A stretch of DNA of 64,000 bases from positions 20,111-84,110 of the forward strand of contig JBDSLC010000193.1 of NCBI GenBank assembly GCA_039916585.1, given 5' to 3'. Shown here piece by piece: positions 1-64,000 of this stretch (positions within the stretch are counted from its first letter, which is position 1; each line of letters begins with the position of its first letter). The stretch is from Pyrinomonadaceae bacterium. Its GTDB lineage: Bacteria; Acidobacteriota; Blastocatellia; Pyrinomonadales; Pyrinomonadaceae. The position numbers were made by a program, and so were the translations under genes. The notes under the pieces are model-generated. The model worked only from the letters and a program-made list of their open reading frames with translations. It did no database searches and was not told where the DNA came from.

Positions 1-1
1 T

Positions 2-1030
2 CCGAAGGACGTCTATGCGTTCACTCCGATGGGCAAGGTTATCCAGCTTCCACGGGGTTCGACGCCGATCGATTTTGCCTATGCTATTCACTCGGAGGTG
101 GGAGACAAGTGTACTGGGGCGAAGGTGAACGGACGCATCATCCCCCTTCGGACCGAACTGCAGAACGGTGACGTGGTGGAGATAATGACCACGCCGAATT
201 CTAAGCCGTCACGTGACTGGCTCAATTACGTTATAACGGCGAAGGCGAGAAACCGGGTTAGGCATTTTATCTCTGAACAACAGCGCGTCGAGTCGATCGA
301 TCTAGGTCGAAAGTTACTGGAGAAGGAAGCTGACCGATTTAAGGTTCCGCACAAGAAGTTGATAAACAGCGAGGCTGAAATGCGCCGTATCGCAAATGAG
401 TACGGGCTTGGAAGGCCGGACGACCTCTTGGCGTCGATCGGGTATGGGAAAACATTGCCGCGAAATGTCCTTGCTAAATACCTGGGTGCCGAAAAATTCG
501 CTGAACTCGATCCGGACAAGCGGACTGAAACCAAGATCGAAAGCGGTCTGAAAGCTGTTAAGAAACTGATCGGCCTGGGCGAGGACGCCATAATCGTCAA
601 GGGCGTCGATAACCTCCTAACCGCGCGTGCTCGCTGTTGTAATCCTCTTCGGGGCGAAGACATCGTCGGCTATATCTCACTTGGAAAAGGGATCGTCGTT
701 CACAATAAAAGGTGCAAGAACGTTCGCCAATTGATGGTAAATAGAGATCGCATCGTCGAAGTAGAATGGGCCAAATCCGACAAGGAGGAGATCCAGTCTG
801 TTTCGATTCTCGTTACAACGGAGAATCGAACCGGAATGCTCGCCGGAATAACCAATGCGATCGCTGAAATTAAGACCGGGATTCGTGATGCCAGAGCGAA
901 AGTTTCCCGCGATGATAAGGGATTCATCGAGGTGACAGTCGAGGTATATGACAAAAAACATCTGGACCGGGTGATCACGTCTATAGCGAATGTACCTGGA
1001 GTGATCGCGGTTGAAAGGTCCAATATTTGA
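2..1030 (+). CDS. relA: RelA/SpoT-family (p)ppGpp synthetase/hydrolase, C-terminal part (5' end lies outside the window)
   Basis: The reading frame is open from the window edge. A TGS-domain signature (GKVIQLPRGSTPIDFAYAIHSEVGDKCTGAKVNGRIIPL...GDVVEI) and a C-terminal ACT-like segment (ILVTTENRTGMLAGITNAIAE) are present. Confidence 0.9.
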   Translation, partial: PKDVYAFTPMGKVIQLPRGSTPIDFAYAIHSEVGDKCTGAKVNGRIIPLRTELQNGDVVEIMTTPNSKPSRDWLNYVITAKARNRVRHFISEQQRVESIDLGRKLLEKEADRFKVPHKKLINSEAEMRRIANEYGLGRPDDLLASIGYGKTLPRNVLAKYLGAEKFAELDPDKRTETKIESGLKAVKKLIGLGEDAIIVKGVDNLLTARARCCNPLRGEDIVGYISLGKGIVVHNKRCKNVRQLMVNRDRIVEVEWAKSDKEEIQSVSILVTTENRTGMLAGITNAIAEIKTGIRDARAKVSRDDKGFIEVTVEVYDKKHLDRVITSIANVPGVIAVERSNI

Positions 1031-1109
1031 CCACCTCCTTTGATTTCCTGCCCGTTTTTCGCTAACATTTCCCTTTTGCCTCAGCGTTCGTTTACAGAAC
1101 AGGGAATTG

Positions 1110-1487
1110 ATGAAAGAAATAATATCTACCGATAGAGCTCCTGGGGCAATCGGCCCATATTCGCAGGCGATTAAGGCAGGTGGAATGTTGTTCTGTTCAG
1201 GGCAGATTCCGATCGATCCGGCCACAGGAGAGTTCGTGACCGGTGGCGTTGCAGAACAAACTGAGCAGGTATTCAAGAATCTAATTGCAGTTCTTGAAGC
1301 CGGCGGTACGAGTCTCGATGATGTTGTAAAGACGACCGTATTTCTAGCCGACATGGGGGACTTTGCAATAATGAATGACGTTTACGCGAAGTACTTCGAT
1401 TTGAACAAACCCGCTCGGGCCACTGTGCAGGCTGCGCGTCTTCCGCGCGACGCTAAGGTGGAGATCGATTGTATAGCAGTGGTTTAG
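1110..1487 (+). CDS. ridA: RidA/YjgF-family reactive-intermediate deaminase
   Basis: The ~125-aa product carries typical RidA motifs ([41 protein letters not shown]). The ATG at 1110 sits just inside the TTG-started ORF in the track. Confidence 0.9.
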
Positions 1488-1550
1488 GGAGTTAAGGCAT
1501 TAAGGCCATTCGCAGTTCATGCTTCAGGCGTGATCTTGAATACAAGAAAA

Positions 1551-1576
1551 GCCAAATGCCGATCTCGGCATTTGGC
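1551..1576. terminator. Hairpin between convergent ridA and rpmB, a putative bidirectional terminator
   Basis: GCCAAATGCCGA-TCT-CGGCATTTGGC is a perfect 11-12 bp stem lying between two convergent stop codons. Confidence 0.55.
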
Positions 1577-1604
1577 AACTGTTTCGAAGACCTGAATCTC
1601 CTAA

Positions 1605-1799
1605 CTACGCGGCTTTGACAACTTTTCCGGACTTGATGCAACGAGTGCAGGCCTTGATCCGGCCATTAGCTCCAGTCGGGAGTTGGACACGAACGGGCTG
1701 CAGATTCGGATTGAACCGGCGTCGCGTCTTGTTGTTAGCGTGTGAAACGTTATTTCCAAATTGCGGCCCTTTGCCGCAGATGTCGCATCGTTTTGCCAT
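1605..1799 (-). CDS. rpmB: 50S ribosomal protein L28
   Basis: The 64-aa product [34 protein letters not shown] is a classic L28 N-terminus. Confidence 0.95.
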
Positions 1800-1853
1800 A
1801 ATAATTGCCTCAAAGTAAAGAGGTGGAGTTTTGAAAACTCAAAAACAGGATTT

Positions 1854-1869
1854 ATAGCAAATTTGCTAT
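1854..1869. promoter_or_regulatory. Perfect 16-bp palindrome in the rpmB / surA-like divergent intergenic region (possible operator)
   Basis: ATAGCAAATTTGCTAT is self-complementary and lies 15 nt upstream of the 1884 start codon. Confidence 0.25.
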
Positions 1870-1883
1870 CACATAGTCAAGTA

Positions 1884-3179
1884 ATGAATAGTATCGATTC
1901 TCTTAGAGGAGTTAATTCCAAAGTGCAGATCTCAAAGAACGTTTCTCTTTTTCTCGTGTTGGCAATGGTTGCCGCATTTGTCGCGGCTTGCGGGGGGCCT
2001 GCCACTGGCGGACCAACCGATTTGAACGCCACTGCCGCCACCGTGAATGGCAAGGCCATTACAATGGAGGAAGTCGAGCGAGCGGTTAAGCAACAGTCAC
2101 AAGGACAGGAAGGCCGTCTTTCTCAGTTAGAATTGGCTGGTGCCCGCTTGCAGGTCCTACAGAGTCTTGTTGAGCAGGAAGTGATGTTCCAGAAGGCGGA
2201 GAAAGAGCAAACTCTTCCGACGGACGATGAAGTCACGGCCGAGTACAATAAGCGCAAGACTGGTTCGGGCCTTTCGCAGGAACAGTGGGACGCGAAGATG
2301 AAGGAAGTCGGCGAAACCGAAGCTTCAGCCAAACTCGCGATCAAGAAAGGCCTTGCGATCCAAAAACTGACCGAAAAGATAACGGGCAAGATCGACGCTC
2401 CAAAAGACAGCGAGATCGAGCAGTTCTACAACGGAAATAAGGCCGGATTCAAAAACAAGCGTGGAGCACAGTTCGGAGCGATCGTAATCGACCCACGGGA
2501 TCTTGGCGAAGGCGACACTACCAAGAATGATCTTGAAGCTCAGGCCAAGGCACGTGATATCGGAGCACGTCTTCTCTCAGGTGCTGACTTTGCGACTGTT
2601 GCTCGTGAGAACAGCGAGGATGCGGATACCAGAATGAAAGGGGGCGACTGGCGCTACTTTTCTGAAGAGGAAATGAAGCAGACCTTTCCTCAGGGATTCG
2701 CAGAAGCTGTAATGCAGCTCAACAGCGGCGACATCGTACGTCAGTTGATTCCCTTCGAAGGCCGTTATTTGATTCTGAAAGTTCAGCGTAAGCAGGAGAA
2801 GGACGAGGACCGAACGCTTGATTCGCCCGGCGTTCGTCAGGAGATCAATGAATATCTCACGAATGCCCGCAAACAGATTCTCGCCGCTTCCTACCAGGCG
2901 ATGGCGATGAACGAAGCTCGGGTCGAGAATAATTTAGCAAAGCGTGTTGTTGAAAACCCGAACGAGTTGAGCGGAGCCCGTCCGGCGCAACCTGATGCTC
3001 CTGCGGCGAATGCTAATACGAGTGTTGCCCCTTCGAATACGGCTGCTTCAAATGCTGCTCCTTCGAATACCGCTCCTTCGAATGCGGCTCCCTCGAAAGC
3101 TAATTCTTCAGCTCCGGTAAATTCGACGCCCGCAAATACGAATCGTCCCTCTGCTAACGCGGCGAACGCGAACCGTTAG
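1884..3179 (+). CDS. SurA/PrsA-like peptidyl-prolyl isomerase lipoprotein (parvulin/PpiC domain) with a low-complexity A/P/S/N tail
   Basis: The internal ATG at 1884 gives a signal peptide plus lipobox (LVLAMVAAFVAACGG). A SurA_N-like helical region is followed by a parvulin-like segment (ADFATVARENSEDADTRMKGGDWRYF...GRYLILKV). Confidence 0.8.
   Translation: MNSIDSLRGVNSKVQISKNVSLFLVLAMVAAFVAACGGPATGGPTDLNATAATVNGKAITMEEVERAVKQQSQGQEGRLSQLELAGARLQVLQSLVEQEVMFQKAEKEQTLPTDDEVTAEYNKRKTGSGLSQEQWDAKMKEVGETEASAKLAIKKGLAIQKLTEKITGKIDAPKDSEIEQFYNGNKAGFKNKRGAQFGAIVIDPRDLGEGDTTKNDLEAQAKARDIGARLLSGADFATVARENSEDADTRMKGGDWRYFSEEEMKQTFPQGFAEAVMQLNSGDIVRQLIPFEGRYLILKVQRKQEKDEDRTLDSPGVRQEINEYLTNARKQILAASYQAMAMNEARVENNLAKRVVENPNELSGARPAQPDAPAANANTSVAPSNTAASNAAPSNTAPSNAAPSKANSSAPVNSTPANTNRPSANAANANR
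3027..3101 (+). repeat. Five imperfect 15-nt in-frame tandem repeats
   Basis: The unit gcYccYtcgaaWRcN is repeated five times and encodes APSNT/AASNA/APSNT/APSNA/APSKA within the SurA-like tail. Confidence 0.8.
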
Positions 3180-3261
3180 TTTGGAGAAATCTTGATTAGC
3201 CGGTTTATTAGGGCGTTCTAGCCTTCAATAAGCCGGTTTTTCATTTAGGTCTAACAGCAAG

Positions 3262-5166
3262 ATGCTTTTTCGCATAGCAGAAGCAACAAAATCATATAGC
3301 GGTACGGAGATTCTTCGTGGCGTCTCGTTCCAGGTGAACCTAGGCGAGAAGGTGGGTCTGGTCGGTCGCAACGGAGCCGGAAAGACAACTGTCTTTCGTC
3401 TGATCACGGGTCAAGAGGCACCGGATACGGGAGACGTCTTCAAATCGAATAACCTGAACTTAGGCTTGCTCGATCAGCACGTAGATTTCGGAGTGACCGA
3501 GACGGTCCACACGGCGGCACTGTCGGCCTTCAAGGAGATACACGACATTGAGGCTCAAATGCGGGCTCTCGAGAAGACGATGGAGACGGACCACTCCGAC
3601 GAGGTCCTGAACCGCTACGCGGAGTTGCAGATCGCGTTCGAGCAGGCTGACGGATTCACTTATGCCGCACGGGCTGAGGCGATCCTTCAGGGCCTGGGAT
3701 TTGCGAAGGATATGTGGGAGCAGAGCACGTCGACCCTCTCTGGCGGTCAGAAGAATCGGCTCGGTATGGCCCGACTCCTCCTGTCAAAAGCCGACGTGCT
3801 TCTCCTCGATGAACCTACTAACCATCTCGACGTGGGAGCGGTCGAATGGTTGGAGAACTTTCTCGCCGAGTATGACGGATCTTATGTGATCATCAGCCAC
3901 GATAGATACTTCCTAGACCGGACGACGAATCGGATCATCGAGATCGAGAACGGAAGAGCTGTTACTTACTCGGGCAACTATTCGGCATTCCTCGTCGAGC
4001 GCGAGCTTCGACGGGAACAACAACAGCGTGAATACGAGAATCAGCAGGCATTCATCAACAAGACTCAGGAGTTTATTCGTCGCAATCTCGAAGGCCAAAA
4101 GACCAAACAGGCGAAATCGCGTCGGACTCTCCTCCAACGGATGGATCGACTCGACGCAGTTGTGGCCGAAAAGCACGGCGGAAGTTTCGGCCTCAAGAAG
4201 GTGGAACGAACCGGAAATAATGTTCTTACTCTCGAAGATCTCTCGATCGGTTACCCTGACAAGGTTCTTGCGCAGGGGGTAAATCTATCTCTTCACCGCG
4301 GCGAGGCCCTTGGGATAATCGGCGGAAATGGAACGGGTAAGACTACGATGCTGAAAACCATTCTTGGGGAGATCGGGGACCTCGGTGGGGATATCCGCTG
4401 GGGCACGAAAGCCAACTTTGGCTACTACGCCCAGAACCTCGAGGAGCTTGAGCCGCGGAATGATGTCATTAACGAGCTCCGCCGGGTCGCCCCGTCGGCG
4501 GACAACGGCGAGCTTCGCTCGTTCCTCGCCCGCTTTCTTTTTTTTGGCGAGGATGTTTTCAAACTCGTCGGCGATCTGTCGGGAGGCGAGAAGGGAAGGC
4601 TGGCGTTGGCAAAACTCATTTATTCGCAAAAGAATGTTCTGATCCTTGACGAGCCTACTAACCACTTGGATATTCCGGCCCGCGAAGCGTTGGAAGCTGC
4701 CTTGAGCGAATATGATGGAACTATTATTACCGTCAGCCACGATCGCTTCTTCCTGGATAAGGTCGCAACGCAGATCCTTGCATTTGCTGATGACGGGATC
4801 GATGTGTTCAACGGTAACTATACCGAGTACCACGACTGGAATCAGGCTAAGCTGCGAACCAATCCTATCAATCGAGCCATCGGGAATTCACAGAATTTAT
4901 CCAACGAGAAGGAACCGAACGTAACTGCACCCCAAAGTGTACGCTCAAAGAATCAGCTAGAACGGATTCAGAAACGAATCGGAGAGATAGAGACTTCCAT
5001 CCACGAACTAGAGACTCGCGTCGGGACTCTCAGTATGGAGTTATCGTCGCCCGTGATCGCGAATGAGTTCGAACGCTCTGCAGTTCTGACCGAACAGATG
5101 AATTCTTTGCAAAGCCAGATCGAAGGCTTGTATTCAGAGTGGGATGTTCTCGCGGACCAACTGTAG
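3262..5166 (+). CDS. ABC-F family ATPase (Uup/YheS/EttA-like; two ABC cassettes plus a C-terminal coiled coil)
   Basis: Two Walker A motifs (GRNGAGKTT, GGNGTGKTT), two ABC signatures (LSGGQKNR, LSGGEKGR) and a basic linker are present, and there is no TM domain. Confidence 0.9.
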   Translation: MLFRIAEATKSYSGTEILRGVSFQVNLGEKVGLVGRNGAGKTTVFRLITGQEAPDTGDVFKSNNLNLGLLDQHVDFGVTETVHTAALSAFKEIHDIEAQMRALEKTMETDHSDEVLNRYAELQIAFEQADGFTYAARAEAILQGLGFAKDMWEQSTSTLSGGQKNRLGMARLLLSKADVLLLDEPTNHLDVGAVEWLENFLAEYDGSYVIISHDRYFLDRTTNRIIEIENGRAVTYSGNYSAFLVERELRREQQQREYENQQAFINKTQEFIRRNLEGQKTKQAKSRRTLLQRMDRLDAVVAEKHGGSFGLKKVERTGNNVLTLEDLSIGYPDKVLAQGVNLSLHRGEALGIIGGNGTGKTTMLKTILGEIGDLGGDIRWGTKANFGYYAQNLEELEPRNDVINELRRVAPSADNGELRSFLARFLFFGEDVFKLVGDLSGGEKGRLALAKLIYSQKNVLILDEPTNHLDIPAREALEAALSEYDGTIITVSHDRFFLDKVATQILAFADDGIDVFNGNYTEYHDWNQAKLRTNPINRAIGNSQNLSNEKEPNVTAPQSVRSKNQLERIQKRIGEIETSIHELETRVGTLSMELSSPVIANEFERSAVLTEQMNSLQSQIEGLYSEWDVLADQL

Positions 5167-5287
5167 GCATTGCTCAGACAAGCGATTTGGCGCCCACGAT
5201 CCTATCAGTTGTGAACTGGCGCGGATTAGAATTCTTTCCAAGTAGGAATCCATTTCAATAATAACGTTCCGTTCAATAAACAGACGC

Positions 5288-6757
5288 CTAAGACTCAAGT
5301 CGGTAGTTCGGAGCCTCTTTGGTGATGATCACATCGTGGACATGAGACTCACGCAAACCGGCGGAGGTTATGCGGACGAAACGTGCTTTTTCGTGGAGTT
5401 CCGCGATATTCTTGCAGCCTGTATAGCCCATACCCGATTTGAGGCCGCCGACCAGTTGGGTAACCATATCCGCAACGGACCCCTTGTACGCAACGCGGCC
5501 TTCGATCCCTTCAGGAACGTACTTCGAGTCTGAGACGGTGCCTTCCTGAGCGTAACGATCGCTCGAGCCTTTCTTCATTGCGCCGATCGAGCCCATACCG
5601 CGATACGATTTGAAGTTTCTGCCTTGAAATAGAATGACCTCGCCCGGGGCTTCGTCAGTGCCGGCAAACAGCGAACCTATCATTACGCTGTCGGCTCCGG
5701 CCGCCATCGCCTTTGCGACGTCTCCAGAAAACTTGACCCCCCCGTCAGCAATGATCGGAACACCGGAACCTTTTGCAGCATTTACCGCTTCCGTGATCGC
5801 CATTATCTGAGGAACACCGGCACCGGTCACAACTCTAGTAGTACAGATCGAGCCTGGGCCGATCCCGATCTTCACCGCATCGACGCCAGCCGATATTAGC
5901 GCCTTCGTCGCATCCGCTGTTGCTACGTTCCCAGCGATCACCTGGAAATCGGGAAACTTACGCTTTACGGCTTTGACAGCTTCAAGGACACGGGAGCTGT
6001 GCCCGTGCGCCGTATCGACCACGATCGCGTCGGCTCGGGATTCTACCAGTGCGGCAGCACGCTCAAGAAAATCACCGGTCGCCCCGATCGCAGCTGCCAC
6101 TCGTAGGCGCCCGAGGTCATCCTTAGCCGCATGCGGAAACTTAATAGCCTTCTGAATATCCTTAACTGTGATGAGGCCTTTGAGATGGCCGTCATCGTCT
6201 ACGACCAGCAGCTTCTCGATGCGATGTTTCTGAAGTTTGATCTTAGCCTCTTTGAGCGTAGTACCGACCGGTACGGTCACCAGTGGCTGGTGCGTCATCA
6301 CTTCCGATACCGGGATGTCGAAACGTGTCTCAAACCGTAGATCGCGATTCGTGATGATCCCGACAAGAAAACCTCCGTCGTTGACGACTGGCACGCCGCT
6401 GATCCGGAATCGTTCCATTATGTCCAACGCCTCCGAGACCAGCCTACCCTCATGAATGGTCACCGGATCTACGATCATTCCAGATTCACTGCGTTTTACC
6501 TTGTCGACCTCTTCGGCTTGTTCATCAATGGAAAAGTTCTTATGAACCACGCCAATCCCACCTTGCTGTGCAAGTGCTATGGCGAGAGCCGCCTCCGTCA
6601 CGGTATCCATAGCCGACGAACACAAGGGAATGTTGAGTTCGATTCCTCGCGAGAATTTTGTTCGCGTATCGACCTCACCGGGCAGGACTTCTGAGAATGC
6701 GGGCACGAGTAGTACGTCGTCAAATGTAAGGCCTTCTTTTACGTCTTCAATATTCAT
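5288..6757 (-). CDS. guaB: IMP dehydrogenase
   Basis: The 489-aa product has a CBS pair inserted in a TIM barrel, the catalytic loop [11 protein letters not shown] and the motif GGIGVVHKN. Confidence 0.97.
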
Positions 6758-6774
6758 GGCGTTGTTTCGAGATT

Positions 6775-6805
6775 ACAAAAAAGCCCGCAACCGCTGGTGC
6801 AGGCC
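6775..6805 (-). terminator. Rho-independent terminator after rodZ
   Basis: On the minus strand, GCCUGCA-CCAGCGGU-UGCGGGC (7-bp stem including one G-U) is followed by UUUUUU. Confidence 0.55.
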
Positions 6806-6871
6806 TGACCTGTTGATTTGTGACTTTTAAGCTTTCCAATTTCCTATTCTACGGAAGCTGTTTGAGTTCTC

Positions 6872-7867
6872 CTAATTAGGGGTCGGCCTCACGGCGGCAT
6901 TCCGGTTACCCCCGGCGACGATCGGTGTCGGGCTGGGCCTAGGTATATTCGCGGACGCAGGGGATGCTCGCGGTGACGGGGTCGGCGTTGCCGGGCGCGG
7001 CGTCTGACTGTTGGTCGAATTGACGCCAACGGGTGATGGAGTTGGTGTAATCGAAGCCGCCGCCGTCGATTCGAAACTTATCGCTCCGGCATTCCATATT
7101 TGCGAGAGATTCGATGCATTGATCTCGATCTCGATTGGGATGCGTTTTGGATTTGCGGGTAGGAGCGGAAGCGTGATCTGCCTGCCGTTGACCAGCAACT
7201 GAGCGGACTGGGCAAGCGACTTAGAGTAGCTAAGCTTAAGGTTCTCACGCGGCTCAAATATCTGCGGAGCGGATGGCGTCACGGTGTTAACGCTATTCTT
7301 TCCATCGCTCGTCGCGCTTAAACTTATCGGTTGAGTTGTAGTTCTGAACTCGACCTTAATATTCTGCATTGTCGGAACTATTCCGGAACCCGCGGGAACT
7401 TGTGTTTGAGGTGGTTCTGAGACGGCCTGATTGTCGGAAGTTGAATTAGTTGCAACTGGAGGTGAAGGCTGTCTTTGCAGGTAATTCACGAGAAAAAGAA
7501 CTCCACCCGTCATAAGTGCGAGAATAATCCCCGCAAAAATGATCGTAGGTATCGTTGACTGGCTCGTACGGTCGTCGGTTAGAACCTCGGGACGGTAGGA
7601 TCGGAGATGGTCGTCCTCAGTGCCCTCGGCCTGGCTAACAATTTGGTTGTATTCCTGGAGAGCCTGCTGCTCGTCATACCCGATGAACCGCGCGTATGAC
7701 TTTACGAAGCCCTTATTGAAGATTCCACCCGGGAGTGGTTTGTAGTTATCGTTCTCTATGCACTCAATGTACATCGGAGCGATTCGCGTCTGTTCCGCGA
7801 CTTCGCTGATAGAAACGCCTCGCTGTTCACGGGCGGCTCGAAGATTTTCACCGAGAGTTTCAGCCAT
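6872..7867 (-). CDS. rodZ: RodZ-like cytoskeleton protein (N-terminal HTH, one TM segment, Pro/Ser/Thr-rich periplasmic part)
   Basis: The N-terminus LGENLRAAREQRGVSISEVAEQTRIAPMYIECIENDNY...GFVKSYARFIG is the RodZ HTH signature. The TM segment is IIFAGIILALMTGGVLFLV. Confidence 0.8.
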   Translation of the reverse strand: MAETLGENLRAAREQRGVSISEVAEQTRIAPMYIECIENDNYKPLPGGIFNKGFVKSYARFIGYDEQQALQEYNQIVSQAEGTEDDHLRSYRPEVLTDDRTSQSTIPTIIFAGIILALMTGGVLFLVNYLQRQPSPPVATNSTSDNQAVSEPPQTQVPAGSGIVPTMQNIKVEFRTTTQPISLSATSDGKNSVNTVTPSAPQIFEPRENLKLSYSKSLAQSAQLLVNGRQITLPLLPANPKRIPIEIEINASNLSQIWNAGAISFESTAAASITPTPSPVGVNSTNSQTPRPATPTPSPRASPASANIPRPSPTPIVAGGNRNAAVRPTPN

Positions 7868-8073
7868 TTAGGAATGTCGATGTGCGATCAACCTGATCGA
7901 CCAAAAGTTCTTAAACGAACAATATATCGCCCTAAATCGTGCAATGTCAATTGCTTGGCAAATACTCCACCGAACTGCACTGCCTTGATAAGGCGAGTTG
8001 TTACGTGATACGTTAAGGATCGTTCGTCAGGTTTTTGTAGATTTCAATCACTTTCTCTAGAGAGGTTCCCTTA

Positions 8074-8472
8074 ATGAGTTTAGAGGCGCTCGGAATGATC
8101 GAGACCAAAGGATTTGTCGGCGGCGTCGAAGCGGCTGATGCAATGGTGAAAGCTGCCAATGTGCAACTTGTCGGTAAGGAATACATAGGCGCCGGATATA
8201 TGACCATTTTTGTCCGTGGCGATGTCGGAGCGGTAAAGGCCGCAACGGATGCCGGAGCTGCGGCTGCGCGAAGGGTTGGTGAGCTCATCAGTGTGCACGT
8301 CATTCCGCGTCCCCACAACGAGGTCGAGCGAATTCTTCCTAAAGGGGGGAACGTTGGTGTGAGCCCGGACGAGAAGGCCCTTCAAGGCGGGGGACGGGGC
8401 CAACTCGGAGCAGGCGAGGCGGGCAGCGAGACGTCGGGTGACCTGACGGGCAACAAACAAAAAACTCGATAA
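8074..8472 (+). CDS. Bacterial microcompartment shell protein, BMC-H (PduA/EutM-like) with a ~45-aa disordered Gly-rich C-terminal tail
   Basis: [56 protein letters not shown]...VHVIPRPH is the canonical single BMC (Pfam BMC-type) domain, including the edge Lys and the PRPH motif. Confidence 0.93.
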
Positions 8473-8485
8473 GGATCAAGATCTC

Positions 8486-8530
8486 AACGGCGGGAGGCGT
8501 GTTTAAGCGCCTTCACGCCGTTATTCTTTT
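8486..8530 (+). terminator. Intra-operon hairpin plus T-tract between BMC-H and the aldehyde dehydrogenase (putative attenuator/partial terminator)
   Basis: AACGGCG..AGGCG-loop-CGCCT..CGCCGTT forms a nested stem at 8486-8522, followed by ATTCTTTT. Confidence 0.45.
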
Positions 8531-8537
8531 AAGGTAG

Positions 8538-10277
8538 ATGGGAGACAAGGATCTGATAGCGCAACAGGAGGCTCGCGATGCCGTGGAGTCGGCTTACCGC
8601 GCTCAACTCCTGCTCGCGAAGTTTGACCAAACAAAGATCGATGCAATATGCGAGGCGATGGCAAAGGCCGCTCTCGCGGACTCCGCGAGACTTGGCCAGC
8701 TTGCCCACGAAGAAACCGGATTCGGTAAGCCTGAAGATAAACGGGAAAAAAATCGATTCGCTGCGGAGGACGTTTGGAAGCATTTCCGAACTCTGAAGAC
8801 GGTCGGTGTCATTTCGGAGACCGACAGCGTGGTCGAGATAGCTTCGCCGAGGGGCGTGGTTGCCGCGATCATTCCGTCGACGAATCCGACCTCAACGGCT
8901 ATTTTCAAGATCATAATCTCGATTAAATCGCGAAACTCGATAGTTCTCTCGCCGCATCCATCGGCGGCCCAATGCATCGCAGAAACTACGCGGATCATGC
9001 GTGATGCAGGGATCGCGAATGGTTTACCCAGCGACGCGATCCATTGCCTGCAGACTTCGAGCATTGAGGGCACCGAATCCCTAATGAAGCACAGGAACAC
9101 GGCAGTGATCCTGGCGACTGGCGGAATTGGCCTTGTGCGAGCGGCATATTCATCTGGTAAGCCGGCATTCGGTGTCGGCCCTGGCAACGTTCCTTCGTAT
9201 ATCGAATCTTCAGCGAATGTTGAGAAGGCCGTTGCGGATATATTGACAGGAACTTGTTTTGATAACGGTACTATCTGTGCCTCGGAGCAAGCGGTCGTGG
9301 TCGACTCGAAGATCGCTGCAGCCGTCCGCGAACAGTTCAAATCACAGGGCGGTCATTTTCTGAATCCGAGTGAGGCAGACGCCGTGGCAACGGTCCTTTT
9401 GACTCCCCAGCGAACGCTGAATGCTGGAATCGTAGGTCGGTCTGCGAGGCACATAGCAGATCTTGCGGGCATTTCGATTCCTGAAGGGACGCGTTGTCTC
9501 CTTGCTGATTGCGGGGGAGTGGGTCGCGATTATCCATGGTCGATCGAAAAGCTATCGCCGACCCTCGCGTTTTTTATCGTCGACGGTATTGATCAGGCGG
9601 CGGCCCGGTGCGACGAGATCCTGCATTTTGGCGGCATGGGCCACACGGCGGGAATGCATACCCAGGATCGTCAAAAGGCGATCGAGTATGGCAAGGCAAT
9701 GCCGGCGTCTCGCGTTGTGATCAATTCGCCGACGACCCATGGTGCGATCGGCTTTTCTACTGACCTTTCTCCATCGATGACGCTTGGTTGTGGATCATGG
9801 GGCGGCAACGTGACCTCGGACAATGTTTCGCCGATCCACCTTATGGACATTAAGCGGGTTGCGTTCGAGACGAAGCCAATTAATCGCGGTACGGATGTCG
9901 CGGTCTCTCCGGCTAAGGTGGCGGCTCAACACGAACCAGCTCGGAAGACGATAAGTCGTGATCAGGTCGCCGCTTTGGTCGATCAATTTCTTTCGACGAA
10001 GGTCGTCAAGGAGGAAATGCCATTGGCCCCGCAGCCGACTCAACCTTTAGTGGTTCAGCGGCCCGTGGAATCACCGGTGAAGACCATCATTCATGAGCTT
10101 CGTCCTCAATCGCTGACCGAGAATGGATTCAGTAAAGAGCCTGTTGATTTTGTGAGCGAGAACGATGTTCGGGATGCCGTTGCCAAAGGACGGAAGATAT
10201 ACATCACGGCTAAGACAATCTTGACGCCCTCGGCTCGTGACCTGGGAGAAGAGAAGGATGTGTTTGCGAAAGTTTAG
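8538..10277 (+). CDS. CoA-acylating aldehyde dehydrogenase (EutE/PduP family) with a ~110-aa C-terminal extension
   Basis: The N-terminal and core regions are typical of EutE/PduP/AdhE-N ([15 protein letters not shown], catalytic Cys in NGTICASEQ). After residue ~470 come an amphipathic helix, a Pro-rich linker and a small terminal module. Confidence 0.9.
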
Positions 10278-10908
10278 CCTCATCCTTGTCTTATCGCTTT
10301 CTGTTGCAGTGGTTTCCGCGCAGGAGATCATTCCTGAACCCAAGACCCAAGCGCCCGCAGAAGCTATCAGTTACGGATTCGTCATCGACAATTCCGGGTC
10401 GTTTCGCAAGTTGCTGGAGGACGTGATCCAGTTCATCGGCAAGGTTCTCGATGAGCAGAAGCCGGGAGACGAGGCGTTTTTTGTTCGGTTCATTGACGGG
10501 GAAAAGATCAAGCTTGATCAAGAATTGACCTCGGATGCGAGTGAAATACGGGATGCGGCGGACGCGATGTATATCCAGGCCGGGCAGCCGGCAGTGATCG
10601 ACGCAGTTCGCTCGGCGGCCGAGTACCTTGCTGAGAACGGTAAGGTCGAGAACAGGGCGCGACGTTCGATCCTGATCGTGACGGATGGCGATGAGAGGGC
10701 GAGCGAAAGTAAGCCTGAGGTTGCGATCAAGGTGCTGAAGGATGCGGGGATCCGGCTCGTAGCGGTTGCAGTGTCGGATGAAAAGGTTCAGACGAAGGTG
10801 CTTGAACGGCTCACGCGAGAGACGGGCGGGAAGCTGTTTATACTTAAGCAGAAAGGCGAATTGCGATCGATCGCGGGCGAGGTTGCGGCGGCACTTCGTA
10901 ACCCTTAA
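10258..10908 (+). CDS. Secreted von Willebrand factor A (VWA) domain protein with an intact MIDAS motif
   Basis: The ATG at 10258 overlaps the 3' end of the AldDH gene by 20 nt. The signal peptide is [28 protein letters not shown] elements DNSGS and TDGDE are present. Confidence 0.85.
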
Positions 10909-10920
10909 AGTTTATTTACG

Positions 10921-11295
10921 ATGCCGAAGACAGCGGTTAACACAGCAGTTTGTGACATTTGCGGAGCCGAAGTTCGTGATGGTTCCGTATTCTGTTTTAA
11001 CTGCGGCGGATCGCTAACCAATCTCGACGAACCTGAACCGATTCCCCCGCCCGCGGAACCGATCGTAGCGCGTGACGAACCGCCGAGCAACGGAGCGGTA
11101 ACCAAGCATGAGCAGGAACCGCCAAAACGTAAGGCGGATCGCTCGGATCGGCGAAAGGTCAGGGCGTTGAATCGGGAGCCGGCAGAGATCGTGTGGGAAA
11201 CTCGTGACGGCGTTTCCTGGGCGTTCGTGATCGCGTCGGTCATTTTCGTGATCATAGCTTTTGCAATCGTGTTCGCGGCGATCTACGTCCGATAG
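10921..11295 (+). CDS. Zinc-ribbon protein with a C-terminal transmembrane anchor
   Basis: The N-terminus has CDICG...CFNCG (a CxxC-x10-CxxC ribbon). A Pro/Glu/Arg-rich linker is followed by the C-terminal TM segment [24 protein letters not shown]. Confidence 0.7.
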
Positions 11296-11311
11296 GGCGA
11301 CTGAGAAATAT

Positions 11312-11629
11312 ATGCAAGCACTTGGAATGGTCGAATGTATGGGCCTTGTGGCGATGATCGAAGCAGCAGATGCGATGGTCAAGTCTGCCAATGTTCAACT
11401 CGTCGGCTATGAAAAGATCGACGCCGGGCTTGTGACCGCTATTGTCCGAGGCGAGGTCGGGGCTGTGAAAGCTGCGGTCGATGCGGGAGCTGCGGCTGCC
11501 CGACGTATCGGAACCGTGACCGCCGTCCATGTCATTCCGCGCCCGCACGACGAGGTCGATGGCGGCATCCCAGTCCTTCGCACCGGCGAAACTACCCGCA
11601 AAAAGATCTCGGGATCCGTACCTGAGTAA
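11312..11629 (+). CDS. Bacterial microcompartment shell protein, BMC-H (second paralog)
   Basis: The ATG at 11312 gives [59 protein letters not shown]...VHVIPRPH. By eye it is roughly two-thirds identical to the first BMC-H. Confidence 0.92.
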
Positions 11630-11730
11630 GGGTTCCGATCGTTACCAACTTTGAAATTCAACTTTTGCGCCTGTTTCGGTTTGGGGTAGTGGGCGCCATC
11701 CGAGAGTTACGGGGCGGGATTTGTGAAGCA

Positions 11731-11754
11731 GAAATGTGGCACGTGCCACATTTC
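11731..11754. repeat. Perfect 24-bp palindrome
   Basis: GAAATGTGGCAC|GTGCCACATTTC is exactly self-complementary. Confidence 0.9.
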
Positions 11755-11835
11755 GAATGCGGAATGCGGAATTGTGAAGGCGGAATGCCCTATTTTCCGG
11801 CATTCTGCGTTCATCAATCACACTTCATCATCCAG

Positions 11836-11855
11836 AATGTGGCACGCGCCACATT
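11836..11855. repeat. Second copy of the palindrome, with a non-palindromic 4-nt centre
   Basis: AATGTGGC-ACGC-GCCACATT shares the arms of the 11731 copy and lies ~100 bp downstream of it. Confidence 0.85.
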
Positions 11856-12190
11856 TGTTGGAGTGGTGTAGAAAGGCGGGAGTTGTTGCGTGAATCGATG
11901 ATCTGGAACGCGCGTTTTGGGTGTCAGCCGATGCCTTTTGGACGATTTGAAACGCGCTTTTGACCCCTCAGTCGCGCGCTTTGGAGGGTAACTTTTTAAC
12001 GACAGGACGCTCCCGGTCGATCGCATCTCGAAGCTCCGACACCGCCGGGCCACCCCGACGCCGATGGATGCCCCGAAGCTCACTCCAAACCTCACTCCAC
12101 ACTCCTCGACCCCACCAGGATGCACCGCCTACAAATCCAGCCGGGTTCCGGCAGCACCGGCCATGCTCCGGGGCGATGTGGTGTGACCGG

Positions 12191-12220
12191 TTGACGCACT
12201 CCGAGCCTTTCGTCTACGAT
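12191..12220 (+). promoter_or_regulatory. Sigma-70-like promoter candidate for the propeller-amidohydrolase gene
   Basis: TTGACG-N18-TACGAT lies ~45 nt upstream of the 12264 start. Confidence 0.3.
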
Positions 12221-12263
12221 GCTCGCGCTACACGCGACATCCAACTTGTTTAGAGAGGTAGAG

Positions 12264-15200
12264 ATGAAGACTCCGATCGTCCGCTGCGCGAATGTTTTAT
12301 TCATTTTCGCATTTATCTCGGCAGCGCCTGCTCAGGCACCGGCCTATAGAACTATCGAGTTCGAAACGACCCAGGTGACAGCGCCGGATATTGCGCTCAC
12401 TCAAGATAGCAAAAACCTTATTTTCACGATGCTCGGAAAGCTCTTTCGCATGCCGGTCAAGGGCGGCGAAGCGGAGCAGCTAACCTTCGGGCCTTATTTT
12501 GATGACAATCCCGCCGTTTCCCCCGACGGGAAAAGTGTGGTTTTCGATTCTGACCGCGACGGTTCTGCTGGGAATATTTTTCTTCTTGATCTGACATCAC
12601 TTGAGATCAAGCAACTCACACACGAAGACTGGGCTGATCGGCCAATCTGGTCAGCGGACGGGAACGCGATCATTTACCTTCATCTTGATCGTAACGAGTG
12701 GAAGCAGCGAGAAGTTATGGCGAGACCGCCAGCGGAGATCCGCAGAGTAACGCTTGACGGATCAAACACTCAAACATTACAGCCGCAAGGTAATATCGCG
12801 TTTGCGTTTTATCTATCAGATGGAAGGTTGGCCTGGGCGGTCGTCGACGGAGTTAACCCGAATTTAAACGCCGTTAAGACTCGGATCGAGTCACTTCGAT
12901 CCGACGGTTCCGTCGAGGTAATACGCAATTCCGATTTCCTGTACGATCAGGTCCAAACAAACTCAAATAGCAGAGGTATATATACTCGGACTCAAAAAGC
13001 TAATTTTGCGCAGGAGCTGACACTGTTTTCGACATCGGGACCAGATCGCCGCGTGGCTCCATTGTCAGGCGAGCCGTCGTCCTTTGCGTTAACACCTGAT
13101 GGGTTTGCCGGGTATGTTGGAAGCCGCGGCCTTATTTGGAAAGTGATGCTTCCGAACGGCCGCATGGACGAGATCCCCTTCAGAGCAAAAGTTAGACTAG
13201 AGATCCACTCCCGTCCACCGACGCGCACATGGACGACCCCAGATCATGTTGCCCGGAAAACACTCAGGACCGTCTCAGAGCCGCGCTTAAGTCCGGACGG
13301 CACTAAACTGCTATTTATTGCATTGCGGAATCTCTGGGAGCAACCCTTGTCAGAAGGGTCGGCGCGTCGTCTGACGAATACATCGAAATTCTCGGAACCG
13401 TTTACGATATCGCCGGATGGTACAGAGGTCGGTTTTGTAGAGTGGCAGAAGGAAGGTGGCCAGATCCAAGTACTAGAACTCGCTTCAGCCAAACAGCGAA
13501 CAATTGCCGGCCCAAATCGATGCGGTTACGAACAATTGTCATGGAGCGCTAGCGGACAACTAGCCGCGGCTACGGCCTGCGAACACGATCTTTTATCGAT
13601 CGACACTCGCGTCCCGTCGATCAAGGTCCTGCTTAAGAAGTCTAGCGACAGGGAACCGTGGCCGTCGATCTCGCCCGATGGCAAAACGCTGTATTTCCAG
13701 GCTACGCCCCCCGGCGCAAAGGCATCGCACTTTAAGTTGGACATAATGTCGGACGGGAAGCCGGAAGCGGTGAGGGCCGCATCGGAGTACGAAACAACGT
13801 ATGAATCCGCGGGACGTTTCGCTGCCGAATCGATTCCGAACTCTGTAGGCGTGAGAGTTTTCCCGATTTCAAGCGAGAAGATAGAAACGTTCGACTTGAG
13901 AGAGCCCGACGGCGAGCAGTTCTCAATCGCACCTGACGGGAAAAGCCTCATCTACGTCGAAGGAAACAAGGTCTGGCGTCAGCCCTTCGATCGCACGCCC
14001 CGCATTGAGATACCGATACGGATATCCATTTCACCTCCCAGGCTTCCTTCATACCTTATCGACCGAGCTCGCGTACTAGATATTCAGAGTGGCATCTTTT
14101 CTACGGAAAGCAGTTTGCTGATAGTGAACGGGCGGATCAGTTCCGTCGGTGCAAATGCGCGACGGTCAGCGCCAAAAGATGCGGTTAAGGTGAACGCGGA
14201 AGGACGCTTTATCATACCTGGGCTGTGGGAAATGCACGGGCACGCTAATGATTGCGCCGGACCGGGCCAATTGATCTTCGGCGTAACCTCAGTAAGAAAT
14301 ATGGGCGGACGCATTGAGATCGAAAATGAGCAGGCGGACCGCAGTGACCTAACAGATGAGCCACTACCAAGATGCTTCTACTCGGGACGCATACTCGAAG
14401 GCGCCCAGGGCCGTCGTGAGGATTGGTATTTTATCCATCCTGCCAACGAAGAAGAGGCTCGGATGTATGTCCGCCGCGCAAAGGACCAAGGCGCTCATTT
14501 CATTAAGCTGTATGAGCGTCTGCCCTGGCCGCTGCAAAGAGCGGCGGCGGACGAAGCCCACCGGATCGGCCTGCCTGTCTCTGCGCATTCCGGAACGGTC
14601 GAAAGAGTGGTAAAGGGAATAAACGCCGGATACGACGGCCTCACACATCATTTTCCGGCGTCGGAGGACCTGCAGCAAATGGTTAAGTATGCGGGAGTTC
14701 ACTGGGATCCTACTCTGGGAGTTCATGGAAGAGCCATTCTCGCGCGAAACGAACCGAACCGGTTCGATATTATTCGACGATATATTCCTAATTTCTCGCC
14801 GTGGAACACTCAGGCCCTGCCGCAGTTAAGCGACGCCGCATTGCAAGGGTTTTGGCTGGAAAGAACGGAGGCCGTTCGCACTGCATTTCGCCGCGGGATT
14901 ACAGTAGTCCCCGGTACAGATTCGCCAGGGCCGTTGAATGGTATTTCATTGCAATGGGAACTTGAGTATTTCGAACAGGCGCGAGTACCTCGGATCGACA
15001 TCATGCGTTCGGCTACCATTAACTCCGCCAGGGTGATGGGTGCAGATGGTCAACTCGGTTCGATCGAAACCGGAAAACTTGCGGATATTTTGATACTAGA
15101 CGCAAACCCGCTAGAGGCGATCCGAAACACGCAAAAGATCTGGCGAGTTTTTAAGGGAGGCCGGATGTTCGATCCGAAGACTCTATTACTCGCAAACTAG
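12264..15200 (+). CDS. Secreted TolB-like beta-propeller(s) fused to a C-terminal metal-dependent amidohydrolase domain
   Basis: The ATG at 12264 follows GAGAGG and gives the signal peptide MKTPIVRCANVLFIFAFISAAPAQA. PD40-type repeats are present (AVSPDGKSVVFDSDRDGSAGNIFLLDL, SPDGTKLLF, SPDGKTLYF). The amidohydrolase motifs are PGLWEMHGHA, VPGTDS and GKLADILILDANPL. Confidence 0.85.
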   Translation: MKTPIVRCANVLFIFAFISAAPAQAPAYRTIEFETTQVTAPDIALTQDSKNLIFTMLGKLFRMPVKGGEAEQLTFGPYFDDNPAVSPDGKSVVFDSDRDGSAGNIFLLDLTSLEIKQLTHEDWADRPIWSADGNAIIYLHLDRNEWKQREVMARPPAEIRRVTLDGSNTQTLQPQGNIAFAFYLSDGRLAWAVVDGVNPNLNAVKTRIESLRSDGSVEVIRNSDFLYDQVQTNSNSRGIYTRTQKANFAQELTLFSTSGPDRRVAPLSGEPSSFALTPDGFAGYVGSRGLIWKVMLPNGRMDEIPFRAKVRLEIHSRPPTRTWTTPDHVARKTLRTVSEPRLSPDGTKLLFIALRNLWEQPLSEGSARRLTNTSKFSEPFTISPDGTEVGFVEWQKEGGQIQVLELASAKQRTIAGPNRCGYEQLSWSASGQLAAATACEHDLLSIDTRVPSIKVLLKKSSDREPWPSISPDGKTLYFQATPPGAKASHFKLDIMSDGKPEAVRAASEYETTYESAGRFAAESIPNSVGVRVFPISSEKIETFDLREPDGEQFSIAPDGKSLIYVEGNKVWRQPFDRTPRIEIPIRISISPPRLPSYLIDRARVLDIQSGIFSTESSLLIVNGRISSVGANARRSAPKDAVKVNAEGRFIIPGLWEMHGHANDCAGPGQLIFGVTSVRNMGGRIEIENEQADRSDLTDEPLPRCFYSGRILEGAQGRREDWYFIHPANEEEARMYVRRAKDQGAHFIKLYERLPWPLQRAAADEAHRIGLPVSAHSGTVERVVKGINAGYDGLTHHFPASEDLQQMVKYAGVHWDPTLGVHGRAILARNEPNRFDIIRRYIPNFSPWNTQALPQLSDAALQGFWLERTEAVRTAFRRGITVVPGTDSPGPLNGISLQWELEYFEQARVPRIDIMRSATINSARVMGADGQLGSIETGKLADILILDANPLEAIRNTQKIWRVFKGGRMFDPKTLLLAN

Positions 15201-15261
15201 TCTACATTTAATTGGCTGCCGCAAAGAATACGGGGAATCATTCCGCTGAAACCACGTCCGT

Positions 15262-15567
15262 CCCTCCTTCGAAAGGAGGGGAGTTGTCATCTGATCTATC
15301 ATGTTCGTTCCGGATCTTCTTGTTCTGTGGTTCTCCGGCGATTTTAACCACGGAACAGGTGGAATAAGAGGAAGAAGAAGACAAGAAAAGAACCACCCCG
15401 ACAGCCGTAGCGGCTGCCACCCTCCTTCGTAAGGAGGGGAGTGCTCCTTTTCGTTCCGATTCTTCTTGTTCTGTGGTTTTCCGGAGTTTTTTAACCACGG
15501 AACAGGAGGAATAAGAGGAAGAAGAAGACAAGAAAAGAACCACTCCGTCAGCCGAAGCGGCCGCCAC
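15262..15567 (+). repeat. Tandem duplication (~159 + ~147 bp units) of a hairpin-rich element
   Basis: Each unit holds a CCCTCCTT-CGWA-AGGAGGG hairpin. It then has a long stem formed by a pyrimidine-rich arm (CGTTCCGATTCTTCTTGTTCTGTGGTT) and a purine-rich arm (AACCACGGAACAGGAGGAATAAGAGGAAGAAGAAGA), and ends with CAGCCGWAGCGGCYGCCAC. Confidence 0.9.
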
Positions 15568-15634
15568 CTCGCTGCTCGCGTAAGGAGTCGGTCGGGCACG
15601 CGGGACGCGTGAGGTCCAGTCACTGAGGGGTCTG

Positions 15635-16678
15635 TTAGTTTAGCTTTGGGGGGGCGCCTTCTTTTTCGGCTGTGCGGCCGGCTCTGGTGATGGCTATTCG
15701 TTTTGAGGCACCGGGGCCGTCAGGGATGCTGACGCGGATGTTGCGGAAGCTGCCGTCTTTTTTGTCGTTTGACGGGATGAATCCGATCGAATACTGGGTG
15801 CGGAGTTCGCTGGCGATCTCTTTTGCGATGCCGCCCATTTCGGAACCTGAGGCGGGGAAGTAAGACTTGCCGCCGGTCGAGGTCGCAAGGCGTTCGAGGA
15901 ATGCTTTTGCTTTACCCTGCGGGCTTTTGCTGATGAAACCCTTATCTTCGCTCAACGCTTTGACGAAGCCGACGACAAAGATCTGCACGTCGGATTCTTT
16001 TAGCATTTCCAAAAGCTGAGTTTCGCTGTAATAGCTGGAGCGGTCTTCGCCATCGGTGACGAGAACGATCGCACGGCGCGTGCGATCGAGATCCTTCTGC
16101 TTGGTCGCAGATTCGTTCAACCGTTCGACCGCGAGGTAGACGGCGTCGATGATCGCTGTCTGGCCGCCCTCGATATACATATTGTCGAGAGCGTCGTTGA
16201 GGTCGGTCTTGTTCTTTGAGAAATCCTGCAGAACCTCGATCTTGTCGGAGCTGACAAATCTTATGATAGCCGTCTCGTCTTCCGCACGGTTGGTGCCTAC
16301 AAGATATTTTCCGGCTTCGATGATCTGTTCGATCTGCTGTCGAAGCGAGCCGGAATTATCTACAAGGAGGGAATAGTTTGTCGGGACCTCCGACTTCGAG
16401 AAAAACCCGATCTCCTGCAGGACGCCGTCTTCGTATATTTTGAAATCGGACTGGGGAAGATTATTGACCGGACGGTTGTTGCGGTCTACAACGCGAACAG
16501 TGATGTTCACCAACTCGGTATCGATCTTGATCTCTTCATCCTCAAGCCGCGGAGTCGCGCCGGGACGCGGCGTCGGCGAAGGGCTTGGCGTCGCAGTTTG
16601 GGCCGATACCGAGATCACACCCACTAATGCGAAGATCGCGAAAACGAACGAGACGGAAACAAAAGCCTTTAATTTCAT
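15635..16678 (-). CDS. Secreted VWA-domain protein (VWFA-related acidobacterial domain type)
   Basis: A signal peptide, the MIDAS motif DNSGS, the motif TDGEDRSS and the C-terminal signature QYSIGFIPSN..KDGSFRNIRV are shared with the 16694 and 61802 paralogs. Confidence 0.85.
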   Translation of the reverse strand: MKLKAFVSVSFVFAIFALVGVISVSAQTATPSPSPTPRPGATPRLEDEEIKIDTELVNITVRVVDRNNRPVNNLPQSDFKIYEDGVLQEIGFFSKSEVPTNYSLLVDNSGSLRQQIEQIIEAGKYLVGTNRAEDETAIIRFVSSDKIEVLQDFSKNKTDLNDALDNMYIEGGQTAIIDAVYLAVERLNESATKQKDLDRTRRAIVLVTDGEDRSSYYSETQLLEMLKESDVQIFVVGFVKALSEDKGFISKSPQGKAKAFLERLATSTGGKSYFPASGSEMGGIAKEIASELRTQYSIGFIPSNDKKDGSFRNIRVSIPDGPGASKRIAITRAGRTAEKEGAPPKLN

Positions 16679-16693
16679 CTATCTGAGCTTACC

Positions 16694-17686
16694 CTATTGA
16701 AGTTCCGAAAACGGGGTGGCGTAATAACCCTCCCGGCTTCGGACAGTTAGACGCGAAATACCGCGTGGGGGTTTTACCTTAACTTTGACCTTGTGCCATT
16801 TTCCGTCGGGGTTGAAATTGGGCGGTGTGTAGCCGATGGAGTACTGATGGCGGAGTTCGATAGCGATCCGCTCAAATATCTCGTCGAGTTCCGCGTCGCC
16901 GTTGGGATAAAACGAGCGGCCGCCGGTTACGGAGGTCAGTTCATCCAGAAACGCTTGCCCCATCATTCCGGCCTGGCTCGACGAATCGCCTCCGCCGAGG
17001 ATCCCGACCGCGTAGGTTACGATATCGGACTCCTTCATCAGCCGCTTCACCTCGCCGAAATTATATCGCGAGGCGTTATCCTGACCGTCGCTGATTATCA
17101 GAAGAGCTTTTTTCTGGTGCGTGCCGCGCGAAACCCGCTCGAGTCCGAGATATACCGCGTCGTAAAGGGCGGTGTTGTTCTTTGGCTGAACGAGGGTGAG
17201 TTTCTGCAGTACCGCTTCGCCATCGCGGCTGCGGTCCAGCAGGAGTTGAGCTCTTTTATTGAAAGCGATCAGGAAATACTCATCCGATGGGTGGCTGGTG
17301 TTGATGAATTTCGAAAGGGCATTGCGAGCCTTTGCGATCTTTTCGCCGCTCATCGATCCGGATACGTCGAAAAGAATGCCGACCGATGCTGGCGCGTCGC
17401 TGTCGCTAAAGAAAGTGATCTCCTGATCTTTGCCGTCGTCCTGGACCGTGAATGCCTGTTTTGTGAGACCCGAGACATATCTTCCGTATAGATCGGTAAC
17501 CGTGAGTGTGAGCGTAATAAGGTCGGTCTTTACGTCGATCTTCTTGGGGTCGATGTCGGGTGTTTCGGTCGGCTGGGGTGTCTGTGCGATAGCACTGGCG
17601 ACGGCGGCGATGGAAAGTACGCACAAAATTGCCAGCCTTGTCGAGTAGATCCGCAGGCGTCGCAATTCAAAACCCTGTGCTGCCAT
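16694..17686 (-). CDS. Secreted VWA-domain protein (VWFA-related acidobacterial domain type)
   Basis: A signal peptide, the MIDAS motif DVSGS, the motif SDGQDNASR and the C-terminal signature QYSIGYTPPNFNPDGKWHKVKV are present. Confidence 0.85.
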   Translation of the reverse strand: MAAQGFELRRLRIYSTRLAILCVLSIAAVASAIAQTPQPTETPDIDPKKIDVKTDLITLTLTVTDLYGRYVSGLTKQAFTVQDDGKDQEITFFSDSDAPASVGILFDVSGSMSGEKIAKARNALSKFINTSHPSDEYFLIAFNKRAQLLLDRSRDGEAVLQKLTLVQPKNNTALYDAVYLGLERVSRGTHQKKALLIISDGQDNASRYNFGEVKRLMKESDIVTYAVGILGGGDSSSQAGMMGQAFLDELTSVTGGRSFYPNGDAELDEIFERIAIELRHQYSIGYTPPNFNPDGKWHKVKVKVKPPRGISRLTVRSREGYYATPFSELQ

Positions 17687-17929
17687 AATGTTCTCCAGGC
17701 CGAATGACTAAATTCTAGTTAACAGAGACAAGTTCCGCAAGATGAATGTGATGTACGAAACGAAGGTTAAGTTGTTTGGGCTCAAAAATTTCCGTAGCAA
17801 TACCTCACACGCAACTTTTTCCTGTTTCTTACGTGATATACTTCGTGAGAGCCGGCGAAAAGGATTCGCTGTCAATCTGACCTGATCTAATTGGCTGGCC
17901 TCGCTCGACACCTCTCTAGAGAATCTGAA

Positions 17930-19165
17930 ATGGCTGAATTCGTTTGTCGTTTAGGAACGCCGTCCGGCGAGATCGTAACTAGAATTGTAGAAGCCACCGG
18001 TGCGGCTGATGCCCGGTTTCAGCTTGAACGGGACGGCTTTAAAGTATTCGATGTGGCGTCCGCCGCGAGCGGGCTCAAGTCGTTCCTGCCCGGCGGATCG
18101 ACCAAGGGCAAGGTCAAACAGGCCGACTTCTTACTGTTCAACCAACAGCTATCGGCTCTGCTGAAGGCCGGCATACCGGTTCTGCAGGCGATATCGCTGC
18201 TTCGCGCCCGTTCGCAGTCGGGAAATCTTCGGATCGTCCTGACCGACGTTGAGGAAAAGATCAAGAATGGCCTTCCGTTGTCCACCGCGTTCGAATCTCA
18301 GGGCATCTTCCCGAAGATCTACACGGCGTCCATCCTTTCAGGTGAGAAGTCAGGTGCTCTGGACGACGTACTTAAGAGATACGTCGATTACCTGAAGCGG
18401 AGCGTCGGGGTCGCCCGGAAACTGCGAGGGGCGTTGGCATATCCGGCCTTTTTGCTAACCGCAGCGACGTTCATGATCGCCTTTCTAACGCTCTACATCG
18501 TCCCGCGAATGTCGGATCTATTCAAGAGCCTGAGCGCCAACCGGACGCTGCCGACGATCACGCTTGCGGTTCTGTGGATATCGAATACGGTTGCGGCGAA
18601 CGTCTGGTGGATGCTTCCATTGTTAGTTATTGCGGTTCTGGCCCTCTATATCTGGCTAAGGACCGATTCCGGCCGATTGACGCTGCACCGCGTTCTGCTC
18701 AGGCTTCCGGTTGCGGGCACCCTGATCAAGCAGATGGCAACTGCCCAGCTTGCGCGGTCACTTTCGACGCTGCTGTCGGGCGGTATCACGGTTCCGGATT
18801 CGTGGGAGATCTCGGCTCAGGCGCTAAACAATCTCGACCTTCGCCGGCGGAGTACCGCCGTGCTGCCGATGATCCGAGAGGGGCGCGGATTTACTGAAGC
18901 ACTGGAGACGGCAAACTGGATCCCCGCGCTGGGACTGGACATGATCGGGATCGGCGAACGGTCAGGAAGCCTACGCGAGATGCTCGACGAGGTCGCGTCA
19001 TTTTATGATGCCGAGGCCGAGGTCAAGCTTGAGCAGCTGACGACCCTGCTCGAGCCGTTGATCCTTGTCGTGATGGCCGTGATCGTCCTGGCGATCCTGC
19101 TCGCCATCTACCTCCCGATCATCCAAACGATCTCCGCCGGGCCGATGGGCGGAAGGGGACGATAG
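17930..19165 (+). CDS. pilC: Type IV pilus / type II secretion platform protein (PilC/GspF family)
   Basis: Two T2SSF repeats with three TM segments are present, including the motifs FNQQLSALLKAGIPVLQAI and LARSLSTLLSGGITV. The ATG at 17930 was chosen over the upstream in-frame start. Confidence 0.9.
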   Translation: MAEFVCRLGTPSGEIVTRIVEATGAADARFQLERDGFKVFDVASAASGLKSFLPGGSTKGKVKQADFLLFNQQLSALLKAGIPVLQAISLLRARSQSGNLRIVLTDVEEKIKNGLPLSTAFESQGIFPKIYTASILSGEKSGALDDVLKRYVDYLKRSVGVARKLRGALAYPAFLLTAATFMIAFLTLYIVPRMSDLFKSLSANRTLPTITLAVLWISNTVAANVWWMLPLLVIAVLALYIWLRTDSGRLTLHRVLLRLPVAGTLIKQMATAQLARSLSTLLSGGITVPDSWEISAQALNNLDLRRRSTAVLPMIREGRGFTEALETANWIPALGLDMIGIGERSGSLREMLDEVASFYDAEAEVKLEQLTTLLEPLILVVMAVIVLAILLAIYLPIIQTISAGPMGGRGR

Positions 19166-19186
19166 TTACGATTTGTTCGTTCTGGT

Positions 19187-19323
19187 TCATCTTCTTCATC
19201 TTCTTCATCTTGTTCTGTGGTTAGAGTTTTTCGCTGACTATGAGAGAGAAGAGAAAAATGGGGCCAAGGGATAATGCGAAATCCTTAACCACAGAACAAG
19301 AGGAACAGGAAGAAGAATCTGAG
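19187..19323 (+). repeat. Long interrupted inverted repeat of the same family as 15262-15567
   Basis: The left arm TTCATCTTCTTCATCTTCTTCATCTTGTTCTGTGGTTA (19187-19223) pairs with the right arm TAACCACAGAACAAGAGGAACAGGAAGAAGAA (19286-19317). The loop is ~62 nt. Confidence 0.85.
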
Positions 19324-19339
19324 AAAAGAGCACCTTGAG

Positions 19340-19783
19340 ATGAGCGGACAGAAACAGGAAAGAATTGAACGGACAGAAATTGATAAGAATGATGAGGTAG
19401 GATCACCGAATCGTTACATTCTGGAAGACGAAACCTATGCGATCATCGGAGCCGCAATGGAGGTGTATTACAAGTTGGGAAATGGCTTTGCTGAGCCGGT
19501 TTATCAAGAAGCGTTGGGAATAGAGTTCGAGCTTCGGGACGTATTGTTTGAACCGCAGAAGCGACTGCATATTGAGTATAAGGGACGGAACCTCGAGAAA
19601 GGATACATTGCGGATTTCATATGCTTTGGCGAGATCATCGTTGAGATAAAGGCGATCAACGGCCTTTCGCCGGTCGATTGGTCCCAGGTGATGAATTATC
19701 TAAAAGCTAGCAAGCTGCGGGTTGGGCTTCTCTTTAATTTTGGAAGCCATGGGAAAATGGAAATGAAGCGGGTCGTTATCTGA
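19340..19783 (+). CDS. GxxExxY-family protein (PD-(D/E)XK nuclease-fold, PDDEXK_3-like)
   Basis: ETYAIIGAAMEVYYKLGNGFAEPVYQEAL (GxxExxY motif), D...EIK and LLFNFG are hallmarks of the family. Confidence 0.85.
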   Translation: MSGQKQERIERTEIDKNDEVGSPNRYILEDETYAIIGAAMEVYYKLGNGFAEPVYQEALGIEFELRDVLFEPQKRLHIEYKGRNLEKGYIADFICFGEIIVEIKAINGLSPVDWSQVMNYLKASKLRVGLLFNFGSHGKMEMKRVVI

Positions 19784-19821
19784 ACTGTCGCAGCCGACTC
19801 GTAAGCGAAAGTCGTGAATCC

Positions 19822-19850
19822 TAACCACAGAACAAGAAGATTAAGAAGAA
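19822..19850 (+). repeat. Direct-repeat copy of the purine-rich arm downstream of the GxxExxY gene
   Basis: TAACCACAGAACAAGAAGATTAAGAAGAA is in the same orientation as the arm at 19286-19317. Confidence 0.8.
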
Positions 19851-19908
19851 CCCGATTTGAAGGCTTTCAACCAAGAGGACGAAGAAGAACAGATCTGAAA
19901 GGAAATAA

Positions 19909-21591
19909 ATGAGTACCTCAACTAACGGAGTCACTACCAATATATCGTCGCCCAGGATCGAGCTTTCGGATTTTATTGAGAATGAGCCACCGGAGGTGAT
20001 CGAGGCTAAGCAGTTGGCGAAGCGGTATAGGCTGCCTTATATCGATCTGCTGCCGCCGGATCTGGCGTCGCCGATCGATTACGAAGAGCTTGCGAAGATC
20101 CCGGTTGACACGATGCTGCGGAATCATTTCGTGCCGCTGCGCCGCGAGGGGCGTAATCTCCATGCGGCGATGGCCGATCCGACGAATCTTGAGGTGCTTG
20201 ATGAACTCGAGAACGCGCTCGACGTGCGGATCGTGCCGTACGTGGCTACGCAGGGTGCGATCGATGTCATCTTGAAGCGCGGCGACGCAACTCAGCGTGT
20301 GCTTCAGGAAGCGGCGTCGGGGTTCAAGATCTCGCTGGTTAAGGAAACCGAGAATGGGGAGGAGGTGCTCGACCTGGATCGTCTGGCGACGGATTCAGAT
20401 ATGTCGCCGATCATCAAGCTTGTCGATACGATCGTGTATAACGCGATGGAATCGAGAGCATCAGATATCCACATCGAGGCCGGCGATCGCGAGATGAATG
20501 TGAAGTTCCGAATCGACGGGGCGTTGTATCGAAAGGTCGACCCGATCGACATAGCGTATCACCAGACGTTGATCTCGCGAATCAAGGTGATGTCAGAGCT
20601 CGACATCGCCGAGCGACGCGTGCCGCAAGACGGACGTTTTCGTGTTCGATATAAAGGTCGCACGGTCGATTTCCGCGTGTCGATATTGCCCTCCGCGTTT
20701 GGCGAGAATTGCGTTATCCGTATCCTCGATAAGGAACAGATCTCGGAAGAGTTCAAAAATCTTTCGTTGGAAGTCGTAGGGTTTGATCCTGAAGATCTCC
20801 AGCGATTTCGGCTTTATATCAAGGAACCGTACGGGATGGTGCTGGTCACGGGCCCGACGGGTTCTGGTAAAACGACGACGCTGTATGCCGCACTTAACGA
20901 GATCCGGAACGACGAAGACAAGATCATCACGATCGAAGATCCGGTCGAATACGTGCTGCAGGGGATAATGCAGATCCCGGTGAATGAGAAGAAGGGATTG
21001 ACCTTTGCCCGCGGGCTGCGTTCCATCTTGCGTCACGATCCGGACAAGGTGATGGTCGGCGAGATCCGTGACGAAGAGACGGCGCAGATCGCGATCCAGT
21101 CGGCATTGACGGGCCATCTGGTATTTACGACGGTCCACGCGAATAACGTTATTGACGTGATCGGGCGATTTCTGAATATGGGAGTCGAGCCCTATAACTT
21201 CGTATCGTCGCTCAACTGCGTGCTGGCTCAGCGGCTTGTTCGGCTGCTTTGCCACTTTTGCAAACGCCATTACGAACCGACGCGCGAAGAGCTTTATTCC
21301 TCTGGCTTGCGTCCCGAGGACGTTTCGAGCCGAGAATTCTTCCGCAACGTCGGATGCGACGCATGCAACCACACCGGATACCGCGGCCGTACCGCCATCC
21401 ACGAACTTCTCGATATGTCCGACGCGATCCGCGAGATGATCATCGAACGACGGCCGGGGTCTGAGATCCGACGGCAAGCTGAGAAAGAAGGCCTATCGTC
21501 GCTGCGTGAATCGGCGGTCAAGAAGGTGTTTGCCGGGCAGACGACGCTCCACGAGATCAATCGCGTGACGTTCGTTGAGGAAATTCGTTAA
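19909..21591 (+). CDS. pilB: Type IV pilus assembly / T2SS ATPase (PilB/GspE family)
   Basis: An N-terminal T2SSE_N-like domain, Walker A (GPTGSGKTT), Asp/His boxes and a tetracysteine motif (CHFC...CDAC) are present. Confidence 0.95.
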   Translation: MSTSTNGVTTNISSPRIELSDFIENEPPEVIEAKQLAKRYRLPYIDLLPPDLASPIDYEELAKIPVDTMLRNHFVPLRREGRNLHAAMADPTNLEVLDELENALDVRIVPYVATQGAIDVILKRGDATQRVLQEAASGFKISLVKETENGEEVLDLDRLATDSDMSPIIKLVDTIVYNAMESRASDIHIEAGDREMNVKFRIDGALYRKVDPIDIAYHQTLISRIKVMSELDIAERRVPQDGRFRVRYKGRTVDFRVSILPSAFGENCVIRILDKEQISEEFKNLSLEVVGFDPEDLQRFRLYIKEPYGMVLVTGPTGSGKTTTLYAALNEIRNDEDKIITIEDPVEYVLQGIMQIPVNEKKGLTFARGLRSILRHDPDKVMVGEIRDEETAQIAIQSALTGHLVFTTVHANNVIDVIGRFLNMGVEPYNFVSSLNCVLAQRLVRLLCHFCKRHYEPTREELYSSGLRPEDVSSREFFRNVGCDACNHTGYRGRTAIHELLDMSDAIREMIIERRPGSEIRRQAEKEGLSSLRESAVKKVFAGQTTLHEINRVTFVEEIR

Positions 21592-21608
21592 CTCCTGAAC
21601 GGAAACGC

Positions 21609-22514
21609 CTAGATGAGTCGGCGATAAATATCGGGATCGACGTTTCCGCCGCTGACTATCACGCAGATCTTCTTATCTTTGAATCGCGTTGGGTCTTCGA
21701 GGACGGCTCCGAGGGAGAGGGCTCCGGTTGGTTCGGATTTTAGGTTGACGAGGCCGAAGTAGAGTTTGACGGCTTCGGCGATCTTCTCGTCCGATACTTC
21801 GATAAAATCTTTCGCGCCGTCTTTGATGATCGGCCAGTTGAGTTTGCCGAGTGAGACGGTCCGGGCGCCGTCGGCGATGGTTTTCGGTTCGGAATCGTTG
21901 GCGAGAAGTTCGCCGGCTTTGAACGATCTCGATGCATCGTTGCCGAGGAGCGGCTCGGCTCCGATAACCTCTGTCATTACGCCGTTGCGGCAGAAGGAGC
22001 GAATGGTGCCCGAGATCAGCCCGCCGCCGCCGACGGGGACGATCACCGCGTCGAAGCCAAGGCCTGCGATCTCATCACCGAGGGTCGAGTTTCCTTCGAT
22101 CACGAACTCGTCGTCGTATGGCGAAGCTACGTATACCCCTGGCATCTCTTCCGCGAGTTGCTCCACGCGTTCGGCTCGGCCAACTTTTGAAACTTCGATC
22201 AGATCTGCGGTTGCTCCGTATGATCGGACCGCGTCGATCTTAACGTGAGCCGAAGTCTGCGGCATCACTACCGTGCATTGCTTTCCCGTCAGCTTACAGG
22301 CATAAGCGATCGCCTGCCCGAAATTACCGGACGATGCCGTTAGTATCGAGTCGTTTTGGACGTTGATCACAACGTTATAGCCCGCCCGGAACTTGAAGCT
22401 GCCGGTGTGTTGGAACGCTTCTGAGACAATCGTGATATCGAGCCCGAGGTGGTCGCGGAGCTTCGAAGATTCGACGATGGTCGTCGGGCGAATGGCGTCG
22501 AGAAGAGAAAGCAT
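21609..22514 (-). CDS. PLP-dependent serine/threonine dehydratase / serine racemase-family enzyme
   Basis: The PLP-lysine motif HTGSFKFRAG, the Gly loop PVGGGGLISG and the 301-aa length fit the fold-type II family. Confidence 0.85.
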   Translation of the reverse strand: MLSLLDAIRPTTIVESSKLRDHLGLDITIVSEAFQHTGSFKFRAGYNVVINVQNDSILTASSGNFGQAIAYACKLTGKQCTVVMPQTSAHVKIDAVRSYGATADLIEVSKVGRAERVEQLAEEMPGVYVASPYDDEFVIEGNSTLGDEIAGLGFDAVIVPVGGGGLISGTIRSFCRNGVMTEVIGAEPLLGNDASRSFKAGELLANDSEPKTIADGARTVSLGKLNWPIIKDGAKDFIEVSDEKIAEAVKLYFGLVNLKSEPTGALSLGAVLEDPTRFKDKKICVIVSGGNVDPDIYRRLI

Positions 22515-22554
22515 TTGTTAAGAATCGAACACGCGGATAAACTCGTCAAGTTCA

Positions 22555-23466
22555 ATGACAGAGCGGAAACAATATGAACCGCCGGCGGAACTCGTTAAAC
22601 ACGTCACCGCGATTTGTGGTGATGCAGGCATCGCGTGGCTCAACGACCTCCCTAGGACCGTTGCCACCTTAGAAGATAAGTGGGAAGTCGCGACAGAGTC
22701 GGCGTTCGAGAAGGGCGAGTATAACTTTGTCGCGCCCGCTCGGTCGGAGACGATCGACGCGGTTCTGAAAGTGGCACCGCCGTTTCCGACAGTTGAGATA
22801 TTCGCCGAAGCAGAATTTCTTGGAAGGCTCGACGGGCGAGGTGCTCCGCGATTGCTGCGAGAAGACCGTGAGACGCGGGCAATGCTTATTGAGAGGATCC
22901 ATCCGGGAGTAACAATGGACGTTTATTTCGCGGACGATCCGTTTGCCTGCGTCGGTCCGGCGATCGAAGTTCTGAAGTCCACACTGATGCCCTCTCCGTA
23001 CCCGCCTGCCGAGGCTCAGGTATTCTACAACTGGTATTTTAAGTTCCAGTGCGCACTTGAAACGGATTTCCCGCGTGAGTATGTCTTGAAGGCAATGACG
23101 ATCTTTGACCGTCTGCTTCAGGACGATGACAAGACTTTCCACCTTCACGGCGACTTTCATCCGGGGAATGTGATCAGCTCCGGCGATGGCTTTGTTGTGA
23201 TCGATCCGAAAGGCTTGGTTGGACACGTTACTTACGACGTCTCCGTATTTCTCAACAATCTCCATTGGTGGCAAAAGGGAAAGCCAGTTGTGAAAGAAGA
23301 CCTGTTTAAGGCGGCTTGGCAGTTTGCCGACGCCCTCGGTATGGATGAATTTAAGATTCGCGAGGCCGCATATGCCGGAATGGTGATCGGCGCGTGGTGG
23401 AACTTTGAAGATATGCCGGAGCATTACAATAATGAGGTTGAGTTAGCCGATATCTGGGACGTCTGA
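22555..23466 (+). CDS. Aminoglycoside/streptomycin-kinase-like phosphotransferase (APH family)
   Basis: The catalytic loop HLHGDFHPGNVI and the motif VVIDPKG are present in a ~300-aa product, as in APH(6)/StrB-like kinases. Confidence 0.75.
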   Translation: MTERKQYEPPAELVKHVTAICGDAGIAWLNDLPRTVATLEDKWEVATESAFEKGEYNFVAPARSETIDAVLKVAPPFPTVEIFAEAEFLGRLDGRGAPRLLREDRETRAMLIERIHPGVTMDVYFADDPFACVGPAIEVLKSTLMPSPYPPAEAQVFYNWYFKFQCALETDFPREYVLKAMTIFDRLLQDDDKTFHLHGDFHPGNVISSGDGFVVIDPKGLVGHVTYDVSVFLNNLHWWQKGKPVVKEDLFKAAWQFADALGMDEFKIREAAYAGMVIGAWWNFEDMPEHYNNEVELADIWDV

Positions 23467-23471
23467 CGGAT

Positions 23472-24122
23472 ATGGAGCAAAAGAAGAGAATGGGTTTCTG
23501 GTTGAAGGTCGCGGTAATCAGCGCGGTGACGGCCGTGATGGTGTTCGTTCTTCTTGGCGTGGTCTCATGGGTCGTCTATTTCTCGATCTGCTGCGAACCC
23601 GTCAGCCAGAGGCCGGGGTCTTCAATGGGTGAGAATGGAGATCGAATAGAGCCGAGTGGGACAAGGCCGCGAGATTCTACGACTGATGCCGGCAAGATAA
23701 CAAGTGTCTTCTTTACCTCGTGGAGTCACGCAGGACCGCTTTACCCCGGGCCGAGAGATCCACCGGGCTACGTATCGAGTTCGACGATCGAGTTTCGCCG
23801 CAACCTGTCTGCGATTCGCGAAATACGGAAGGATTTCGATCGCGACCTACCCGATGAGATCAGTAAGAACTCGGCCGCGCTAACGGCTGAGCAATTTGAG
23901 CGTCTGGCGCAGACCTGCGCCGAAAACGACATCGTGAACGAACCAAACTCGACAAAACGGCGGTCTGAGGGAGAATCTTTGCTTGTTATCGAGTATGACG
24001 GCGAAAAGAAGAGTATCTCCACGAGCAATATTGGCATGGACACTCCGAGAATGAAGGCGGTGCTGGATGCGATCGAGGCGCTGGAAAAGTCGGTTAGCTG
24101 GTCGAAGGTCGGCGAGCGATAG
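23472..24122 (+). CDS. Hypothetical membrane-anchored protein
   Basis: An N-terminal TM segment (FWLKVAVISAVTAVMVFVLLGVVSWVVYF) is present and no recognisable motif follows. The gene starts 5 nt after the APH stop. Confidence 0.55.
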   Translation: MEQKKRMGFWLKVAVISAVTAVMVFVLLGVVSWVVYFSICCEPVSQRPGSSMGENGDRIEPSGTRPRDSTTDAGKITSVFFTSWSHAGPLYPGPRDPPGYVSSSTIEFRRNLSAIREIRKDFDRDLPDEISKNSAALTAEQFERLAQTCAENDIVNEPNSTKRRSEGESLLVIEYDGEKKSISTSNIGMDTPRMKAVLDAIEALEKSVSWSKVGER

Positions 24123-24156
24123 TCTCAAACTTCCAGTTTGTGTACCATAGGTGGCA

Positions 24157-25572
24157 ATGTCTAAAGCGCAATTCGGAATGATCGGCCTCGGAACGATGGG
24201 CCGTAACTTTCTTTTGAACGTAGCGGAGCATGGATTTTCGTGTCTGGGATACGACCTGGATGCGGCAAAGCGGATCCTGCTTGTTGAAGAAGGTGTAGGT
24301 TTTCAGGTCGCGGCTGCCGAAGATCAAGCGTCGTTTGTCGCGGGGCTTGATTCGCCGCGGAAGATAATGCTGTTGGTTCCGGCGGGGCCGATCGTTGATG
24401 CAGTTATCACCGGACTGATACCGCTGCTTGAAGCGGGTGACCTTATTATCGACGGCGGCAATTCACACTTTACGGACACCGAGCGAAGATCGGCATTGCT
24501 CACCGAAAAAGGTATCGAATTCCTGGGCGTCGGCGTGAGCGGCGGTGAGGAAGGTGCTCGACACGGTGCGAGCATAATGATCGGCGGCAAGCCTGACGTT
24601 TACGAACACGTTCGCCCGATGTTGGAGGCGGCTTCGGCGAAGGTCAATGGCGAGCCGTGTGCGGCACATGTCGGGAGCGGTTCGGCCGGGCATTTCGTTA
24701 AGATGGTGCACAACGGCATCGAGTACGGAATGATGCAGTTGATCGCCGAGGCATACGATCTGCTGCACAGCGGATTTCAGATCCGCGATATAAAGGCCGC
24801 CGAACTTTTTGAACGTTGGAATGGCGGCGAATTGAATTCGTTCTTGATCGAGATCACGGCGACCGTCCTAAAGAAGCGTGCTGAGGACGGAAGGTCGCTG
24901 GTCAGCAAGATCCTCGATACGGCCGGACAAAAGGGCACCGGGAAGTGGACGTCGGAGGCCGCGATGGAGCTTGGTGTTCCGATCCCTACGATCGACGCTG
25001 CGGTGTCGATGCGGCAGATCTCGGCACTGAAAGCGGAGCGTGTTTTTGCGGCGGAAAAGCTCGGCGTGGCTCAGGACGTTCAGCTCGATGAAACGCTGGG
25101 TCCCGACATTGTACACTTCGTCGAATCCGGCCTTCACCTCGCGTTCATCACAACCTACGCACAGGGTTTTGCTTTGCTGCAGACGGCTTCCGTTGAAAAG
25201 AAGTATGATCTCGACCTTGTCGAGATAACCAAGATCTGGCGCGGCGGATGTATCATCCGGTCGGCGATGCTCGAAGATTTCCGAAAAGCATATGAGGCGG
25301 ATCCGAAGCTGCCTAATCTTCTGGTCGCCGATAATCTGGCGAAAACCATTCGCAATGAGCAGAATATCCTGAAAGCGACGCTTAAGTTTGCGATCGCGGC
25401 TGACGTACCGTGCATGGCCTTTGCATCGGCGTTGAATTATTTAAAGGCGTACGCATCGGAACGACTGCCTGCCAATCTTATTCAGGCCCAACGAGATTAT
25501 TTTGGCGCTCATACTTATCAGCGAACAGATCAAGAGGGGACATTCCATACGCCCGATTGGAATTTGGGTTAA
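24157..25572 (+). CDS. gnd: 6-phosphogluconate dehydrogenase (decarboxylating)
   Basis: MSKAQFGMIGLGTMGRN is a Rossmann N-terminus like that of E. coli Gnd. The motifs GGNSHF and VKMVHNGIEYG, and the C-terminal QRDYFGAHTY, are also present. Confidence 0.95.
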   Translation: MSKAQFGMIGLGTMGRNFLLNVAEHGFSCLGYDLDAAKRILLVEEGVGFQVAAAEDQASFVAGLDSPRKIMLLVPAGPIVDAVITGLIPLLEAGDLIIDGGNSHFTDTERRSALLTEKGIEFLGVGVSGGEEGARHGASIMIGGKPDVYEHVRPMLEAASAKVNGEPCAAHVGSGSAGHFVKMVHNGIEYGMMQLIAEAYDLLHSGFQIRDIKAAELFERWNGGELNSFLIEITATVLKKRAEDGRSLVSKILDTAGQKGTGKWTSEAAMELGVPIPTIDAAVSMRQISALKAERVFAAEKLGVAQDVQLDETLGPDIVHFVESGLHLAFITTYAQGFALLQTASVEKKYDLDLVEITKIWRGGCIIRSAMLEDFRKAYEADPKLPNLLVADNLAKTIRNEQNILKATLKFAIAADVPCMAFASALNYLKAYASERLPANLIQAQRDYFGAHTYQRTDQEGTFHTPDWNLG

Positions 25573-25581
25573 CCTAGAATT

Positions 25582-26067
25582 ATGGTCCGCAACTTCATTA
25601 TCATCCTTGCATCGATCAGCTTCATCATTGTGATCGGCGGGGCAGTTTACGAACATCGCGCCTTAGTTCCGGTTTGGTCCTCGGCGGTGCCTGCGTCGCT
25701 CACAGTATTCCAGGGTGAATATCGCCTGACGCCGGAGAAATTCTGGGTGCCGATACATCCCGTGACTGTGGTGCTGATGATTGCCGCATTGGTGGCGAAT
25801 TGGGCATCTGATCGTCGAGCATTGATCCTGGCGCCGCTGGTGGGCTACGTTGTCGTTCTCGCGATCACATTTTTCTATTTCGTACCTGAGTTGATGGCAA
25901 TAACTCAAACGCCCTTCAGCGAAACAGTCGACGCCGCCTTGACGGCGCGCGCCAGCACGTGGGAAACGCTGAGCCTCGTGCGGCTCGGATCCCTTATTCT
26001 GATGGCGATATCGCTCTTGTCGTCGCTCGCGACACCTATCGATAGTCGCTCCTACCGCAGATTCTGA
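25582..26067 (+). CDS. DUF1772-like (anthrone-oxygenase family) 4-TM membrane protein
   Basis: The 161-aa product has four hydrophobic helices and starts 9 nt after gnd. The family assignment is by overall pattern only. Confidence 0.5.
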   Translation: MVRNFIIILASISFIIVIGGAVYEHRALVPVWSSAVPASLTVFQGEYRLTPEKFWVPIHPVTVVLMIAALVANWASDRRALILAPLVGYVVVLAITFFYFVPELMAITQTPFSETVDAALTARASTWETLSLVRLGSLILMAISLLSSLATPIDSRSYRRF

Positions 26068-26071
26068 CGAC

Positions 26072-29000
26072 CTATCGGGATTCTGGAAAGAGTTTTGAAT
26101 AGATCTGATTATTTGAAGTTCTGAGGAGCGTTCGATAACGTTCGTCCGTCCGGATCGGGTCGAGCTTGGGTTCGGTGCCGAGCCAGATAGCCCACGGGCT
26201 GGACTCCGCCACGCACTCTCCGAGGTAGACGAATGCATCGTCGACTTGGCCCAAAGCTACTGACGCAAGTCCGAGAAAATAAGGCGGGATATATGTAGAC
26301 CTCGCAATATTCTTCCAACGTGCGGTGATGGCGTTTGCTTCGTCGACCTTACCATTTCGAGCCAACGCAAAGCACAAGGTATAAAACGGAAGCGGGGAAT
26401 CGGGTTCGAGATCGGCCGCGCGCCGTGCGTGTTCGAGAGCCGAGGAAAGATCTCCGTATTCCAAGAGCACATTCGCTAGCTGCAGGTGTGACTGCATGAA
26501 ATTTGGGCTTAGCTCAACAAGTTGGCGAGCTTCGCGCTCAGCGGCTGCGAATTCATGGGTCTGATAGATCGTCCACGCCGATAGAACCTTTGCCCTGAGT
26601 GACATCGGATTCAATCGTTCGCTGATCAAGACCTCTTCACGCCCTTCATCGGACCGCCCCGTGCCAACAAGCACGGACGATAGCCACTCGTGAGCAAGCG
26701 AGTAGTTTGGATTCAGGTCGATCGACTTCCGATACAGTTCCTCGGCTTTTTCGAACAGCAGGGAATTCGAATAATACAATCCAAGTGCGGCGTGTGCTTC
26801 TGACAGAAACGGATCGATCTGGATCGCGCGTTCGGCATACTCTCTAACTTTCTCGTGGGTCTCGGCAGGTGGAAACAGGCCATAGATCGTTGCCCAGGTG
26901 TAGTAGTCCGCGATCCCGACATAGGCGAGAGCGTAGTTCGGATCGAGTTCCACTGCCTTCGAAAAAGATTCGATGGATCGGGGAAATGATTCGGGAGTGA
27001 ATTGATTCCAGAAATAGCGTCCCTGCAGGTACGCGTCGTGAGCCTCGGCATTGTTCGTGCCGCGTTTGGTAACCAACGCCTCTTCGGTTCCGGACAGCTT
27101 TGGCAGCAGAGAGCGCGTTACCTGCTCGGCGATCGAGTCCTCGAGTTCAAGAACATCTGAGAATTGTTCTACGAAGCTTGCCGACCATCGGGTCGCATTC
27201 TCCTCGACGTCGAGAAGTTGCGCGGTGACACGTATGCTGTCTCCGACGTGGCGAATGATACCGTCGACGACAAAGTCCACGCCCAACTGCTGGCCGGCCG
27301 AGAACGGATCGGTGTCACCCGCCGCCGTTTGAAGGACGGAGCTAGTTGGCCGCACGAGAAACTTGCGGACATTCGAAAGCCGCATCGTGACAGAGTCCGC
27401 CAGGCCGATGCTGAGATAATTCTCGTCGCCGGTATTGCTGCCTTCAGCGCTGATCACCTTAAAGGGAAGAACTGCTATTGAGCGGATCGGTTCAGACGTG
27501 ATCGGCTCGGGGGTGACGGCGGGCTTCGACGCCAGCGGATTGTGTGTTGCCGAAAGGAGCTCAGCGTATCTCGGATCGCTGCGAATGGCGTCAAGTTTGG
27601 GCTCGGTCGCGAACCACATCATCCACTCATTCTTTTCATCAACGGAACGACGAAACCATTTGAACGCCAGATCGATGTCGCCGGCCGCGACCGCAGTCAT
27701 GCCGATGAAGAACGGCTTCATATGACGCTCGCTCTCGGTTTGCAAGATCTTCTCGAGGATCAACTCTGCTGCCGCTTGATTTCCTTGCGCCGCCCGAGCG
27801 TGTGCAAGCATATACCGCGGCAGTCCGGAGCGCCCCCAACCTTCGGCACTTCGGCGAAGACAAGATATCGCTTCATCGAACTCGCGGGTCGCAGTCAGTA
27901 CGTTGCCCAAGTGGAGGAGAGCCTGGGGAAGCTCACCACTCATTTTTGCAGCCTTTCGGGCCTTGGCGACCGCTTCGGGATATCGACGCGCCTGATAGAG
28001 CGTCCAGGCGGACATCATGATCGCGCGCGGAGCGACGGGATCGAGCTCTTCAGCTTTCAGGATCTCTTTCACGCCCTCGTCGAGTCGCCCCTGGGCGATC
28101 AGGAAATTTGAGTAGTATTCGTGGGCGATCGGGTAGTTTGGATTTAGATCAAGGGAACGCTTGATGAGATATTCGGCATCGGCCCAATTCCAATCATAGA
28201 GGAATACGCAAAAAGCGAGCGCCGCGTAGGCCTCACCCATAGTGTCATTCACCTCCAGGGCCTTTCGGGCTGCTTCGATCGCCTTCGGAAAGCCCTCGGC
28301 AGACGGGATCTCGCCGAAGATCGCCGACCAGATATAAAAGTCCGCTAAGCCGATATATGGGTGGGCGTAGTTTGGGTCTAGCTCAATTGCCTTTTTGAAT
28401 TCTTCGACGGCCTTTAGCAATCCTTCGTCGCTGAATCGGCTCCAAAAATATCGCCCGCGGATATAGGCTTCGTAGGCCTCAGGCTTATTGGTTCCACGAC
28501 GGGCGATCCGGTCGCGTTCCTCGGGCGAGAGCCGGGGGAGGAGCGAGGCGGATACCTGCTCCGCGAGGGAATCTTCAAGCTCGAGTACATCGCCAAGATC
28601 CTTGTCGAACGCTTTCGCCCAGGCGGCTGTGTTGTTCGAGGCGTCAAAGAGTTGGACGGAAACCCGGATTCGGCTGCCGACGATCCGCACGTTTCCGTCG
28701 AGTACGAAATCCGTGCCGAGACTCTTCGCGGCTACGTCCGGTGTGGAGTTGGCGAAAGGAAGAACCGAGGTGGTCGGGCGTACGATGATCCGCGGGATAC
28801 CACTAAGTCTCGATATTAGGGCATCCGCCAGTCCGATGCCGACGAACTCGCTTCCCGTATCGTTAGCCGCAGGATTAGCGAGAACCTTGAACGGAAGGAT
28901 CGCGATCGAGCGCGAATCTGGTTTTCGAACGCCGGTGAAACTGGCCCGGGTAACAAAGTATTCCGCATTAACAGCCTTCCCGTCGAGGAAGTTGGTGATA

Positions 29001-29962
29001 TCATCCGCCAGATCCATTACGGTCCGATATCGATCTGCGGGATCCTTGCGAAGCGCTTTGAGGACGACCTTATCAAGGTCTCCGATCAGTTCGCGGCGGA
29101 GAGTTTCCGGAGTCGCATTCCGGCCTTCGTAGGCGCGGTCGACAGTCATCTCGCTGCCGTTATCAGGAACCAGGTCGCGATCGCTCGTGATAGACCCGCT
29201 CGGGTTGGTAGGCATTTCTTCCCGGATGATCCGCGAGACTTCTTCTGGGAGATTGCGTCGAAGCCGATAGGGGCGATGGCCGGAGAGTAGTTCGTAGAGG
29301 ATCACACCGAGCGAATAAATATCAGACGCCGGTCCGACCGGGTCGCCGCTTATCTGCTCGGGAGAAGCATATTCCGGCGTCATCGCCCGCATCTGCGTAG
29401 CCGTCGGTTCTCCGTCCGTTGCCGAAAGATCGGGATCGAGCATCTTCGCGATGCCGAAATCAAGCAGTTTCGGCTTGCGATCTTCCCTCACCATTATATT
29501 CGACGGCTTAAGGTCCCGATGGATCACCTGAGCCTCGTGGGCGGCGGCGACGGCCCAGCACACCTGTCGAAAGATCAGCAGACGCTCGCGGATGCTCAGT
29601 TTGTTCTTATTGCAGAATTTATAGAGGGGAAGTCCGTCGATAAACTCCATCACGAAGTAAGGCAGCCCATCATCGGTCGAACCGCCACCGAGGAAATAGC
29701 CTACGTTCGGATGATTGAGCGATGCGAGGATCTGACGTTCGCGGCGGAAACGGCGAAGGATCATATCCGTGTCCATTCCCCGCTTTATCAACTTGACCGC
29801 GACAGTTTGGTCAAACTCGCCGTCAACCCGAACCGCGCGATAAACCGCACCCATGCCGCCGCGACCGATCTCTTCCTCGAGTCGATAGGCACCGATACGT
29901 CGGCCGATCATTGAGTTTTCTTCGGCGCCGGGGGCACCGCCGGATTGGTCCATTGCAGGCAA
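26072..29962 (-). CDS. Giant Ser/Thr protein kinase with two tandem [LPF-sensor-like module + TPR array] units; no obvious TM segment
   Basis: Kinase motifs VAVKLIK, HRDLKPSNI, DFGIAK and ASPEQ are present. They are followed twice by SIA(I/V)LPFKV...GLAD(A/S)...VRPT(T/S)SVL...RV(S/T)(V/A)QL(F/L)D modules, each with TPR-like repeats. Confidence 0.9.
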   Translation of the reverse strand: MPAMDQSGGAPGAEENSMIGRRIGAYRLEEEIGRGGMGAVYRAVRVDGEFDQTVAVKLIKRGMDTDMILRRFRRERQILASLNHPNVGYFLGGGSTDDGLPYFVMEFIDGLPLYKFCNKNKLSIRERLLIFRQVCWAVAAAHEAQVIHRDLKPSNIMVREDRKPKLLDFGIAKMLDPDLSATDGEPTATQMRAMTPEYASPEQISGDPVGPASDIYSLGVILYELLSGHRPYRLRRNLPEEVSRIIREEMPTNPSGSITSDRDLVPDNGSEMTVDRAYEGRNATPETLRRELIGDLDKVVLKALRKDPADRYRTVMDLADDITNFLDGKAVNAEYFVTRASFTGVRKPDSRSIAILPFKVLANPAANDTGSEFVGIGLADALISRLSGIPRIIVRPTTSVLPFANSTPDVAAKSLGTDFVLDGNVRIVGSRIRVSVQLFDASNNTAAWAKAFDKDLGDVLELEDSLAEQVSASLLPRLSPEERDRIARRGTNKPEAYEAYIRGRYFWSRFSDEGLLKAVEEFKKAIELDPNYAHPYIGLADFYIWSAIFGEIPSAEGFPKAIEAARKALEVNDTMGEAYAALAFCVFLYDWNWADAEYLIKRSLDLNPNYPIAHEYYSNFLIAQGRLDEGVKEILKAEELDPVAPRAIMMSAWTLYQARRYPEAVAKARKAAKMSGELPQALLHLGNVLTATREFDEAISCLRRSAEGWGRSGLPRYMLAHARAAQGNQAAAELILEKILQTESERHMKPFFIGMTAVAAGDIDLAFKWFRRSVDEKNEWMMWFATEPKLDAIRSDPRYAELLSATHNPLASKPAVTPEPITSEPIRSIAVLPFKVISAEGSNTGDENYLSIGLADSVTMRLSNVRKFLVRPTSSVLQTAAGDTDPFSAGQQLGVDFVVDGIIRHVGDSIRVTAQLLDVEENATRWSASFVEQFSDVLELEDSIAEQVTRSLLPKLSGTEEALVTKRGTNNAEAHDAYLQGRYFWNQFTPESFPRSIESFSKAVELDPNYALAYVGIADYYTWATIYGLFPPAETHEKVREYAERAIQIDPFLSEAHAALGLYYSNSLLFEKAEELYRKSIDLNPNYSLAHEWLSSVLVGTGRSDEGREEVLISERLNPMSLRAKVLSAWTIYQTHEFAAAEREARQLVELSPNFMQSHLQLANVLLEYGDLSSALEHARRAADLEPDSPLPFYTLCFALARNGKVDEANAITARWKNIARSTYIPPYFLGLASVALGQVDDAFVYLGECVAESSPWAIWLGTEPKLDPIRTDERYRTLLRTSNNQIYSKLFPESR

Positions 29963-30025
29963 CAGTTCGAGGAGAAAGAGTCTTGCTCGAACGCTATTCT
30001 GTCACCTGTCGCATTGAGGGTCAAT

Positions 30026-33000
30026 CTACTTTGGCCGCTGAAGCTTTTCGACAAGGCGTCTGAAGCGAGGAGAGGTTTGAAGGTCAGCAAGGCGGGGGTC
30101 GGGCTCGATCATATTGAAGCTATGAGTGCCGGCTTTTTCAGATCGTTCAAGCCAATCGAGAGCGGATTCGCGTTGGCCGAGGTGATCGTATGCCAAGGCG
30201 ATCTCGAAGGCGTATGCGAAATCATTGCCGCGAACAGCTTCTGCATTTATTGCCGTTTCCAAGGTCGCGACAGCGATACGTTTTGAGGCGTCATCCAGCG
30301 GAGCGAGTTGGGCTTCGATAACCTTCCATCCCGGAGCATTCGGATCACCCGATCCTATGCGTTCCGCCTTGAACGAATCCCGGGCAGCCGTCCAGTTGCC
30401 TTGAACGGCGTAGATCCACCGCTTCACCTTGTGAGCCGGGACGAAGTCGGGTTGGAGTGCAAGCGCCCGGTCGGCGGCAGCCAGGCCTTTGTCATATTCG
30501 CCCCCGAAGAAATGAACTATCGCCGCGGCAGACTTGATCGACAGGGAACGCGGGTCGAGCCGCTCGGCGGTTTCTACCTCGCTCAACGCGTCGACCGGTT
30601 TGTTCATCGCTGCCAGAACAAGGGCGAACCAGTGATGTGCCTGTGCATAGGATGGATTCATCTGTATTGCTCGCCGGAATTCCAATTCGGCTCCAGCGCG
30701 ATCGCGATTTGAATAGAAATTAATGTACGCCAGCGACGCGTGAGCCTCTGCCAGATCGGGGTCAAGGGCGAGTGCTTGGTTGGCGTACTTGAGGGCTTTC
30801 GCGTAAGCATCCTTAGGCGGGTCGATGTCGTACAAGTTCAGAAGCGAGTGGGCGTCCGCAAGTCCAACATAGGCCGGAGCGAATGTCGAATCCTCCCTGA
30901 CGGCGTCGGCGAAGAACGTGATCGCTTGGCGAAGGCTCGCGGGACTGCGACCGACCATGGTTGACCGGGCCGTGAGATATTTTTCGTAGGCCGTAAAATT
31001 CGCCGTATACCCCTTTTCGGCCTGCTGTCTTTCGAGCGGTAAAGGATCTATCCCAAGCGTTGTCCAGAGCTTTTCGGCGATCCGAGTTTGAAGGGCGAAA
31101 TAGTCGCCCTCCGGCGACGAAAATCGCTCTTTCCACAGCACGGAGTTCGCGGCGGCATTGACCAGTTCCGCCTCAATGACCGCTCCGCCTTGTGAACGGT
31201 AGAGGTTGCCGCGAAGCACGTAAGCTACATTTAGATCCCTTGCGATCTGCTCCATCGGCTCTTCTCGAACAGATCGCCCAGTGTTGGCCGAGAGAACCGT
31301 TAGTGCTTTCAGATTGCCGAGGCGTTGGGTAATGGAATCGGCGAGCCCTACTCCAAGGTTCTCATTTTCAGGATCGGAAGAGCTGAATGGCATCACGAGG
31401 AGCGAATGATTCTGAAAGCCGATCGGTCGAATTACCTGGCTTTGGCTAGGAACCCTGGGATAGAAATAGAAGGCGAGTCCGGACAGCCCGACGATCGTCA
31501 CGATCGGTGCGGCGAACGCCAATAGCCTCCTATTTCGCTTCGCAATAAACGCGCCCGTAGATCCATCAGAAGTGCTATGACCTTCCTCGATCATAAGCGT
31601 CGTCAGATCGTGGACGGGCCGGTCATCGTCGAGAGCGGTCGGGTCAGTACTCTTGTCGCGGAGAACATCGGTCGAACTCTTGGCAAAGCTGTTGAAGAAC
31701 GGCCGATAGCCGGTTTGCTCCAGAATGTGCTCGAACCGGTCGTCGCTTCGCAGGGGATCGAGGACGGGATCGACCCCCATCCAATTCAGCCAAGCTTCCT
31801 TGATCTCGGCGGCCTGCTGGAGTTTGAGGATCGCATTCTCGTGATCGCCGAGGTAGCAGTTGACGAGAGCGATCTGGTACGGCGAGACGTAGCGATCTTT
31901 CGAAAGTTCTAGAATGTCCGCAAGTTTTCGTTTTGCGACCTCGATCTGGCCGTCGGCTGCATAGCATTCTGCCTCGCCGAGGCGGGAGAACAGACTGTGG
32001 CCCATCAACTCGTTGCCGACCTTTACCTGTTCGATCGCGTCTCTCGTATTGCCGATCTTGCGATTTACCTTGCTGAGCCCAAGGTGCCCAAAACTATAGT
32101 CCGGGAATTTCTGGATCACTCCCTCATACTGCTCCGCGGCTTCTGTATAGCGGCCGCTGTAGTACAAGCCCCAGCCGATATTGTGGTGATTGAAGGGCGT
32201 AAGCGGGTCAAGTTCGACCCCGCGACGGGCGAATTCGAGCCCCTCGGAGAATCGGCCTTCGGTAAAGAGGACGATCGAATACCACACGAACGCGACCCCA
32301 TTGCCGGGATTCAATTCGATGGAACGCTTGAGGTGTTTTTCAGCCGATGCCCAGTCATAGCTTCCAGCGTGTAACGCAAATCCGAGAGTTGCGTGTGCTT
32401 CAGACAACTCCGGATCAAGGTCAGCCGCTTTCTTGGCAGCCTCGATGGCGGGAAGGAAACATTCCTGCGGGGGAAGGACGCCAATGATCCCGAGCCACGA
32501 ATAATAATCGGCGAGTCCGCAATATGCGAGGGCGTAATCGGGATCGGCAGCTATCGCTGAATGGAATGCGACAAATGCCTTTGCCAAGCCTTCCTCAGTG
32601 GAGCTATTGAAATAGTAGCGTCCACGCAGATACTGCTCGAAAGCTTCGGGGACGTCGGTGCCGCGTTTTGCGAAGTCAGCGAGTTCGCTTCCAGTCAACT
32701 GAGGAAGCAGAGCCTCGATGACCTTGCTGGATATCGTGTCTTCAAGCGTGAGTACGTCCGCTAGATTTTCGTCGATCGACGTCGCCCAGACCGCCGCGTT
32801 CTCCTTTACGTTGAGTAGCTGGATCGTAACGCGAAGACGGTCGTTCGCCTTCTTGATGCTGCCGTCAATGATGAAGTCTACATTTAACGCCTGACCCGCC
32901 TTGATCGGATCGGCGATCGTTGAGCTGAACGCAAGGATCGAACTCGTAGGACGGACCAAAAACCTTCGTATCTTACTGAGACGCGTGATCAAGGCATCTG

Positions 33001-34354
33001 CCAGGCCCAGGCCGAGGAATAGATCATCACCTTCCTGAGCGGATCCGAGGTTGAGAAACTTGAATGGCAGGATCGCGATCGCTTTACTATGTTCGGGAGG
33101 TGGAGCCAGCTGCGCGACTGCGGACGCCGATTTAAGCCTATATTTTGGAGCTTCGACATTTGATCCCTTGAGGAAGCGCGAAACATCGAGCGAAAGCTCT
33201 TTAACGCTTTCGTAGCGTTTGGCCGGCTCTTTAGCGAGAGCCTTCATGACAACGTTGTCGAGGCCGCGTATCAGTTCCGCGGAAAGATCTCCTTTTCCTG
33301 TGTCCCGGGACGCAAGAGCTTTATCGCTAATTCCGCCGTAATGAGCGAGAAGGTTACCGTCAATGTCCAGGACCTGGCTCGGCAGACGCGGCATCTCTTC
33401 GCAGACGACCTGCGTGACCTCGTGCAAAGCACGCCCCGTAAAGTTATACGGGCGATGTCCGGTGAGGAGTTCGTAGAGAAGTACACCTAATGAATAAATG
33501 TCGCTCGCTGGTCCGACATCACGGCCACGGACCTGCTCCGGACTCGCGTAGTCCGGCGTCATCATCCGAAGCATAGAGCCCGTCGGGTTCAGCGATTCAT
33601 GGATCAGATCTGGATCCAGGATCTTGGCGATGCCGAAATCAAGAAGTTTTGGCGACCCGGAATGATTGATGAGGATATTACTCGGCTTAATATCACGGTG
33701 TATGATCTGCCGTTCGTGAGCATACTCGATGGCAGAGCAGATCTTTTGAAAGATCTTCAAACGTTCGCGGACAGGAAGTCTATTGGTATCGCAATAATTG
33801 TAAAGAGTCTCGCCGGAGATGTACTCCATTACGAAGTACGGGACACCGTCGGACGTGGTGCCGCCGTCGAGCAATCGGGCTATGAAGGGATGTTCGAAAG
33901 AAGCAAGGATCTGCCGTTCGTGCCGGAATCTGCGGACGATGAAATCCGTGTCCATGCCGCGCTTGATCAATTTGACCGCAACCGTTTGCTGAAATTCGCC
34001 GTCCGCCCTCTCCGCCTGGTAGACTGCACCCATTCCACCTCTGCCGATCTGACGTGTGAGCTGATAGACGCCTATCTGCTGACCAAGGAAATCATCGTCT
34101 CCGTTCTTAGTATCGTCGAGCGACTTGGAAAGCTCCTGCTTTGCCTTGGTATTGATGAAGTTGCTGTCAGTCCAGATCGGCGATTCGATGAATTCGTCGA
34201 CATGTTCCAGGCTGGCCAGAAGATTTTCTACCTCTGCCTTCAGGGCTTCATCGCCGTCCGTATTCGCAGAGACGTACGCCAAACGATCGGTCGCTGGAAG
34301 CTCGGCGGCCGAGTTGAATAACTCTTCAATTCTTTTCCAACGTTCTGGGGTCAT
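30026..34354 (-). CDS. Giant Ser/Thr protein kinase, a paralog of 26072-29962, with a mid-protein TM segment separating the two sensor+TPR units
   Basis: It has the same kinase motifs (VAVKLIK, HRDIKPSNI, DFGIAK) and modules (AILPFKFLN..., LLVMPFSS...). The TM segment is LLAFAAPIVTIVGLSGLAFYFY. Confidence 0.9.
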   Translation of the reverse strand: MTPERWKRIEELFNSAAELPATDRLAYVSANTDGDEALKAEVENLLASLEHVDEFIESPIWTDSNFINTKAKQELSKSLDDTKNGDDDFLGQQIGVYQLTRQIGRGGMGAVYQAERADGEFQQTVAVKLIKRGMDTDFIVRRFRHERQILASFEHPFIARLLDGGTTSDGVPYFVMEYISGETLYNYCDTNRLPVRERLKIFQKICSAIEYAHERQIIHRDIKPSNILINHSGSPKLLDFGIAKILDPDLIHESLNPTGSMLRMMTPDYASPEQVRGRDVGPASDIYSLGVLLYELLTGHRPYNFTGRALHEVTQVVCEEMPRLPSQVLDIDGNLLAHYGGISDKALASRDTGKGDLSAELIRGLDNVVMKALAKEPAKRYESVKELSLDVSRFLKGSNVEAPKYRLKSASAVAQLAPPPEHSKAIAILPFKFLNLGSAQEGDDLFLGLGLADALITRLSKIRRFLVRPTSSILAFSSTIADPIKAGQALNVDFIIDGSIKKANDRLRVTIQLLNVKENAAVWATSIDENLADVLTLEDTISSKVIEALLPQLTGSELADFAKRGTDVPEAFEQYLRGRYYFNSSTEEGLAKAFVAFHSAIAADPDYALAYCGLADYYSWLGIIGVLPPQECFLPAIEAAKKAADLDPELSEAHATLGFALHAGSYDWASAEKHLKRSIELNPGNGVAFVWYSIVLFTEGRFSEGLEFARRGVELDPLTPFNHHNIGWGLYYSGRYTEAAEQYEGVIQKFPDYSFGHLGLSKVNRKIGNTRDAIEQVKVGNELMGHSLFSRLGEAECYAADGQIEVAKRKLADILELSKDRYVSPYQIALVNCYLGDHENAILKLQQAAEIKEAWLNWMGVDPVLDPLRSDDRFEHILEQTGYRPFFNSFAKSSTDVLRDKSTDPTALDDDRPVHDLTTLMIEEGHSTSDGSTGAFIAKRNRRLLAFAAPIVTIVGLSGLAFYFYPRVPSQSQVIRPIGFQNHSLLVMPFSSSDPENENLGVGLADSITQRLGNLKALTVLSANTGRSVREEPMEQIARDLNVAYVLRGNLYRSQGGAVIEAELVNAAANSVLWKERFSSPEGDYFALQTRIAEKLWTTLGIDPLPLERQQAEKGYTANFTAYEKYLTARSTMVGRSPASLRQAITFFADAVREDSTFAPAYVGLADAHSLLNLYDIDPPKDAYAKALKYANQALALDPDLAEAHASLAYINFYSNRDRAGAELEFRRAIQMNPSYAQAHHWFALVLAAMNKPVDALSEVETAERLDPRSLSIKSAAAIVHFFGGEYDKGLAAADRALALQPDFVPAHKVKRWIYAVQGNWTAARDSFKAERIGSGDPNAPGWKVIEAQLAPLDDASKRIAVATLETAINAEAVRGNDFAYAFEIALAYDHLGQRESALDWLERSEKAGTHSFNMIEPDPRLADLQTSPRFRRLVEKLQRPK

Positions 34355-34462
34355 GCGACAGGGCGAAAAGCTAATTATAACGAAATGATCCCGATGCGCT
34401 GTTCGCGTGAGATGCCTGGTGCAATTACCAGTTTACGTACCCGTTCAGGATGTTAAAAGTTG

Positions 34463-34491
34463 TTGACCGTCACTCGCAGTTGGCATATACT
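34463..34491 (+). promoter_or_regulatory. Sigma-70-like promoter candidate for the HD-GYP operon
   Basis: TTGACC-N17-TATACT lies ~40 nt upstream of the 34531 start. Confidence 0.35.
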
Positions 34492-34530
34492 TAACCTCGG
34501 CAAGCTTTACCCTCACCCTGCCCCTGCTCG

Positions 34531-36360
34531 ATGCCCCGACAAAGATCCAAGTTCAGCCTTATTTATTTCGTCATCATCACGTTAATGCTGGTGGGAATAG
34601 TGCCGCTTTTGCTTACCGGGTGGTTTCTGTCGGAGCGGAGCGGAAAGGAATTGCGCGTTGTAGAAAACCGATACCAGATCCAGTTGGTCCAGGAAAAAGC
34701 CCGACAGATCGAGATGTTCGCCCAAAAGTACGGCGATCTGGTGCTTGGGATCGGGAATGCTCTTGAGCTCTCGAATAGTACGAGCGTCCTCTCTTCGCCG
34801 CAAACTGAGCAACATCTGGGTAGTATTCTTCGCGAAAATCCAAACCTGATCGGACTCTACCTTAAGCCGATCGACGGGGAATCTCTAAATCTTTTCCGAC
34901 CAGGCGTTTTTGCGGCTGGAGAGTTTGAGGCGATCTTGAACGATACCCAAAGCAAACTCACCACTCAAGAACTGCTGATGGGACAGCCGGTAAAACTTGC
35001 TAACACGGGCGATTATGCCATGACGATGGCGTCACAGGTCTCGATAGACAATCGGACCGTGGCGTCGGTTATCGCAGTTGTTTCGCTCAGGGATATTGCT
35101 CGAAGTGTTGTGGGGGTTGAGCCGACGGGGGAGGACCAGCTATGGAAGATGGGCCTTCCGATCGTGTTCGTAGTCGACCAAAGCGGCACCGCATTCTTCC
35201 ATCCCGATCCTACTTTGATCGATTCCAAACGGCCGCTAACGGATCTGAAGATCGTCGACGAGTGGCAACAGTCGAACCGGCAGGTTCAATCGGGCCTTGT
35301 TCCCTTTACAGCGGAATTCAAGGGCGATTCGCACGACATGATCGGAGCTTATTCGACCGCCAGTCTCGGCAAGAATATGTCGCTTGGCGTGATCACGATG
35401 CAGGATGAGAATAAGGCACTTGCGTCCGTCGGTGAGATGAGATGGCAGACGTGGCTGATCAGCCTAGCGTTTGCTCTTTTCGCTCTTATTATCGGTATCG
35501 TAGCGGCGCGGCTGTTGACTAGGCCGATTCTCACACTATCGGCGGCGGCTCAGCGGATCGCGGGAGGTGAACTCGCGACACGAGTCGAATCCCGCAACAT
35601 CACAGAGATCGGCGTTCTTGGCGAATCGTTTAACACGATGGCCGATCGTCTTGAAGACCACATTGCACAACTTGCGAAAGCAGCCACAGAGAACCGCGAG
35701 CTTTTCGTTGGAACTGTGAAAGCCCTCTCGGCGGCAATCGACGGAAAGGACAAATACACTCGCGGACATTCCGAACGCGTCGCCCGAATTTCTCTTGCTG
35801 TCGGCAAAGAGATGGGAATGGGAGACGAAGAGCTCGAGACACTGCGGATCAGCGCTCTGCTCCACGACGTCGGCAAGATCGCGATCGATGACAGCATCTT
35901 GAAGAAGCCTTCCGCTCTCACGGCCGAAGAGTTTGAGATAATGAAGACCCATCCGCAGAAGGGTTACAAGATAATGTCGCAGATCCCGGCGATGCACGAC
36001 TTCCTGCCCGGGATGTATATGCACCACGAGATGGTCAACGGGCAAGGATATCCGCAGGGCCTTACGGACGAACAGATACCGCTGCAGGCGAAGATCGTAT
36101 CTGTTGCCGATACTTTCGACGCGATGACGATCGATAGGCCGTATTCGAAAGGAATGCTGTTGCCAGAAGCGATCGAAAGAATTCGGAGCTTTGTCGGCAC
36201 GCGATATTCCGCCGATGTTGTCGAGGCTCTTGTTCGCGGCTGTGAAAAAGGCGAGATCGGCAAGGGCGTGGTGAAATTTATGAACCAAAATCCTGAGGCA
36301 TTTGCCGCACGCGAAGAGCTCCTAAAAAACATTCAGGAGGGCGAACTTCGAGTCGCGTAG
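34531..36360 (+). CDS. Membrane sensor HD-GYP phosphodiesterase (TM - periplasmic Cache-like region - TM - HAMP - HD-GYP)
   Basis: Two TM segments, a HAMP region (LTRPILTLSAAAQRIAGGEL) and HD-GYP motifs (HSERV, LLHDVGKI, HHEMVNGQGYPQGL) are present. Confidence 0.9.
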   Translation: MPRQRSKFSLIYFVIITLMLVGIVPLLLTGWFLSERSGKELRVVENRYQIQLVQEKARQIEMFAQKYGDLVLGIGNALELSNSTSVLSSPQTEQHLGSILRENPNLIGLYLKPIDGESLNLFRPGVFAAGEFEAILNDTQSKLTTQELLMGQPVKLANTGDYAMTMASQVSIDNRTVASVIAVVSLRDIARSVVGVEPTGEDQLWKMGLPIVFVVDQSGTAFFHPDPTLIDSKRPLTDLKIVDEWQQSNRQVQSGLVPFTAEFKGDSHDMIGAYSTASLGKNMSLGVITMQDENKALASVGEMRWQTWLISLAFALFALIIGIVAARLLTRPILTLSAAAQRIAGGELATRVESRNITEIGVLGESFNTMADRLEDHIAQLAKAATENRELFVGTVKALSAAIDGKDKYTRGHSERVARISLAVGKEMGMGDEELETLRISALLHDVGKIAIDDSILKKPSALTAEEFEIMKTHPQKGYKIMSQIPAMHDFLPGMYMHHEMVNGQGYPQGLTDEQIPLQAKIVSVADTFDAMTIDRPYSKGMLLPEAIERIRSFVGTRYSADVVEALVRGCEKGEIGKGVVKFMNQNPEAFAAREELLKNIQEGELRVA

Positions 36361-36370
36361 CTCGAGCTTT

Positions 36371-38008
36371 ATGCCGGAAGCCACAGAGATCTGGCAAATT
36401 GATGTAAACGGCACCGTTTACGATGCGGCATTTGGGGACTTGCCGGAATGGATCGACGGCGGGTCATTACTGCCTGCTGATAAGGTTCGTAAGGGAAATC
36501 TGCGCTGGATCGAGGCTCGACGTGTACCTTCGCTCGTACCTTTCTTCAACGCAAAGGAAAAGGGGGAGCCGCCGCCGTTCGTGGTAACTGTCACAGGTGG
36601 AACTCCTGAATCGGAACTGCCCGTCGTTATCGCTGAACCAACAATTGCGGCTTCGGAAATCATAGCTGAACCGCCGTCCTCCGCTCCGGCATTAGCGTTC
36701 GATCCAACTCGATGTTCGCTCCATGAAGAGCGCGATTCATTTTACCTATGCGATGGGTGCGCCAACGGATTCTGCAAGGAGTGTCCAACCTCATATGGTT
36801 CGAGCGTAAAGATCTGTCCGCTTTGCGGTGCAATGTGCCGACGGGCGGATGAAGCGAAGGCGATCAACAAACTTCTTCAGAAGGAATCGATGGCGATCAA
36901 TGAAGGATTTGGACTTGCCGACTTCTTTAGGGCTCTAAAGCATCCGTTTAATTTTAAGGTCAGCCTGTTCTTTGGCGCGTTGATGTTCAGCCTGCTTTCG
37001 GTTGGGCGCAGTGCGGGCGGAATGGGCGGCATATACATGGCGGCGGGAGGTATCTTTGCCGCGATGAGTGCAAATGCTCTGACCTTTGGAGTCTTATCGC
37101 ACACTCTCGACCATTTCATTCAGGGCAAGTTCGACGAGAACTTCATGCCCGATTTCGACGACTTCGAAGTGTGGGACGATGTTGTCCATCCATTTGTCCT
37201 GAGCATCGCGGCGTATCTGTCGGCTTTCGGGCCATTCTTCCTCACGCTCGCTATAGGTTTTTATTTTGTGACCAGTACGGTCTCGACTCAGATGGACGCG
37301 TTCAAGAGCGATGTCGAACGGATCCCCGGCACGCCTGTATACAACGGCCGGGAGTTAGTTGATCAATCGGGCGACGTGAAGGATGTACTGAAGGGAATTG
37401 ACCAGCGACAGCGTGAGCGTATATCCGCAGCGACGGAGACGGCGAATCGCAACGTTAGGCCTGATTCAAACGCCGAGAGTGCTGCTGTGATCGACAAGGA
37501 ATCGCGTCAACAAGAGGAACTGTGGGCCTCCGCGACTGAAGGGCAAAAGCGATCACTCGAATCGGTATTGGGTAAGACTCCCGAAACTGAGGCGAAGGAA
37601 GACGCGGAAATGATCCAAGCGGTGCTTGGGCTTGCGGCTCCGCTGGTGGTGGTCGGGTTCATTACGGTTCTGTGGGGGATATTCTACTTTCCGGCTGCCT
37701 GTGCAGTTGCGGGATACACACGAACGTTCAGTTCCACGATCAATCCACTGGTCGGGCTCGATACTATCAGGCGGCTTGGTTTTGATTACGTAAAGCTTCT
37801 TGGTATTACGGTCGTAATGCTGTTCGCTTCGATCTGCTTTAGTGTTGTGCTTTCGAAGATCTTTGCTCCACTCGCTCTTCCAGGGCTTGGAAATATTCCC
37901 GCGACGGCGATCAACGCGTTCTTTACCTTCTACCTTGTCGCCGTTTTTTCGTGCGTGCTTGGATACCTGCTTTTCAAAAGGGCCGATAAGCTGGGACTGC
38001 AGAGATAG
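36371..38008 (+). CDS. Membrane protein with an N-terminal GYF_2-like domain, a Cys-rich (B-box/zinc-ribbon-like) segment and a polytopic C-terminal half
   Basis: WQIDVNGTVYDAAFGDLPEWIDGGSLLPADKVRKGNLRWIEA is GYF_2-like. CSLHEE...CDGCANGFCKEC...CPLCGAMC supplies eight Cys/His residues. At least six hydrophobic helices follow. Confidence 0.6.
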   Translation: MPEATEIWQIDVNGTVYDAAFGDLPEWIDGGSLLPADKVRKGNLRWIEARRVPSLVPFFNAKEKGEPPPFVVTVTGGTPESELPVVIAEPTIAASEIIAEPPSSAPALAFDPTRCSLHEERDSFYLCDGCANGFCKECPTSYGSSVKICPLCGAMCRRADEAKAINKLLQKESMAINEGFGLADFFRALKHPFNFKVSLFFGALMFSLLSVGRSAGGMGGIYMAAGGIFAAMSANALTFGVLSHTLDHFIQGKFDENFMPDFDDFEVWDDVVHPFVLSIAAYLSAFGPFFLTLAIGFYFVTSTVSTQMDAFKSDVERIPGTPVYNGRELVDQSGDVKDVLKGIDQRQRERISAATETANRNVRPDSNAESAAVIDKESRQQEELWASATEGQKRSLESVLGKTPETEAKEDAEMIQAVLGLAAPLVVVGFITVLWGIFYFPAACAVAGYTRTFSSTINPLVGLDTIRRLGFDYVKLLGITVVMLFASICFSVVLSKIFAPLALPGLGNIPATAINAFFTFYLVAVFSCVLGYLLFKRADKLGLQR

Positions 38009-38034
38009 CACGTCGCCGACGAAAATTGCTTTTC

Positions 38035-38066
38035 AACGCCCGTTAACTTAGCGGGCGTTCTTTTTT
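38035..38066 (+). terminator. Rho-independent terminator
   Basis: AACGCCCG-ttaacttag-CGGGCGTT is followed by CTTTTTT. Confidence 0.75.
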
Positions 38067-38108
38067 GTATACTCTGTAGTTTGGCTCGCCTCGAGCTACT
38101 GGTTTTTT

Positions 38109-39143
38109 ATGGCTTTATTTTGGCGTAGGAACAAGGAAGATAAATTTTCATCGTCGGTTCTCGGACTCGATAAATCGATAGAAGAGCTGAAAGCTCGGGA
38201 AGAAGCGGTCGAAAAGGAACTGGGCCAGCGATTTTCGAAGGCGATCGAGAAAACACGGGATTCGATCAACAATAGGCTCGACACGATCTTTGAAGGCCGC
38301 AAGCAGATCGATGAGCAGTTATTGGACGAACTCGAGGAAATGCTGATCTCTACGGACATCGGCGTTCAGACGACGATACAGATCCTAGAGGCTATCCGCA
38401 AAGGCGTTTCAAGACAGGAGATCAGCGATATCGCCGCGCTTAAAGCGACGATGAAGCAGGAGCTGCTCGATATCCTGCAGCATTCGACGGATCGCGGTGT
38501 GGCGAGCGAAACAAAACTTGACGCGTCGATCAAGCCCTACGTGCTGATGGTCGTCGGAGTGAACGGAGTCGGGAAAACGACGACGATCGGGAAGCTGTCG
38601 CAGCGGATCAAGAACGAGGGAAACGATGTTTTGATCTGTGCAGCTGATACCTTTCGAGCGGCGGCGTCAGACCAGCTCGAGATTTGGGCCGCTCGAGCTG
38701 GAGTGCCGATCGTTCAGCAGAAGCAGGGAACCGACCCGGCGGCGGTGTTGTTTGATGCACTACAATCGGCGAAATCGAGGAATTCGGACGTGCTGATCGT
38801 AGATACGGCCGGACGTCTTCATAACAAAGCGAACCTGATGGCTGAACTTGAGAAGATGAAGCGGATCGCCGGTAGGGAAGTCGAGGGCGCTCCGCACGAG
38901 ACCCTGCTGGTACTTGACGCGGTCACCGGTCAGAACGGGCTCGAACAGGCCCGGCAGTTTACGAAAGTCGCCGACGTTACCGGTATCGTACTAACCAAGC
39001 TGGACGGCACGGCGAAGGGCGGCATTGCCGTCGCGATCTCGAAAGAACTGAACCTGCCGATACGATACGTTGGAATAGGCGAGCAGGTAGACGACCTTAT
39101 GGTGTTTGACGCGGAGAGTTACGTTAACGGCCTGTTCAATTAA
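38109..39143 (+). CDS. ftsY: Signal recognition particle receptor FtsY
   Basis: The NG domain carries [20 protein letters not shown] and [10 protein letters not shown]. Confidence 0.95.
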
Positions 39144-39168
39144 TGCACAAGGCTCGACGAGAATAGAA

Positions 39169-40275
39169 TTGACCGACCCGAAACCAATCGACATTCAGCA
39201 CTCATCGCGGGCACTCGAACTCGCTCGACTCGGCGTGGGTTTGGTGTCGCCCAATCCCCTGGTCGGGTGCGTGATCGTTTCGGAGGATGGTGAGGTTGTT
39301 GGTGAAGGTACGTACATCAATGACGATGTGACGCATGCCGAGATCATTGCGTTGAAGAATGCGGGCACGAAAGCGACGGGCGGAACAGCTTATGTATCGC
39401 TTGAGCCGCACGATCATCACGGCAAAACGCCGCCGTGTACTGAAGCTCTGATAAATGCCGGTATCAAGCGAGTTGTTTGCCCGATCGAAGACCCGAATCC
39501 GCTTGTTTCTGGAAAAGGCTTTCAGCATCTTCAAGAAGCGGGAATCGAGGTCTCCGTAGGGTTGCTTGCGGAAGAGGCGACGAGGCTGAACGAAAAGTTT
39601 ATCTGCTGGCATAAGAAGGGGCGGCCGTCCGTACATCTCAAACTCGCGATGTCGCTTGACGGGCGCATATCACTCAAGAATAGCGTTTCGACGGCTCTAT
39701 CGGGTGATGCGGCGAGGAAGCGCGTGCAGGAACTTCGCCACGAGCACGACGGGATCCTTGTCGGTTCTAATACGGCGGTTACAGATAACCCCAGCCTTAC
39801 TGATCGCAGTGGACTACCGAGACGCCGTCCGCTTGTACGCATAGTCCTTGATAACCGCCTGCGGCTTCCGTCAGATTCGATTCTCGCGACGACAACCGAC
39901 GAATCTCCGACGATCGTTTTCACGAATTGTATCGATCCCGATTCGGTCGCCCGATTGACCGATATAGGCGTCGACGTTATCCGAATCGAAGGGGGAGCGC
40001 GAAACATCGCCGGTGTAATGGATGAATTGAAAAAGCATGAGATCCAGTCGGTTCTGATCGAAGGCGGTACTGAAGTTGCGGGAGCGGCGATAGAGGCCGG
40101 CGTGGTAGATAAAGTAACCTTCATCGTTTCACCGATCATCATCGGCGGCTACGATGCCCCGGTCGCTATCGGCGGAAAGGGAGCGGACACCCTTGCCGAG
40201 GCACATCGTCTAAAGAATATCGAGATCACCCGGCTTGGCGAGGATATCGAGATCACCGGGTACCCAGAGGCATGA
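39169..40275 (+). CDS. ribD: Bifunctional riboflavin biosynthesis deaminase/reductase RibD
   Basis: The deaminase motifs HAEIIAL and PCxxC-type (PPCTEAL) are followed by a reductase half (HLKLAMSLDGR...). The start is uncertain: the track ORF begins at 39106 inside ftsY, and the TTG at 39169 gives a typical RibD N-terminus. Confidence 0.85.
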   Translation: MTDPKPIDIQHSSRALELARLGVGLVSPNPLVGCVIVSEDGEVVGEGTYINDDVTHAEIIALKNAGTKATGGTAYVSLEPHDHHGKTPPCTEALINAGIKRVVCPIEDPNPLVSGKGFQHLQEAGIEVSVGLLAEEATRLNEKFICWHKKGRPSVHLKLAMSLDGRISLKNSVSTALSGDAARKRVQELRHEHDGILVGSNTAVTDNPSLTDRSGLPRRRPLVRIVLDNRLRLPSDSILATTTDESPTIVFTNCIDPDSVARLTDIGVDVIRIEGGARNIAGVMDELKKHEIQSVLIEGGTEVAGAAIEAGVVDKVTFIVSPIIIGGYDAPVAIGGKGADTLAEAHRLKNIEITRLGEDIEITGYPEA

Positions 40276-41051
40276 AGCGGTCATTTGCCAAGAGATCACT
40301 TGGCCAGAATTTCCTCGTAGATCGGAACTACATCAACAAGATAGTCGCCGCACTCGATCTCAAGGAGACTGACACCGTCATCGAGATCGGGCCCGGACGA
40401 GGGGCTATTACTGAGAATCTCGTGGAATCCGGTGCGAACGTTATAGCTGTGGAACTCGATCGCGATTTCGTCCCGATGCTGCGGGAAACGTTTTCCGCCG
40501 CCGATAATTTCTCCGTCATCGAAGCCGACGCGACTAGAGTTAATTTTGAAGACCTGATCTCCGACAGTCCGAATTCTGTAAAGCTCGTCGCGAATCTTCC
40601 GTACTACATCTCGACCCCGATCCTTCAACATCTCTCGACACAGCGGCACATATTCGAGTCGCTTGTTTTGATGTTTCAAAAAGAAGTGGTTGATCGCGTC
40701 GCCGCAAAGCCGGGCGACTCGGACCGCGGGTTTTTGACGGTACTTGTTGAAACGGCGTTTAGCGTCGAGAAGCTGTTTGACGTACCACCGAACGCATTTC
40801 GGCCGGCTCCAAAAGTCACGAGTTCGGTTGCGCGATTCGTTCCTAAACCAATAGTGGTCGATGACGAAAAGGCGTTTCGCGATCTGATCAGTATTGCATT
40901 CGGGCAAAAGCGAAAGACGATCCTGAACAACCTCAAGCCCACGCATCCCGAAGCTAAAGAGAAGTTGGAGCGATGCGGCATCGACTCTCAGCGGCGTGCC
41001 GAATCGCTCACCCTAGCCGAATGGTTATTGCTCTTCGCCGGTCTCCGTTGA
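40272..41051 (+). CDS. rsmA: 16S rRNA (adenine1518/1519-N6)-dimethyltransferase
   Basis: The motifs LGQNFL, IEIGPGRGAIT and NLPYYIS are present. The ATGA start overlaps the ribD stop. Confidence 0.93.
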   Translation: MKRSFAKRSLGQNFLVDRNYINKIVAALDLKETDTVIEIGPGRGAITENLVESGANVIAVELDRDFVPMLRETFSAADNFSVIEADATRVNFEDLISDSPNSVKLVANLPYYISTPILQHLSTQRHIFESLVLMFQKEVVDRVAAKPGDSDRGFLTVLVETAFSVEKLFDVPPNAFRPAPKVTSSVARFVPKPIVVDDEKAFRDLISIAFGQKRKTILNNLKPTHPEAKEKLERCGIDSQRRAESLTLAEWLLLFAGLR

Positions 41052-42044
41052 ATCGTCCGCGTCGGGCGGAATGCTTTCCATCGCGACAGTTTCCTTCGCC
41101 GGAAATAGAAGTGAGGCGATAATCGAGAGTCCTATCGACCCGCCGATGATGCCCAGCGACCAACTTATCGGGAATTTACCGCCAAACGCGTCGTTGAGCC
41201 ACACCATCTTCAATCCGACGAAAACAAGCACAGCCGCGAGACCGTATTGGATCAAATGAAACCTGTGGATCACGCCGGCGAGCATAAAATACATCGATCG
41301 CAGGCCAAGGATCGCGAAGATATTCGACGTGAACACGATCAGCGGTTCACGAGTGACCGCGAAGATCGCGGGAACACTGTCGACCGCGAAGATGATATCC
41401 GTGGCTTCCAAAAATAATAAGGCGATGAACAGCGGCGTCGCGTACAGAATGCCTTCCTTACGGACAAAGAAATCCTTGCCGTTTATCTCGTGGGTCACCG
41501 GCATAAATCGCTTGAAGATGCGGATCATCAGGTTCTTTTCCGGCTCGATCTCATCGTTGCTCGAGAAGACCATTTTGATTCCGGTAATGATCAGAAATGC
41601 CCCGAAAAGATAGATCACCCAGTGAAACTGCATCAGAGCAGATCCGAGGGCGATGAAGATCGCACGGAAGATCAGGGCCCCGAGAATGCCGTAGAAAAGT
41701 ACCCGGTGTTTGTATTTGGGCGGAATCCCGAAGTAGCTAAAGACGAGTACGAAAACGAATATGTTATCGACTGAGAGGGAATACTCGATCACGTAACCGG
41801 TCAGGAATTCGAGGGCGAGAGTGCCGCCGATCTCCGGGCCGAATTTCCCTGTGGCGTAGTAGTAAAAGCCGGTACAGAATGCTAATGCCAGGGCAACCCA
41901 GACGGCGCTCCAAGTCGCGGCTTCTTTGAACGAGACTACGTGAGCTTTGCGATTGAAGACGCCGAGGTCGATCGCAAGCATAAAGAAAACGAACAGTAGA
42001 AACCCGGCGTAAAACCACCAGTAATCAGCGAAAGGAAATAGCAT
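41025..42044 (-). CDS. TerC-family integral membrane protein
   Basis: The ATG at 42044 is preceded by GGGAGA. The product is multi-TM with TerC motifs (EYSLSVDNIFVF, FAVDSVPAIFAVT). Its 3' end overlaps the convergent rsmA by 27 nt. Confidence 0.88.
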   Translation of the reverse strand: MLFPFADYWWFYAGFLLFVFFMLAIDLGVFNRKAHVVSFKEAATWSAVWVALALAFCTGFYYYATGKFGPEIGGTLALEFLTGYVIEYSLSVDNIFVFVLVFSYFGIPPKYKHRVLFYGILGALIFRAIFIALGSALMQFHWVIYLFGAFLIITGIKMVFSSNDEIEPEKNLMIRIFKRFMPVTHEINGKDFFVRKEGILYATPLFIALLFLEATDIIFAVDSVPAIFAVTREPLIVFTSNIFAILGLRSMYFMLAGVIHRFHLIQYGLAAVLVFVGLKMVWLNDAFGGKFPISWSLGIIGGSIGLSIIASLLFPAKETVAMESIPPDADDSTETGEEQ

Positions 42045-42107
42045 CAAAAGTCTCCCTATTTGCGGACCGCAAAAGGAAAAACCTTTCACGATCGATTTCA
42101 AAAATCG

Positions 42108-42218
42108 TCGTAAAAGGTCTCGATACTTTCTCACCGTGCCGGAAACATTCAACGACAAGAACGTTTCGTAATGACGACAGCGGCAAACCCTTTCGGGCTA
42201 TCTACTCCCCTAAATTGT
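42108..42218 (-). promoter_or_regulatory. yybP-ykoY (Mn2+) riboswitch in the TerC 5' leader
   Basis: The minus strand reads UUAGGGGAGUAG...CUGUCGUCAUUACG...UUGUCGUUGAAUGU...AGUAUCGAGACCUUUU. This contains the conserved GGGGAGUAG, GUCGUCA and GAGACCUUU blocks in the order seen in known yybP-ykoY RNAs, upstream of a TerC gene, which is the classic context. Confidence 0.7.
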
Positions 42219-42402
42219 CAGGCTTCAATTTATAGAATTCGTCCCATATTGTCAAGATTTACGGCAGATAGTAAACATTGTTAATGAATCGAAGTCGTAC
42301 GTTTGATCACGGCGTCGGTAATGCGGAACGTTTCGCATAAGATCGTTGCGTGAAAAACGTACACAAATGTCGGCACATTTGCATTTCGACACTTCAAACC
42401 AC

Positions 42403-42418
42403 GGGCACGCGGTTTGCA
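42403..42418 (+). promoter_or_regulatory. Sigma-54 (-24/-12) promoter
   Basis: GGGCACGCGGTTTGCA equals GGCACG-N4-TTGCA with exact GG-to-GC spacing of 12. It lies ~150 nt upstream of the 42569 start, and rpoN is encoded in the same window. Confidence 0.6.
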
Positions 42419-42568
42419 TTACGGGAAGTACAGCAACCACGCTTTGCGGACGTAATTCGTCCCTGAACGGTGAACTGGATAAGCGACCTAAACCGCCCAC
42501 CAATTTGCAGTTCAAGCCGCCTGAAACGCGAGTACCTCGCGTGATCTATATTCTTTGGAGGAAGTGAA

Positions 42569-43483
42569 ATGTCTATTTTGAAGCATGTTTGTGCAGCGGT
42601 ACTTTTTGTATCTGCTGTTATGGTTTTATCCGCAGCAGCGGACGCTCAAACTTACGGCGGCCGAGGCATCGGCGTCGCTGCATCCGTTACGAACAACGGA
42701 TCGACTAGCAATTATGTGTTTGCCGACACCGGTCAATTGCCGAGCCAGGGCGGGAACATCACCATCTCGGCGCCCTCGTCGTTCATATCGGGTGTGATGT
42801 CGACCGGTGTTCTCACAGCAAGTACGTCGGGCGCATTGCGATCGAGCCAGTCGGTAACAGTCGCGAATGATGTCGATATTATTATAGGCGGAGTCCGGAT
42901 CCGGGCAAATCGGGCTACGGCTAATGCGGGCTGCATTTGTTGTCCAGGTGTAGGCGACGGAACCTGCGGAGGAAGCTCCGCGTTTAACGCGTTGACCATC
43001 ACCGATCAGGCCAGCGGTGCGACCACTAGCGTGACCGTCACTGGACAGCCGAATCAGGTAGTAAATCTCCCTAACGGTATTGGAACTCTGACGTTGAATC
43101 AGCAGATCACTGGTGCGACGGCGATCACCGTAAACGCAATGCATGTCGAGGCGACTGCCAATGGAACTGCTTATAACGTCGTCGTTGCAAGTGCATCAGC
43201 AAGCATTGAGTGCCTTACCTTGAATCCGACGGCGGCAGACGTAACCGTGTCGGGCCGTGTTCTAGATGCAGCGGGCCGCGGTTTGAGCCGGGCAACTGTA
43301 ACGCTGACCGACGGAGCCGGTAACGTTCGCACGGCCTCCACCAATACTCTGGGATACTTCTCTTTTGCAGAGGTTGAGGCGGGTGCGTCTTACATCCTAC
43401 AAGCGACGGCTCGGGGATATACCTTCTCAAGTAAGGTAATTTCCGTACAAGACGATACGACGGTTGAGATCAGGGCAAACTAG
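42569..43483 (+). CDS. Secreted protein: beta-rich N-terminal domain with a Cys cluster plus a C-terminal carboxypeptidase-regulatory-like (Ig-like) domain
   Basis: A strong RBS (GGAGGAAGTG) and the signal peptide VLFVSAVMVLSAAADA/Q are present. The Cys cluster is CICCPGVGDGTCGG. The C-terminus VSGRVLDAAGRGLSRATVTLTD..GYFSFAEVEAGASYIL is CarboxypepD_reg-like. Confidence 0.75.
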   Translation: MSILKHVCAAVLFVSAVMVLSAAADAQTYGGRGIGVAASVTNNGSTSNYVFADTGQLPSQGGNITISAPSSFISGVMSTGVLTASTSGALRSSQSVTVANDVDIIIGGVRIRANRATANAGCICCPGVGDGTCGGSSAFNALTITDQASGATTSVTVTGQPNQVVNLPNGIGTLTLNQQITGATAITVNAMHVEATANGTAYNVVVASASASIECLTLNPTAADVTVSGRVLDAAGRGLSRATVTLTDGAGNVRTASTNTLGYFSFAEVEAGASYILQATARGYTFSSKVISVQDDTTVEIRAN

Positions 43484-43509
43484 CAAACTGATACTTTTAA
43501 CTTGAAAAG

Positions 43510-43532
43510 CGGCCTCGAAAGGGGCCGTTTTT
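43510..43532 (+). terminator. Rho-independent terminator
   Basis: CGGCC-tcgaaagg-GGCCG is followed by TTTTT. Confidence 0.7.
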
Positions 43533-43627
43533 CATTTTTGCCGTGAGCGTACGAAGCAATCGCGGAATCATAGAAAATAGATAAACCCCTACTATGCTAT
43601 CCTTATATCTTTAAGCAGGAGTAGGAT

Positions 43628-45289
43628 TTGAGCAGAATAGAGATAATACCGCTGGGCGGAATCGGCGAGTTTGGGATGAACTGCATGGGCATTCGCTACG
43701 GTGATGAGATGATCATCGTCGATGCCGGCATGGGATTTCCGGAAGAGACTCCTTATGGGGTCGATATTTCAATTCCCAACTTCGAATTTCTTGAAGAATA
43801 TCGAAACGACATTACAGCTCTTGTTCTGACCCATGGCCACGAAGACCACATCGGAGCCCTCGCCTACCTTCTAAAGAAATTCAACATTCCAGTTTACGCG
43901 TCAAGATTCACGCACGCGTTGGCGGAGAAGCGCCTGCAAGAGTTTGAAATGCTTAGCGATGTGTTGCTGCATCGGGTCAAGGCCGGAGACGTGTCGAAGA
44001 TCGGCGTGTTCGAGGTCGAGTATATACATGCTTCGCATTCGCTGGTCGATTGCTTTTCGCTCGCGATCAAGACGCCGATCGGAACCGTCATCCACACCGG
44101 CGATTATAAAATCGACGATACGCCGGTGATCGGTGCTCCATACGATCTTAAAACCCTAAAAAAATACGGCGATGAAGGGGTGCTTGCATTACTTGCTGAC
44201 TCCACGAACGCCACGGTGCCCGGCAGGACCCCTTCGGAACAGGCGGTGATCCCCGCCTTCCGCGAGATCTTTGAAGAAACACCTGGACGACTTTTCGTCG
44301 CGACTTTTTCTTCGTCGATCCACAGGCTTCAGATCATTTTTGACCTCGCCCACGAATACGGGAGAAAGGTCTGTGTGTTGGGGCGTTCGATGATGAAAAA
44401 TGTCGAGATCGCAACCGAGCAGGGATTGATAAAGATCGGGCACGGCACGCAGATCGAGCTTGGCGAGGCGCGGAAATATGATGACGACGCGATCTGTTAC
44501 CTTGTAACCGGTTCACAGGGCGAGATGCGTGCGGCGTTGTGGAGCATGGCGACGGGGACATATAAGGGAATGGAGATCGACAAGGGCGACACAGTCGTTT
44601 TGTCGGCACGCATCATTCCCGGCAACGAAAAGAGTATCTCGCGGCTGATAGGTCATCTCTATAAACGCGGCGCGAATATTATCGAAGAAAAGCGTCGGCT
44701 CGTCCACGTTTCCGGCCATGCGTCGCAGGAAGATATCCGTATTATGGTCGAGACCGCCCGGCCCAAGTATCTCGTTCCGATCCACGGCGAATATCGGATG
44801 CTGTTTCGGCACAAGGAATTTGTTAAGAACCACGTCTCCGGATACACGGACGACAACATCGTGCTGATCGAGAATGGAGATCTGCTGGAGATCGACGAAT
44901 TCGGCGCCCGGGTCGTCGAGAAACACGAACTGCATAGGACGTTCATCGACGAAGAATCGATGGGCGAGATCGAATATGACATCGTTCGCGAACGAAAGAA
45001 GCTCGCCTACGGCGGCGCGATCTCATTGGTTGTGACGGTAGACAAAGGCACCCAGCGGATGGTTGGCGATCCGCAGATCACGTTGAACGGCGTCGCTGGC
45101 GTTGACCTGACAAACGGATTTACTTCCCACGCTCTCGAAGCGGTTTCCACGGCTGTCAACGCAATGAAGCGTGACCAGATCGCGGATCGGAACGTCTTCA
45201 AAGAAAATCTCCGAATCCACCTCAAACGCTACGTCCAAAAGGAACTTGGTACGAAGCCTGTCATCGTTACGACGATCGTCGAAGTATAA
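43628..45289 (+). CDS. rnj: Ribonuclease J
   Basis: The TTG start follows AGGAGTAGGA. Metallo-beta-lactamase/beta-CASP motifs (LTHGHEDHIGAL, HTGDYK, HVSGHASQED) are present in a 553-aa product. Confidence 0.93.
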   Translation: MSRIEIIPLGGIGEFGMNCMGIRYGDEMIIVDAGMGFPEETPYGVDISIPNFEFLEEYRNDITALVLTHGHEDHIGALAYLLKKFNIPVYASRFTHALAEKRLQEFEMLSDVLLHRVKAGDVSKIGVFEVEYIHASHSLVDCFSLAIKTPIGTVIHTGDYKIDDTPVIGAPYDLKTLKKYGDEGVLALLADSTNATVPGRTPSEQAVIPAFREIFEETPGRLFVATFSSSIHRLQIIFDLAHEYGRKVCVLGRSMMKNVEIATEQGLIKIGHGTQIELGEARKYDDDAICYLVTGSQGEMRAALWSMATGTYKGMEIDKGDTVVLSARIIPGNEKSISRLIGHLYKRGANIIEEKRRLVHVSGHASQEDIRIMVETARPKYLVPIHGEYRMLFRHKEFVKNHVSGYTDDNIVLIENGDLLEIDEFGARVVEKHELHRTFIDEESMGEIEYDIVRERKKLAYGGAISLVVTVDKGTQRMVGDPQITLNGVAGVDLTNGFTSHALEAVSTAVNAMKRDQIADRNVFKENLRIHLKRYVQKELGTKPVIVTTIVEV

Positions 45290-45314
45290 AGCCGCCGGAA
45301 AATCCGGCGGCTTT
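45289..45314. terminator. Bidirectional terminator hairpin between rnj and the convergent 45328 gene
   Basis: AGCCGCCGG-aaaa-TCCGGCGGCT is flanked by A/T runs on both sides. Confidence 0.65.
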
Positions 45315-45327
45315 CACTTTGACCGGA

Positions 45328-45903
45328 TCAACCGACCGCGTACCAGGACCTCGCCATCTTCTCGATCTGAAATTTCATCATCTCCGATCTGCCACTCGCC
45401 TGATTCATGAAGTTCTTGGCAAGCGAATTTTCATGGTGGACATCGGCGGCGTGCCCCATCTCGTGGATCAGGTCCATCTTGTCCAGATTCGCGTTCGGCG
45501 AGATGATACAGAGCGGCGTCGTGATCGGCATTCCCTGAGGCGTAATCCCGATCCCCGGATGCTTAAACTGTCCGAATACGACCGTGAGATAGGTCGAGAA
45601 TGTAACTTTGGAAGCGATCAGACTCCGGGCCGAAACCACGAGAGCTTTGTAGCTCTCCCTGTTCACGGCGTCGTCGTAGGAATCGTGCGGAACCGGTTCC
45701 GGATACTCGAGGGTGTTCCCCGAGTATTTGATTCCGCCTTGCGGCCATACCTCGAGCTGGAGATTGTGGCTATCGAGGATTGTCTGTGCCTGTGCGACCT
45801 CCCCTTGATCGTCACCTTTAAAGTAGTTCGTCAAATAGACGCAAGCGATGTTCAGCTTGGTCCGCTTAGGATTCTTAAATGTTGTGCTTTTCTCTGCGTC
45901 CAT
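45328..45903 (-). CDS. Small zincin/metzincin-like metallopeptidase-motif protein with no signal peptide
   Basis: LIHEMGHAADVHH fits HExxHxxxxxH, that is, the metzincin pattern with Asp in place of the usual Gly. The opposite-strand ORF 45319-45927 is Arg-rich and was judged spurious. Confidence 0.55.
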   Translation of the reverse strand: MDAEKSTTFKNPKRTKLNIACVYLTNYFKGDDQGEVAQAQTILDSHNLQLEVWPQGGIKYSGNTLEYPEPVPHDSYDDAVNRESYKALVVSARSLIASKVTFSTYLTVVFGQFKHPGIGITPQGMPITTPLCIISPNANLDKMDLIHEMGHAADVHHENSLAKNFMNQASGRSEMMKFQIEKMARSWYAVG

Positions 45904-46145
45904 GATCGTGGTTGGTCCTTTCTATGATTACGTAAGATTAGTCGATACATTACCGACAGCGTATGAACGCTTTTACGACAGGGGATTGCCGGGAATATGG
46001 GTAGCTAAATTCGATTGATTTGTTAGTGTTTTCTGCTTGAGGGCACTGAGAGAATAGCTCTTCCCCCGGTATGCTACCCGCACGGGTAGCCACTACACGT
46101 TCGTTTCGAGAATTTGTTTTGTGTAGAGTTTAATTGTTAGAAATA

Positions 46146-46580
46146 ATGAATGCTAAAGAATTGTTGAGATCGGCGAGGGTGTCAGTGGCTCCCGAAACTT
46201 ACTCCTTGATTGGTATGTCCCGGGATCAGCTCCTTAACCTTCTCACGGATAATTCGCTGAGTCCGCGAATGTCTGCGCCGTTCATGATCTTTATGGACCC
46301 GCATGAGGTTACGCTGATCCTGGACGAGATCGATCTCCGAAATATGCGGCCGGGATTAGGAGATGCAAAGGTGGATAACGGCTATCGGATGCTGACCTTC
46401 GATGTTGTCTTGAATCCTTCCCTAGTTGGATTTATTGCGGAAGTTTCGCGGATACTTGCGGCCGCGGGCGTTGCTATTCTGGCGTTGTCGGCGTATTCGC
46501 GCGACAGTTTGCTGATCAAGCAGGATGATCTCGCTACGGCTTTGAGAGCCTTAGGTCCATTCGTGGATGAGGTGTGCTAG
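46146..46580 (+). CDS. ACT-domain-like small protein (hypothetical)
   Basis: The ~144-aa product has a C-terminal segment (VGFIAEVSRILAAAGVAILALSAYSRDSLLIK) that resembles an ACT ligand-binding fold. The call is by pattern only. Confidence 0.45.
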   Translation: MNAKELLRSARVSVAPETYSLIGMSRDQLLNLLTDNSLSPRMSAPFMIFMDPHEVTLILDEIDLRNMRPGLGDAKVDNGYRMLTFDVVLNPSLVGFIAEVSRILAAAGVAILALSAYSRDSLLIKQDDLATALRALGPFVDEVC

Positions 46581-46615
46581 TTCGAACCGCGCTTAACCCA
46601 AAGTGCCACGCAACT

Positions 46616-47212
46616 TCAATGATCCGAACTTCCTCCCCTCTGACAATTCGAGAATGCAAGATCGCCTGCTTCCCCTACGTTGTTTAGAAGAGCCACGAGA
46701 TCAGTGGGCAGGTTATCGAATCGAAATAACTTTATCGTTTGATCGACCGCCTTTCCGTCGCTGGCGCGCCAGGTAAAGTTAACGCTGCCAAACGGTGCAA
46801 GAGAGTTGGGCAGAGGCCCGTAGTTGTCCTTCCAAATATTTCGATCGAATGTTCGCATTGAGTTGCGCACGGCCCGCATTTCTTCATCGGTAAATTTGTC
46901 CTGGCACCAGCCGCTGTCGTTGGCTAATTGGCTATACTGAATCACTCTTCGGCGGAAGACGCGTCCGTCCGACTGGACCAATATGCGGGTGTTATTGGGG
47001 GTCGCCGAGGCAGAACCATTGATCACACTGGAGTGATAATACTGATCTATTACCCAGGCACCCTTGCCTTCAGGCAAACCTGCCGCGTCCGGCAATTCAG
47101 CTATCTGAGCGTTTATCGAGGCTAAACTACCCGTGCAAACCAGAAAGAGCTTGATAAGAGACACCCCGGCAACCCGGAGTGTCTGATACAACCATCTGAT
47201 AGGAACTCGCAT
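46616..47212 (-). CDS. Hypothetical secreted protein
   Basis: The ATG at 47212 gives a signal-peptide-like N-terminus (VAGVSLIKLFLVCTGSLASINAQ). No recognisable motif was found. Confidence 0.5.
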   Translation of the reverse strand: MRVPIRWLYQTLRVAGVSLIKLFLVCTGSLASINAQIAELPDAAGLPEGKGAWVIDQYYHSSVINGSASATPNNTRILVQSDGRVFRRRVIQYSQLANDSGWCQDKFTDEEMRAVRNSMRTFDRNIWKDNYGPLPNSLAPFGSVNFTWRASDGKAVDQTIKLFRFDNLPTDLVALLNNVGEAGDLAFSNCQRGGSSDH

Positions 47213-47286
47213 TGATCCTTCCTCCAGCTTTTTGTTCGGGCCATCATTACAGTGCACTTCGCCGCCGTCATTCTCGTGCGATTGCC

Positions 47287-47763
47287 TTACTTTGGCAGGG
47301 ACCCAAACGCCGCATCGCCATCCATTCTGACCTTGTACGAACCCGGGATATTTTCGTCGCCAACGATCGCGATCTTAGCCACGAGCTTTTGGCGCTTTTT
47401 GACCTGATAGCGGCCGACAAAGCGAATTCCTTTTGGGGTCGTAAAGTATGAGAATTCGGACTGCCCGTTCTTGTCGTCAAGGTTTCTGAGCCCGCGTCCA
47501 TACGAATCTGTCACCTGCGCCGTGACATTTTGAACAACGTCATCGACTTTGAAATCGAACATCACGATAACCTCGCCAGGCCCCGCCTCAAATCCGAAAT
47601 AGTAAGCGACACCGGCGCCAGCCGGCCACCTGCCTTTAGCCTCGTTTGATGTCATTACCGTAGGTTTATCCGGATCAGATGATTGTGCGATGGCGAATCC
47701 GGCGCACAGTGTGAACGATATGACGATGGTTGCCGCGAAAGTCTGGAATGTATGTGATCTCAT
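47287..47763 (-). CDS. Hypothetical secreted protein
   Basis: The ATG at 47763 gives the signal peptide FAATIVISFTLCAGFAIA/QS. The mature part looks beta-rich and has no recognisable motif. Confidence 0.5.
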   Translation of the reverse strand: MRSHTFQTFAATIVISFTLCAGFAIAQSSDPDKPTVMTSNEAKGRWPAGAGVAYYFGFEAGPGEVIVMFDFKVDDVVQNVTAQVTDSYGRGLRNLDDKNGQSEFSYFTTPKGIRFVGRYQVKKRQKLVAKIAIVGDENIPGSYKVRMDGDAAFGSLPK

Positions 47764-47993
47764 TTTGTAGCCTCCAGCAATTAAGCTATCCAATTTATTG
47801 ACCGTTACGTAGCGAGATTTTGCTGATGCGATTGAAACTAAAATTTGATAAACGAACCACTCACCAAGGTTTGCAGATGTCAGTCAACTGGGAGGAAATG
47901 CGTTACACTCTTAGCGGAATACACACGAAAAAGGTGGAATTGAATCGATAAGGACCAAAAATCTTGGTTCCTGATATAGAACGGTCAATTGGT

Positions 47994-48764
47994 ATGTTCT
48001 GGAAAAACAAAGCGATTTTCCTTACGGGGGCCTCCAGCGGAATCGGTGAAGCGTTAGCAGTAGCGTTGGCTTCGCGTGGGGCGGTGCTGGGGCTGGTTGC
48101 CAGGCGGCAGGAGATGCTGAAGGGTCTAGCATCCCGCTGTGAGAAGGCGGGGGGAAAGGCAAAGGTATTGGCGGCGGATGTGACGGATGCCGCAGCGATC
48201 TCAGAGGCTGCGAATAGTTTTCGAAAGGAATTCGGGAAGATCGATATCCTGATCGCAAATGCAGGAATTGGCGGGAATGACGACAAAACTCGAGGCTACG
48301 ATCCGGAGTCGGTGAAGAAGGTAGTCGACATCAATCTTTTGGGTGCTGTTAACGCTATTTATGCGGTTGTTCCGGATATGATCGAACGGGGATCGGGGCA
48401 ACTCGTCGCCATTTCGAGCCTCGCGGGTTTTCGAGGATTGCCGAAGTCTGCGGCGTATTCGGCGAGTAAGGCGGGGATGACGGCATTCTTTGAGAGCGTT
48501 AGGCTAGACGTTGCCAATAAGGGAGTTTCGGTCACCATAATTCAGCCCGGGTTCATCCGCACGCCTCTTACGTCGGGCCGAGCGAACAAAATGCCGTTCT
48601 TGATGGAACTGGACGACGCGATCCCGCACTTCGTAAATGCGATCGAGAAGCGAAAGCGATTCGCGGCGTTTCCATGGCAATTGGCGACATTCGTTAGAGC
48701 CGGAAAATTTATGCCGGCGTGGCTATACGATCGCATTGCGAGTCGTGCCCGATACCGCGAATAG
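47994..48764 (+). CDS. Short-chain dehydrogenase/reductase (SDR) family oxidoreductase
   Basis: The cofactor motif TGASSGIGEA, the motif NAGIG and the catalytic YSASK are present. Confidence 0.9.
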   Translation: MFWKNKAIFLTGASSGIGEALAVALASRGAVLGLVARRQEMLKGLASRCEKAGGKAKVLAADVTDAAAISEAANSFRKEFGKIDILIANAGIGGNDDKTRGYDPESVKKVVDINLLGAVNAIYAVVPDMIERGSGQLVAISSLAGFRGLPKSAAYSASKAGMTAFFESVRLDVANKGVSVTIIQPGFIRTPLTSGRANKMPFLMELDDAIPHFVNAIEKRKRFAAFPWQLATFVRAGKFMPAWLYDRIASRARYRE

Positions 48765-48815
48765 TGATATTCTCCTATATGCTCACGCAATCCCCTCGAC
48801 TGTAACTGCCCTTAT

Positions 48816-49706
48816 ATGAATCTTTTACAGGCAATAATTCTAGGAATAGTTCAAGGACTGACGGAGTTTATTCCGATCAGCTCGACGGCCCATCTCGTGT
48901 TCGCCAGTCGGTGGACCGGTATTTACGATGGCGATGCTCATCAGATAACGGCGACGATGGCGGTGATCCAGTTGGGGACGCTGGCGGCAGTTTTTGTATA
49001 TTTTGCTGCGGACATTTGGGCGATCTCTTCGGCGTTCGTTCGCGATCACTGGGCACTGCTCACCGGCGGACGTGGAATGAGGTTCTCGGGGGCCGACGGC
49101 GCTCGGCCGATCTGGCTCTCTAGCGAGTCGTGGTTAGGCTGGCTGATCATAATCGGATCGATCCCTATCGGGACCATCGGCCTCTTGTTGAAGGATTTCA
49201 TCGAGGGCGAGGGCACGAAGAACCTTTGGACTATCGCGACTATGCTGATCGTGATCGCCGTTTTTCTGCTGATCGCGGAGAAAGTTGGATCGCAGCGTAA
49301 GGACATAAAGCATCTCGGGATCTGGGATGCGATCGTCGTCGGATTCGCACAGGTGTTGGCGTTGATGCCCGGTGCAAGCCGTTCTGGCTCAACGATCATG
49401 GGCGGATTGTTTGCGGGACAAAAGCGTGAGACGGCTGCGAGATTCTCCTTCCTAATGTCGATCCCTGCGATATTGGCGAGCGGACTCCTGCAATTAAAGG
49501 AGGCGATCAAGATCCTGCCGGCGGATTCGTTCGTACCGCTCCTGGCGGGGACGATCGCTGCCGCCGTGGTCGGCTATTTGTCGATCTGGTTCCTGATCGC
49601 GTTTCTGCGAAAAAATTCGACGATGATCTTTATTGTTTACCGCATTATTCTAGGGACTGTTCTTCTGGTCCTACTGTGGCAGGGAGTTTTGAGTCCTCAC
49701 GCTTAG
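48816..49706 (+). CDS. uppP: Undecaprenyl-diphosphate phosphatase
   Basis: The BacA motifs GLTEFIPISSTAHL and PGASRSGSTI are present in a polytopic product. Confidence 0.93.
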   Translation: MNLLQAIILGIVQGLTEFIPISSTAHLVFASRWTGIYDGDAHQITATMAVIQLGTLAAVFVYFAADIWAISSAFVRDHWALLTGGRGMRFSGADGARPIWLSSESWLGWLIIIGSIPIGTIGLLLKDFIEGEGTKNLWTIATMLIVIAVFLLIAEKVGSQRKDIKHLGIWDAIVVGFAQVLALMPGASRSGSTIMGGLFAGQKRETAARFSFLMSIPAILASGLLQLKEAIKILPADSFVPLLAGTIAAAVVGYLSIWFLIAFLRKNSTMIFIVYRIILGTVLLVLLWQGVLSPHA

Positions 49707-49716
49707 CTGCAGAACT

Positions 49717-51447
49717 TTGGCTAACGCGCCGTACCTAAAAATGCAGAAACGCTGGGTAATAGCGAAACACGATCACAATGCGGCACGACAGTTTGCCGCG
49801 CAGGTCGGAGTGTCTACGCTTGCGGCGGCGTTGCTGCTTGCTCGGGGACACGACACAGCGGATAAGGCTCGCGAATTTCTCAATCCTTCTGTTGAGCACC
49901 TTCATGAGCCGAATCTATTAAAGGGAATGGCGGAGGCGGTCGAGCGGCTGCAAAGGGCGATCGACAATGGCGAAAAGGTATTGATCTGGGGTGATTACGA
50001 TGTGGACGGGACTACCGGTACTACCCTATTGAGACGGGTGATCAAGATCCTTGGCGGCATCAGTGCCTTTCATATTCCGCATAGATTTACGGAAGGGTAT
50101 GGTGTCAATATTCCAGCCCTCGAGGCGGCACAGGCCGATGGAGTGACGCTGGCGATCACCGTGGATTGCGGGATTCGGAGCTTTGAGCCGCTCGAATGGG
50201 CAATGGAAAACGGTCTGGACGTGATCGTTACTGATCACCATTTATCTGACGAGGCTCGGGGAAATCCGCCGGCGTATGCGGTAGTTAATCCGAACCAACC
50301 AGGTTGCCCGTATCCGGACAAACACCTTGCCGGGGTCGGGGTCGCATTCAAACTGGCCCATGCGCTGCTGCGCCAGAACGGGAAGGAACATCTGGTTCCG
50401 GCGTTCATGAAGATCGCGGCGATCGGGACGGTTGCGGACATAATGAAGCTCACTGGCGAGAATCGAGCGATCGTCGCGCTCGGACTTCGGGATCTGCCAA
50501 CGACAAAGAACTACGGTCTTAAGGCCTTGATGGAAGTCGCGGATTGCCGGTCCGATATGACGAGCTATCATATTGGCTTCCGGATCGCTCCGCGGATCAA
50601 TGCTGCAGGCAGAATGGATGCGGCGAAACAGGTTGTCGAGTTGTTCGAAACGGAGAGTTTTGACGAGGCTCGCACGATCGCCCAAATGTTAGACAGCCGA
50701 AATAAGGAGCGGCAGAAGGTGCAACAGGAGATCACCGAGAAAGCTCTGCTCGCGACTGAGAATCTCGCGGAAGCGAAGTTTATCGTTGTCTCTGGCGAAG
50801 GCTGGCATCGGGGCGTGATCGGACTGGCGGCGTCCAGGATCGCAGAGCGACTCCATCGGCCGACGATAGTTTTGTCCAGCGAAAACGGCACAGCCCACGG
50901 AAGTGCCCGAAGCATCGGAAACTTTCACCTGCTGGACGCCCTCGAACATTGCGGAGAGCTGATGGATCAATTTGGGGGGCACGCCGCGGCGGCCGGAATG
51001 AAACTTCCCACCGCGCGGATCGAAGATCTAATGAAGGCATTGGACGCCTATGCCGCGAACATTCTTTTAGAAGATGATCTTCTTCCTACCTTAAAGATCG
51101 ACGCGCGGTTGTCCGCCGAGAGTCTCGGGCCAAATATTTTGCAGGAACTCGACCGTTTCGAGCCGTTCGGGGCCGGAAATCCCAAACCCGTATTCGTCAC
51201 TGGCGGGCTGCGTGTGAAAGCCGAGCCACGAGTAATGAAGGAGAAACACCTGAAACTTTGGCTTGAAAGTGACGCAGGTAAACGATTTGAGGCTGTATGG
51301 TGGGATGGGGTCGACCGCTCAAAGGGGCAAACGCTGGATCCTGGTTCCCGCATCGAAGTAGCTTATACGACCGAAATGAACATCTGGCAGGGAACCCAAC
51401 GGCTTCAGCTTGTCGTGCAAGATCTAAGGGCAGATAATCAACCGTAG
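49717..51447 (+). CDS. recJ: Single-stranded-DNA-specific exonuclease RecJ
   Basis: The DHH motifs (GDYDVDGTTG, DCG, VTDHH) and a DHHA1 domain (GGHAAAAG) are present. An alternative ATG start lies at 49741. Confidence 0.93.
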   Translation: MANAPYLKMQKRWVIAKHDHNAARQFAAQVGVSTLAAALLLARGHDTADKAREFLNPSVEHLHEPNLLKGMAEAVERLQRAIDNGEKVLIWGDYDVDGTTGTTLLRRVIKILGGISAFHIPHRFTEGYGVNIPALEAAQADGVTLAITVDCGIRSFEPLEWAMENGLDVIVTDHHLSDEARGNPPAYAVVNPNQPGCPYPDKHLAGVGVAFKLAHALLRQNGKEHLVPAFMKIAAIGTVADIMKLTGENRAIVALGLRDLPTTKNYGLKALMEVADCRSDMTSYHIGFRIAPRINAAGRMDAAKQVVELFETESFDEARTIAQMLDSRNKERQKVQQEITEKALLATENLAEAKFIVVSGEGWHRGVIGLAASRIAERLHRPTIVLSSENGTAHGSARSIGNFHLLDALEHCGELMDQFGGHAAAAGMKLPTARIEDLMKALDAYAANILLEDDLLPTLKIDARLSAESLGPNILQELDRFEPFGAGNPKPVFVTGGLRVKAEPRVMKEKHLKLWLESDAGKRFEAVWWDGVDRSKGQTLDPGSRIEVAYTTEMNIWQGTQRLQLVVQDLRADNQP

Positions 51448-51449
51448 AA

Positions 51450-54071
51450 GTGGCAGAAACACGATCAGAAATAACGAAGGGATTAAGATTTCGTGCAAAC
51501 TTGCCGAAATACGTTCGATACGCCGCGGCAGGTGTCGCAGGTCTGGTCGTGCTAGCTCTGATCGTAGCGTTCTATCGCGGCAGCGGGAAGCCTGAATTTC
51601 GAATGACGAGCCTGCCGACCAATCTTTCCAAAGATGTGACCGCGGAGATAACCGGCTACGAACGAACAGAGTTTGACGGCGGAGTCGCCAAATATTTTGT
51701 AAAGGCAGATAAGGCGACGACATATTCAGATAATCATCAGGAGCTCGATAACGCCTATTTCGAGATATTCGATCAGGGCGGCAGCGGCACTTCGGACAAG
51801 ATCAATGCTCTCAAAGCCGTCTACATACCCGAGGAGAACAAAAACTTTTCGGCTTACCTTGCAGGAGCGGTAAAGATCGAAACCCGCGATCGCTTAAAAG
51901 TTCAGACCGAGCAGCTCACGTATAAGAAGGCGACTGACAACGCATTTGCCGAGGAGGCTGTTGCGTTTCAGCGAGACAATCTTTCGGGGACATCTTTTGG
52001 AGCCGAAGTAAAGATCGCGGAGAAGAAGGTTGAACTGCATCGAGACGTGAAGATCAGTCAGTTTGAGACAGACGGGCATACGGGAAATCCGGCCTCGACC
52101 CTTGCTGCTGGCAAGGCGTCGTACGACCAAGCAGCCGAGAAGATCCATTTGAACGACGGCGTGAAGATCCATTCGGTGACTAAAGAACCTGTTCGGACAA
52201 ATGATCTTTCGTCGGGGGATGCACTCGTCTCGTTGGCTGTCGTTGAAGGAACTAAACGGGAAGTGCTTTCGGCGGAAATGTTTCGCGATGTTGCTATCGA
52301 TTCGATCGAGAACGGTAAAGCTCCGACGAAGATCCGGGCCGGATACGGACTTTATGAGAGACCCGATCGATTCACCCTTCGCGATTCCGTGAATATAGTT
52401 ACCGCCGAGGATAAAACACCGACGACGATCAATTCGGCTCATGCCGTGTACGTGCAGAACACAGGCACCGCGGATCTAACGGGCGGTGCGGAGATTACCC
52501 AAGGAACGAATTACGCAAAGGGCGACGCCATATTCGCGGAACTTTACCCCTCGAATAAGCTGAAGAAGGCTTCGGTTCGTGGCAACGGATATATTAGGCA
52601 GATCGAAATTGATCGGACCATCGAAGTGTCTTCAGGCGAACTCGTTGCGAACCTTGCGGACGGTCAGACGATGACCTCTGCAACCGCCATATCTAATGCG
52701 TCAGCGGTTTTGACTCCTGCGAATGCGAACGAGTATTCGAAAGTGACGATGTCGACGCCCAAGCTGATCGCATTAAATTTTGCGGCGGGCGGCGTGCTCC
52801 AGCAGATGTCGACGGACGGCCGGACGACGATCCAATTAGACGTGCCCAACAATGCCCCCGATTCCGCCAATAAGCGTGTGACTGCCGACGCTATGAAGAC
52901 ATTTTTCGCCGCGGATGGGAAGAACATGCAGCGGGCAGAAGCGGTCGGGAATGCCGAGTTATTCATCGAGCCGCTGAAGGCACGTGCTGAAAATTATAAG
53001 ACCACGATCAACGCTCCGCGTTTCGATTGTGGGTTCTTCCCGACCGGTAATAACGCTAAGGATTGCACGGGTGGTAAGGGTACAAAGACCGTCCGCGTGC
53101 CAACGGTACCTTCGGATCAGAGAGGTAATCAGACACTGACTGCCGAAACACTGCATGCCGGATTTGCTGAAGGATCGCGGGATCTTCAGTCGCTGGACGC
53201 GACCGGGGATTCGAAATTTTCCGAGCTCGATCGTAACGGCATCGCCGATCAGATCTCGTTCACCAATTCAGACAAGGTAGTGCGGCTTCGCGGCGGCGAG
53301 CCGACAGTTTGGGATTCCCGTGCTCGTGCGAAAGCGAAGGAGATCGACTGGGATACGCTGAATCAGAAGTCGTTCCTGCGTACGGCTGTCAGCACCACCT
53401 ATTACAGCCAGAAATCGACGGGCGGAGCGACTCCCTTCGGACAGACCGACAGACCGGTATACGTGACGGCCGCCAATGCGGAGTTCGACCACAGGTCTGA
53501 GACGGCCGTTTACACCGGGAATGCTCGCGGTTGGCAAGATAAGAGCTATATCCGTGCGGCGAAATTTACGATCCGTCAGTCGTCGGGTCAGTTCGACGCG
53601 GATGGCGGGGTTCAGAGCCTTTTGTATGACGTAAAGCGGAAAGAGAACGGAAAGGAAACTTCGGTTCCGGTTTCAGCGTCCTCGGGATCGATGACTTATA
53701 CTCGGGATGCGAGATTGCTGCGATACGTCGATTCGGTCGATATTCGTCAGGCGTCCGACCGTATCACGGGAGGAAAGGCCGATGTTTATCTGGACGAAAG
53801 GAACGAGCTATCGAAAACTGAGGTAGAAAATAACGTTGTTATCACGCAGCCTAAACGTCGTGCAACCGGAGACTTTGCAAGTTACACTGCGGCGGGCGAA
53901 GTCGTTGTGCTTCGCGGAAATCCGGCAAAGGTTGAAGATGCCGAACAGGGTGCGTCCCAGGGTGCGCAGATGACGGTTTATTTGCGGGATAATCGGGTGA
54001 GCACGGAAGGCAGATCGACCCAGAATTCTGCAGGGAGAACCCGCTCGGTTTACAAGGTCAAGGAAAATTAG
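51450..54071 (+). CDS. Membrane-anchored LptC-like domain fused to multiple OstA/LptA-like beta-jellyroll repeats (873 aa)
   Basis: An N-terminal TM segment ([17 protein letters not shown]) is followed by recurring OstA_N-like strands. The C-terminus is LptA-like ([10 protein letters not shown]...[24 protein letters not shown]). The gene sits immediately upstream of lptB-rpoN. Confidence 0.7.
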
Positions 54072-54084
54072 TTACATATTCTTG

Positions 54085-54864
54085 ATGCCTGATAGTCGTC
54101 AATCCCAATCGGCCACCAACGGCCACACTTCAAGCGGTTTCCGAAACAGTTTCGTTGCTGATGAGCTTCAGAAGACATACGGCCGGCGACGTGTCGTTGA
54201 CGGAGTAAGCATCTCCGTGAGCGAAGGTGAAGTTGTTGGATTGCTCGGATCGAACGGAGCCGGTAAGACTACGACGTTCTATATGATGGTGGGACTCGAG
54301 CCGACTGAGCACGGATCTATTCGTATCGGTGATTCGGATGTGACGAAGCTGCCGATGTATCTGCGAGCCAGGCTTGGCATCGGATATCTACCGCAAGAGG
54401 CTTCGATATTTCGCAAGCTGACCGCGGAACAAAATATTCTTGCCGTACTCGAAACTCGAAAGATCACCCGCCACGAACGTGTTGAGCGGCTCGAAGACCT
54501 ACTCGAAGAATTCGGTGTTGCTCATGTGCGCAAGACGCGGGGTGACAACCTCTCAGGAGGCGAGCGGCGAAGGGTGGAGATCGCGCGATGTCTGGCAAGC
54601 AATCCGAAGTTTATACTTCTCGATGAGCCGTTCGCCGGCATCGATCCGCTCGCCATCGACGATATCCGCGAGATCATAATTTACCTGAAGCAACGCGGCA
54701 TAGGTATCCTCATTACCGACCACAACGTCCGGGAGACTCTCGGCATTTGCGACCGAGCATACATCATGGCCGAAGGTAAAATTCTCCGCTCCGGTGATCC
54801 GCAGGCGCTCGTCGAAGACCCCGATGTTCGGCGCAACTATTTGGGTGAACGTTTCACGCTATGA
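54085..54864 (+). CDS. lptB: LPS export ABC transporter ATP-binding protein LptB
   Basis: Walker A ([12 protein letters not shown]), the ABC signature ([13 protein letters not shown]) and the synteny with rpoN support the call. Confidence 0.93.
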
Positions 54865-54973
54865 TGTTGCAGGCGTTCACTTTGCCGTTGAAAAGAACTA
54901 TACTTGCTCCATACAAGGCAATTTTGATGCCTATCAAACTTTAATCGGACCTACTGCCCCCGTCTGACCAGAG

Positions 54974-56560
54974 ATGTCGTCACTAAGACTCACAACTTCA
55001 ATGCAGCAAAAGATGATCCTGACGCCACAATTGCGTCAGCGGATCGAGATGCTGCAAATGACGTCTTTGGAGCTTCAAGATCTGATAGAGCAGGAAATGG
55101 TCGCGAATCCGATCCTCGAGGAGGTCCAGCCGGGCGAGGAAGTTAACGAGATATCCGACAATATTCTCGACCAGAATTCGAGCGGTTCCGAAGACTCGTT
55201 CGATGGCGGGGGAACAGGTTCGGAGTTGACGACGATCGACCAGTTCAGCGGAAAGCAAGATGATGGATTTGAGACGCTCCGGGCCGAGGCGACGTCCGAA
55301 AACGGGGCTGGCGAGTTTGAACAGAGTGCGGAGTTTGAAGCGTCTGAAGATCATCAACCGGATACGGCGGACGCGTTTGAAGAGATCGATTACGGGCGGG
55401 AATTTCAGGAGTATCTCGACCCGGGATACAAAACCCAGGAGATCGAGTACAAGGAAGACGCTCCAAGCTTTGAACAGTTTCTGACTGAAAAGCCGTCGCT
55501 CATTGATCACCTTGAGTGGCAGTTGAGCATGGTCGCGATGTCGGATTCATTGGAGCGTGCGGCTTCGAGCGTTATCGGGAATTTGGATGGCGACGGCAGG
55601 CTGACGACGGATCTCGAGACGATCGCGGAGCTTGCTGCTTGTTCCGTAGGAAAAGCAGAAGAGGCGCGGCAACTCGTGTTAACGCTTGAGCCGGTCGGTT
55701 GCGGAGCTCTCGATGTCCGAGATTGTCTTGTCGCTCAGCTTGTCTCGGTGGGCGAGGGTGAGAGCCTTGCTGCCAGACTGGTGAAGGATCATCTGGAAGA
55801 TCTTCAGCCGCATCGTTTACAGCACCTCGCGAAGGCAACTGGTATCGATCTTCACGAACTAAACGAAGAGATCAACAAGGTCCGCGTACTCGATCCCTTT
55901 CCTGGCCGGAGATATTCGTCCGAGGACGCGGTGTTCGTTGCTCCCGAGGTGTACATCGAAAAGCTGGACGACGAGTATGTGATCTACTTCACCGACGACG
56001 GCAGTCCGCGTTTGCGGATAAGTTCGACCTATCAACAGATTCTCGATCAAGGAGACACAAGCCGCGAGACAAAGGACTTTATTAAAGAAAAGATGCGTGG
56101 GGCTGTTGATCTGCTTCGGAATATCGAGCATCGACGGCAGACGATCTACCGAGTTGTTGAGTGTATCGTGCGGCGTCAGACAGATTTTCTGGATAAAGGT
56201 GTCGAGTTTATCAAGCCTATGATGCTCAAGGATGTCGCTGAGGACATCGGGATGCATCTGTCTACCATCTCCCGCGTTGTTAATCGGAAATATGCCCATA
56301 CGCCGCAGGGTGTCATCGAGCTTCGCCGATTCTTTAGCGAAGGGATGATGAATGAGGAAGGCGAAGAGGTTTCTACTCGCATCTTGAAACTCAGGATCAA
56401 GAAGATGGTCGAGGAAGAGAATACGAAGAAGCCGATGACTGACGACCAGATCGCAAAGATCCTAAGCAAAGAAGGTGTAAAGCTATCGAGGCGAACGGTC
56501 GCGAAGTACCGCGATCAAATGAATATACCGGGCTCACGCGAGCGGAAGACGGTTATTTGA
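54974..56560 (+). CDS. rpoN: RNA polymerase sigma-54 factor
   Basis: The Gln/Leu-rich region I (MQQKMILTPQLRQRIEMLQMT), an acidic region II and the RpoN box (ARRTVAKYR-like: SRRTVAKYRDQMNIP) are present. Confidence 0.96.
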   Translation: MSSLRLTTSMQQKMILTPQLRQRIEMLQMTSLELQDLIEQEMVANPILEEVQPGEEVNEISDNILDQNSSGSEDSFDGGGTGSELTTIDQFSGKQDDGFETLRAEATSENGAGEFEQSAEFEASEDHQPDTADAFEEIDYGREFQEYLDPGYKTQEIEYKEDAPSFEQFLTEKPSLIDHLEWQLSMVAMSDSLERAASSVIGNLDGDGRLTTDLETIAELAACSVGKAEEARQLVLTLEPVGCGALDVRDCLVAQLVSVGEGESLAARLVKDHLEDLQPHRLQHLAKATGIDLHELNEEINKVRVLDPFPGRRYSSEDAVFVAPEVYIEKLDDEYVIYFTDDGSPRLRISSTYQQILDQGDTSRETKDFIKEKMRGAVDLLRNIEHRRQTIYRVVECIVRRQTDFLDKGVEFIKPMMLKDVAEDIGMHLSTISRVVNRKYAHTPQGVIELRRFFSEGMMNEEGEEVSTRILKLRIKKMVEEENTKKPMTDDQIAKILSKEGVKLSRRTVAKYRDQMNIPGSRERKTVI

Positions 56561-56607
56561 TTGACTGCAGCCTATATAAAAGGCCGTAGAACTGGAGAGG
56601 TAATCTC

Positions 56608-57138
56608 ATGAAATTCGAATACACAGGGAGACACATCGAAGTAACCCCGGCGCTCAAGTCGCATGTCGAGGAACACTTTAAACGCATCGATCATCTTTTC
56701 GATGGGCGACCGTCGAAGGCCCACGTGATAATCGAAGTCGAACGCGGCCGGCATCGGTCGGAGATCATTCTTACTTGGCGGAAAGAAGTTCTGAACGCTA
56801 CAACGACTAACTCGGATATGTATAAGTCGCTAGCCGAGACCGTCGCAAAGCTCGAAAAGCAGGCTTTGAAGATCAAGAGCAAGATCACCGACAAGAATCA
56901 TAAGAAAGATAAGACGGCGGTCGCGATCGCACCGGTAGATGAGACACCTGCCGCACCGCAAAGAGGACGCATTATTAATGCACGCCGATACGCGGTAAAG
57001 CCGATTTCTGACGAGGAGGCTGTGATGATGCTGGATGACGGCGCCGATAGTTTTCTCGTGTTTCGTAATTCGGCGAATCAGCGGGTTTCGGTCATTTACA
57101 AACGCAAGGACGGAAATTACGGGCTTATCCAGCCTTAA
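56608..57138 (+). CDS. hpf: Ribosome hibernation-promoting factor, long form
   Basis: An S30AE/YfiA N-terminal domain (MKFEYTGRHIEVTPALKSHVEEHF) and a C-terminal dimerisation domain (FLVFRNSANQRVSVIYKRKDGNYGLIQP) are present. Confidence 0.92.
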   Translation: MKFEYTGRHIEVTPALKSHVEEHFKRIDHLFDGRPSKAHVIIEVERGRHRSEIILTWRKEVLNATTTNSDMYKSLAETVAKLEKQALKIKSKITDKNHKKDKTAVAIAPVDETPAAPQRGRIINARRYAVKPISDEEAVMMLDDGADSFLVFRNSANQRVSVIYKRKDGNYGLIQP

Positions 57139-57141
57139 CGA

Positions 57142-58104
57142 ATGGCACAATCCAGCGAATCAGGAGTCCGCTCGATCTCGGTCAGCGAGTTCCTGGATGC
57201 CGTCTCCGATCGACATCCGGTCCGTTCGCTTTCTTCTGTAGAGGTCCTCTCGAATCATTTCCTTACCTCGTCACGGGTCCAAAAGCTTGGGCTCGCGCTT
57301 TCGGGCTTTGCCGATAAGATCCACCGCGGCCGGATCCAGATCTACGGCAATAGCGAGCGATCATACATATCCCGACTCTCCGTTACGGAGATCGTTGAGG
57401 CATACAAGCGGCTTGATAAAGAAAATATTAGCTGCATCCTGGTTACCGCCAACGCCGAGCCGACCGAAGATCTTACAAGATTTGCGGCTGAGAACCGTAT
57501 CCCGGTACTTGCGACGACGACACCTAGTTCCGACGCGATCGCAGCCGTTTCGGCGGTACTTTCGGATCGTCTCGCACCTGAGATCACACTGCATGCCACG
57601 TTGATGGAAGTCTACGGAATTGGCGTGCTGATCGTGGGAGATTCTGGAATCGGGAAATCTGAGTGTGCGCTGGATTTAATAACCCGTGGTCATCGCCTGA
57701 TCGCAGACGATTCGGTGCGGATCCGGGAGATCGGAAATAAACTGATCGGTGAAGCACCCGAGAGTATTAGGGATTTTATCGAGATCCGTGGATTAGGGAT
57801 CATCAACGCAAGAGATCTCTTTGGCGTGTCCGCGCTCGGGCGTTCGACAGAAATACGATTCTGCATCGAATTTTCAGAGCTGACGTCTTCGTCCGCTGAT
57901 CGGTTAGGACTGGAGCCGAATATGCTTAGCGTTCTCGATACGGAAATTCAAAAGTATCCGTTACCGGTGATGCCCGGGAGAAATCTTTCAACACTCGTTG
58001 AAGCGTCGGTGCGAGTTTTTGTTTCGTCGAAAGACGGGCCAAACGCGGTCACGAACTTGATATCAGGGCATACAAATGCCTTAGCGGCGGGGGAGAGCGA
58101 CTGA
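57142..58104 (+). CDS. hprK: HPr kinase/phosphorylase
   Basis: The Walker A motif GDSGIGKSE, the motif LIADD and IEIRGLGIIN match the HprK signature. Confidence 0.92.
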   Translation: MAQSSESGVRSISVSEFLDAVSDRHPVRSLSSVEVLSNHFLTSSRVQKLGLALSGFADKIHRGRIQIYGNSERSYISRLSVTEIVEAYKRLDKENISCILVTANAEPTEDLTRFAAENRIPVLATTTPSSDAIAAVSAVLSDRLAPEITLHATLMEVYGIGVLIVGDSGIGKSECALDLITRGHRLIADDSVRIREIGNKLIGEAPESIRDFIEIRGLGIINARDLFGVSALGRSTEIRFCIEFSELTSSSADRLGLEPNMLSVLDTEIQKYPLPVMPGRNLSTLVEASVRVFVSSKDGPNAVTNLISGHTNALAAGESD

Positions 58105-58111
58105 ATATAAG

Positions 58112-59011
58112 ATGGCTCGAAGAAAGGAGGCCGAAACCACGTCATTAAATCCGTTCGTTGTAATTACGGGCCTGTCCGGGTCCGGGATGAGTTCGGCGAC
58201 CAATGCTTTTGAGGATGTCGGATATTTTTGCGTGGATAATCTGCCGCTTACGATGTTGTCGACGTTTGCAAGATTGCTAGTTCCGAATTCCGAAGGTTCC
58301 GCTGCGATCGAGAAAGCGGCATTGGTCATTAATATTCGCGAACGGCATTTCTTGCCCGACTTTCAAAAGGAACTCGACAAGCTTGGCAAGAAAAACCGAA
58401 GGCCATTTGTTATCTTCTTTGAAGCGTCGGATGATGTTCTGCGTCGACGCTTTTCGGAAACGAGGCGGCCGCACGCTGCGGACACCGGTAAAGGGTTGCT
58501 GGCGGCCATTCGATCAGAACGAAAGGCTATGTTGCCAGTCCGAAAGATGGCAGACCTGATAGTTGATACGTCCGACCTGACCGTTCACTCGCTGCGGCGA
58601 CTGCTTCTTGAGAAATTCAGCTCGACAGGAGATGGAACTCCCTTCAGAGTCCAGCTGGTCAGTTTCGGCCATAAGTACGGCAATCCGCGTGATCTGGATC
58701 TTCTTTTCGACGTGCGGCACCTTCCGAATCCGTATTTCGACCGCGACCTAAAGCATTTGACCGGCGAGGACCGAAAGATAGTTGCCTTTCTGCGAAAGTA
58801 TCCTGAGGTGATCGAAACTGTCGGACGGTTCGAAAGTTTGCTCGAGTATCTTTTGCCGTTCTACAAGAAGGAAGGGAAGTCGTACCTATCGATTGGTGTA
58901 GGATGCACGGGCGGAAAGCATCGTTCCGTTATGGTCTCAAATGAGCTTAGAAAAGCTCTGAAGCGGCGAGGGTATGACGTTTCAGTCAACCATCGCGATA
59001 TGCAAAAATAG
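58112..59011 (+). CDS. rapZ: RNase adapter / nucleotide-binding protein RapZ (YhbJ)
   Basis: The motifs ITGLSGSGMSSA, DNLP and GCTGGKHRSV are present. Confidence 0.92.
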   Translation: MARRKEAETTSLNPFVVITGLSGSGMSSATNAFEDVGYFCVDNLPLTMLSTFARLLVPNSEGSAAIEKAALVINIRERHFLPDFQKELDKLGKKNRRPFVIFFEASDDVLRRRFSETRRPHAADTGKGLLAAIRSERKAMLPVRKMADLIVDTSDLTVHSLRRLLLEKFSSTGDGTPFRVQLVSFGHKYGNPRDLDLLFDVRHLPNPYFDRDLKHLTGEDRKIVAFLRKYPEVIETVGRFESLLEYLLPFYKKEGKSYLSIGVGCTGGKHRSVMVSNELRKALKRRGYDVSVNHRDMQK

Positions 59012-59015
59012 TCAG

Positions 59016-59441
59016 ATGAAAAAGATCGGCGGCGTCATTGTTTCACACGGTCAGCTAGCAAACGAACTGCTTTCGGCTGCCGAGACGGTTGTAGGGGATA
59101 TAAGCCACGTGACCGCCGTTTCGATCGGGTGGCATGACGATGTCGAGATGGCTCAGGACCAGGTCCGACGAGCGATCTCATCGGTGTCGGATGGTACCGG
59201 GGTGCTAGTTATGACCGATATGTTCGGCGGCACGCCGACCAATATTGCCGCCATGTTCCTAAAGGACGGTGAGGTCGAGATCGTAACGGGAGTTAATCTT
59301 CCAATGGTCATCAAACTAGCCTCCAATAATAAAGAGCTGAGTCTTTCTGAGTTGGCTCGCGAGGTAGAGTCGCAGGGTAAGCAGTCAATATATCGAACCG
59401 GAGCCCTGTTGGAGCCGCAGAAAGCGAAAAAGGATGCGTGA
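59016..59441 (+). CDS. PTS EIIA component, mannose/fructose family
   Basis: The ATG at 59016 gives MKKIGGVIVSHGQLANELL, which contains the active-site His loop of EIIA-Man. The motif TDMFGGTP is also present. Confidence 0.85.
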   Translation: MKKIGGVIVSHGQLANELLSAAETVVGDISHVTAVSIGWHDDVEMAQDQVRRAISSVSDGTGVLVMTDMFGGTPTNIAAMFLKDGEVEIVTGVNLPMVIKLASNNKELSLSELAREVESQGKQSIYRTGALLEPQKAKKDA

Positions 59442-59709
59442 AGCCAGGATACTAGTTGTCAACCGACTGGGGCTCCATGCTCGAGCAGCGGCTCAGTTGG
59501 TCCGGTTGGCAGCAAAATTCAAAAGCCGCGTAACGATATTTCGTGCGGACCGAAACGTGTTCGCGAACGCGAAATCGATCCTGAGCGTGCTTGCCCTCGC
59601 GGCAAGTAAGGGAACGGAGTTGGCGATCAAAGTTGACGGGGATGACGAGGATTCGGCGCTCGCGGAGATCGAGAGTTTATTCGCCAATGGCTTTGGTGAA
59701 AGCCTTTAA
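59434..59709 (+). CDS. ptsH: Phosphocarrier protein HPr
   Basis: GLHARAA (His15 region) and AKSILSVLAL (Ser46 region, the HprK target) are present. The gene overlaps the EIIA stop by 8 nt. Confidence 0.9.
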   Translation: MREARILVVNRLGLHARAAAQLVRLAAKFKSRVTIFRADRNVFANAKSILSVLALAASKGTELAIKVDGDDEDSALAEIESLFANGFGESL

Positions 59710-59718
59710 AGTTATCGA

Positions 59719-60663
59719 ATGAATAATGATGTGAACAAAGGCACGATCGGGATTCTAGGGATACCGCTCGGATTCGGAGCCGGCCAAACGGGAAGTGAAC
59801 TCGGCGTTGAGGCGATGCGGCTTTCACAAATACGCGGCGAAACGCTGGCTCAACATATCTCCGCACTGGGATTCCTGGTGAATGATCACGGAAACGCGGA
59901 AATTGTGCGACCCGTTCGCAGCGCGAACGGTGAAAAGGCTCGATACCTTCCCGAAATGGTAGCGTCGAGCCATAACTTGTTCGCATCAGTTTCGGAGATC
60001 TTGGCTGCCGGAGAAACTCCGTTGTTGTTGGGGGGCGATCATTCGGTGGCGATCGGGACCTTCTCGGCGGTTTCGAGCCATTTTCGTGAACGAGACCAAG
60101 AGGTGGGGCTAATATGGTTTGACGCTCATGCCGATATCAATACGCCGGAAACATCGTCGTCCGGCAACATTCACGGAATGCCGCTCGCGATACTTCTTGG
60201 TGAGGGACCAGAGGAGTTGGTGGAGCTTGGCGGATTCTCTCCGAAGTTAAACAAGCAATATTTCGCCCACGTCGGTGCCCGGGACCTTGATGCGGGAGAG
60301 CGGAACCGTATACGTTCCCACGACCTTCGCGATCAATTCTTTACGATGAGCGATATCGACAAGCGCGGAATGCTGGCATGCGTTACCGATGCGATCGCGA
60401 TCGCTTCAAAGGCTCCTGGCGGGTTTGCGGTTACGTTCGATGTCGACTGCATCGATCCGCGATTTGCCCCAGGTTCGGGAACACTCGTGCGTGGCGGGGC
60501 CACATATCGCGAGGCACACCTCGCACTCGAGGTCATCGCCGAACACGGCGGCTTGCGTTCGTTCGAGATAGTCGAGGTAAATCCCATGCTCGATCAGAGC
60601 AATATCACTGTCGAACTTGCCGTTGAACTCGTGCTTTCCGCTCTGGGAAAGACGATCATTTAA
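59719..60663 (+). CDS. Arginase/ureohydrolase-family enzyme (arginase or formimidoylglutamase)
   Basis: The Mn-binding motifs GGDHSVAIG, DAHADINT and FDVDCIDP are present. Confidence 0.88.
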   Translation: MNNDVNKGTIGILGIPLGFGAGQTGSELGVEAMRLSQIRGETLAQHISALGFLVNDHGNAEIVRPVRSANGEKARYLPEMVASSHNLFASVSEILAAGETPLLLGGDHSVAIGTFSAVSSHFRERDQEVGLIWFDAHADINTPETSSSGNIHGMPLAILLGEGPEELVELGGFSPKLNKQYFAHVGARDLDAGERNRIRSHDLRDQFFTMSDIDKRGMLACVTDAIAIASKAPGGFAVTFDVDCIDPRFAPGSGTLVRGGATYREAHLALEVIAEHGGLRSFEIVEVNPMLDQSNITVELAVELVLSALGKTII

Positions 60664-60678
60664 TTCGTTTAGACATCT

Positions 60679-61797
60679 ATGAGATCACGTATCGGAGTTA
60701 TTTTTGGGGGCCGTTCGGGCGAACACGACGTTTCCGTCAGGTCAGCGAAAGCTGTTATTGAGCACATCGATAAGTCGAAATATTCTGTGATCCCGATCGC
60801 GATCGATCACGCGGGGCACTGGCTTGATCCGCGAGTGTCTGCAGCACTTCTTCCTAGCGAGACGGCTGAGTTGGTCGCATCGGATGTCGCCGAAATGTCG
60901 AACGAAGCGGTAGCTTTGATCGGTGATCCTAAGTATCGCGGAATGATCGAGCTTAAGGATCATTCGCCGCTCGGGATCGACGTGGTTTTTCCGGTCCTTC
61001 ACGGCACATTCGGCGAGGATGGAACGATCCAGGGCCTCTTCGAGATGGCGGACGTTCCATATATCGGCTGTGGTGTTCTTGCGTCGTCGTGCGGCCTGGA
61101 CAAGGTTGTGATGAAGTCCTTGTTCAAAGAAGCGGGGCTGCCGATCTGCAAATATGACTGGTTTCTTCGGAGTGAATGGGAAGCGGACGAGGATGCGATC
61201 CTTGACCGGATCGAGAAATCGGTTGGATTTCCCAGTTTCGTGAAACCGGCAAATCTTGGTTCATCAGTTGGCATCTCGCGAGCAGAGACACGGCAGGAGC
61301 TTCGTAGCGGGATAGCGATGGCGGCGGAATACGATCGTCGAATCCTTGTCGAGGAAGGCCTCAGGATGCGAGAGATCGAATGCGCGATCCTGGGGAACGA
61401 TCAGCCGATCGCTAGCCAGCCGGGCGAGTACATCATTCGAAATAAGGAAAAGTCCTTCTTGGATTACACGGAGAAATACAATGGAACGGGGAACAATGAG
61501 TTTGTTGTGCCCGCACCAGTTTCAACGGAGCTTGCGGCGAAGATACAGGAGCTGGCAGTTCGAGCCTTTAAGGCGATCGACGGGGCGGGTCTTGCTCGAG
61601 TTGACTTCTTTCTGCGTACGGACAATGGCGCACTCCTTGTAAACGAGATCAACACGCTGCCGGGCCTAACAGACGCGTCTGGATATCCGAAAATGTGGGC
61701 GGGATCGGGAAGGCCTTTTCGAGTTGTCATTGACGAACTCATCTCTCTTGCGCTGGAGGGCCACGCAGACCGGAAGCGGAATAGAACGACCACGTGA
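60679..61797 (+). CDS. ddl: D-alanine--D-alanine ligase
   Basis: The N-terminus (IGVIFGGRSGEHDVS), an ATP-grasp region (FPSFVKPANLGSSVGIS) and VNEINTLPG are present. Confidence 0.95.
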   Translation: MRSRIGVIFGGRSGEHDVSVRSAKAVIEHIDKSKYSVIPIAIDHAGHWLDPRVSAALLPSETAELVASDVAEMSNEAVALIGDPKYRGMIELKDHSPLGIDVVFPVLHGTFGEDGTIQGLFEMADVPYIGCGVLASSCGLDKVVMKSLFKEAGLPICKYDWFLRSEWEADEDAILDRIEKSVGFPSFVKPANLGSSVGISRAETRQELRSGIAMAAEYDRRILVEEGLRMREIECAILGNDQPIASQPGEYIIRNKEKSFLDYTEKYNGTGNNEFVVPAPVSTELAAKIQELAVRAFKAIDGAGLARVDFFLRTDNGALLVNEINTLPGLTDASGYPKMWAGSGRPFRVVIDELISLALEGHADRKRNRTTT

Positions 61798-61801
61798 TCG
61801 A

Positions 61802-62740
61802 CTACTTTTCTTTTACGGCGTTATAGCCTTTACGCGTTCGGATACTGAGGTTCGGCTTGGCGACGCGGAGTTCGATCGCTCGCCATTTTCCGTCCCTCTT
61901 TGTATTCAATGGTGAATAGCCAAGCGTATACTGCACACCGAGGTCCTCGACAATCTTCTGAAATGCTTCGCGCATTGCCGCTCCGCCGGGAGTTGATACA
62001 AATGTTCCGCCACTCTTTTCTGCCAGATTCTTCAGCGCTCCCTGATTCTGTACTCGTTTCAAGTCGGTGGTCGGGGACATATCGATCGTGTAGATGAGAA
62101 TGTCCGCTGACATTGCCGCCTTGAGTGCTTTGTCGGCTGAATGGCTGCTTATCGTGTCCTGCCCATCGGAGAGTACGATTATGGCTCTTCGCCTTTCTTC
62201 ACGCTTTGAAAGATCAGCGGCTGCCTGGTAGATGGCATCGTTCATTTTCGTCATTCCATCCGCCTTGAGATCGAAAGCGGATTCGGCGATGTCGCGGCTA
62301 TTCGAGAATGGCTGAACTAGGGTTATCTTTGAATCGAAACGATAGATGGCTGCGGAATCTGACTCCCGAAGGCCGTCAAGAAATCGGATCGCGGCTGCAC
62401 GAGCCATGCTGACGCGTTCCTCCATGCTGCCCGACGTGTCGAGTAGGATGACGGCAGCAAAAGGCGTTTCCTCGGCAGAAAAATATTCGATCCTCTGTTC
62501 GACCCCGTCCTCAAATATCTTGAACTGATCCTTTCGCAACCCAGCGGCGTTGCGTCCCGTTGGATCCTTTACCGCAGCATTGACGATCACGATTGATGAA
62601 TCGACAGAGATCTCACCGTCATCCTGAGCCAAAACCGAAAGTGAAAGTGAAGATAGAACGATCAGGAGTGAAAATGCGCTAACGAGCGAACGAGCCGCGT
62701 TTGGAAGTGCAAATCTCGGAGAGGGGATGAAGCTTTTCAA
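61802..62740 (-). CDS. Secreted VWA-domain protein (VWFA-related acidobacterial domain type)
   Basis: A signal peptide, the MIDAS motif DTSGS, the motif SDGQDTIS and the C-terminal signature QYTLGYSPLNTKRDGKWRAIEL are present. Confidence 0.85.
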   Translation of the reverse strand: MKSFIPSPRFALPNAARSLVSAFSLLIVLSSLSLSVLAQDDGEISVDSSIVIVNAAVKDPTGRNAAGLRKDQFKIFEDGVEQRIEYFSAEETPFAAVILLDTSGSMEERVSMARAAAIRFLDGLRESDSAAIYRFDSKITLVQPFSNSRDIAESAFDLKADGMTKMNDAIYQAAADLSKREERRRAIIVLSDGQDTISSHSADKALKAAMSADILIYTIDMSPTTDLKRVQNQGALKNLAEKSGGTFVSTPGGAAMREAFQKIVEDLGVQYTLGYSPLNTKRDGKWRAIELRVAKPNLSIRTRKGYNAVKEK

Positions 62741-63276
62741 TTCTTGAGTCTTAGGAACCTCGCAAGTCTGATAAGCGTGTTTGAACTTTCGATAGCAAGT
62801 ACCGATACGCTGAAACGGGTCGAACGCTTTATTTCGGAAACGAGCTGCTCGGTTGACCGCTTGAGGAAAAGAAACCCTTCGCGAACATCTTTAGGCGAAT
62901 CAGTTTCCTTTTCGACGATCGAGGTTTCACCGTCGTCATCACCGCCGAGGTCATTGCGGATCTTGGAAACGATCTTTTCAAACTCTTCGAGCTTCTTGCG
63001 CTCTGTTTCTGAAAACTGCTCTTTCTTTTCAAAATATTCTTCCAACTCACTCGAAAGCCTAAGAGCCGCCTCTCCGCGTTCTACAAGTGCTTCGTACTCT
63101 TTTTTCTCGCGAGTCGATTGCTGTTTCGCGAGCATCTCCTTAACCATCTGACCTTCATCATCAACCTGCTTCTTGCGGTCCGGGAATGGCCACGGATCAT
63201 TGCTCGCCGTTTGTGCGGACATCGCAACGGCGGAAAGGGCAAGGATTATAACGGCCAGAAGAAATCTCACGATCAA
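62737..63276 (-). CDS. Hypothetical secreted coiled-coil protein (Glu/Lys-rich)
   Basis: The signal peptide is FLLAVIILALSAVAMSA/Q and the region is heptad-rich and charged. The gene overlaps both neighbours by 4 nt. Confidence 0.55.
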   Translation of the reverse strand: MIVRFLLAVIILALSAVAMSAQTASNDPWPFPDRKKQVDDEGQMVKEMLAKQQSTREKKEYEALVERGEAALRLSSELEEYFEKKEQFSETERKKLEEFEKIVSKIRNDLGGDDDGETSIVEKETDSPKDVREGFLFLKRSTEQLVSEIKRSTRFSVSVLAIESSNTLIRLARFLRLKN

Positions 63277-63899
63277 TTACTCTTTACTACGTCTTGTACC
63301 GGATCCAGGGACACCCCGGTTACTGTCTCTACGAGAACTTTCAAAAACTCATCTTCAGCAAGGCCCGAACTCTGAACAGTGCGCCATTCCGTCATAAGCC
63401 CAGCGCCCTCGCGTCCCTCCACCTTCGCGTTTACGGATACGTTGTTCTGCACCCCATCGATCGACTGAACCTCGATGATCAAAACATATCGCCCACGAGA
63501 CCAAGTGCGTTCGTATCCATCGAGAATTGCGTACCTGCTCAATTCACTCTGTGCGATCACTGCACCTTTGGTGAAAATGAACGGCTGTGTGACTACGATT
63601 CCGTCCCCGAGTCTCGAGGCGGCCTCATCGACAAGCATCTTCTGATCTTTGATCACCTGCTTGATCGTCTCTACCAACACGTCACGTCGCGAAGCCATCC
63701 GATAGGGATTAGCGATACGTGCACGAACGTTCGTCTTACCTTTCCCCCAATCGAAAGAACGCGTTGCGTCGGTCTCTCTTGTGGTTTTATTAACAGTTTC
63801 CTTTATCTTTTGCGTCTGCGTGTCAATTCCTTTTTGACCGGCGGCCGAAAGAGTAAGCCCGGAAAATAGAACTGCGTAGATGAAAATGTTGCGATTCAT
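63273..63899 (-). CDS. Hypothetical secreted protein (first gene of the VWA three-gene operon)
   Basis: The ATG at 63899 gives the signal peptide MNRNIFIYAVLFSGLTLSAAGQ. No recognisable motif was found. Confidence 0.5.
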   Translation of the reverse strand: MNRNIFIYAVLFSGLTLSAAGQKGIDTQTQKIKETVNKTTRETDATRSFDWGKGKTNVRARIANPYRMASRRDVLVETIKQVIKDQKMLVDEAASRLGDGIVVTQPFIFTKGAVIAQSELSRYAILDGYERTWSRGRYVLIIEVQSIDGVQNNVSVNAKVEGREGAGLMTEWRTVQSSGLAEDEFLKVLVETVTGVSLDPVQDVVKSN

Positions 63900-64000
63900 A
63901 CTGCCAATAGGATAGCACGCGGCGATACAGGAACTATCAATCGGGTAGGATGTATCGGCTTTGGACAAGGTTGCAAGCGGGAAATTAGTGAAAGTCTCCT

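Follow-up and report, generated by a model that had tools for sequence, protein, structure and literature searches.

The window considered here, meaning the whole 64-kb stretch of DNA that was analyzed, derives from a Pyrinomonadaceae MAG (Acidobacteriota subdivision 4), and the window proteins are available from NCBI as MEO5860061-64. Two genes for BMC-H shell proteins (H1 and H2) bracket genes for a CoA-acylating aldehyde dehydrogenase (AldDH), a small exported VWA protein, and a membrane-anchored zinc-ribbon (Zn-ribbon) protein. These five genes and two features of the AldDH C-terminus are as follows.

8074..8472, + strand: BMC-H shell protein H1, 132 aa; BMC domain (PF00936, 1.6e-29) plus a conserved Gly-rich C-terminal tail of ~45 aa.
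8538..10277, + strand: CoA-acylating AldDH, 579 aa; PF00171 (Aldedh), core at ~aa 1-450, catalytic Cys247 in GTICASEQ.
9954..10007, + strand: putative encapsulation peptide (EP) of AldDH, aa 473-490.
10140..10274, + strand: C-terminal tail domain of AldDH, ~45 aa, aa 535-579.
10258..10908 (ORF from 10237), + strand: small exported VWA protein, 216 aa; PF00092 at 4.4e-14 to 4.8e-14, signal peptide at ~aa 1-21 with the cleavage site between VSA and QE.
10921..11295, + strand: Zn-ribbon protein with a C-terminal TM anchor, 124 aa; C11/C14/C25/C28, TM helix at ~aa 101-122, Zn_ribbon_3 at 5.9e-6.
11312..11629, + strand: BMC-H shell protein H2, 105 aa; PF00936 at 1.6e-28, with a conserved C-terminal tail.

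All five ORFs are present on the same strand, as a preliminary description of this DNA had proposed, and their intergenic spacings (-20, 12, 16, and 65 nt) are operon-like. The most likely start of the VWA gene is the ATG at 10258, which gives the 216-aa product. The flanking genes were also those named in that description, namely guaB, a rodZ-like HTH gene, and a gene for a PD40-amidohydrolase that had been called a periplasmic amidohydrolase. A scan for sigma-70 promoters and terminators revealed no convincing + strand promoter upstream of H1, and an Rfam scan returned nothing credible as a riboswitch or leader 5' of the five genes.

H1 and H2 each have a single PF00936 domain and carry the motifs expected for hexamer tiling, as the preliminary description had stated. 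The edge Lys lies in D-A-M-V-K (within EAADAMVK) and the (I/V)PRPH motif occurs as VIPRPH in both proteins, and these segments are conserved in orthologues. The two proteins are 69% identical to each other. When compared with relatives whose loci have the same organization as that in the window, H1 is 83-88% identical (pN 0.09-0.13, pS saturated) and H2 is 89-94% identical (pN 0.03-0.07). Purifying selection on the H1, H2, and AldDH genes is strong, with pN values of 0.03-0.16 compared to 0.05-0.08 for guaB and with pS saturated. A separate scan of viral contigs for BMC-H found only a Salmonella pdu operon that adjoins a prophage.

The AldDH belongs to a family with more than 120 database clusters of full-length relatives at 74% identity or greater, and its catalytic Cys is intact. 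The enzyme had been described as CoA-acylating and of the EutE/PduP type. The first part of this assignment holds, but the second does not. Profile scores were 565 bits for TIGR02518 (below the equivalog cut-off of 620 bits) and 541 bits for the AdhE N-terminal domain, compared to 242 bits for PRK15398 (PduP/EutE). Likewise, the closest PDB entry is the acetylating acetaldehyde dehydrogenase 5J78 (477 bits), whereas PduP structures score ~170 bits. PduP and EutE also carry their EP at the N-terminus, whereas the targeting extension of the window AldDH is C-terminal. By these comparisons, the protein is assigned to the same functional class as PduP/EutE but to a different subfamily. Its core aligns end to end with stand-alone acetylating acetaldehyde dehydrogenases and AdhE N-terminal domains (5J78, 3K9D, and 6TQH), including the conserved catalytic Cys, although those enzymes lack the ~125-aa extension of EP, linker, and docking segment that is found in the window AldDH.

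This extension places the putative EP after the core, followed by a Pro-rich linker and a 45-aa domain. The EP segment has the consensus (D/E)(Q/E)(I/V)AA(I/L)VD(Q/R)FL, which is conserved family-wide between hypervariable linkers. Because the helical hydrophobic moment of the segment is only moderate, we infer the EP role of aa 473-490 from sequence conservation and position. The tail domain has no match in Pfam. An exhaustive search with the tail recovered 430 representatives at E<=1e-3, and every match inspected was a C-terminal end or fragment of the same AldDH family, with no other cargo protein among them.

A distant resemblance was nonetheless found to the N-terminal module of EutQ and EutT from the ethanolamine-utilization BMC. 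The tail scored 18.8 bits against the N-terminus of E. coli EutT and 16.0 bits against that of EutQ, compared to 8.6 bits for the best of 3000 shuffled decoys. Residues 535-579 align to ~4-41 of EutQ and ~3-42 of EutT, with the common motif (I/V)(T/S)E.D(V/I)R.A...G..I......I(I/L)TP.AR(D/E)L. The similarity is weak (16-19 bits), and the module is N-terminal in EutQ and EutT but C-terminal in AldDH. EutQ residues 9-41 (the H1/H2 region of EutQ, distinct from the shell proteins named here) bind the shell (PMC12487888). By analogy, the AldDH tail is a candidate shell-docking module, which gives this "domain of unknown function" a testable function.

The remainder of the window offers no other compartment components. 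Domain searches of ORFs from the full 64 kb detected no BMC-P, BMC-T, PTAC, aldolase, or Fe-ADH, in agreement with the preliminary description, which had noted the absence of a pentamer, BMC-T, phosphotransacylase, alcohol dehydrogenase, and signature enzyme. Among the 139 small ORFs, the only matches to shell-protein families are the two BMC-H genes, with no matches to EutN/CcmL, and the large ORFs encode housekeeping or unrelated proteins. Thus, nowhere in the window do shell genes accompany the canonical metabolosome core of PduL/Pta, Fe-ADH, and an aldehyde-generating enzyme.

This arrangement corresponds closely to part of a known BMC type. The ACI type, as catalogued by Sutter et al. 2021 (PMC8217296), is exclusive to Acidobacteria, mainly subdivisions 4 and 6, and is grouped there with loci that lack a complete core or an obvious signature enzyme. 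Its AldDh is consistently encoded on a satellite locus, where it is sometimes accompanied by BMC-H or by a fourth, "blue" BMC-P, and the enzyme has an EP near its C-terminus followed by a ~50-aa domain (PMC8217296). The ACI main locus encodes a class II aldolase (PF00596, with a C-terminal EP), BMC-H, a BMC-P triplet, a 2-hydroxyacid dehydrogenase (PF00389/PF02826), and unknown proteins that include a small EP/Cys-rich protein (PMC8217296). The text of the catalogue makes no mention of VWA, Zn-ribbon/TM, or DUF711 proteins (PMC8217296).

The window shares the distinguishing features of the ACI satellites in Supplementary Data 2 of the catalogue (PMC8217296), including the subdivision 4 host, an AldDh apart from the aldolase and BMC-P genes, the C-terminal EP and small domain, and adjoining BMC-H genes with the K and PRPH motifs. 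We recovered 80 related loci, each from a GTDB species represented by Pyrinomonadaceae, Blastocatellia, or Acidobacteriota MAGs, and all 80 hosts are acidobacterial. The layout of the AldDH tail is conserved across the 430 representatives. Within 10 kb on either side of AldDH, the 80 loci contain no aldolase and no BMC-P other than an accessory one.

The catalogue also describes a similar two-locus design for MIC3 BMCs of Planctomycetes, in which AldDh, BMC-H, and blue BMC-P genes are separate from a locus with a BMC-P triplet and class II aldolase. In phylogeny, the ACI AldDh resembles only that of MIC3, and the two types share an ACT HMM named "acimic3" (PMC8217296). However, MIC3 occurs in a different phylum, its AldDh lacks an EP and ends in a 4-Cys domain of ~40 aa, and BMC-T and amidohydrolase are present.

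Separate main loci were identified in four Pyrinomonadaceae MAGs (DASVUF, DASVPV, DASVSK, and JBJMGR). They encode a Rex-like protein, the aldolase, unknown ORFs, BMC-H, three BMC-P proteins, and a Cys-rich EP protein, and no AldDH lies within 10 kb of any of them. None of the Pyrinomonadaceae main loci that we examined, all of them from relatives, showed the 2-hydroxyacid dehydrogenase. The same block recurs in ~20 soil contigs and in several Mb-scale contigs. H1 is 76-80% identical to the main-locus BMC-H proteins, which are the closest paralogues of both H1 and H2. A BMC-H protein search for main-locus paralogues returned at least 120 orthologue clusters, all of which are at least 89% identical to H2. 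Cluster-member tables and look-ups of main-locus BMC-H and BMC-P variants revealed no assembly that carries both an AldDH locus and a main locus, with near misses in the pairs DASVPV and DASVPO, and JBJMGR and JBJMGS. We infer that a main locus resides in the window's own genome. No homologues of ACI main-locus proteins other than BMC-H occur in the window.

Forty-five of the 80 related loci had sufficient flanking sequence to be counted as complete, and all 45, which come from other Blastocatellia species, have the order H-AldDH-BMC-P-ACT-Zn-ribbon-DUF711-H. The five-gene form in the window is found at five independent loci in its own clade, where all five ORFs are intact across ~20% AldDH divergence, and one AldDH of this kind was located in assembly JBEBGW. 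The window AldDH is 76-80% identical to its five-gene relatives compared to 62-67% for the seven-gene loci. From these gene orders, the seven-gene form is evidently ancestral in Blastocatellia, and in the window's clade BMC-P, ACT, and DUF711 were evidently lost and the exported VWA gene was added. The ACT protein carries an EP-like extension, and therefore the ACT/DUF711 pair may be cargo. The "atypical composition" reported for this locus thus stands with regard to its gene content and to the co-conservation of the five genes, which had been suggested as a check, but the composition is a derived reduction of the seven-gene locus.

The Zn-ribbon gene is common to both forms. Although the Pfam score for the zinc ribbon falls just under the gathering cut-offs, paired CxxC motifs and a C-terminal TM helix are present in 69 of 69 detected homologues. 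The gene keeps its relative position in all loci of the window type and in 43 of the 45 complete canonical ones, even though the proteins are only 31-50% identical and have a low-complexity, fast-evolving linker. Judging from this conservation, the Zn-ribbon gene is evidently an ancestral member of the AldDH locus.

The VWA gene has a different history. It is absent from the canonical loci (0 of 80), evolves rapidly (39-50% identity, pN 0.34-0.43), and shares 34% identity (4e-32) with the VWA domain of a large VWFA gene downstream (15635-16678, - strand). The small gene therefore appears to be a truncated paralogue that was derived from nearby VWFA genes and gained by the window's clade. The protein had been considered MIDAS-competent, but its motif is incomplete. 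The DxSxS element (DNSGS) and the final Asp (TDGD) are kept, but Pro stands in place of the Thr of "GGQT" (giving "AGQP"). This Thr is Ala in one relative (L006) and is retained in two others (L002 and L004) and in the large VWFA paralogues. All four orthologues begin with an n-h-c signal and an AxA cleavage site followed by Q, and we rejected a role for VWA as compartment cargo because this Sec-type signal peptide is found in every orthologue. Since it is secreted, the protein is probably not a component of the microcompartment.

We consider it likely that the locus is a reduced version, specific to this lineage, of the AldDH satellite that belongs to an ACI-type metabolosome, rather than a new minimal organelle. 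According to this model, H1 and H2 would serve as hexameric tiles in a shell that they build together with the BMC-H and the three BMC-P vertex proteins of a distant main locus. The EP-tagged class II aldolase of that locus would release an aldehyde inside the shell, and the 579-aa AldDH would convert this aldehyde to an acyl-CoA. The substrate of this presumed pathway would be a sugar-phosphate-derived aldehyde, as the catalogue proposes. AldDH would be recruited by its C-terminal extension, in which the amphipathic EP joins the cargo core and, beyond the flexible Pro-rich linker, the ~45-aa module resembling the EutQ/EutT N-terminus docks on the shell. Because the five-gene clade lacks a satellite BMC-P, its vertices would depend entirely on the proposed main locus.

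The preliminary description had left two readings in place. One, that the shell and AldDH genes form a module and that the enzyme generating the substrate is encoded elsewhere, is supported by the ACI-type tail and by the separate aldolase-bearing main loci of the four Pyrinomonadaceae MAGs. The other, an uncharacterized organelle type or use of BMC proteins, is not supported, given that the AldDH tail and the taxon match the catalogued ACI type. That description had proposed to give up its claim of novelty if the genome carried a complete locus of a known BMC type with these genes as its satellite, and the comparison with the catalogue largely leads to this outcome.

A specific version of the second reading is that two BMC-H proteins and AldDH form a self-sufficient, pentamer-free compartment or scaffold (sheets, tubes, or open shells) with no main locus. 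The window indeed lacks BMC-P and a signature enzyme, the satellite BMC-P of relatives has been lost specifically in this clade, and the look-ups found no assembly with both a five-gene locus and a main locus. Moreover, the shell and AldDH genes are functional because they are under strong constraint. However, AldDH keeps the full ACI targeting tail, a two-locus design is evident in every related lineage examined, H1 and H2 are close paralogues of main-locus BMC-H, and what was lost is the accessory "fourth" BMC-P, not a member of the main-locus triplet. We therefore regard this alternative as quite improbable. Far less credible still is the view that the locus is a defunct, decaying leftover of an ACI satellite that was once complete. 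The clade does lack three ancestral genes out of seven, and the inserted VWA has a degraded MIDAS motif, but H1, H2, and AldDH show the same degree of constraint as guaB, the catalytic Cys and shell interface motifs are preserved, and the ORFs are intact at all five independent loci despite ~20% AldDH divergence. We rejected decay on account of the selection and the intact ORFs.

As an ACI satellite, the locus falls inside a known type and does not qualify as a new organelle. Among the microcompartments of soil bacteria, the ACI type ranks with the most abundant. For the Blastocatellia, our analysis sets out the canonical AldDH locus of seven genes, including its conserved membrane-anchored Zn-ribbon protein, together with an abundant clade that runs on a five-gene version without the accessory vertex protein. 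These findings provide leads for reconstituting ACI compartments or assigning their substrate, and they refine known biology without adding a new principle.

The Zn-ribbon/TM protein, along with VWA in the window's clade, could also be a functional partner of the organelle, for example as a membrane tether, a positioning factor, or a link to an envelope process, but we consider this unlikely. Both genes are tightly packed between AldDH and H2 and show some purifying selection (pN below pS), and the Zn-ribbon position is kept in both locus types despite low sequence identity. However, VWA is exported, is clade-specific, originates from neighboring VWFA genes, and has lost the MIDAS Thr in the window. 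Furthermore, conserved gene order in a single bacterial class says little about function by itself, and we found no precedent or interaction in the literature. It is similarly doubtful, though conceivable, that the tail-anchored Zn-ribbon protein is a dedicated factor that tethers or positions the cytoplasmic microcompartment at the inner membrane, and that the window's clade was rewired, through loss of the vertex protein and ACT/DUF711 and gain of the exported VWA, in a way that links the organelle with a process in the envelope. If so, the result would be a membrane-associated metabolosome, a kind that is so far undescribed.

The preliminary description reported five tightly placed same-strand genes, and all five were found by ORF listing and Pfam searches on the plus strand between 8074 and 11629, as follows:

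8074-8472, plus strand: H1, the first BMC-H gene of the locus (Pfam BMC, 1.6e-29)
8538-10277, plus strand: AldDH, a 579-aa CoA-acylating aldehyde dehydrogenase (Pfam Aldedh)
10237/10258-10908, plus strand: VWA protein (Pfam VWA, 4.8e-14)
10921-11295, plus strand: zinc-ribbon/TM protein (zinc-ribbon, 5.9e-6, slightly below the gathering score)
11312-11629, plus strand: H2, the second BMC-H gene of the locus (Pfam BMC, 1.6e-28)

H1 and H2 are 69% identical, and the edge-Lys (DAMVK) and IPRPH motifs claimed for the two BMC-H proteins were seen in both. The inventory of genes present in and missing from the window was also correct, because neither the small nor the large ORFs include further BMC genes. 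Among 139 small ORFs screened, the only shell-family matches are H1 and H2, and none matches EutN/CcmL. The large ORFs encode RelA, RidA, SurA, ABC-F, GuaB, a RodZ-like protein, a PD40-amidohydrolase, two large VWFA proteins, T2SS components, two Ser/Thr kinase-TPR giants, FtsY, RibD, KsgA, RNase J, RecJ, Lpt proteins, RpoN, HPF, HprK, RapZ, PTS parts, Ddl, and others.

The subfamily assignment of AldDH required correction. Rather than a PduP/EutE-type enzyme, AldDH is of the AdhE-N/stand-alone acetylating acetaldehyde dehydrogenase kind, with 565 bits to TIGR02518 and 477 bits to PDB 5J78 versus 242 bits to PRK15398 and about 170 bits to PduP structures. Its catalytic Cys247 is intact. Beyond the core, the protein continues with a conserved amphipathic segment, a hypervariable Pro/Ala-rich linker, and a conserved 45-aa domain for which Pfam has no model. 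An exhaustive HMMER search of 1.84 billion representatives with this tail gave 430 matches, and all those inspected come from the C-terminal end of AldDHs of this family.

The preliminary description had called for comparison with published locus catalogues and for an assessment of neighborhood conservation. The first led to ACI, a microcompartment type defined with 125 loci that is exclusive to Acidobacteria, mainly subdivisions 4 and 6 (PMC8217296). In this type, AldDH has an encapsulation peptide near its C-terminus with a domain of ~50 aa after it, resides on a satellite locus apart from a main locus that encodes a class II aldolase, a BMC-H, and a BMC-P triplet, and is occasionally accompanied by a fourth (blue-clade) BMC-P or by BMC-H genes; MIC3 has the same two-locus split, and the catalogue's HMM table names an ACT model for ACI and MIC3 (PMC8217296). 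The window AldDH fits this type and is most probably an ACI AldDH, and the window proteins MEO5860061-64 are annotated at NCBI as from a Pyrinomonadaceae MAG (subdivision 4). Our literature search found no experimental paper on ACI.

To survey related loci, an alignment of diverse AldDH tails was used as a probe against one genome per GTDB species. The 80 loci recovered belong to Pyrinomonadaceae, Blastocatellaceae, Chloracidobacterium, and unclassified Acidobacteriota MAGs, and three of the sequences are complete chromosomes (OY970389.1, OY969701.1, and OY969111.1). All of the 45 loci whose flanks are sufficiently long have the seven-gene order H1-AldDH-BMC-P-ACT-zinc-ribbon/TM-DUF711-H2, with the zinc-ribbon/TM gene present in 43 of them and a small VWA gene between AldDH and the zinc-ribbon gene in none. 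The BMC-P protein is about 109 aa (PF03319, 2.8e-28), DUF711 is matched at 9e-176, and a pair of large VWFA genes is often found next, in the opposite orientation. The five-gene block, on the other hand, is conserved in five independent loci: the window, L002/L003, L004/L005, L006, and L370. These share upstream synteny (relA...guaB-rodZ) and differ in their downstream flanks. The window AldDH is 76-80% identical to those of L002/L003, L004/L005, and L006 versus 62-67% for AldDHs of seven-gene loci, and more than 120 database clusters contain an AldDH at least 74% identical to it. The five-gene form is thus derived in one abundant clade, which has lost BMC-P, ACT, and DUF711 and gained the small VWA gene. 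The window locus is a new, reduced variant of an already known kind of locus.

The accessory (“blue”) BMC-P of the seven-gene locus, as in L208 (10156-10485), has a conserved C-terminal amphipathic extension of ~25 aa (...SDEMREAARRL...NGR) that is missing from EutN, PduN, and HO BMC-P. The ACT protein carries a ~65-aa amphipathic, EP-like (encapsulation peptide-like) N-terminal extension and adjoins DUF711/UPF0210. This pair is located at 10515-10979 and 11432-12793 in L208, and the same genes occur in L167-L246. The conserved ACT/DUF711 pair may be unrecognized microcompartment cargo; the catalogue text makes no mention of DUF711 (PMC8217296). The C-terminal tails of H1 (window 8314-8472, ...GNKxKTR) and H2 (11560-11629) past the BMC domain are conserved and are kept in both the five-gene and seven-gene clades, and the H1 tail has no Pfam match.

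Candidates for the main locus were recovered by scanning metagenomes with an alignment of BMC-P. About 20 soil contigs carry an aldolase, a BMC-H, and one to three BMC-P genes without AldDH. Their aldolases are 260-290 aa long and end in an amphipathic tail (e.g., VTLTRRELTALITEAARLV). H1 and H2 have their closest paralogue in this BMC-H protein of about 95-98 aa (76-80% and 67-76% identity), and a sequence segment is common to all of them. Four MAGs that NCBI annotates as Pyrinomonadaceae (DASVUF010000128.1, DASVPV010000871.1, DASVSK010000860.1, and JBJMGR010000110.1) contain the full main locus, in the order Rex-like regulator, ORF, aldolase, sometimes two ORFs, BMC-H, three EutN/CcmL genes, and a last ORF with an amphipathic helix at the N-terminus and clustered Cys residues at the C-terminus. 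The block also occurs in the Blastocatellia MAG QHVH01 and in Mb-scale contigs, typically with ruvAB adjacent. Direct placement beside ruvA-ruvB was observed (L327 4827-11831; L329-L334) for a Pyrinomonadaceae MAG as well as several Mb-scale contigs, and this gene pair is a possible synteny anchor for finding ACI main loci. In some main loci of Blastocatellia (L275 4243-5809; L346, QHVH01000033.1), a single 92-aa BMC-P follows aldolase-BMC-H, with nadE directly next. The vertex-gene complement therefore varies within the class, given the triplet in Pyrinomonadaceae. No AldDH lies within 10 kb of the main loci found, and BMC-H is the only main-locus protein with homologues in the window. None of the assemblies looked up shows both loci; that the two co-occur in one genome is suggested by the 125 loci consolidated in the catalogue, together with the evidence from the family.

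Of the two readings originally offered, a shell-plus-AldDH module whose substrate-generating enzyme lies elsewhere is supported by the ACI-type AldDH tail and the separate main loci in the family. An uncharacterized organelle type is not, since the locus matches the catalogued ACI AldDH satellite. In the best-supported model, H1 and H2 would be extra hexamers of the ACI shell, and the main locus would supply the vertices as well as the aldolase that generates the aldehyde. The aldolase would free an aldehyde within the shell, and AldDH, recruited via its C-terminal extension, would oxidize it to acyl-CoA. A decaying remnant is a further reading. When the window was compared with its relatives of the five-gene clade, synonymous sites proved to be saturated (pS 0.67-0.87), and non-synonymous sites diverge by 0.09-0.13 in H1, 0.03-0.07 in H2, and 0.14-0.16 in AldDH, similar to neighboring guaB (0.05-0.08). 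This constraint, together with the intact Cys247, speaks against decay of the shell-plus-AldDH module. Constraint is much weaker on VWA (0.34-0.43) and the zinc-ribbon gene (0.31-0.48), but these values are still below pS.

For the VWA gene, the most likely start is ATG 10258, giving a 20-nt overlap with the AldDH stop. A signal with cleavage at ...|QE is predicted at its N-terminus, and because an equivalent n-h-c signal and AxA|Q site are common to all orthologues, the protein is exported, which rules out a place inside the cytoplasmic compartment. VWA had been called MIDAS-competent; however, its MIDAS threonine is replaced by proline. It is 34% identical (4e-32) to the VWFA gene at 15635-16678 and is a truncated paralogue of this adjacent acidobacterial family. 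The preferred interpretation is a passenger specific to this clade that has been fixed in the operon. The zinc-ribbon protein has an N-terminal CxxC-x10-CxxC motif and one TM helix at its extreme C-terminus. Its position is conserved across the class, and the gene is ancestral to the locus. The most interesting reading of its putative role is that it may be a membrane tether.

The AldDH tail (window 10140-10274, aa 535-579) resembles ~40 N-terminal residues of EutQ/EutT (L355 497-700, 1195-1380). Its profile scores 18.8 bits with the E. coli EutT N-terminus (MKDFITEAWLRANHTLSEGAEIHLPADSRLTPSARELLE) and 16.0 bits with that of EutQ (KKLITANDIREAHARGEQAMSVVLRASIITPEAREVAD), versus a best of 8.6 bits among 3000 shuffled decoys. 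The aligned region of EutQ (residues 9-41) was found experimentally in 2025 to bind the shell, whereas cargo EPs are bound by a second pair of helices (PMC12487888). By this weak similarity, ACI AldDH would combine an EP with a module for shell docking in the same protein. The locus is of interest for the function of ACI compartments, for the conserved membrane-anchored zinc-ribbon gene, and for the putative docking domain. A further resemblance of the tail is to the C-terminal end of a 251-aa protein encoded on an unrelated BMC contig (L278 4588-5343).

An imperfect 125-nt hairpin (window 11732-11856) lies ~100 nt 3' of the H2 stop. A palindromic 21-mer, AATGTGGCACG(T/C)GCCACATTT, bounds the hairpin on both sides and occurs nowhere else in the window, where 0 copies are expected by chance. 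This hairpin may act as a terminator or represent a small repeat element; a sub-threshold Rfam miRNA match there is spurious and was produced by the hairpin itself. The PD40/amidohydrolase gene (12219-15200) downstream of the locus is not at that position in the syntenic L002, L004, and L006 and is therefore a local insertion outside the locus. Two large VWFA genes and T2SS genes come more or less directly after the locus in L004 and L006, and a cadherin-like gene is found downstream in L002. The two giant genes at 26072-34354 (minus strand), which lie next to each other, encode proteins of 1296 and 1442 aa, each with a Ser/Thr protein kinase domain at the N-terminus and long TPR arrays after it.
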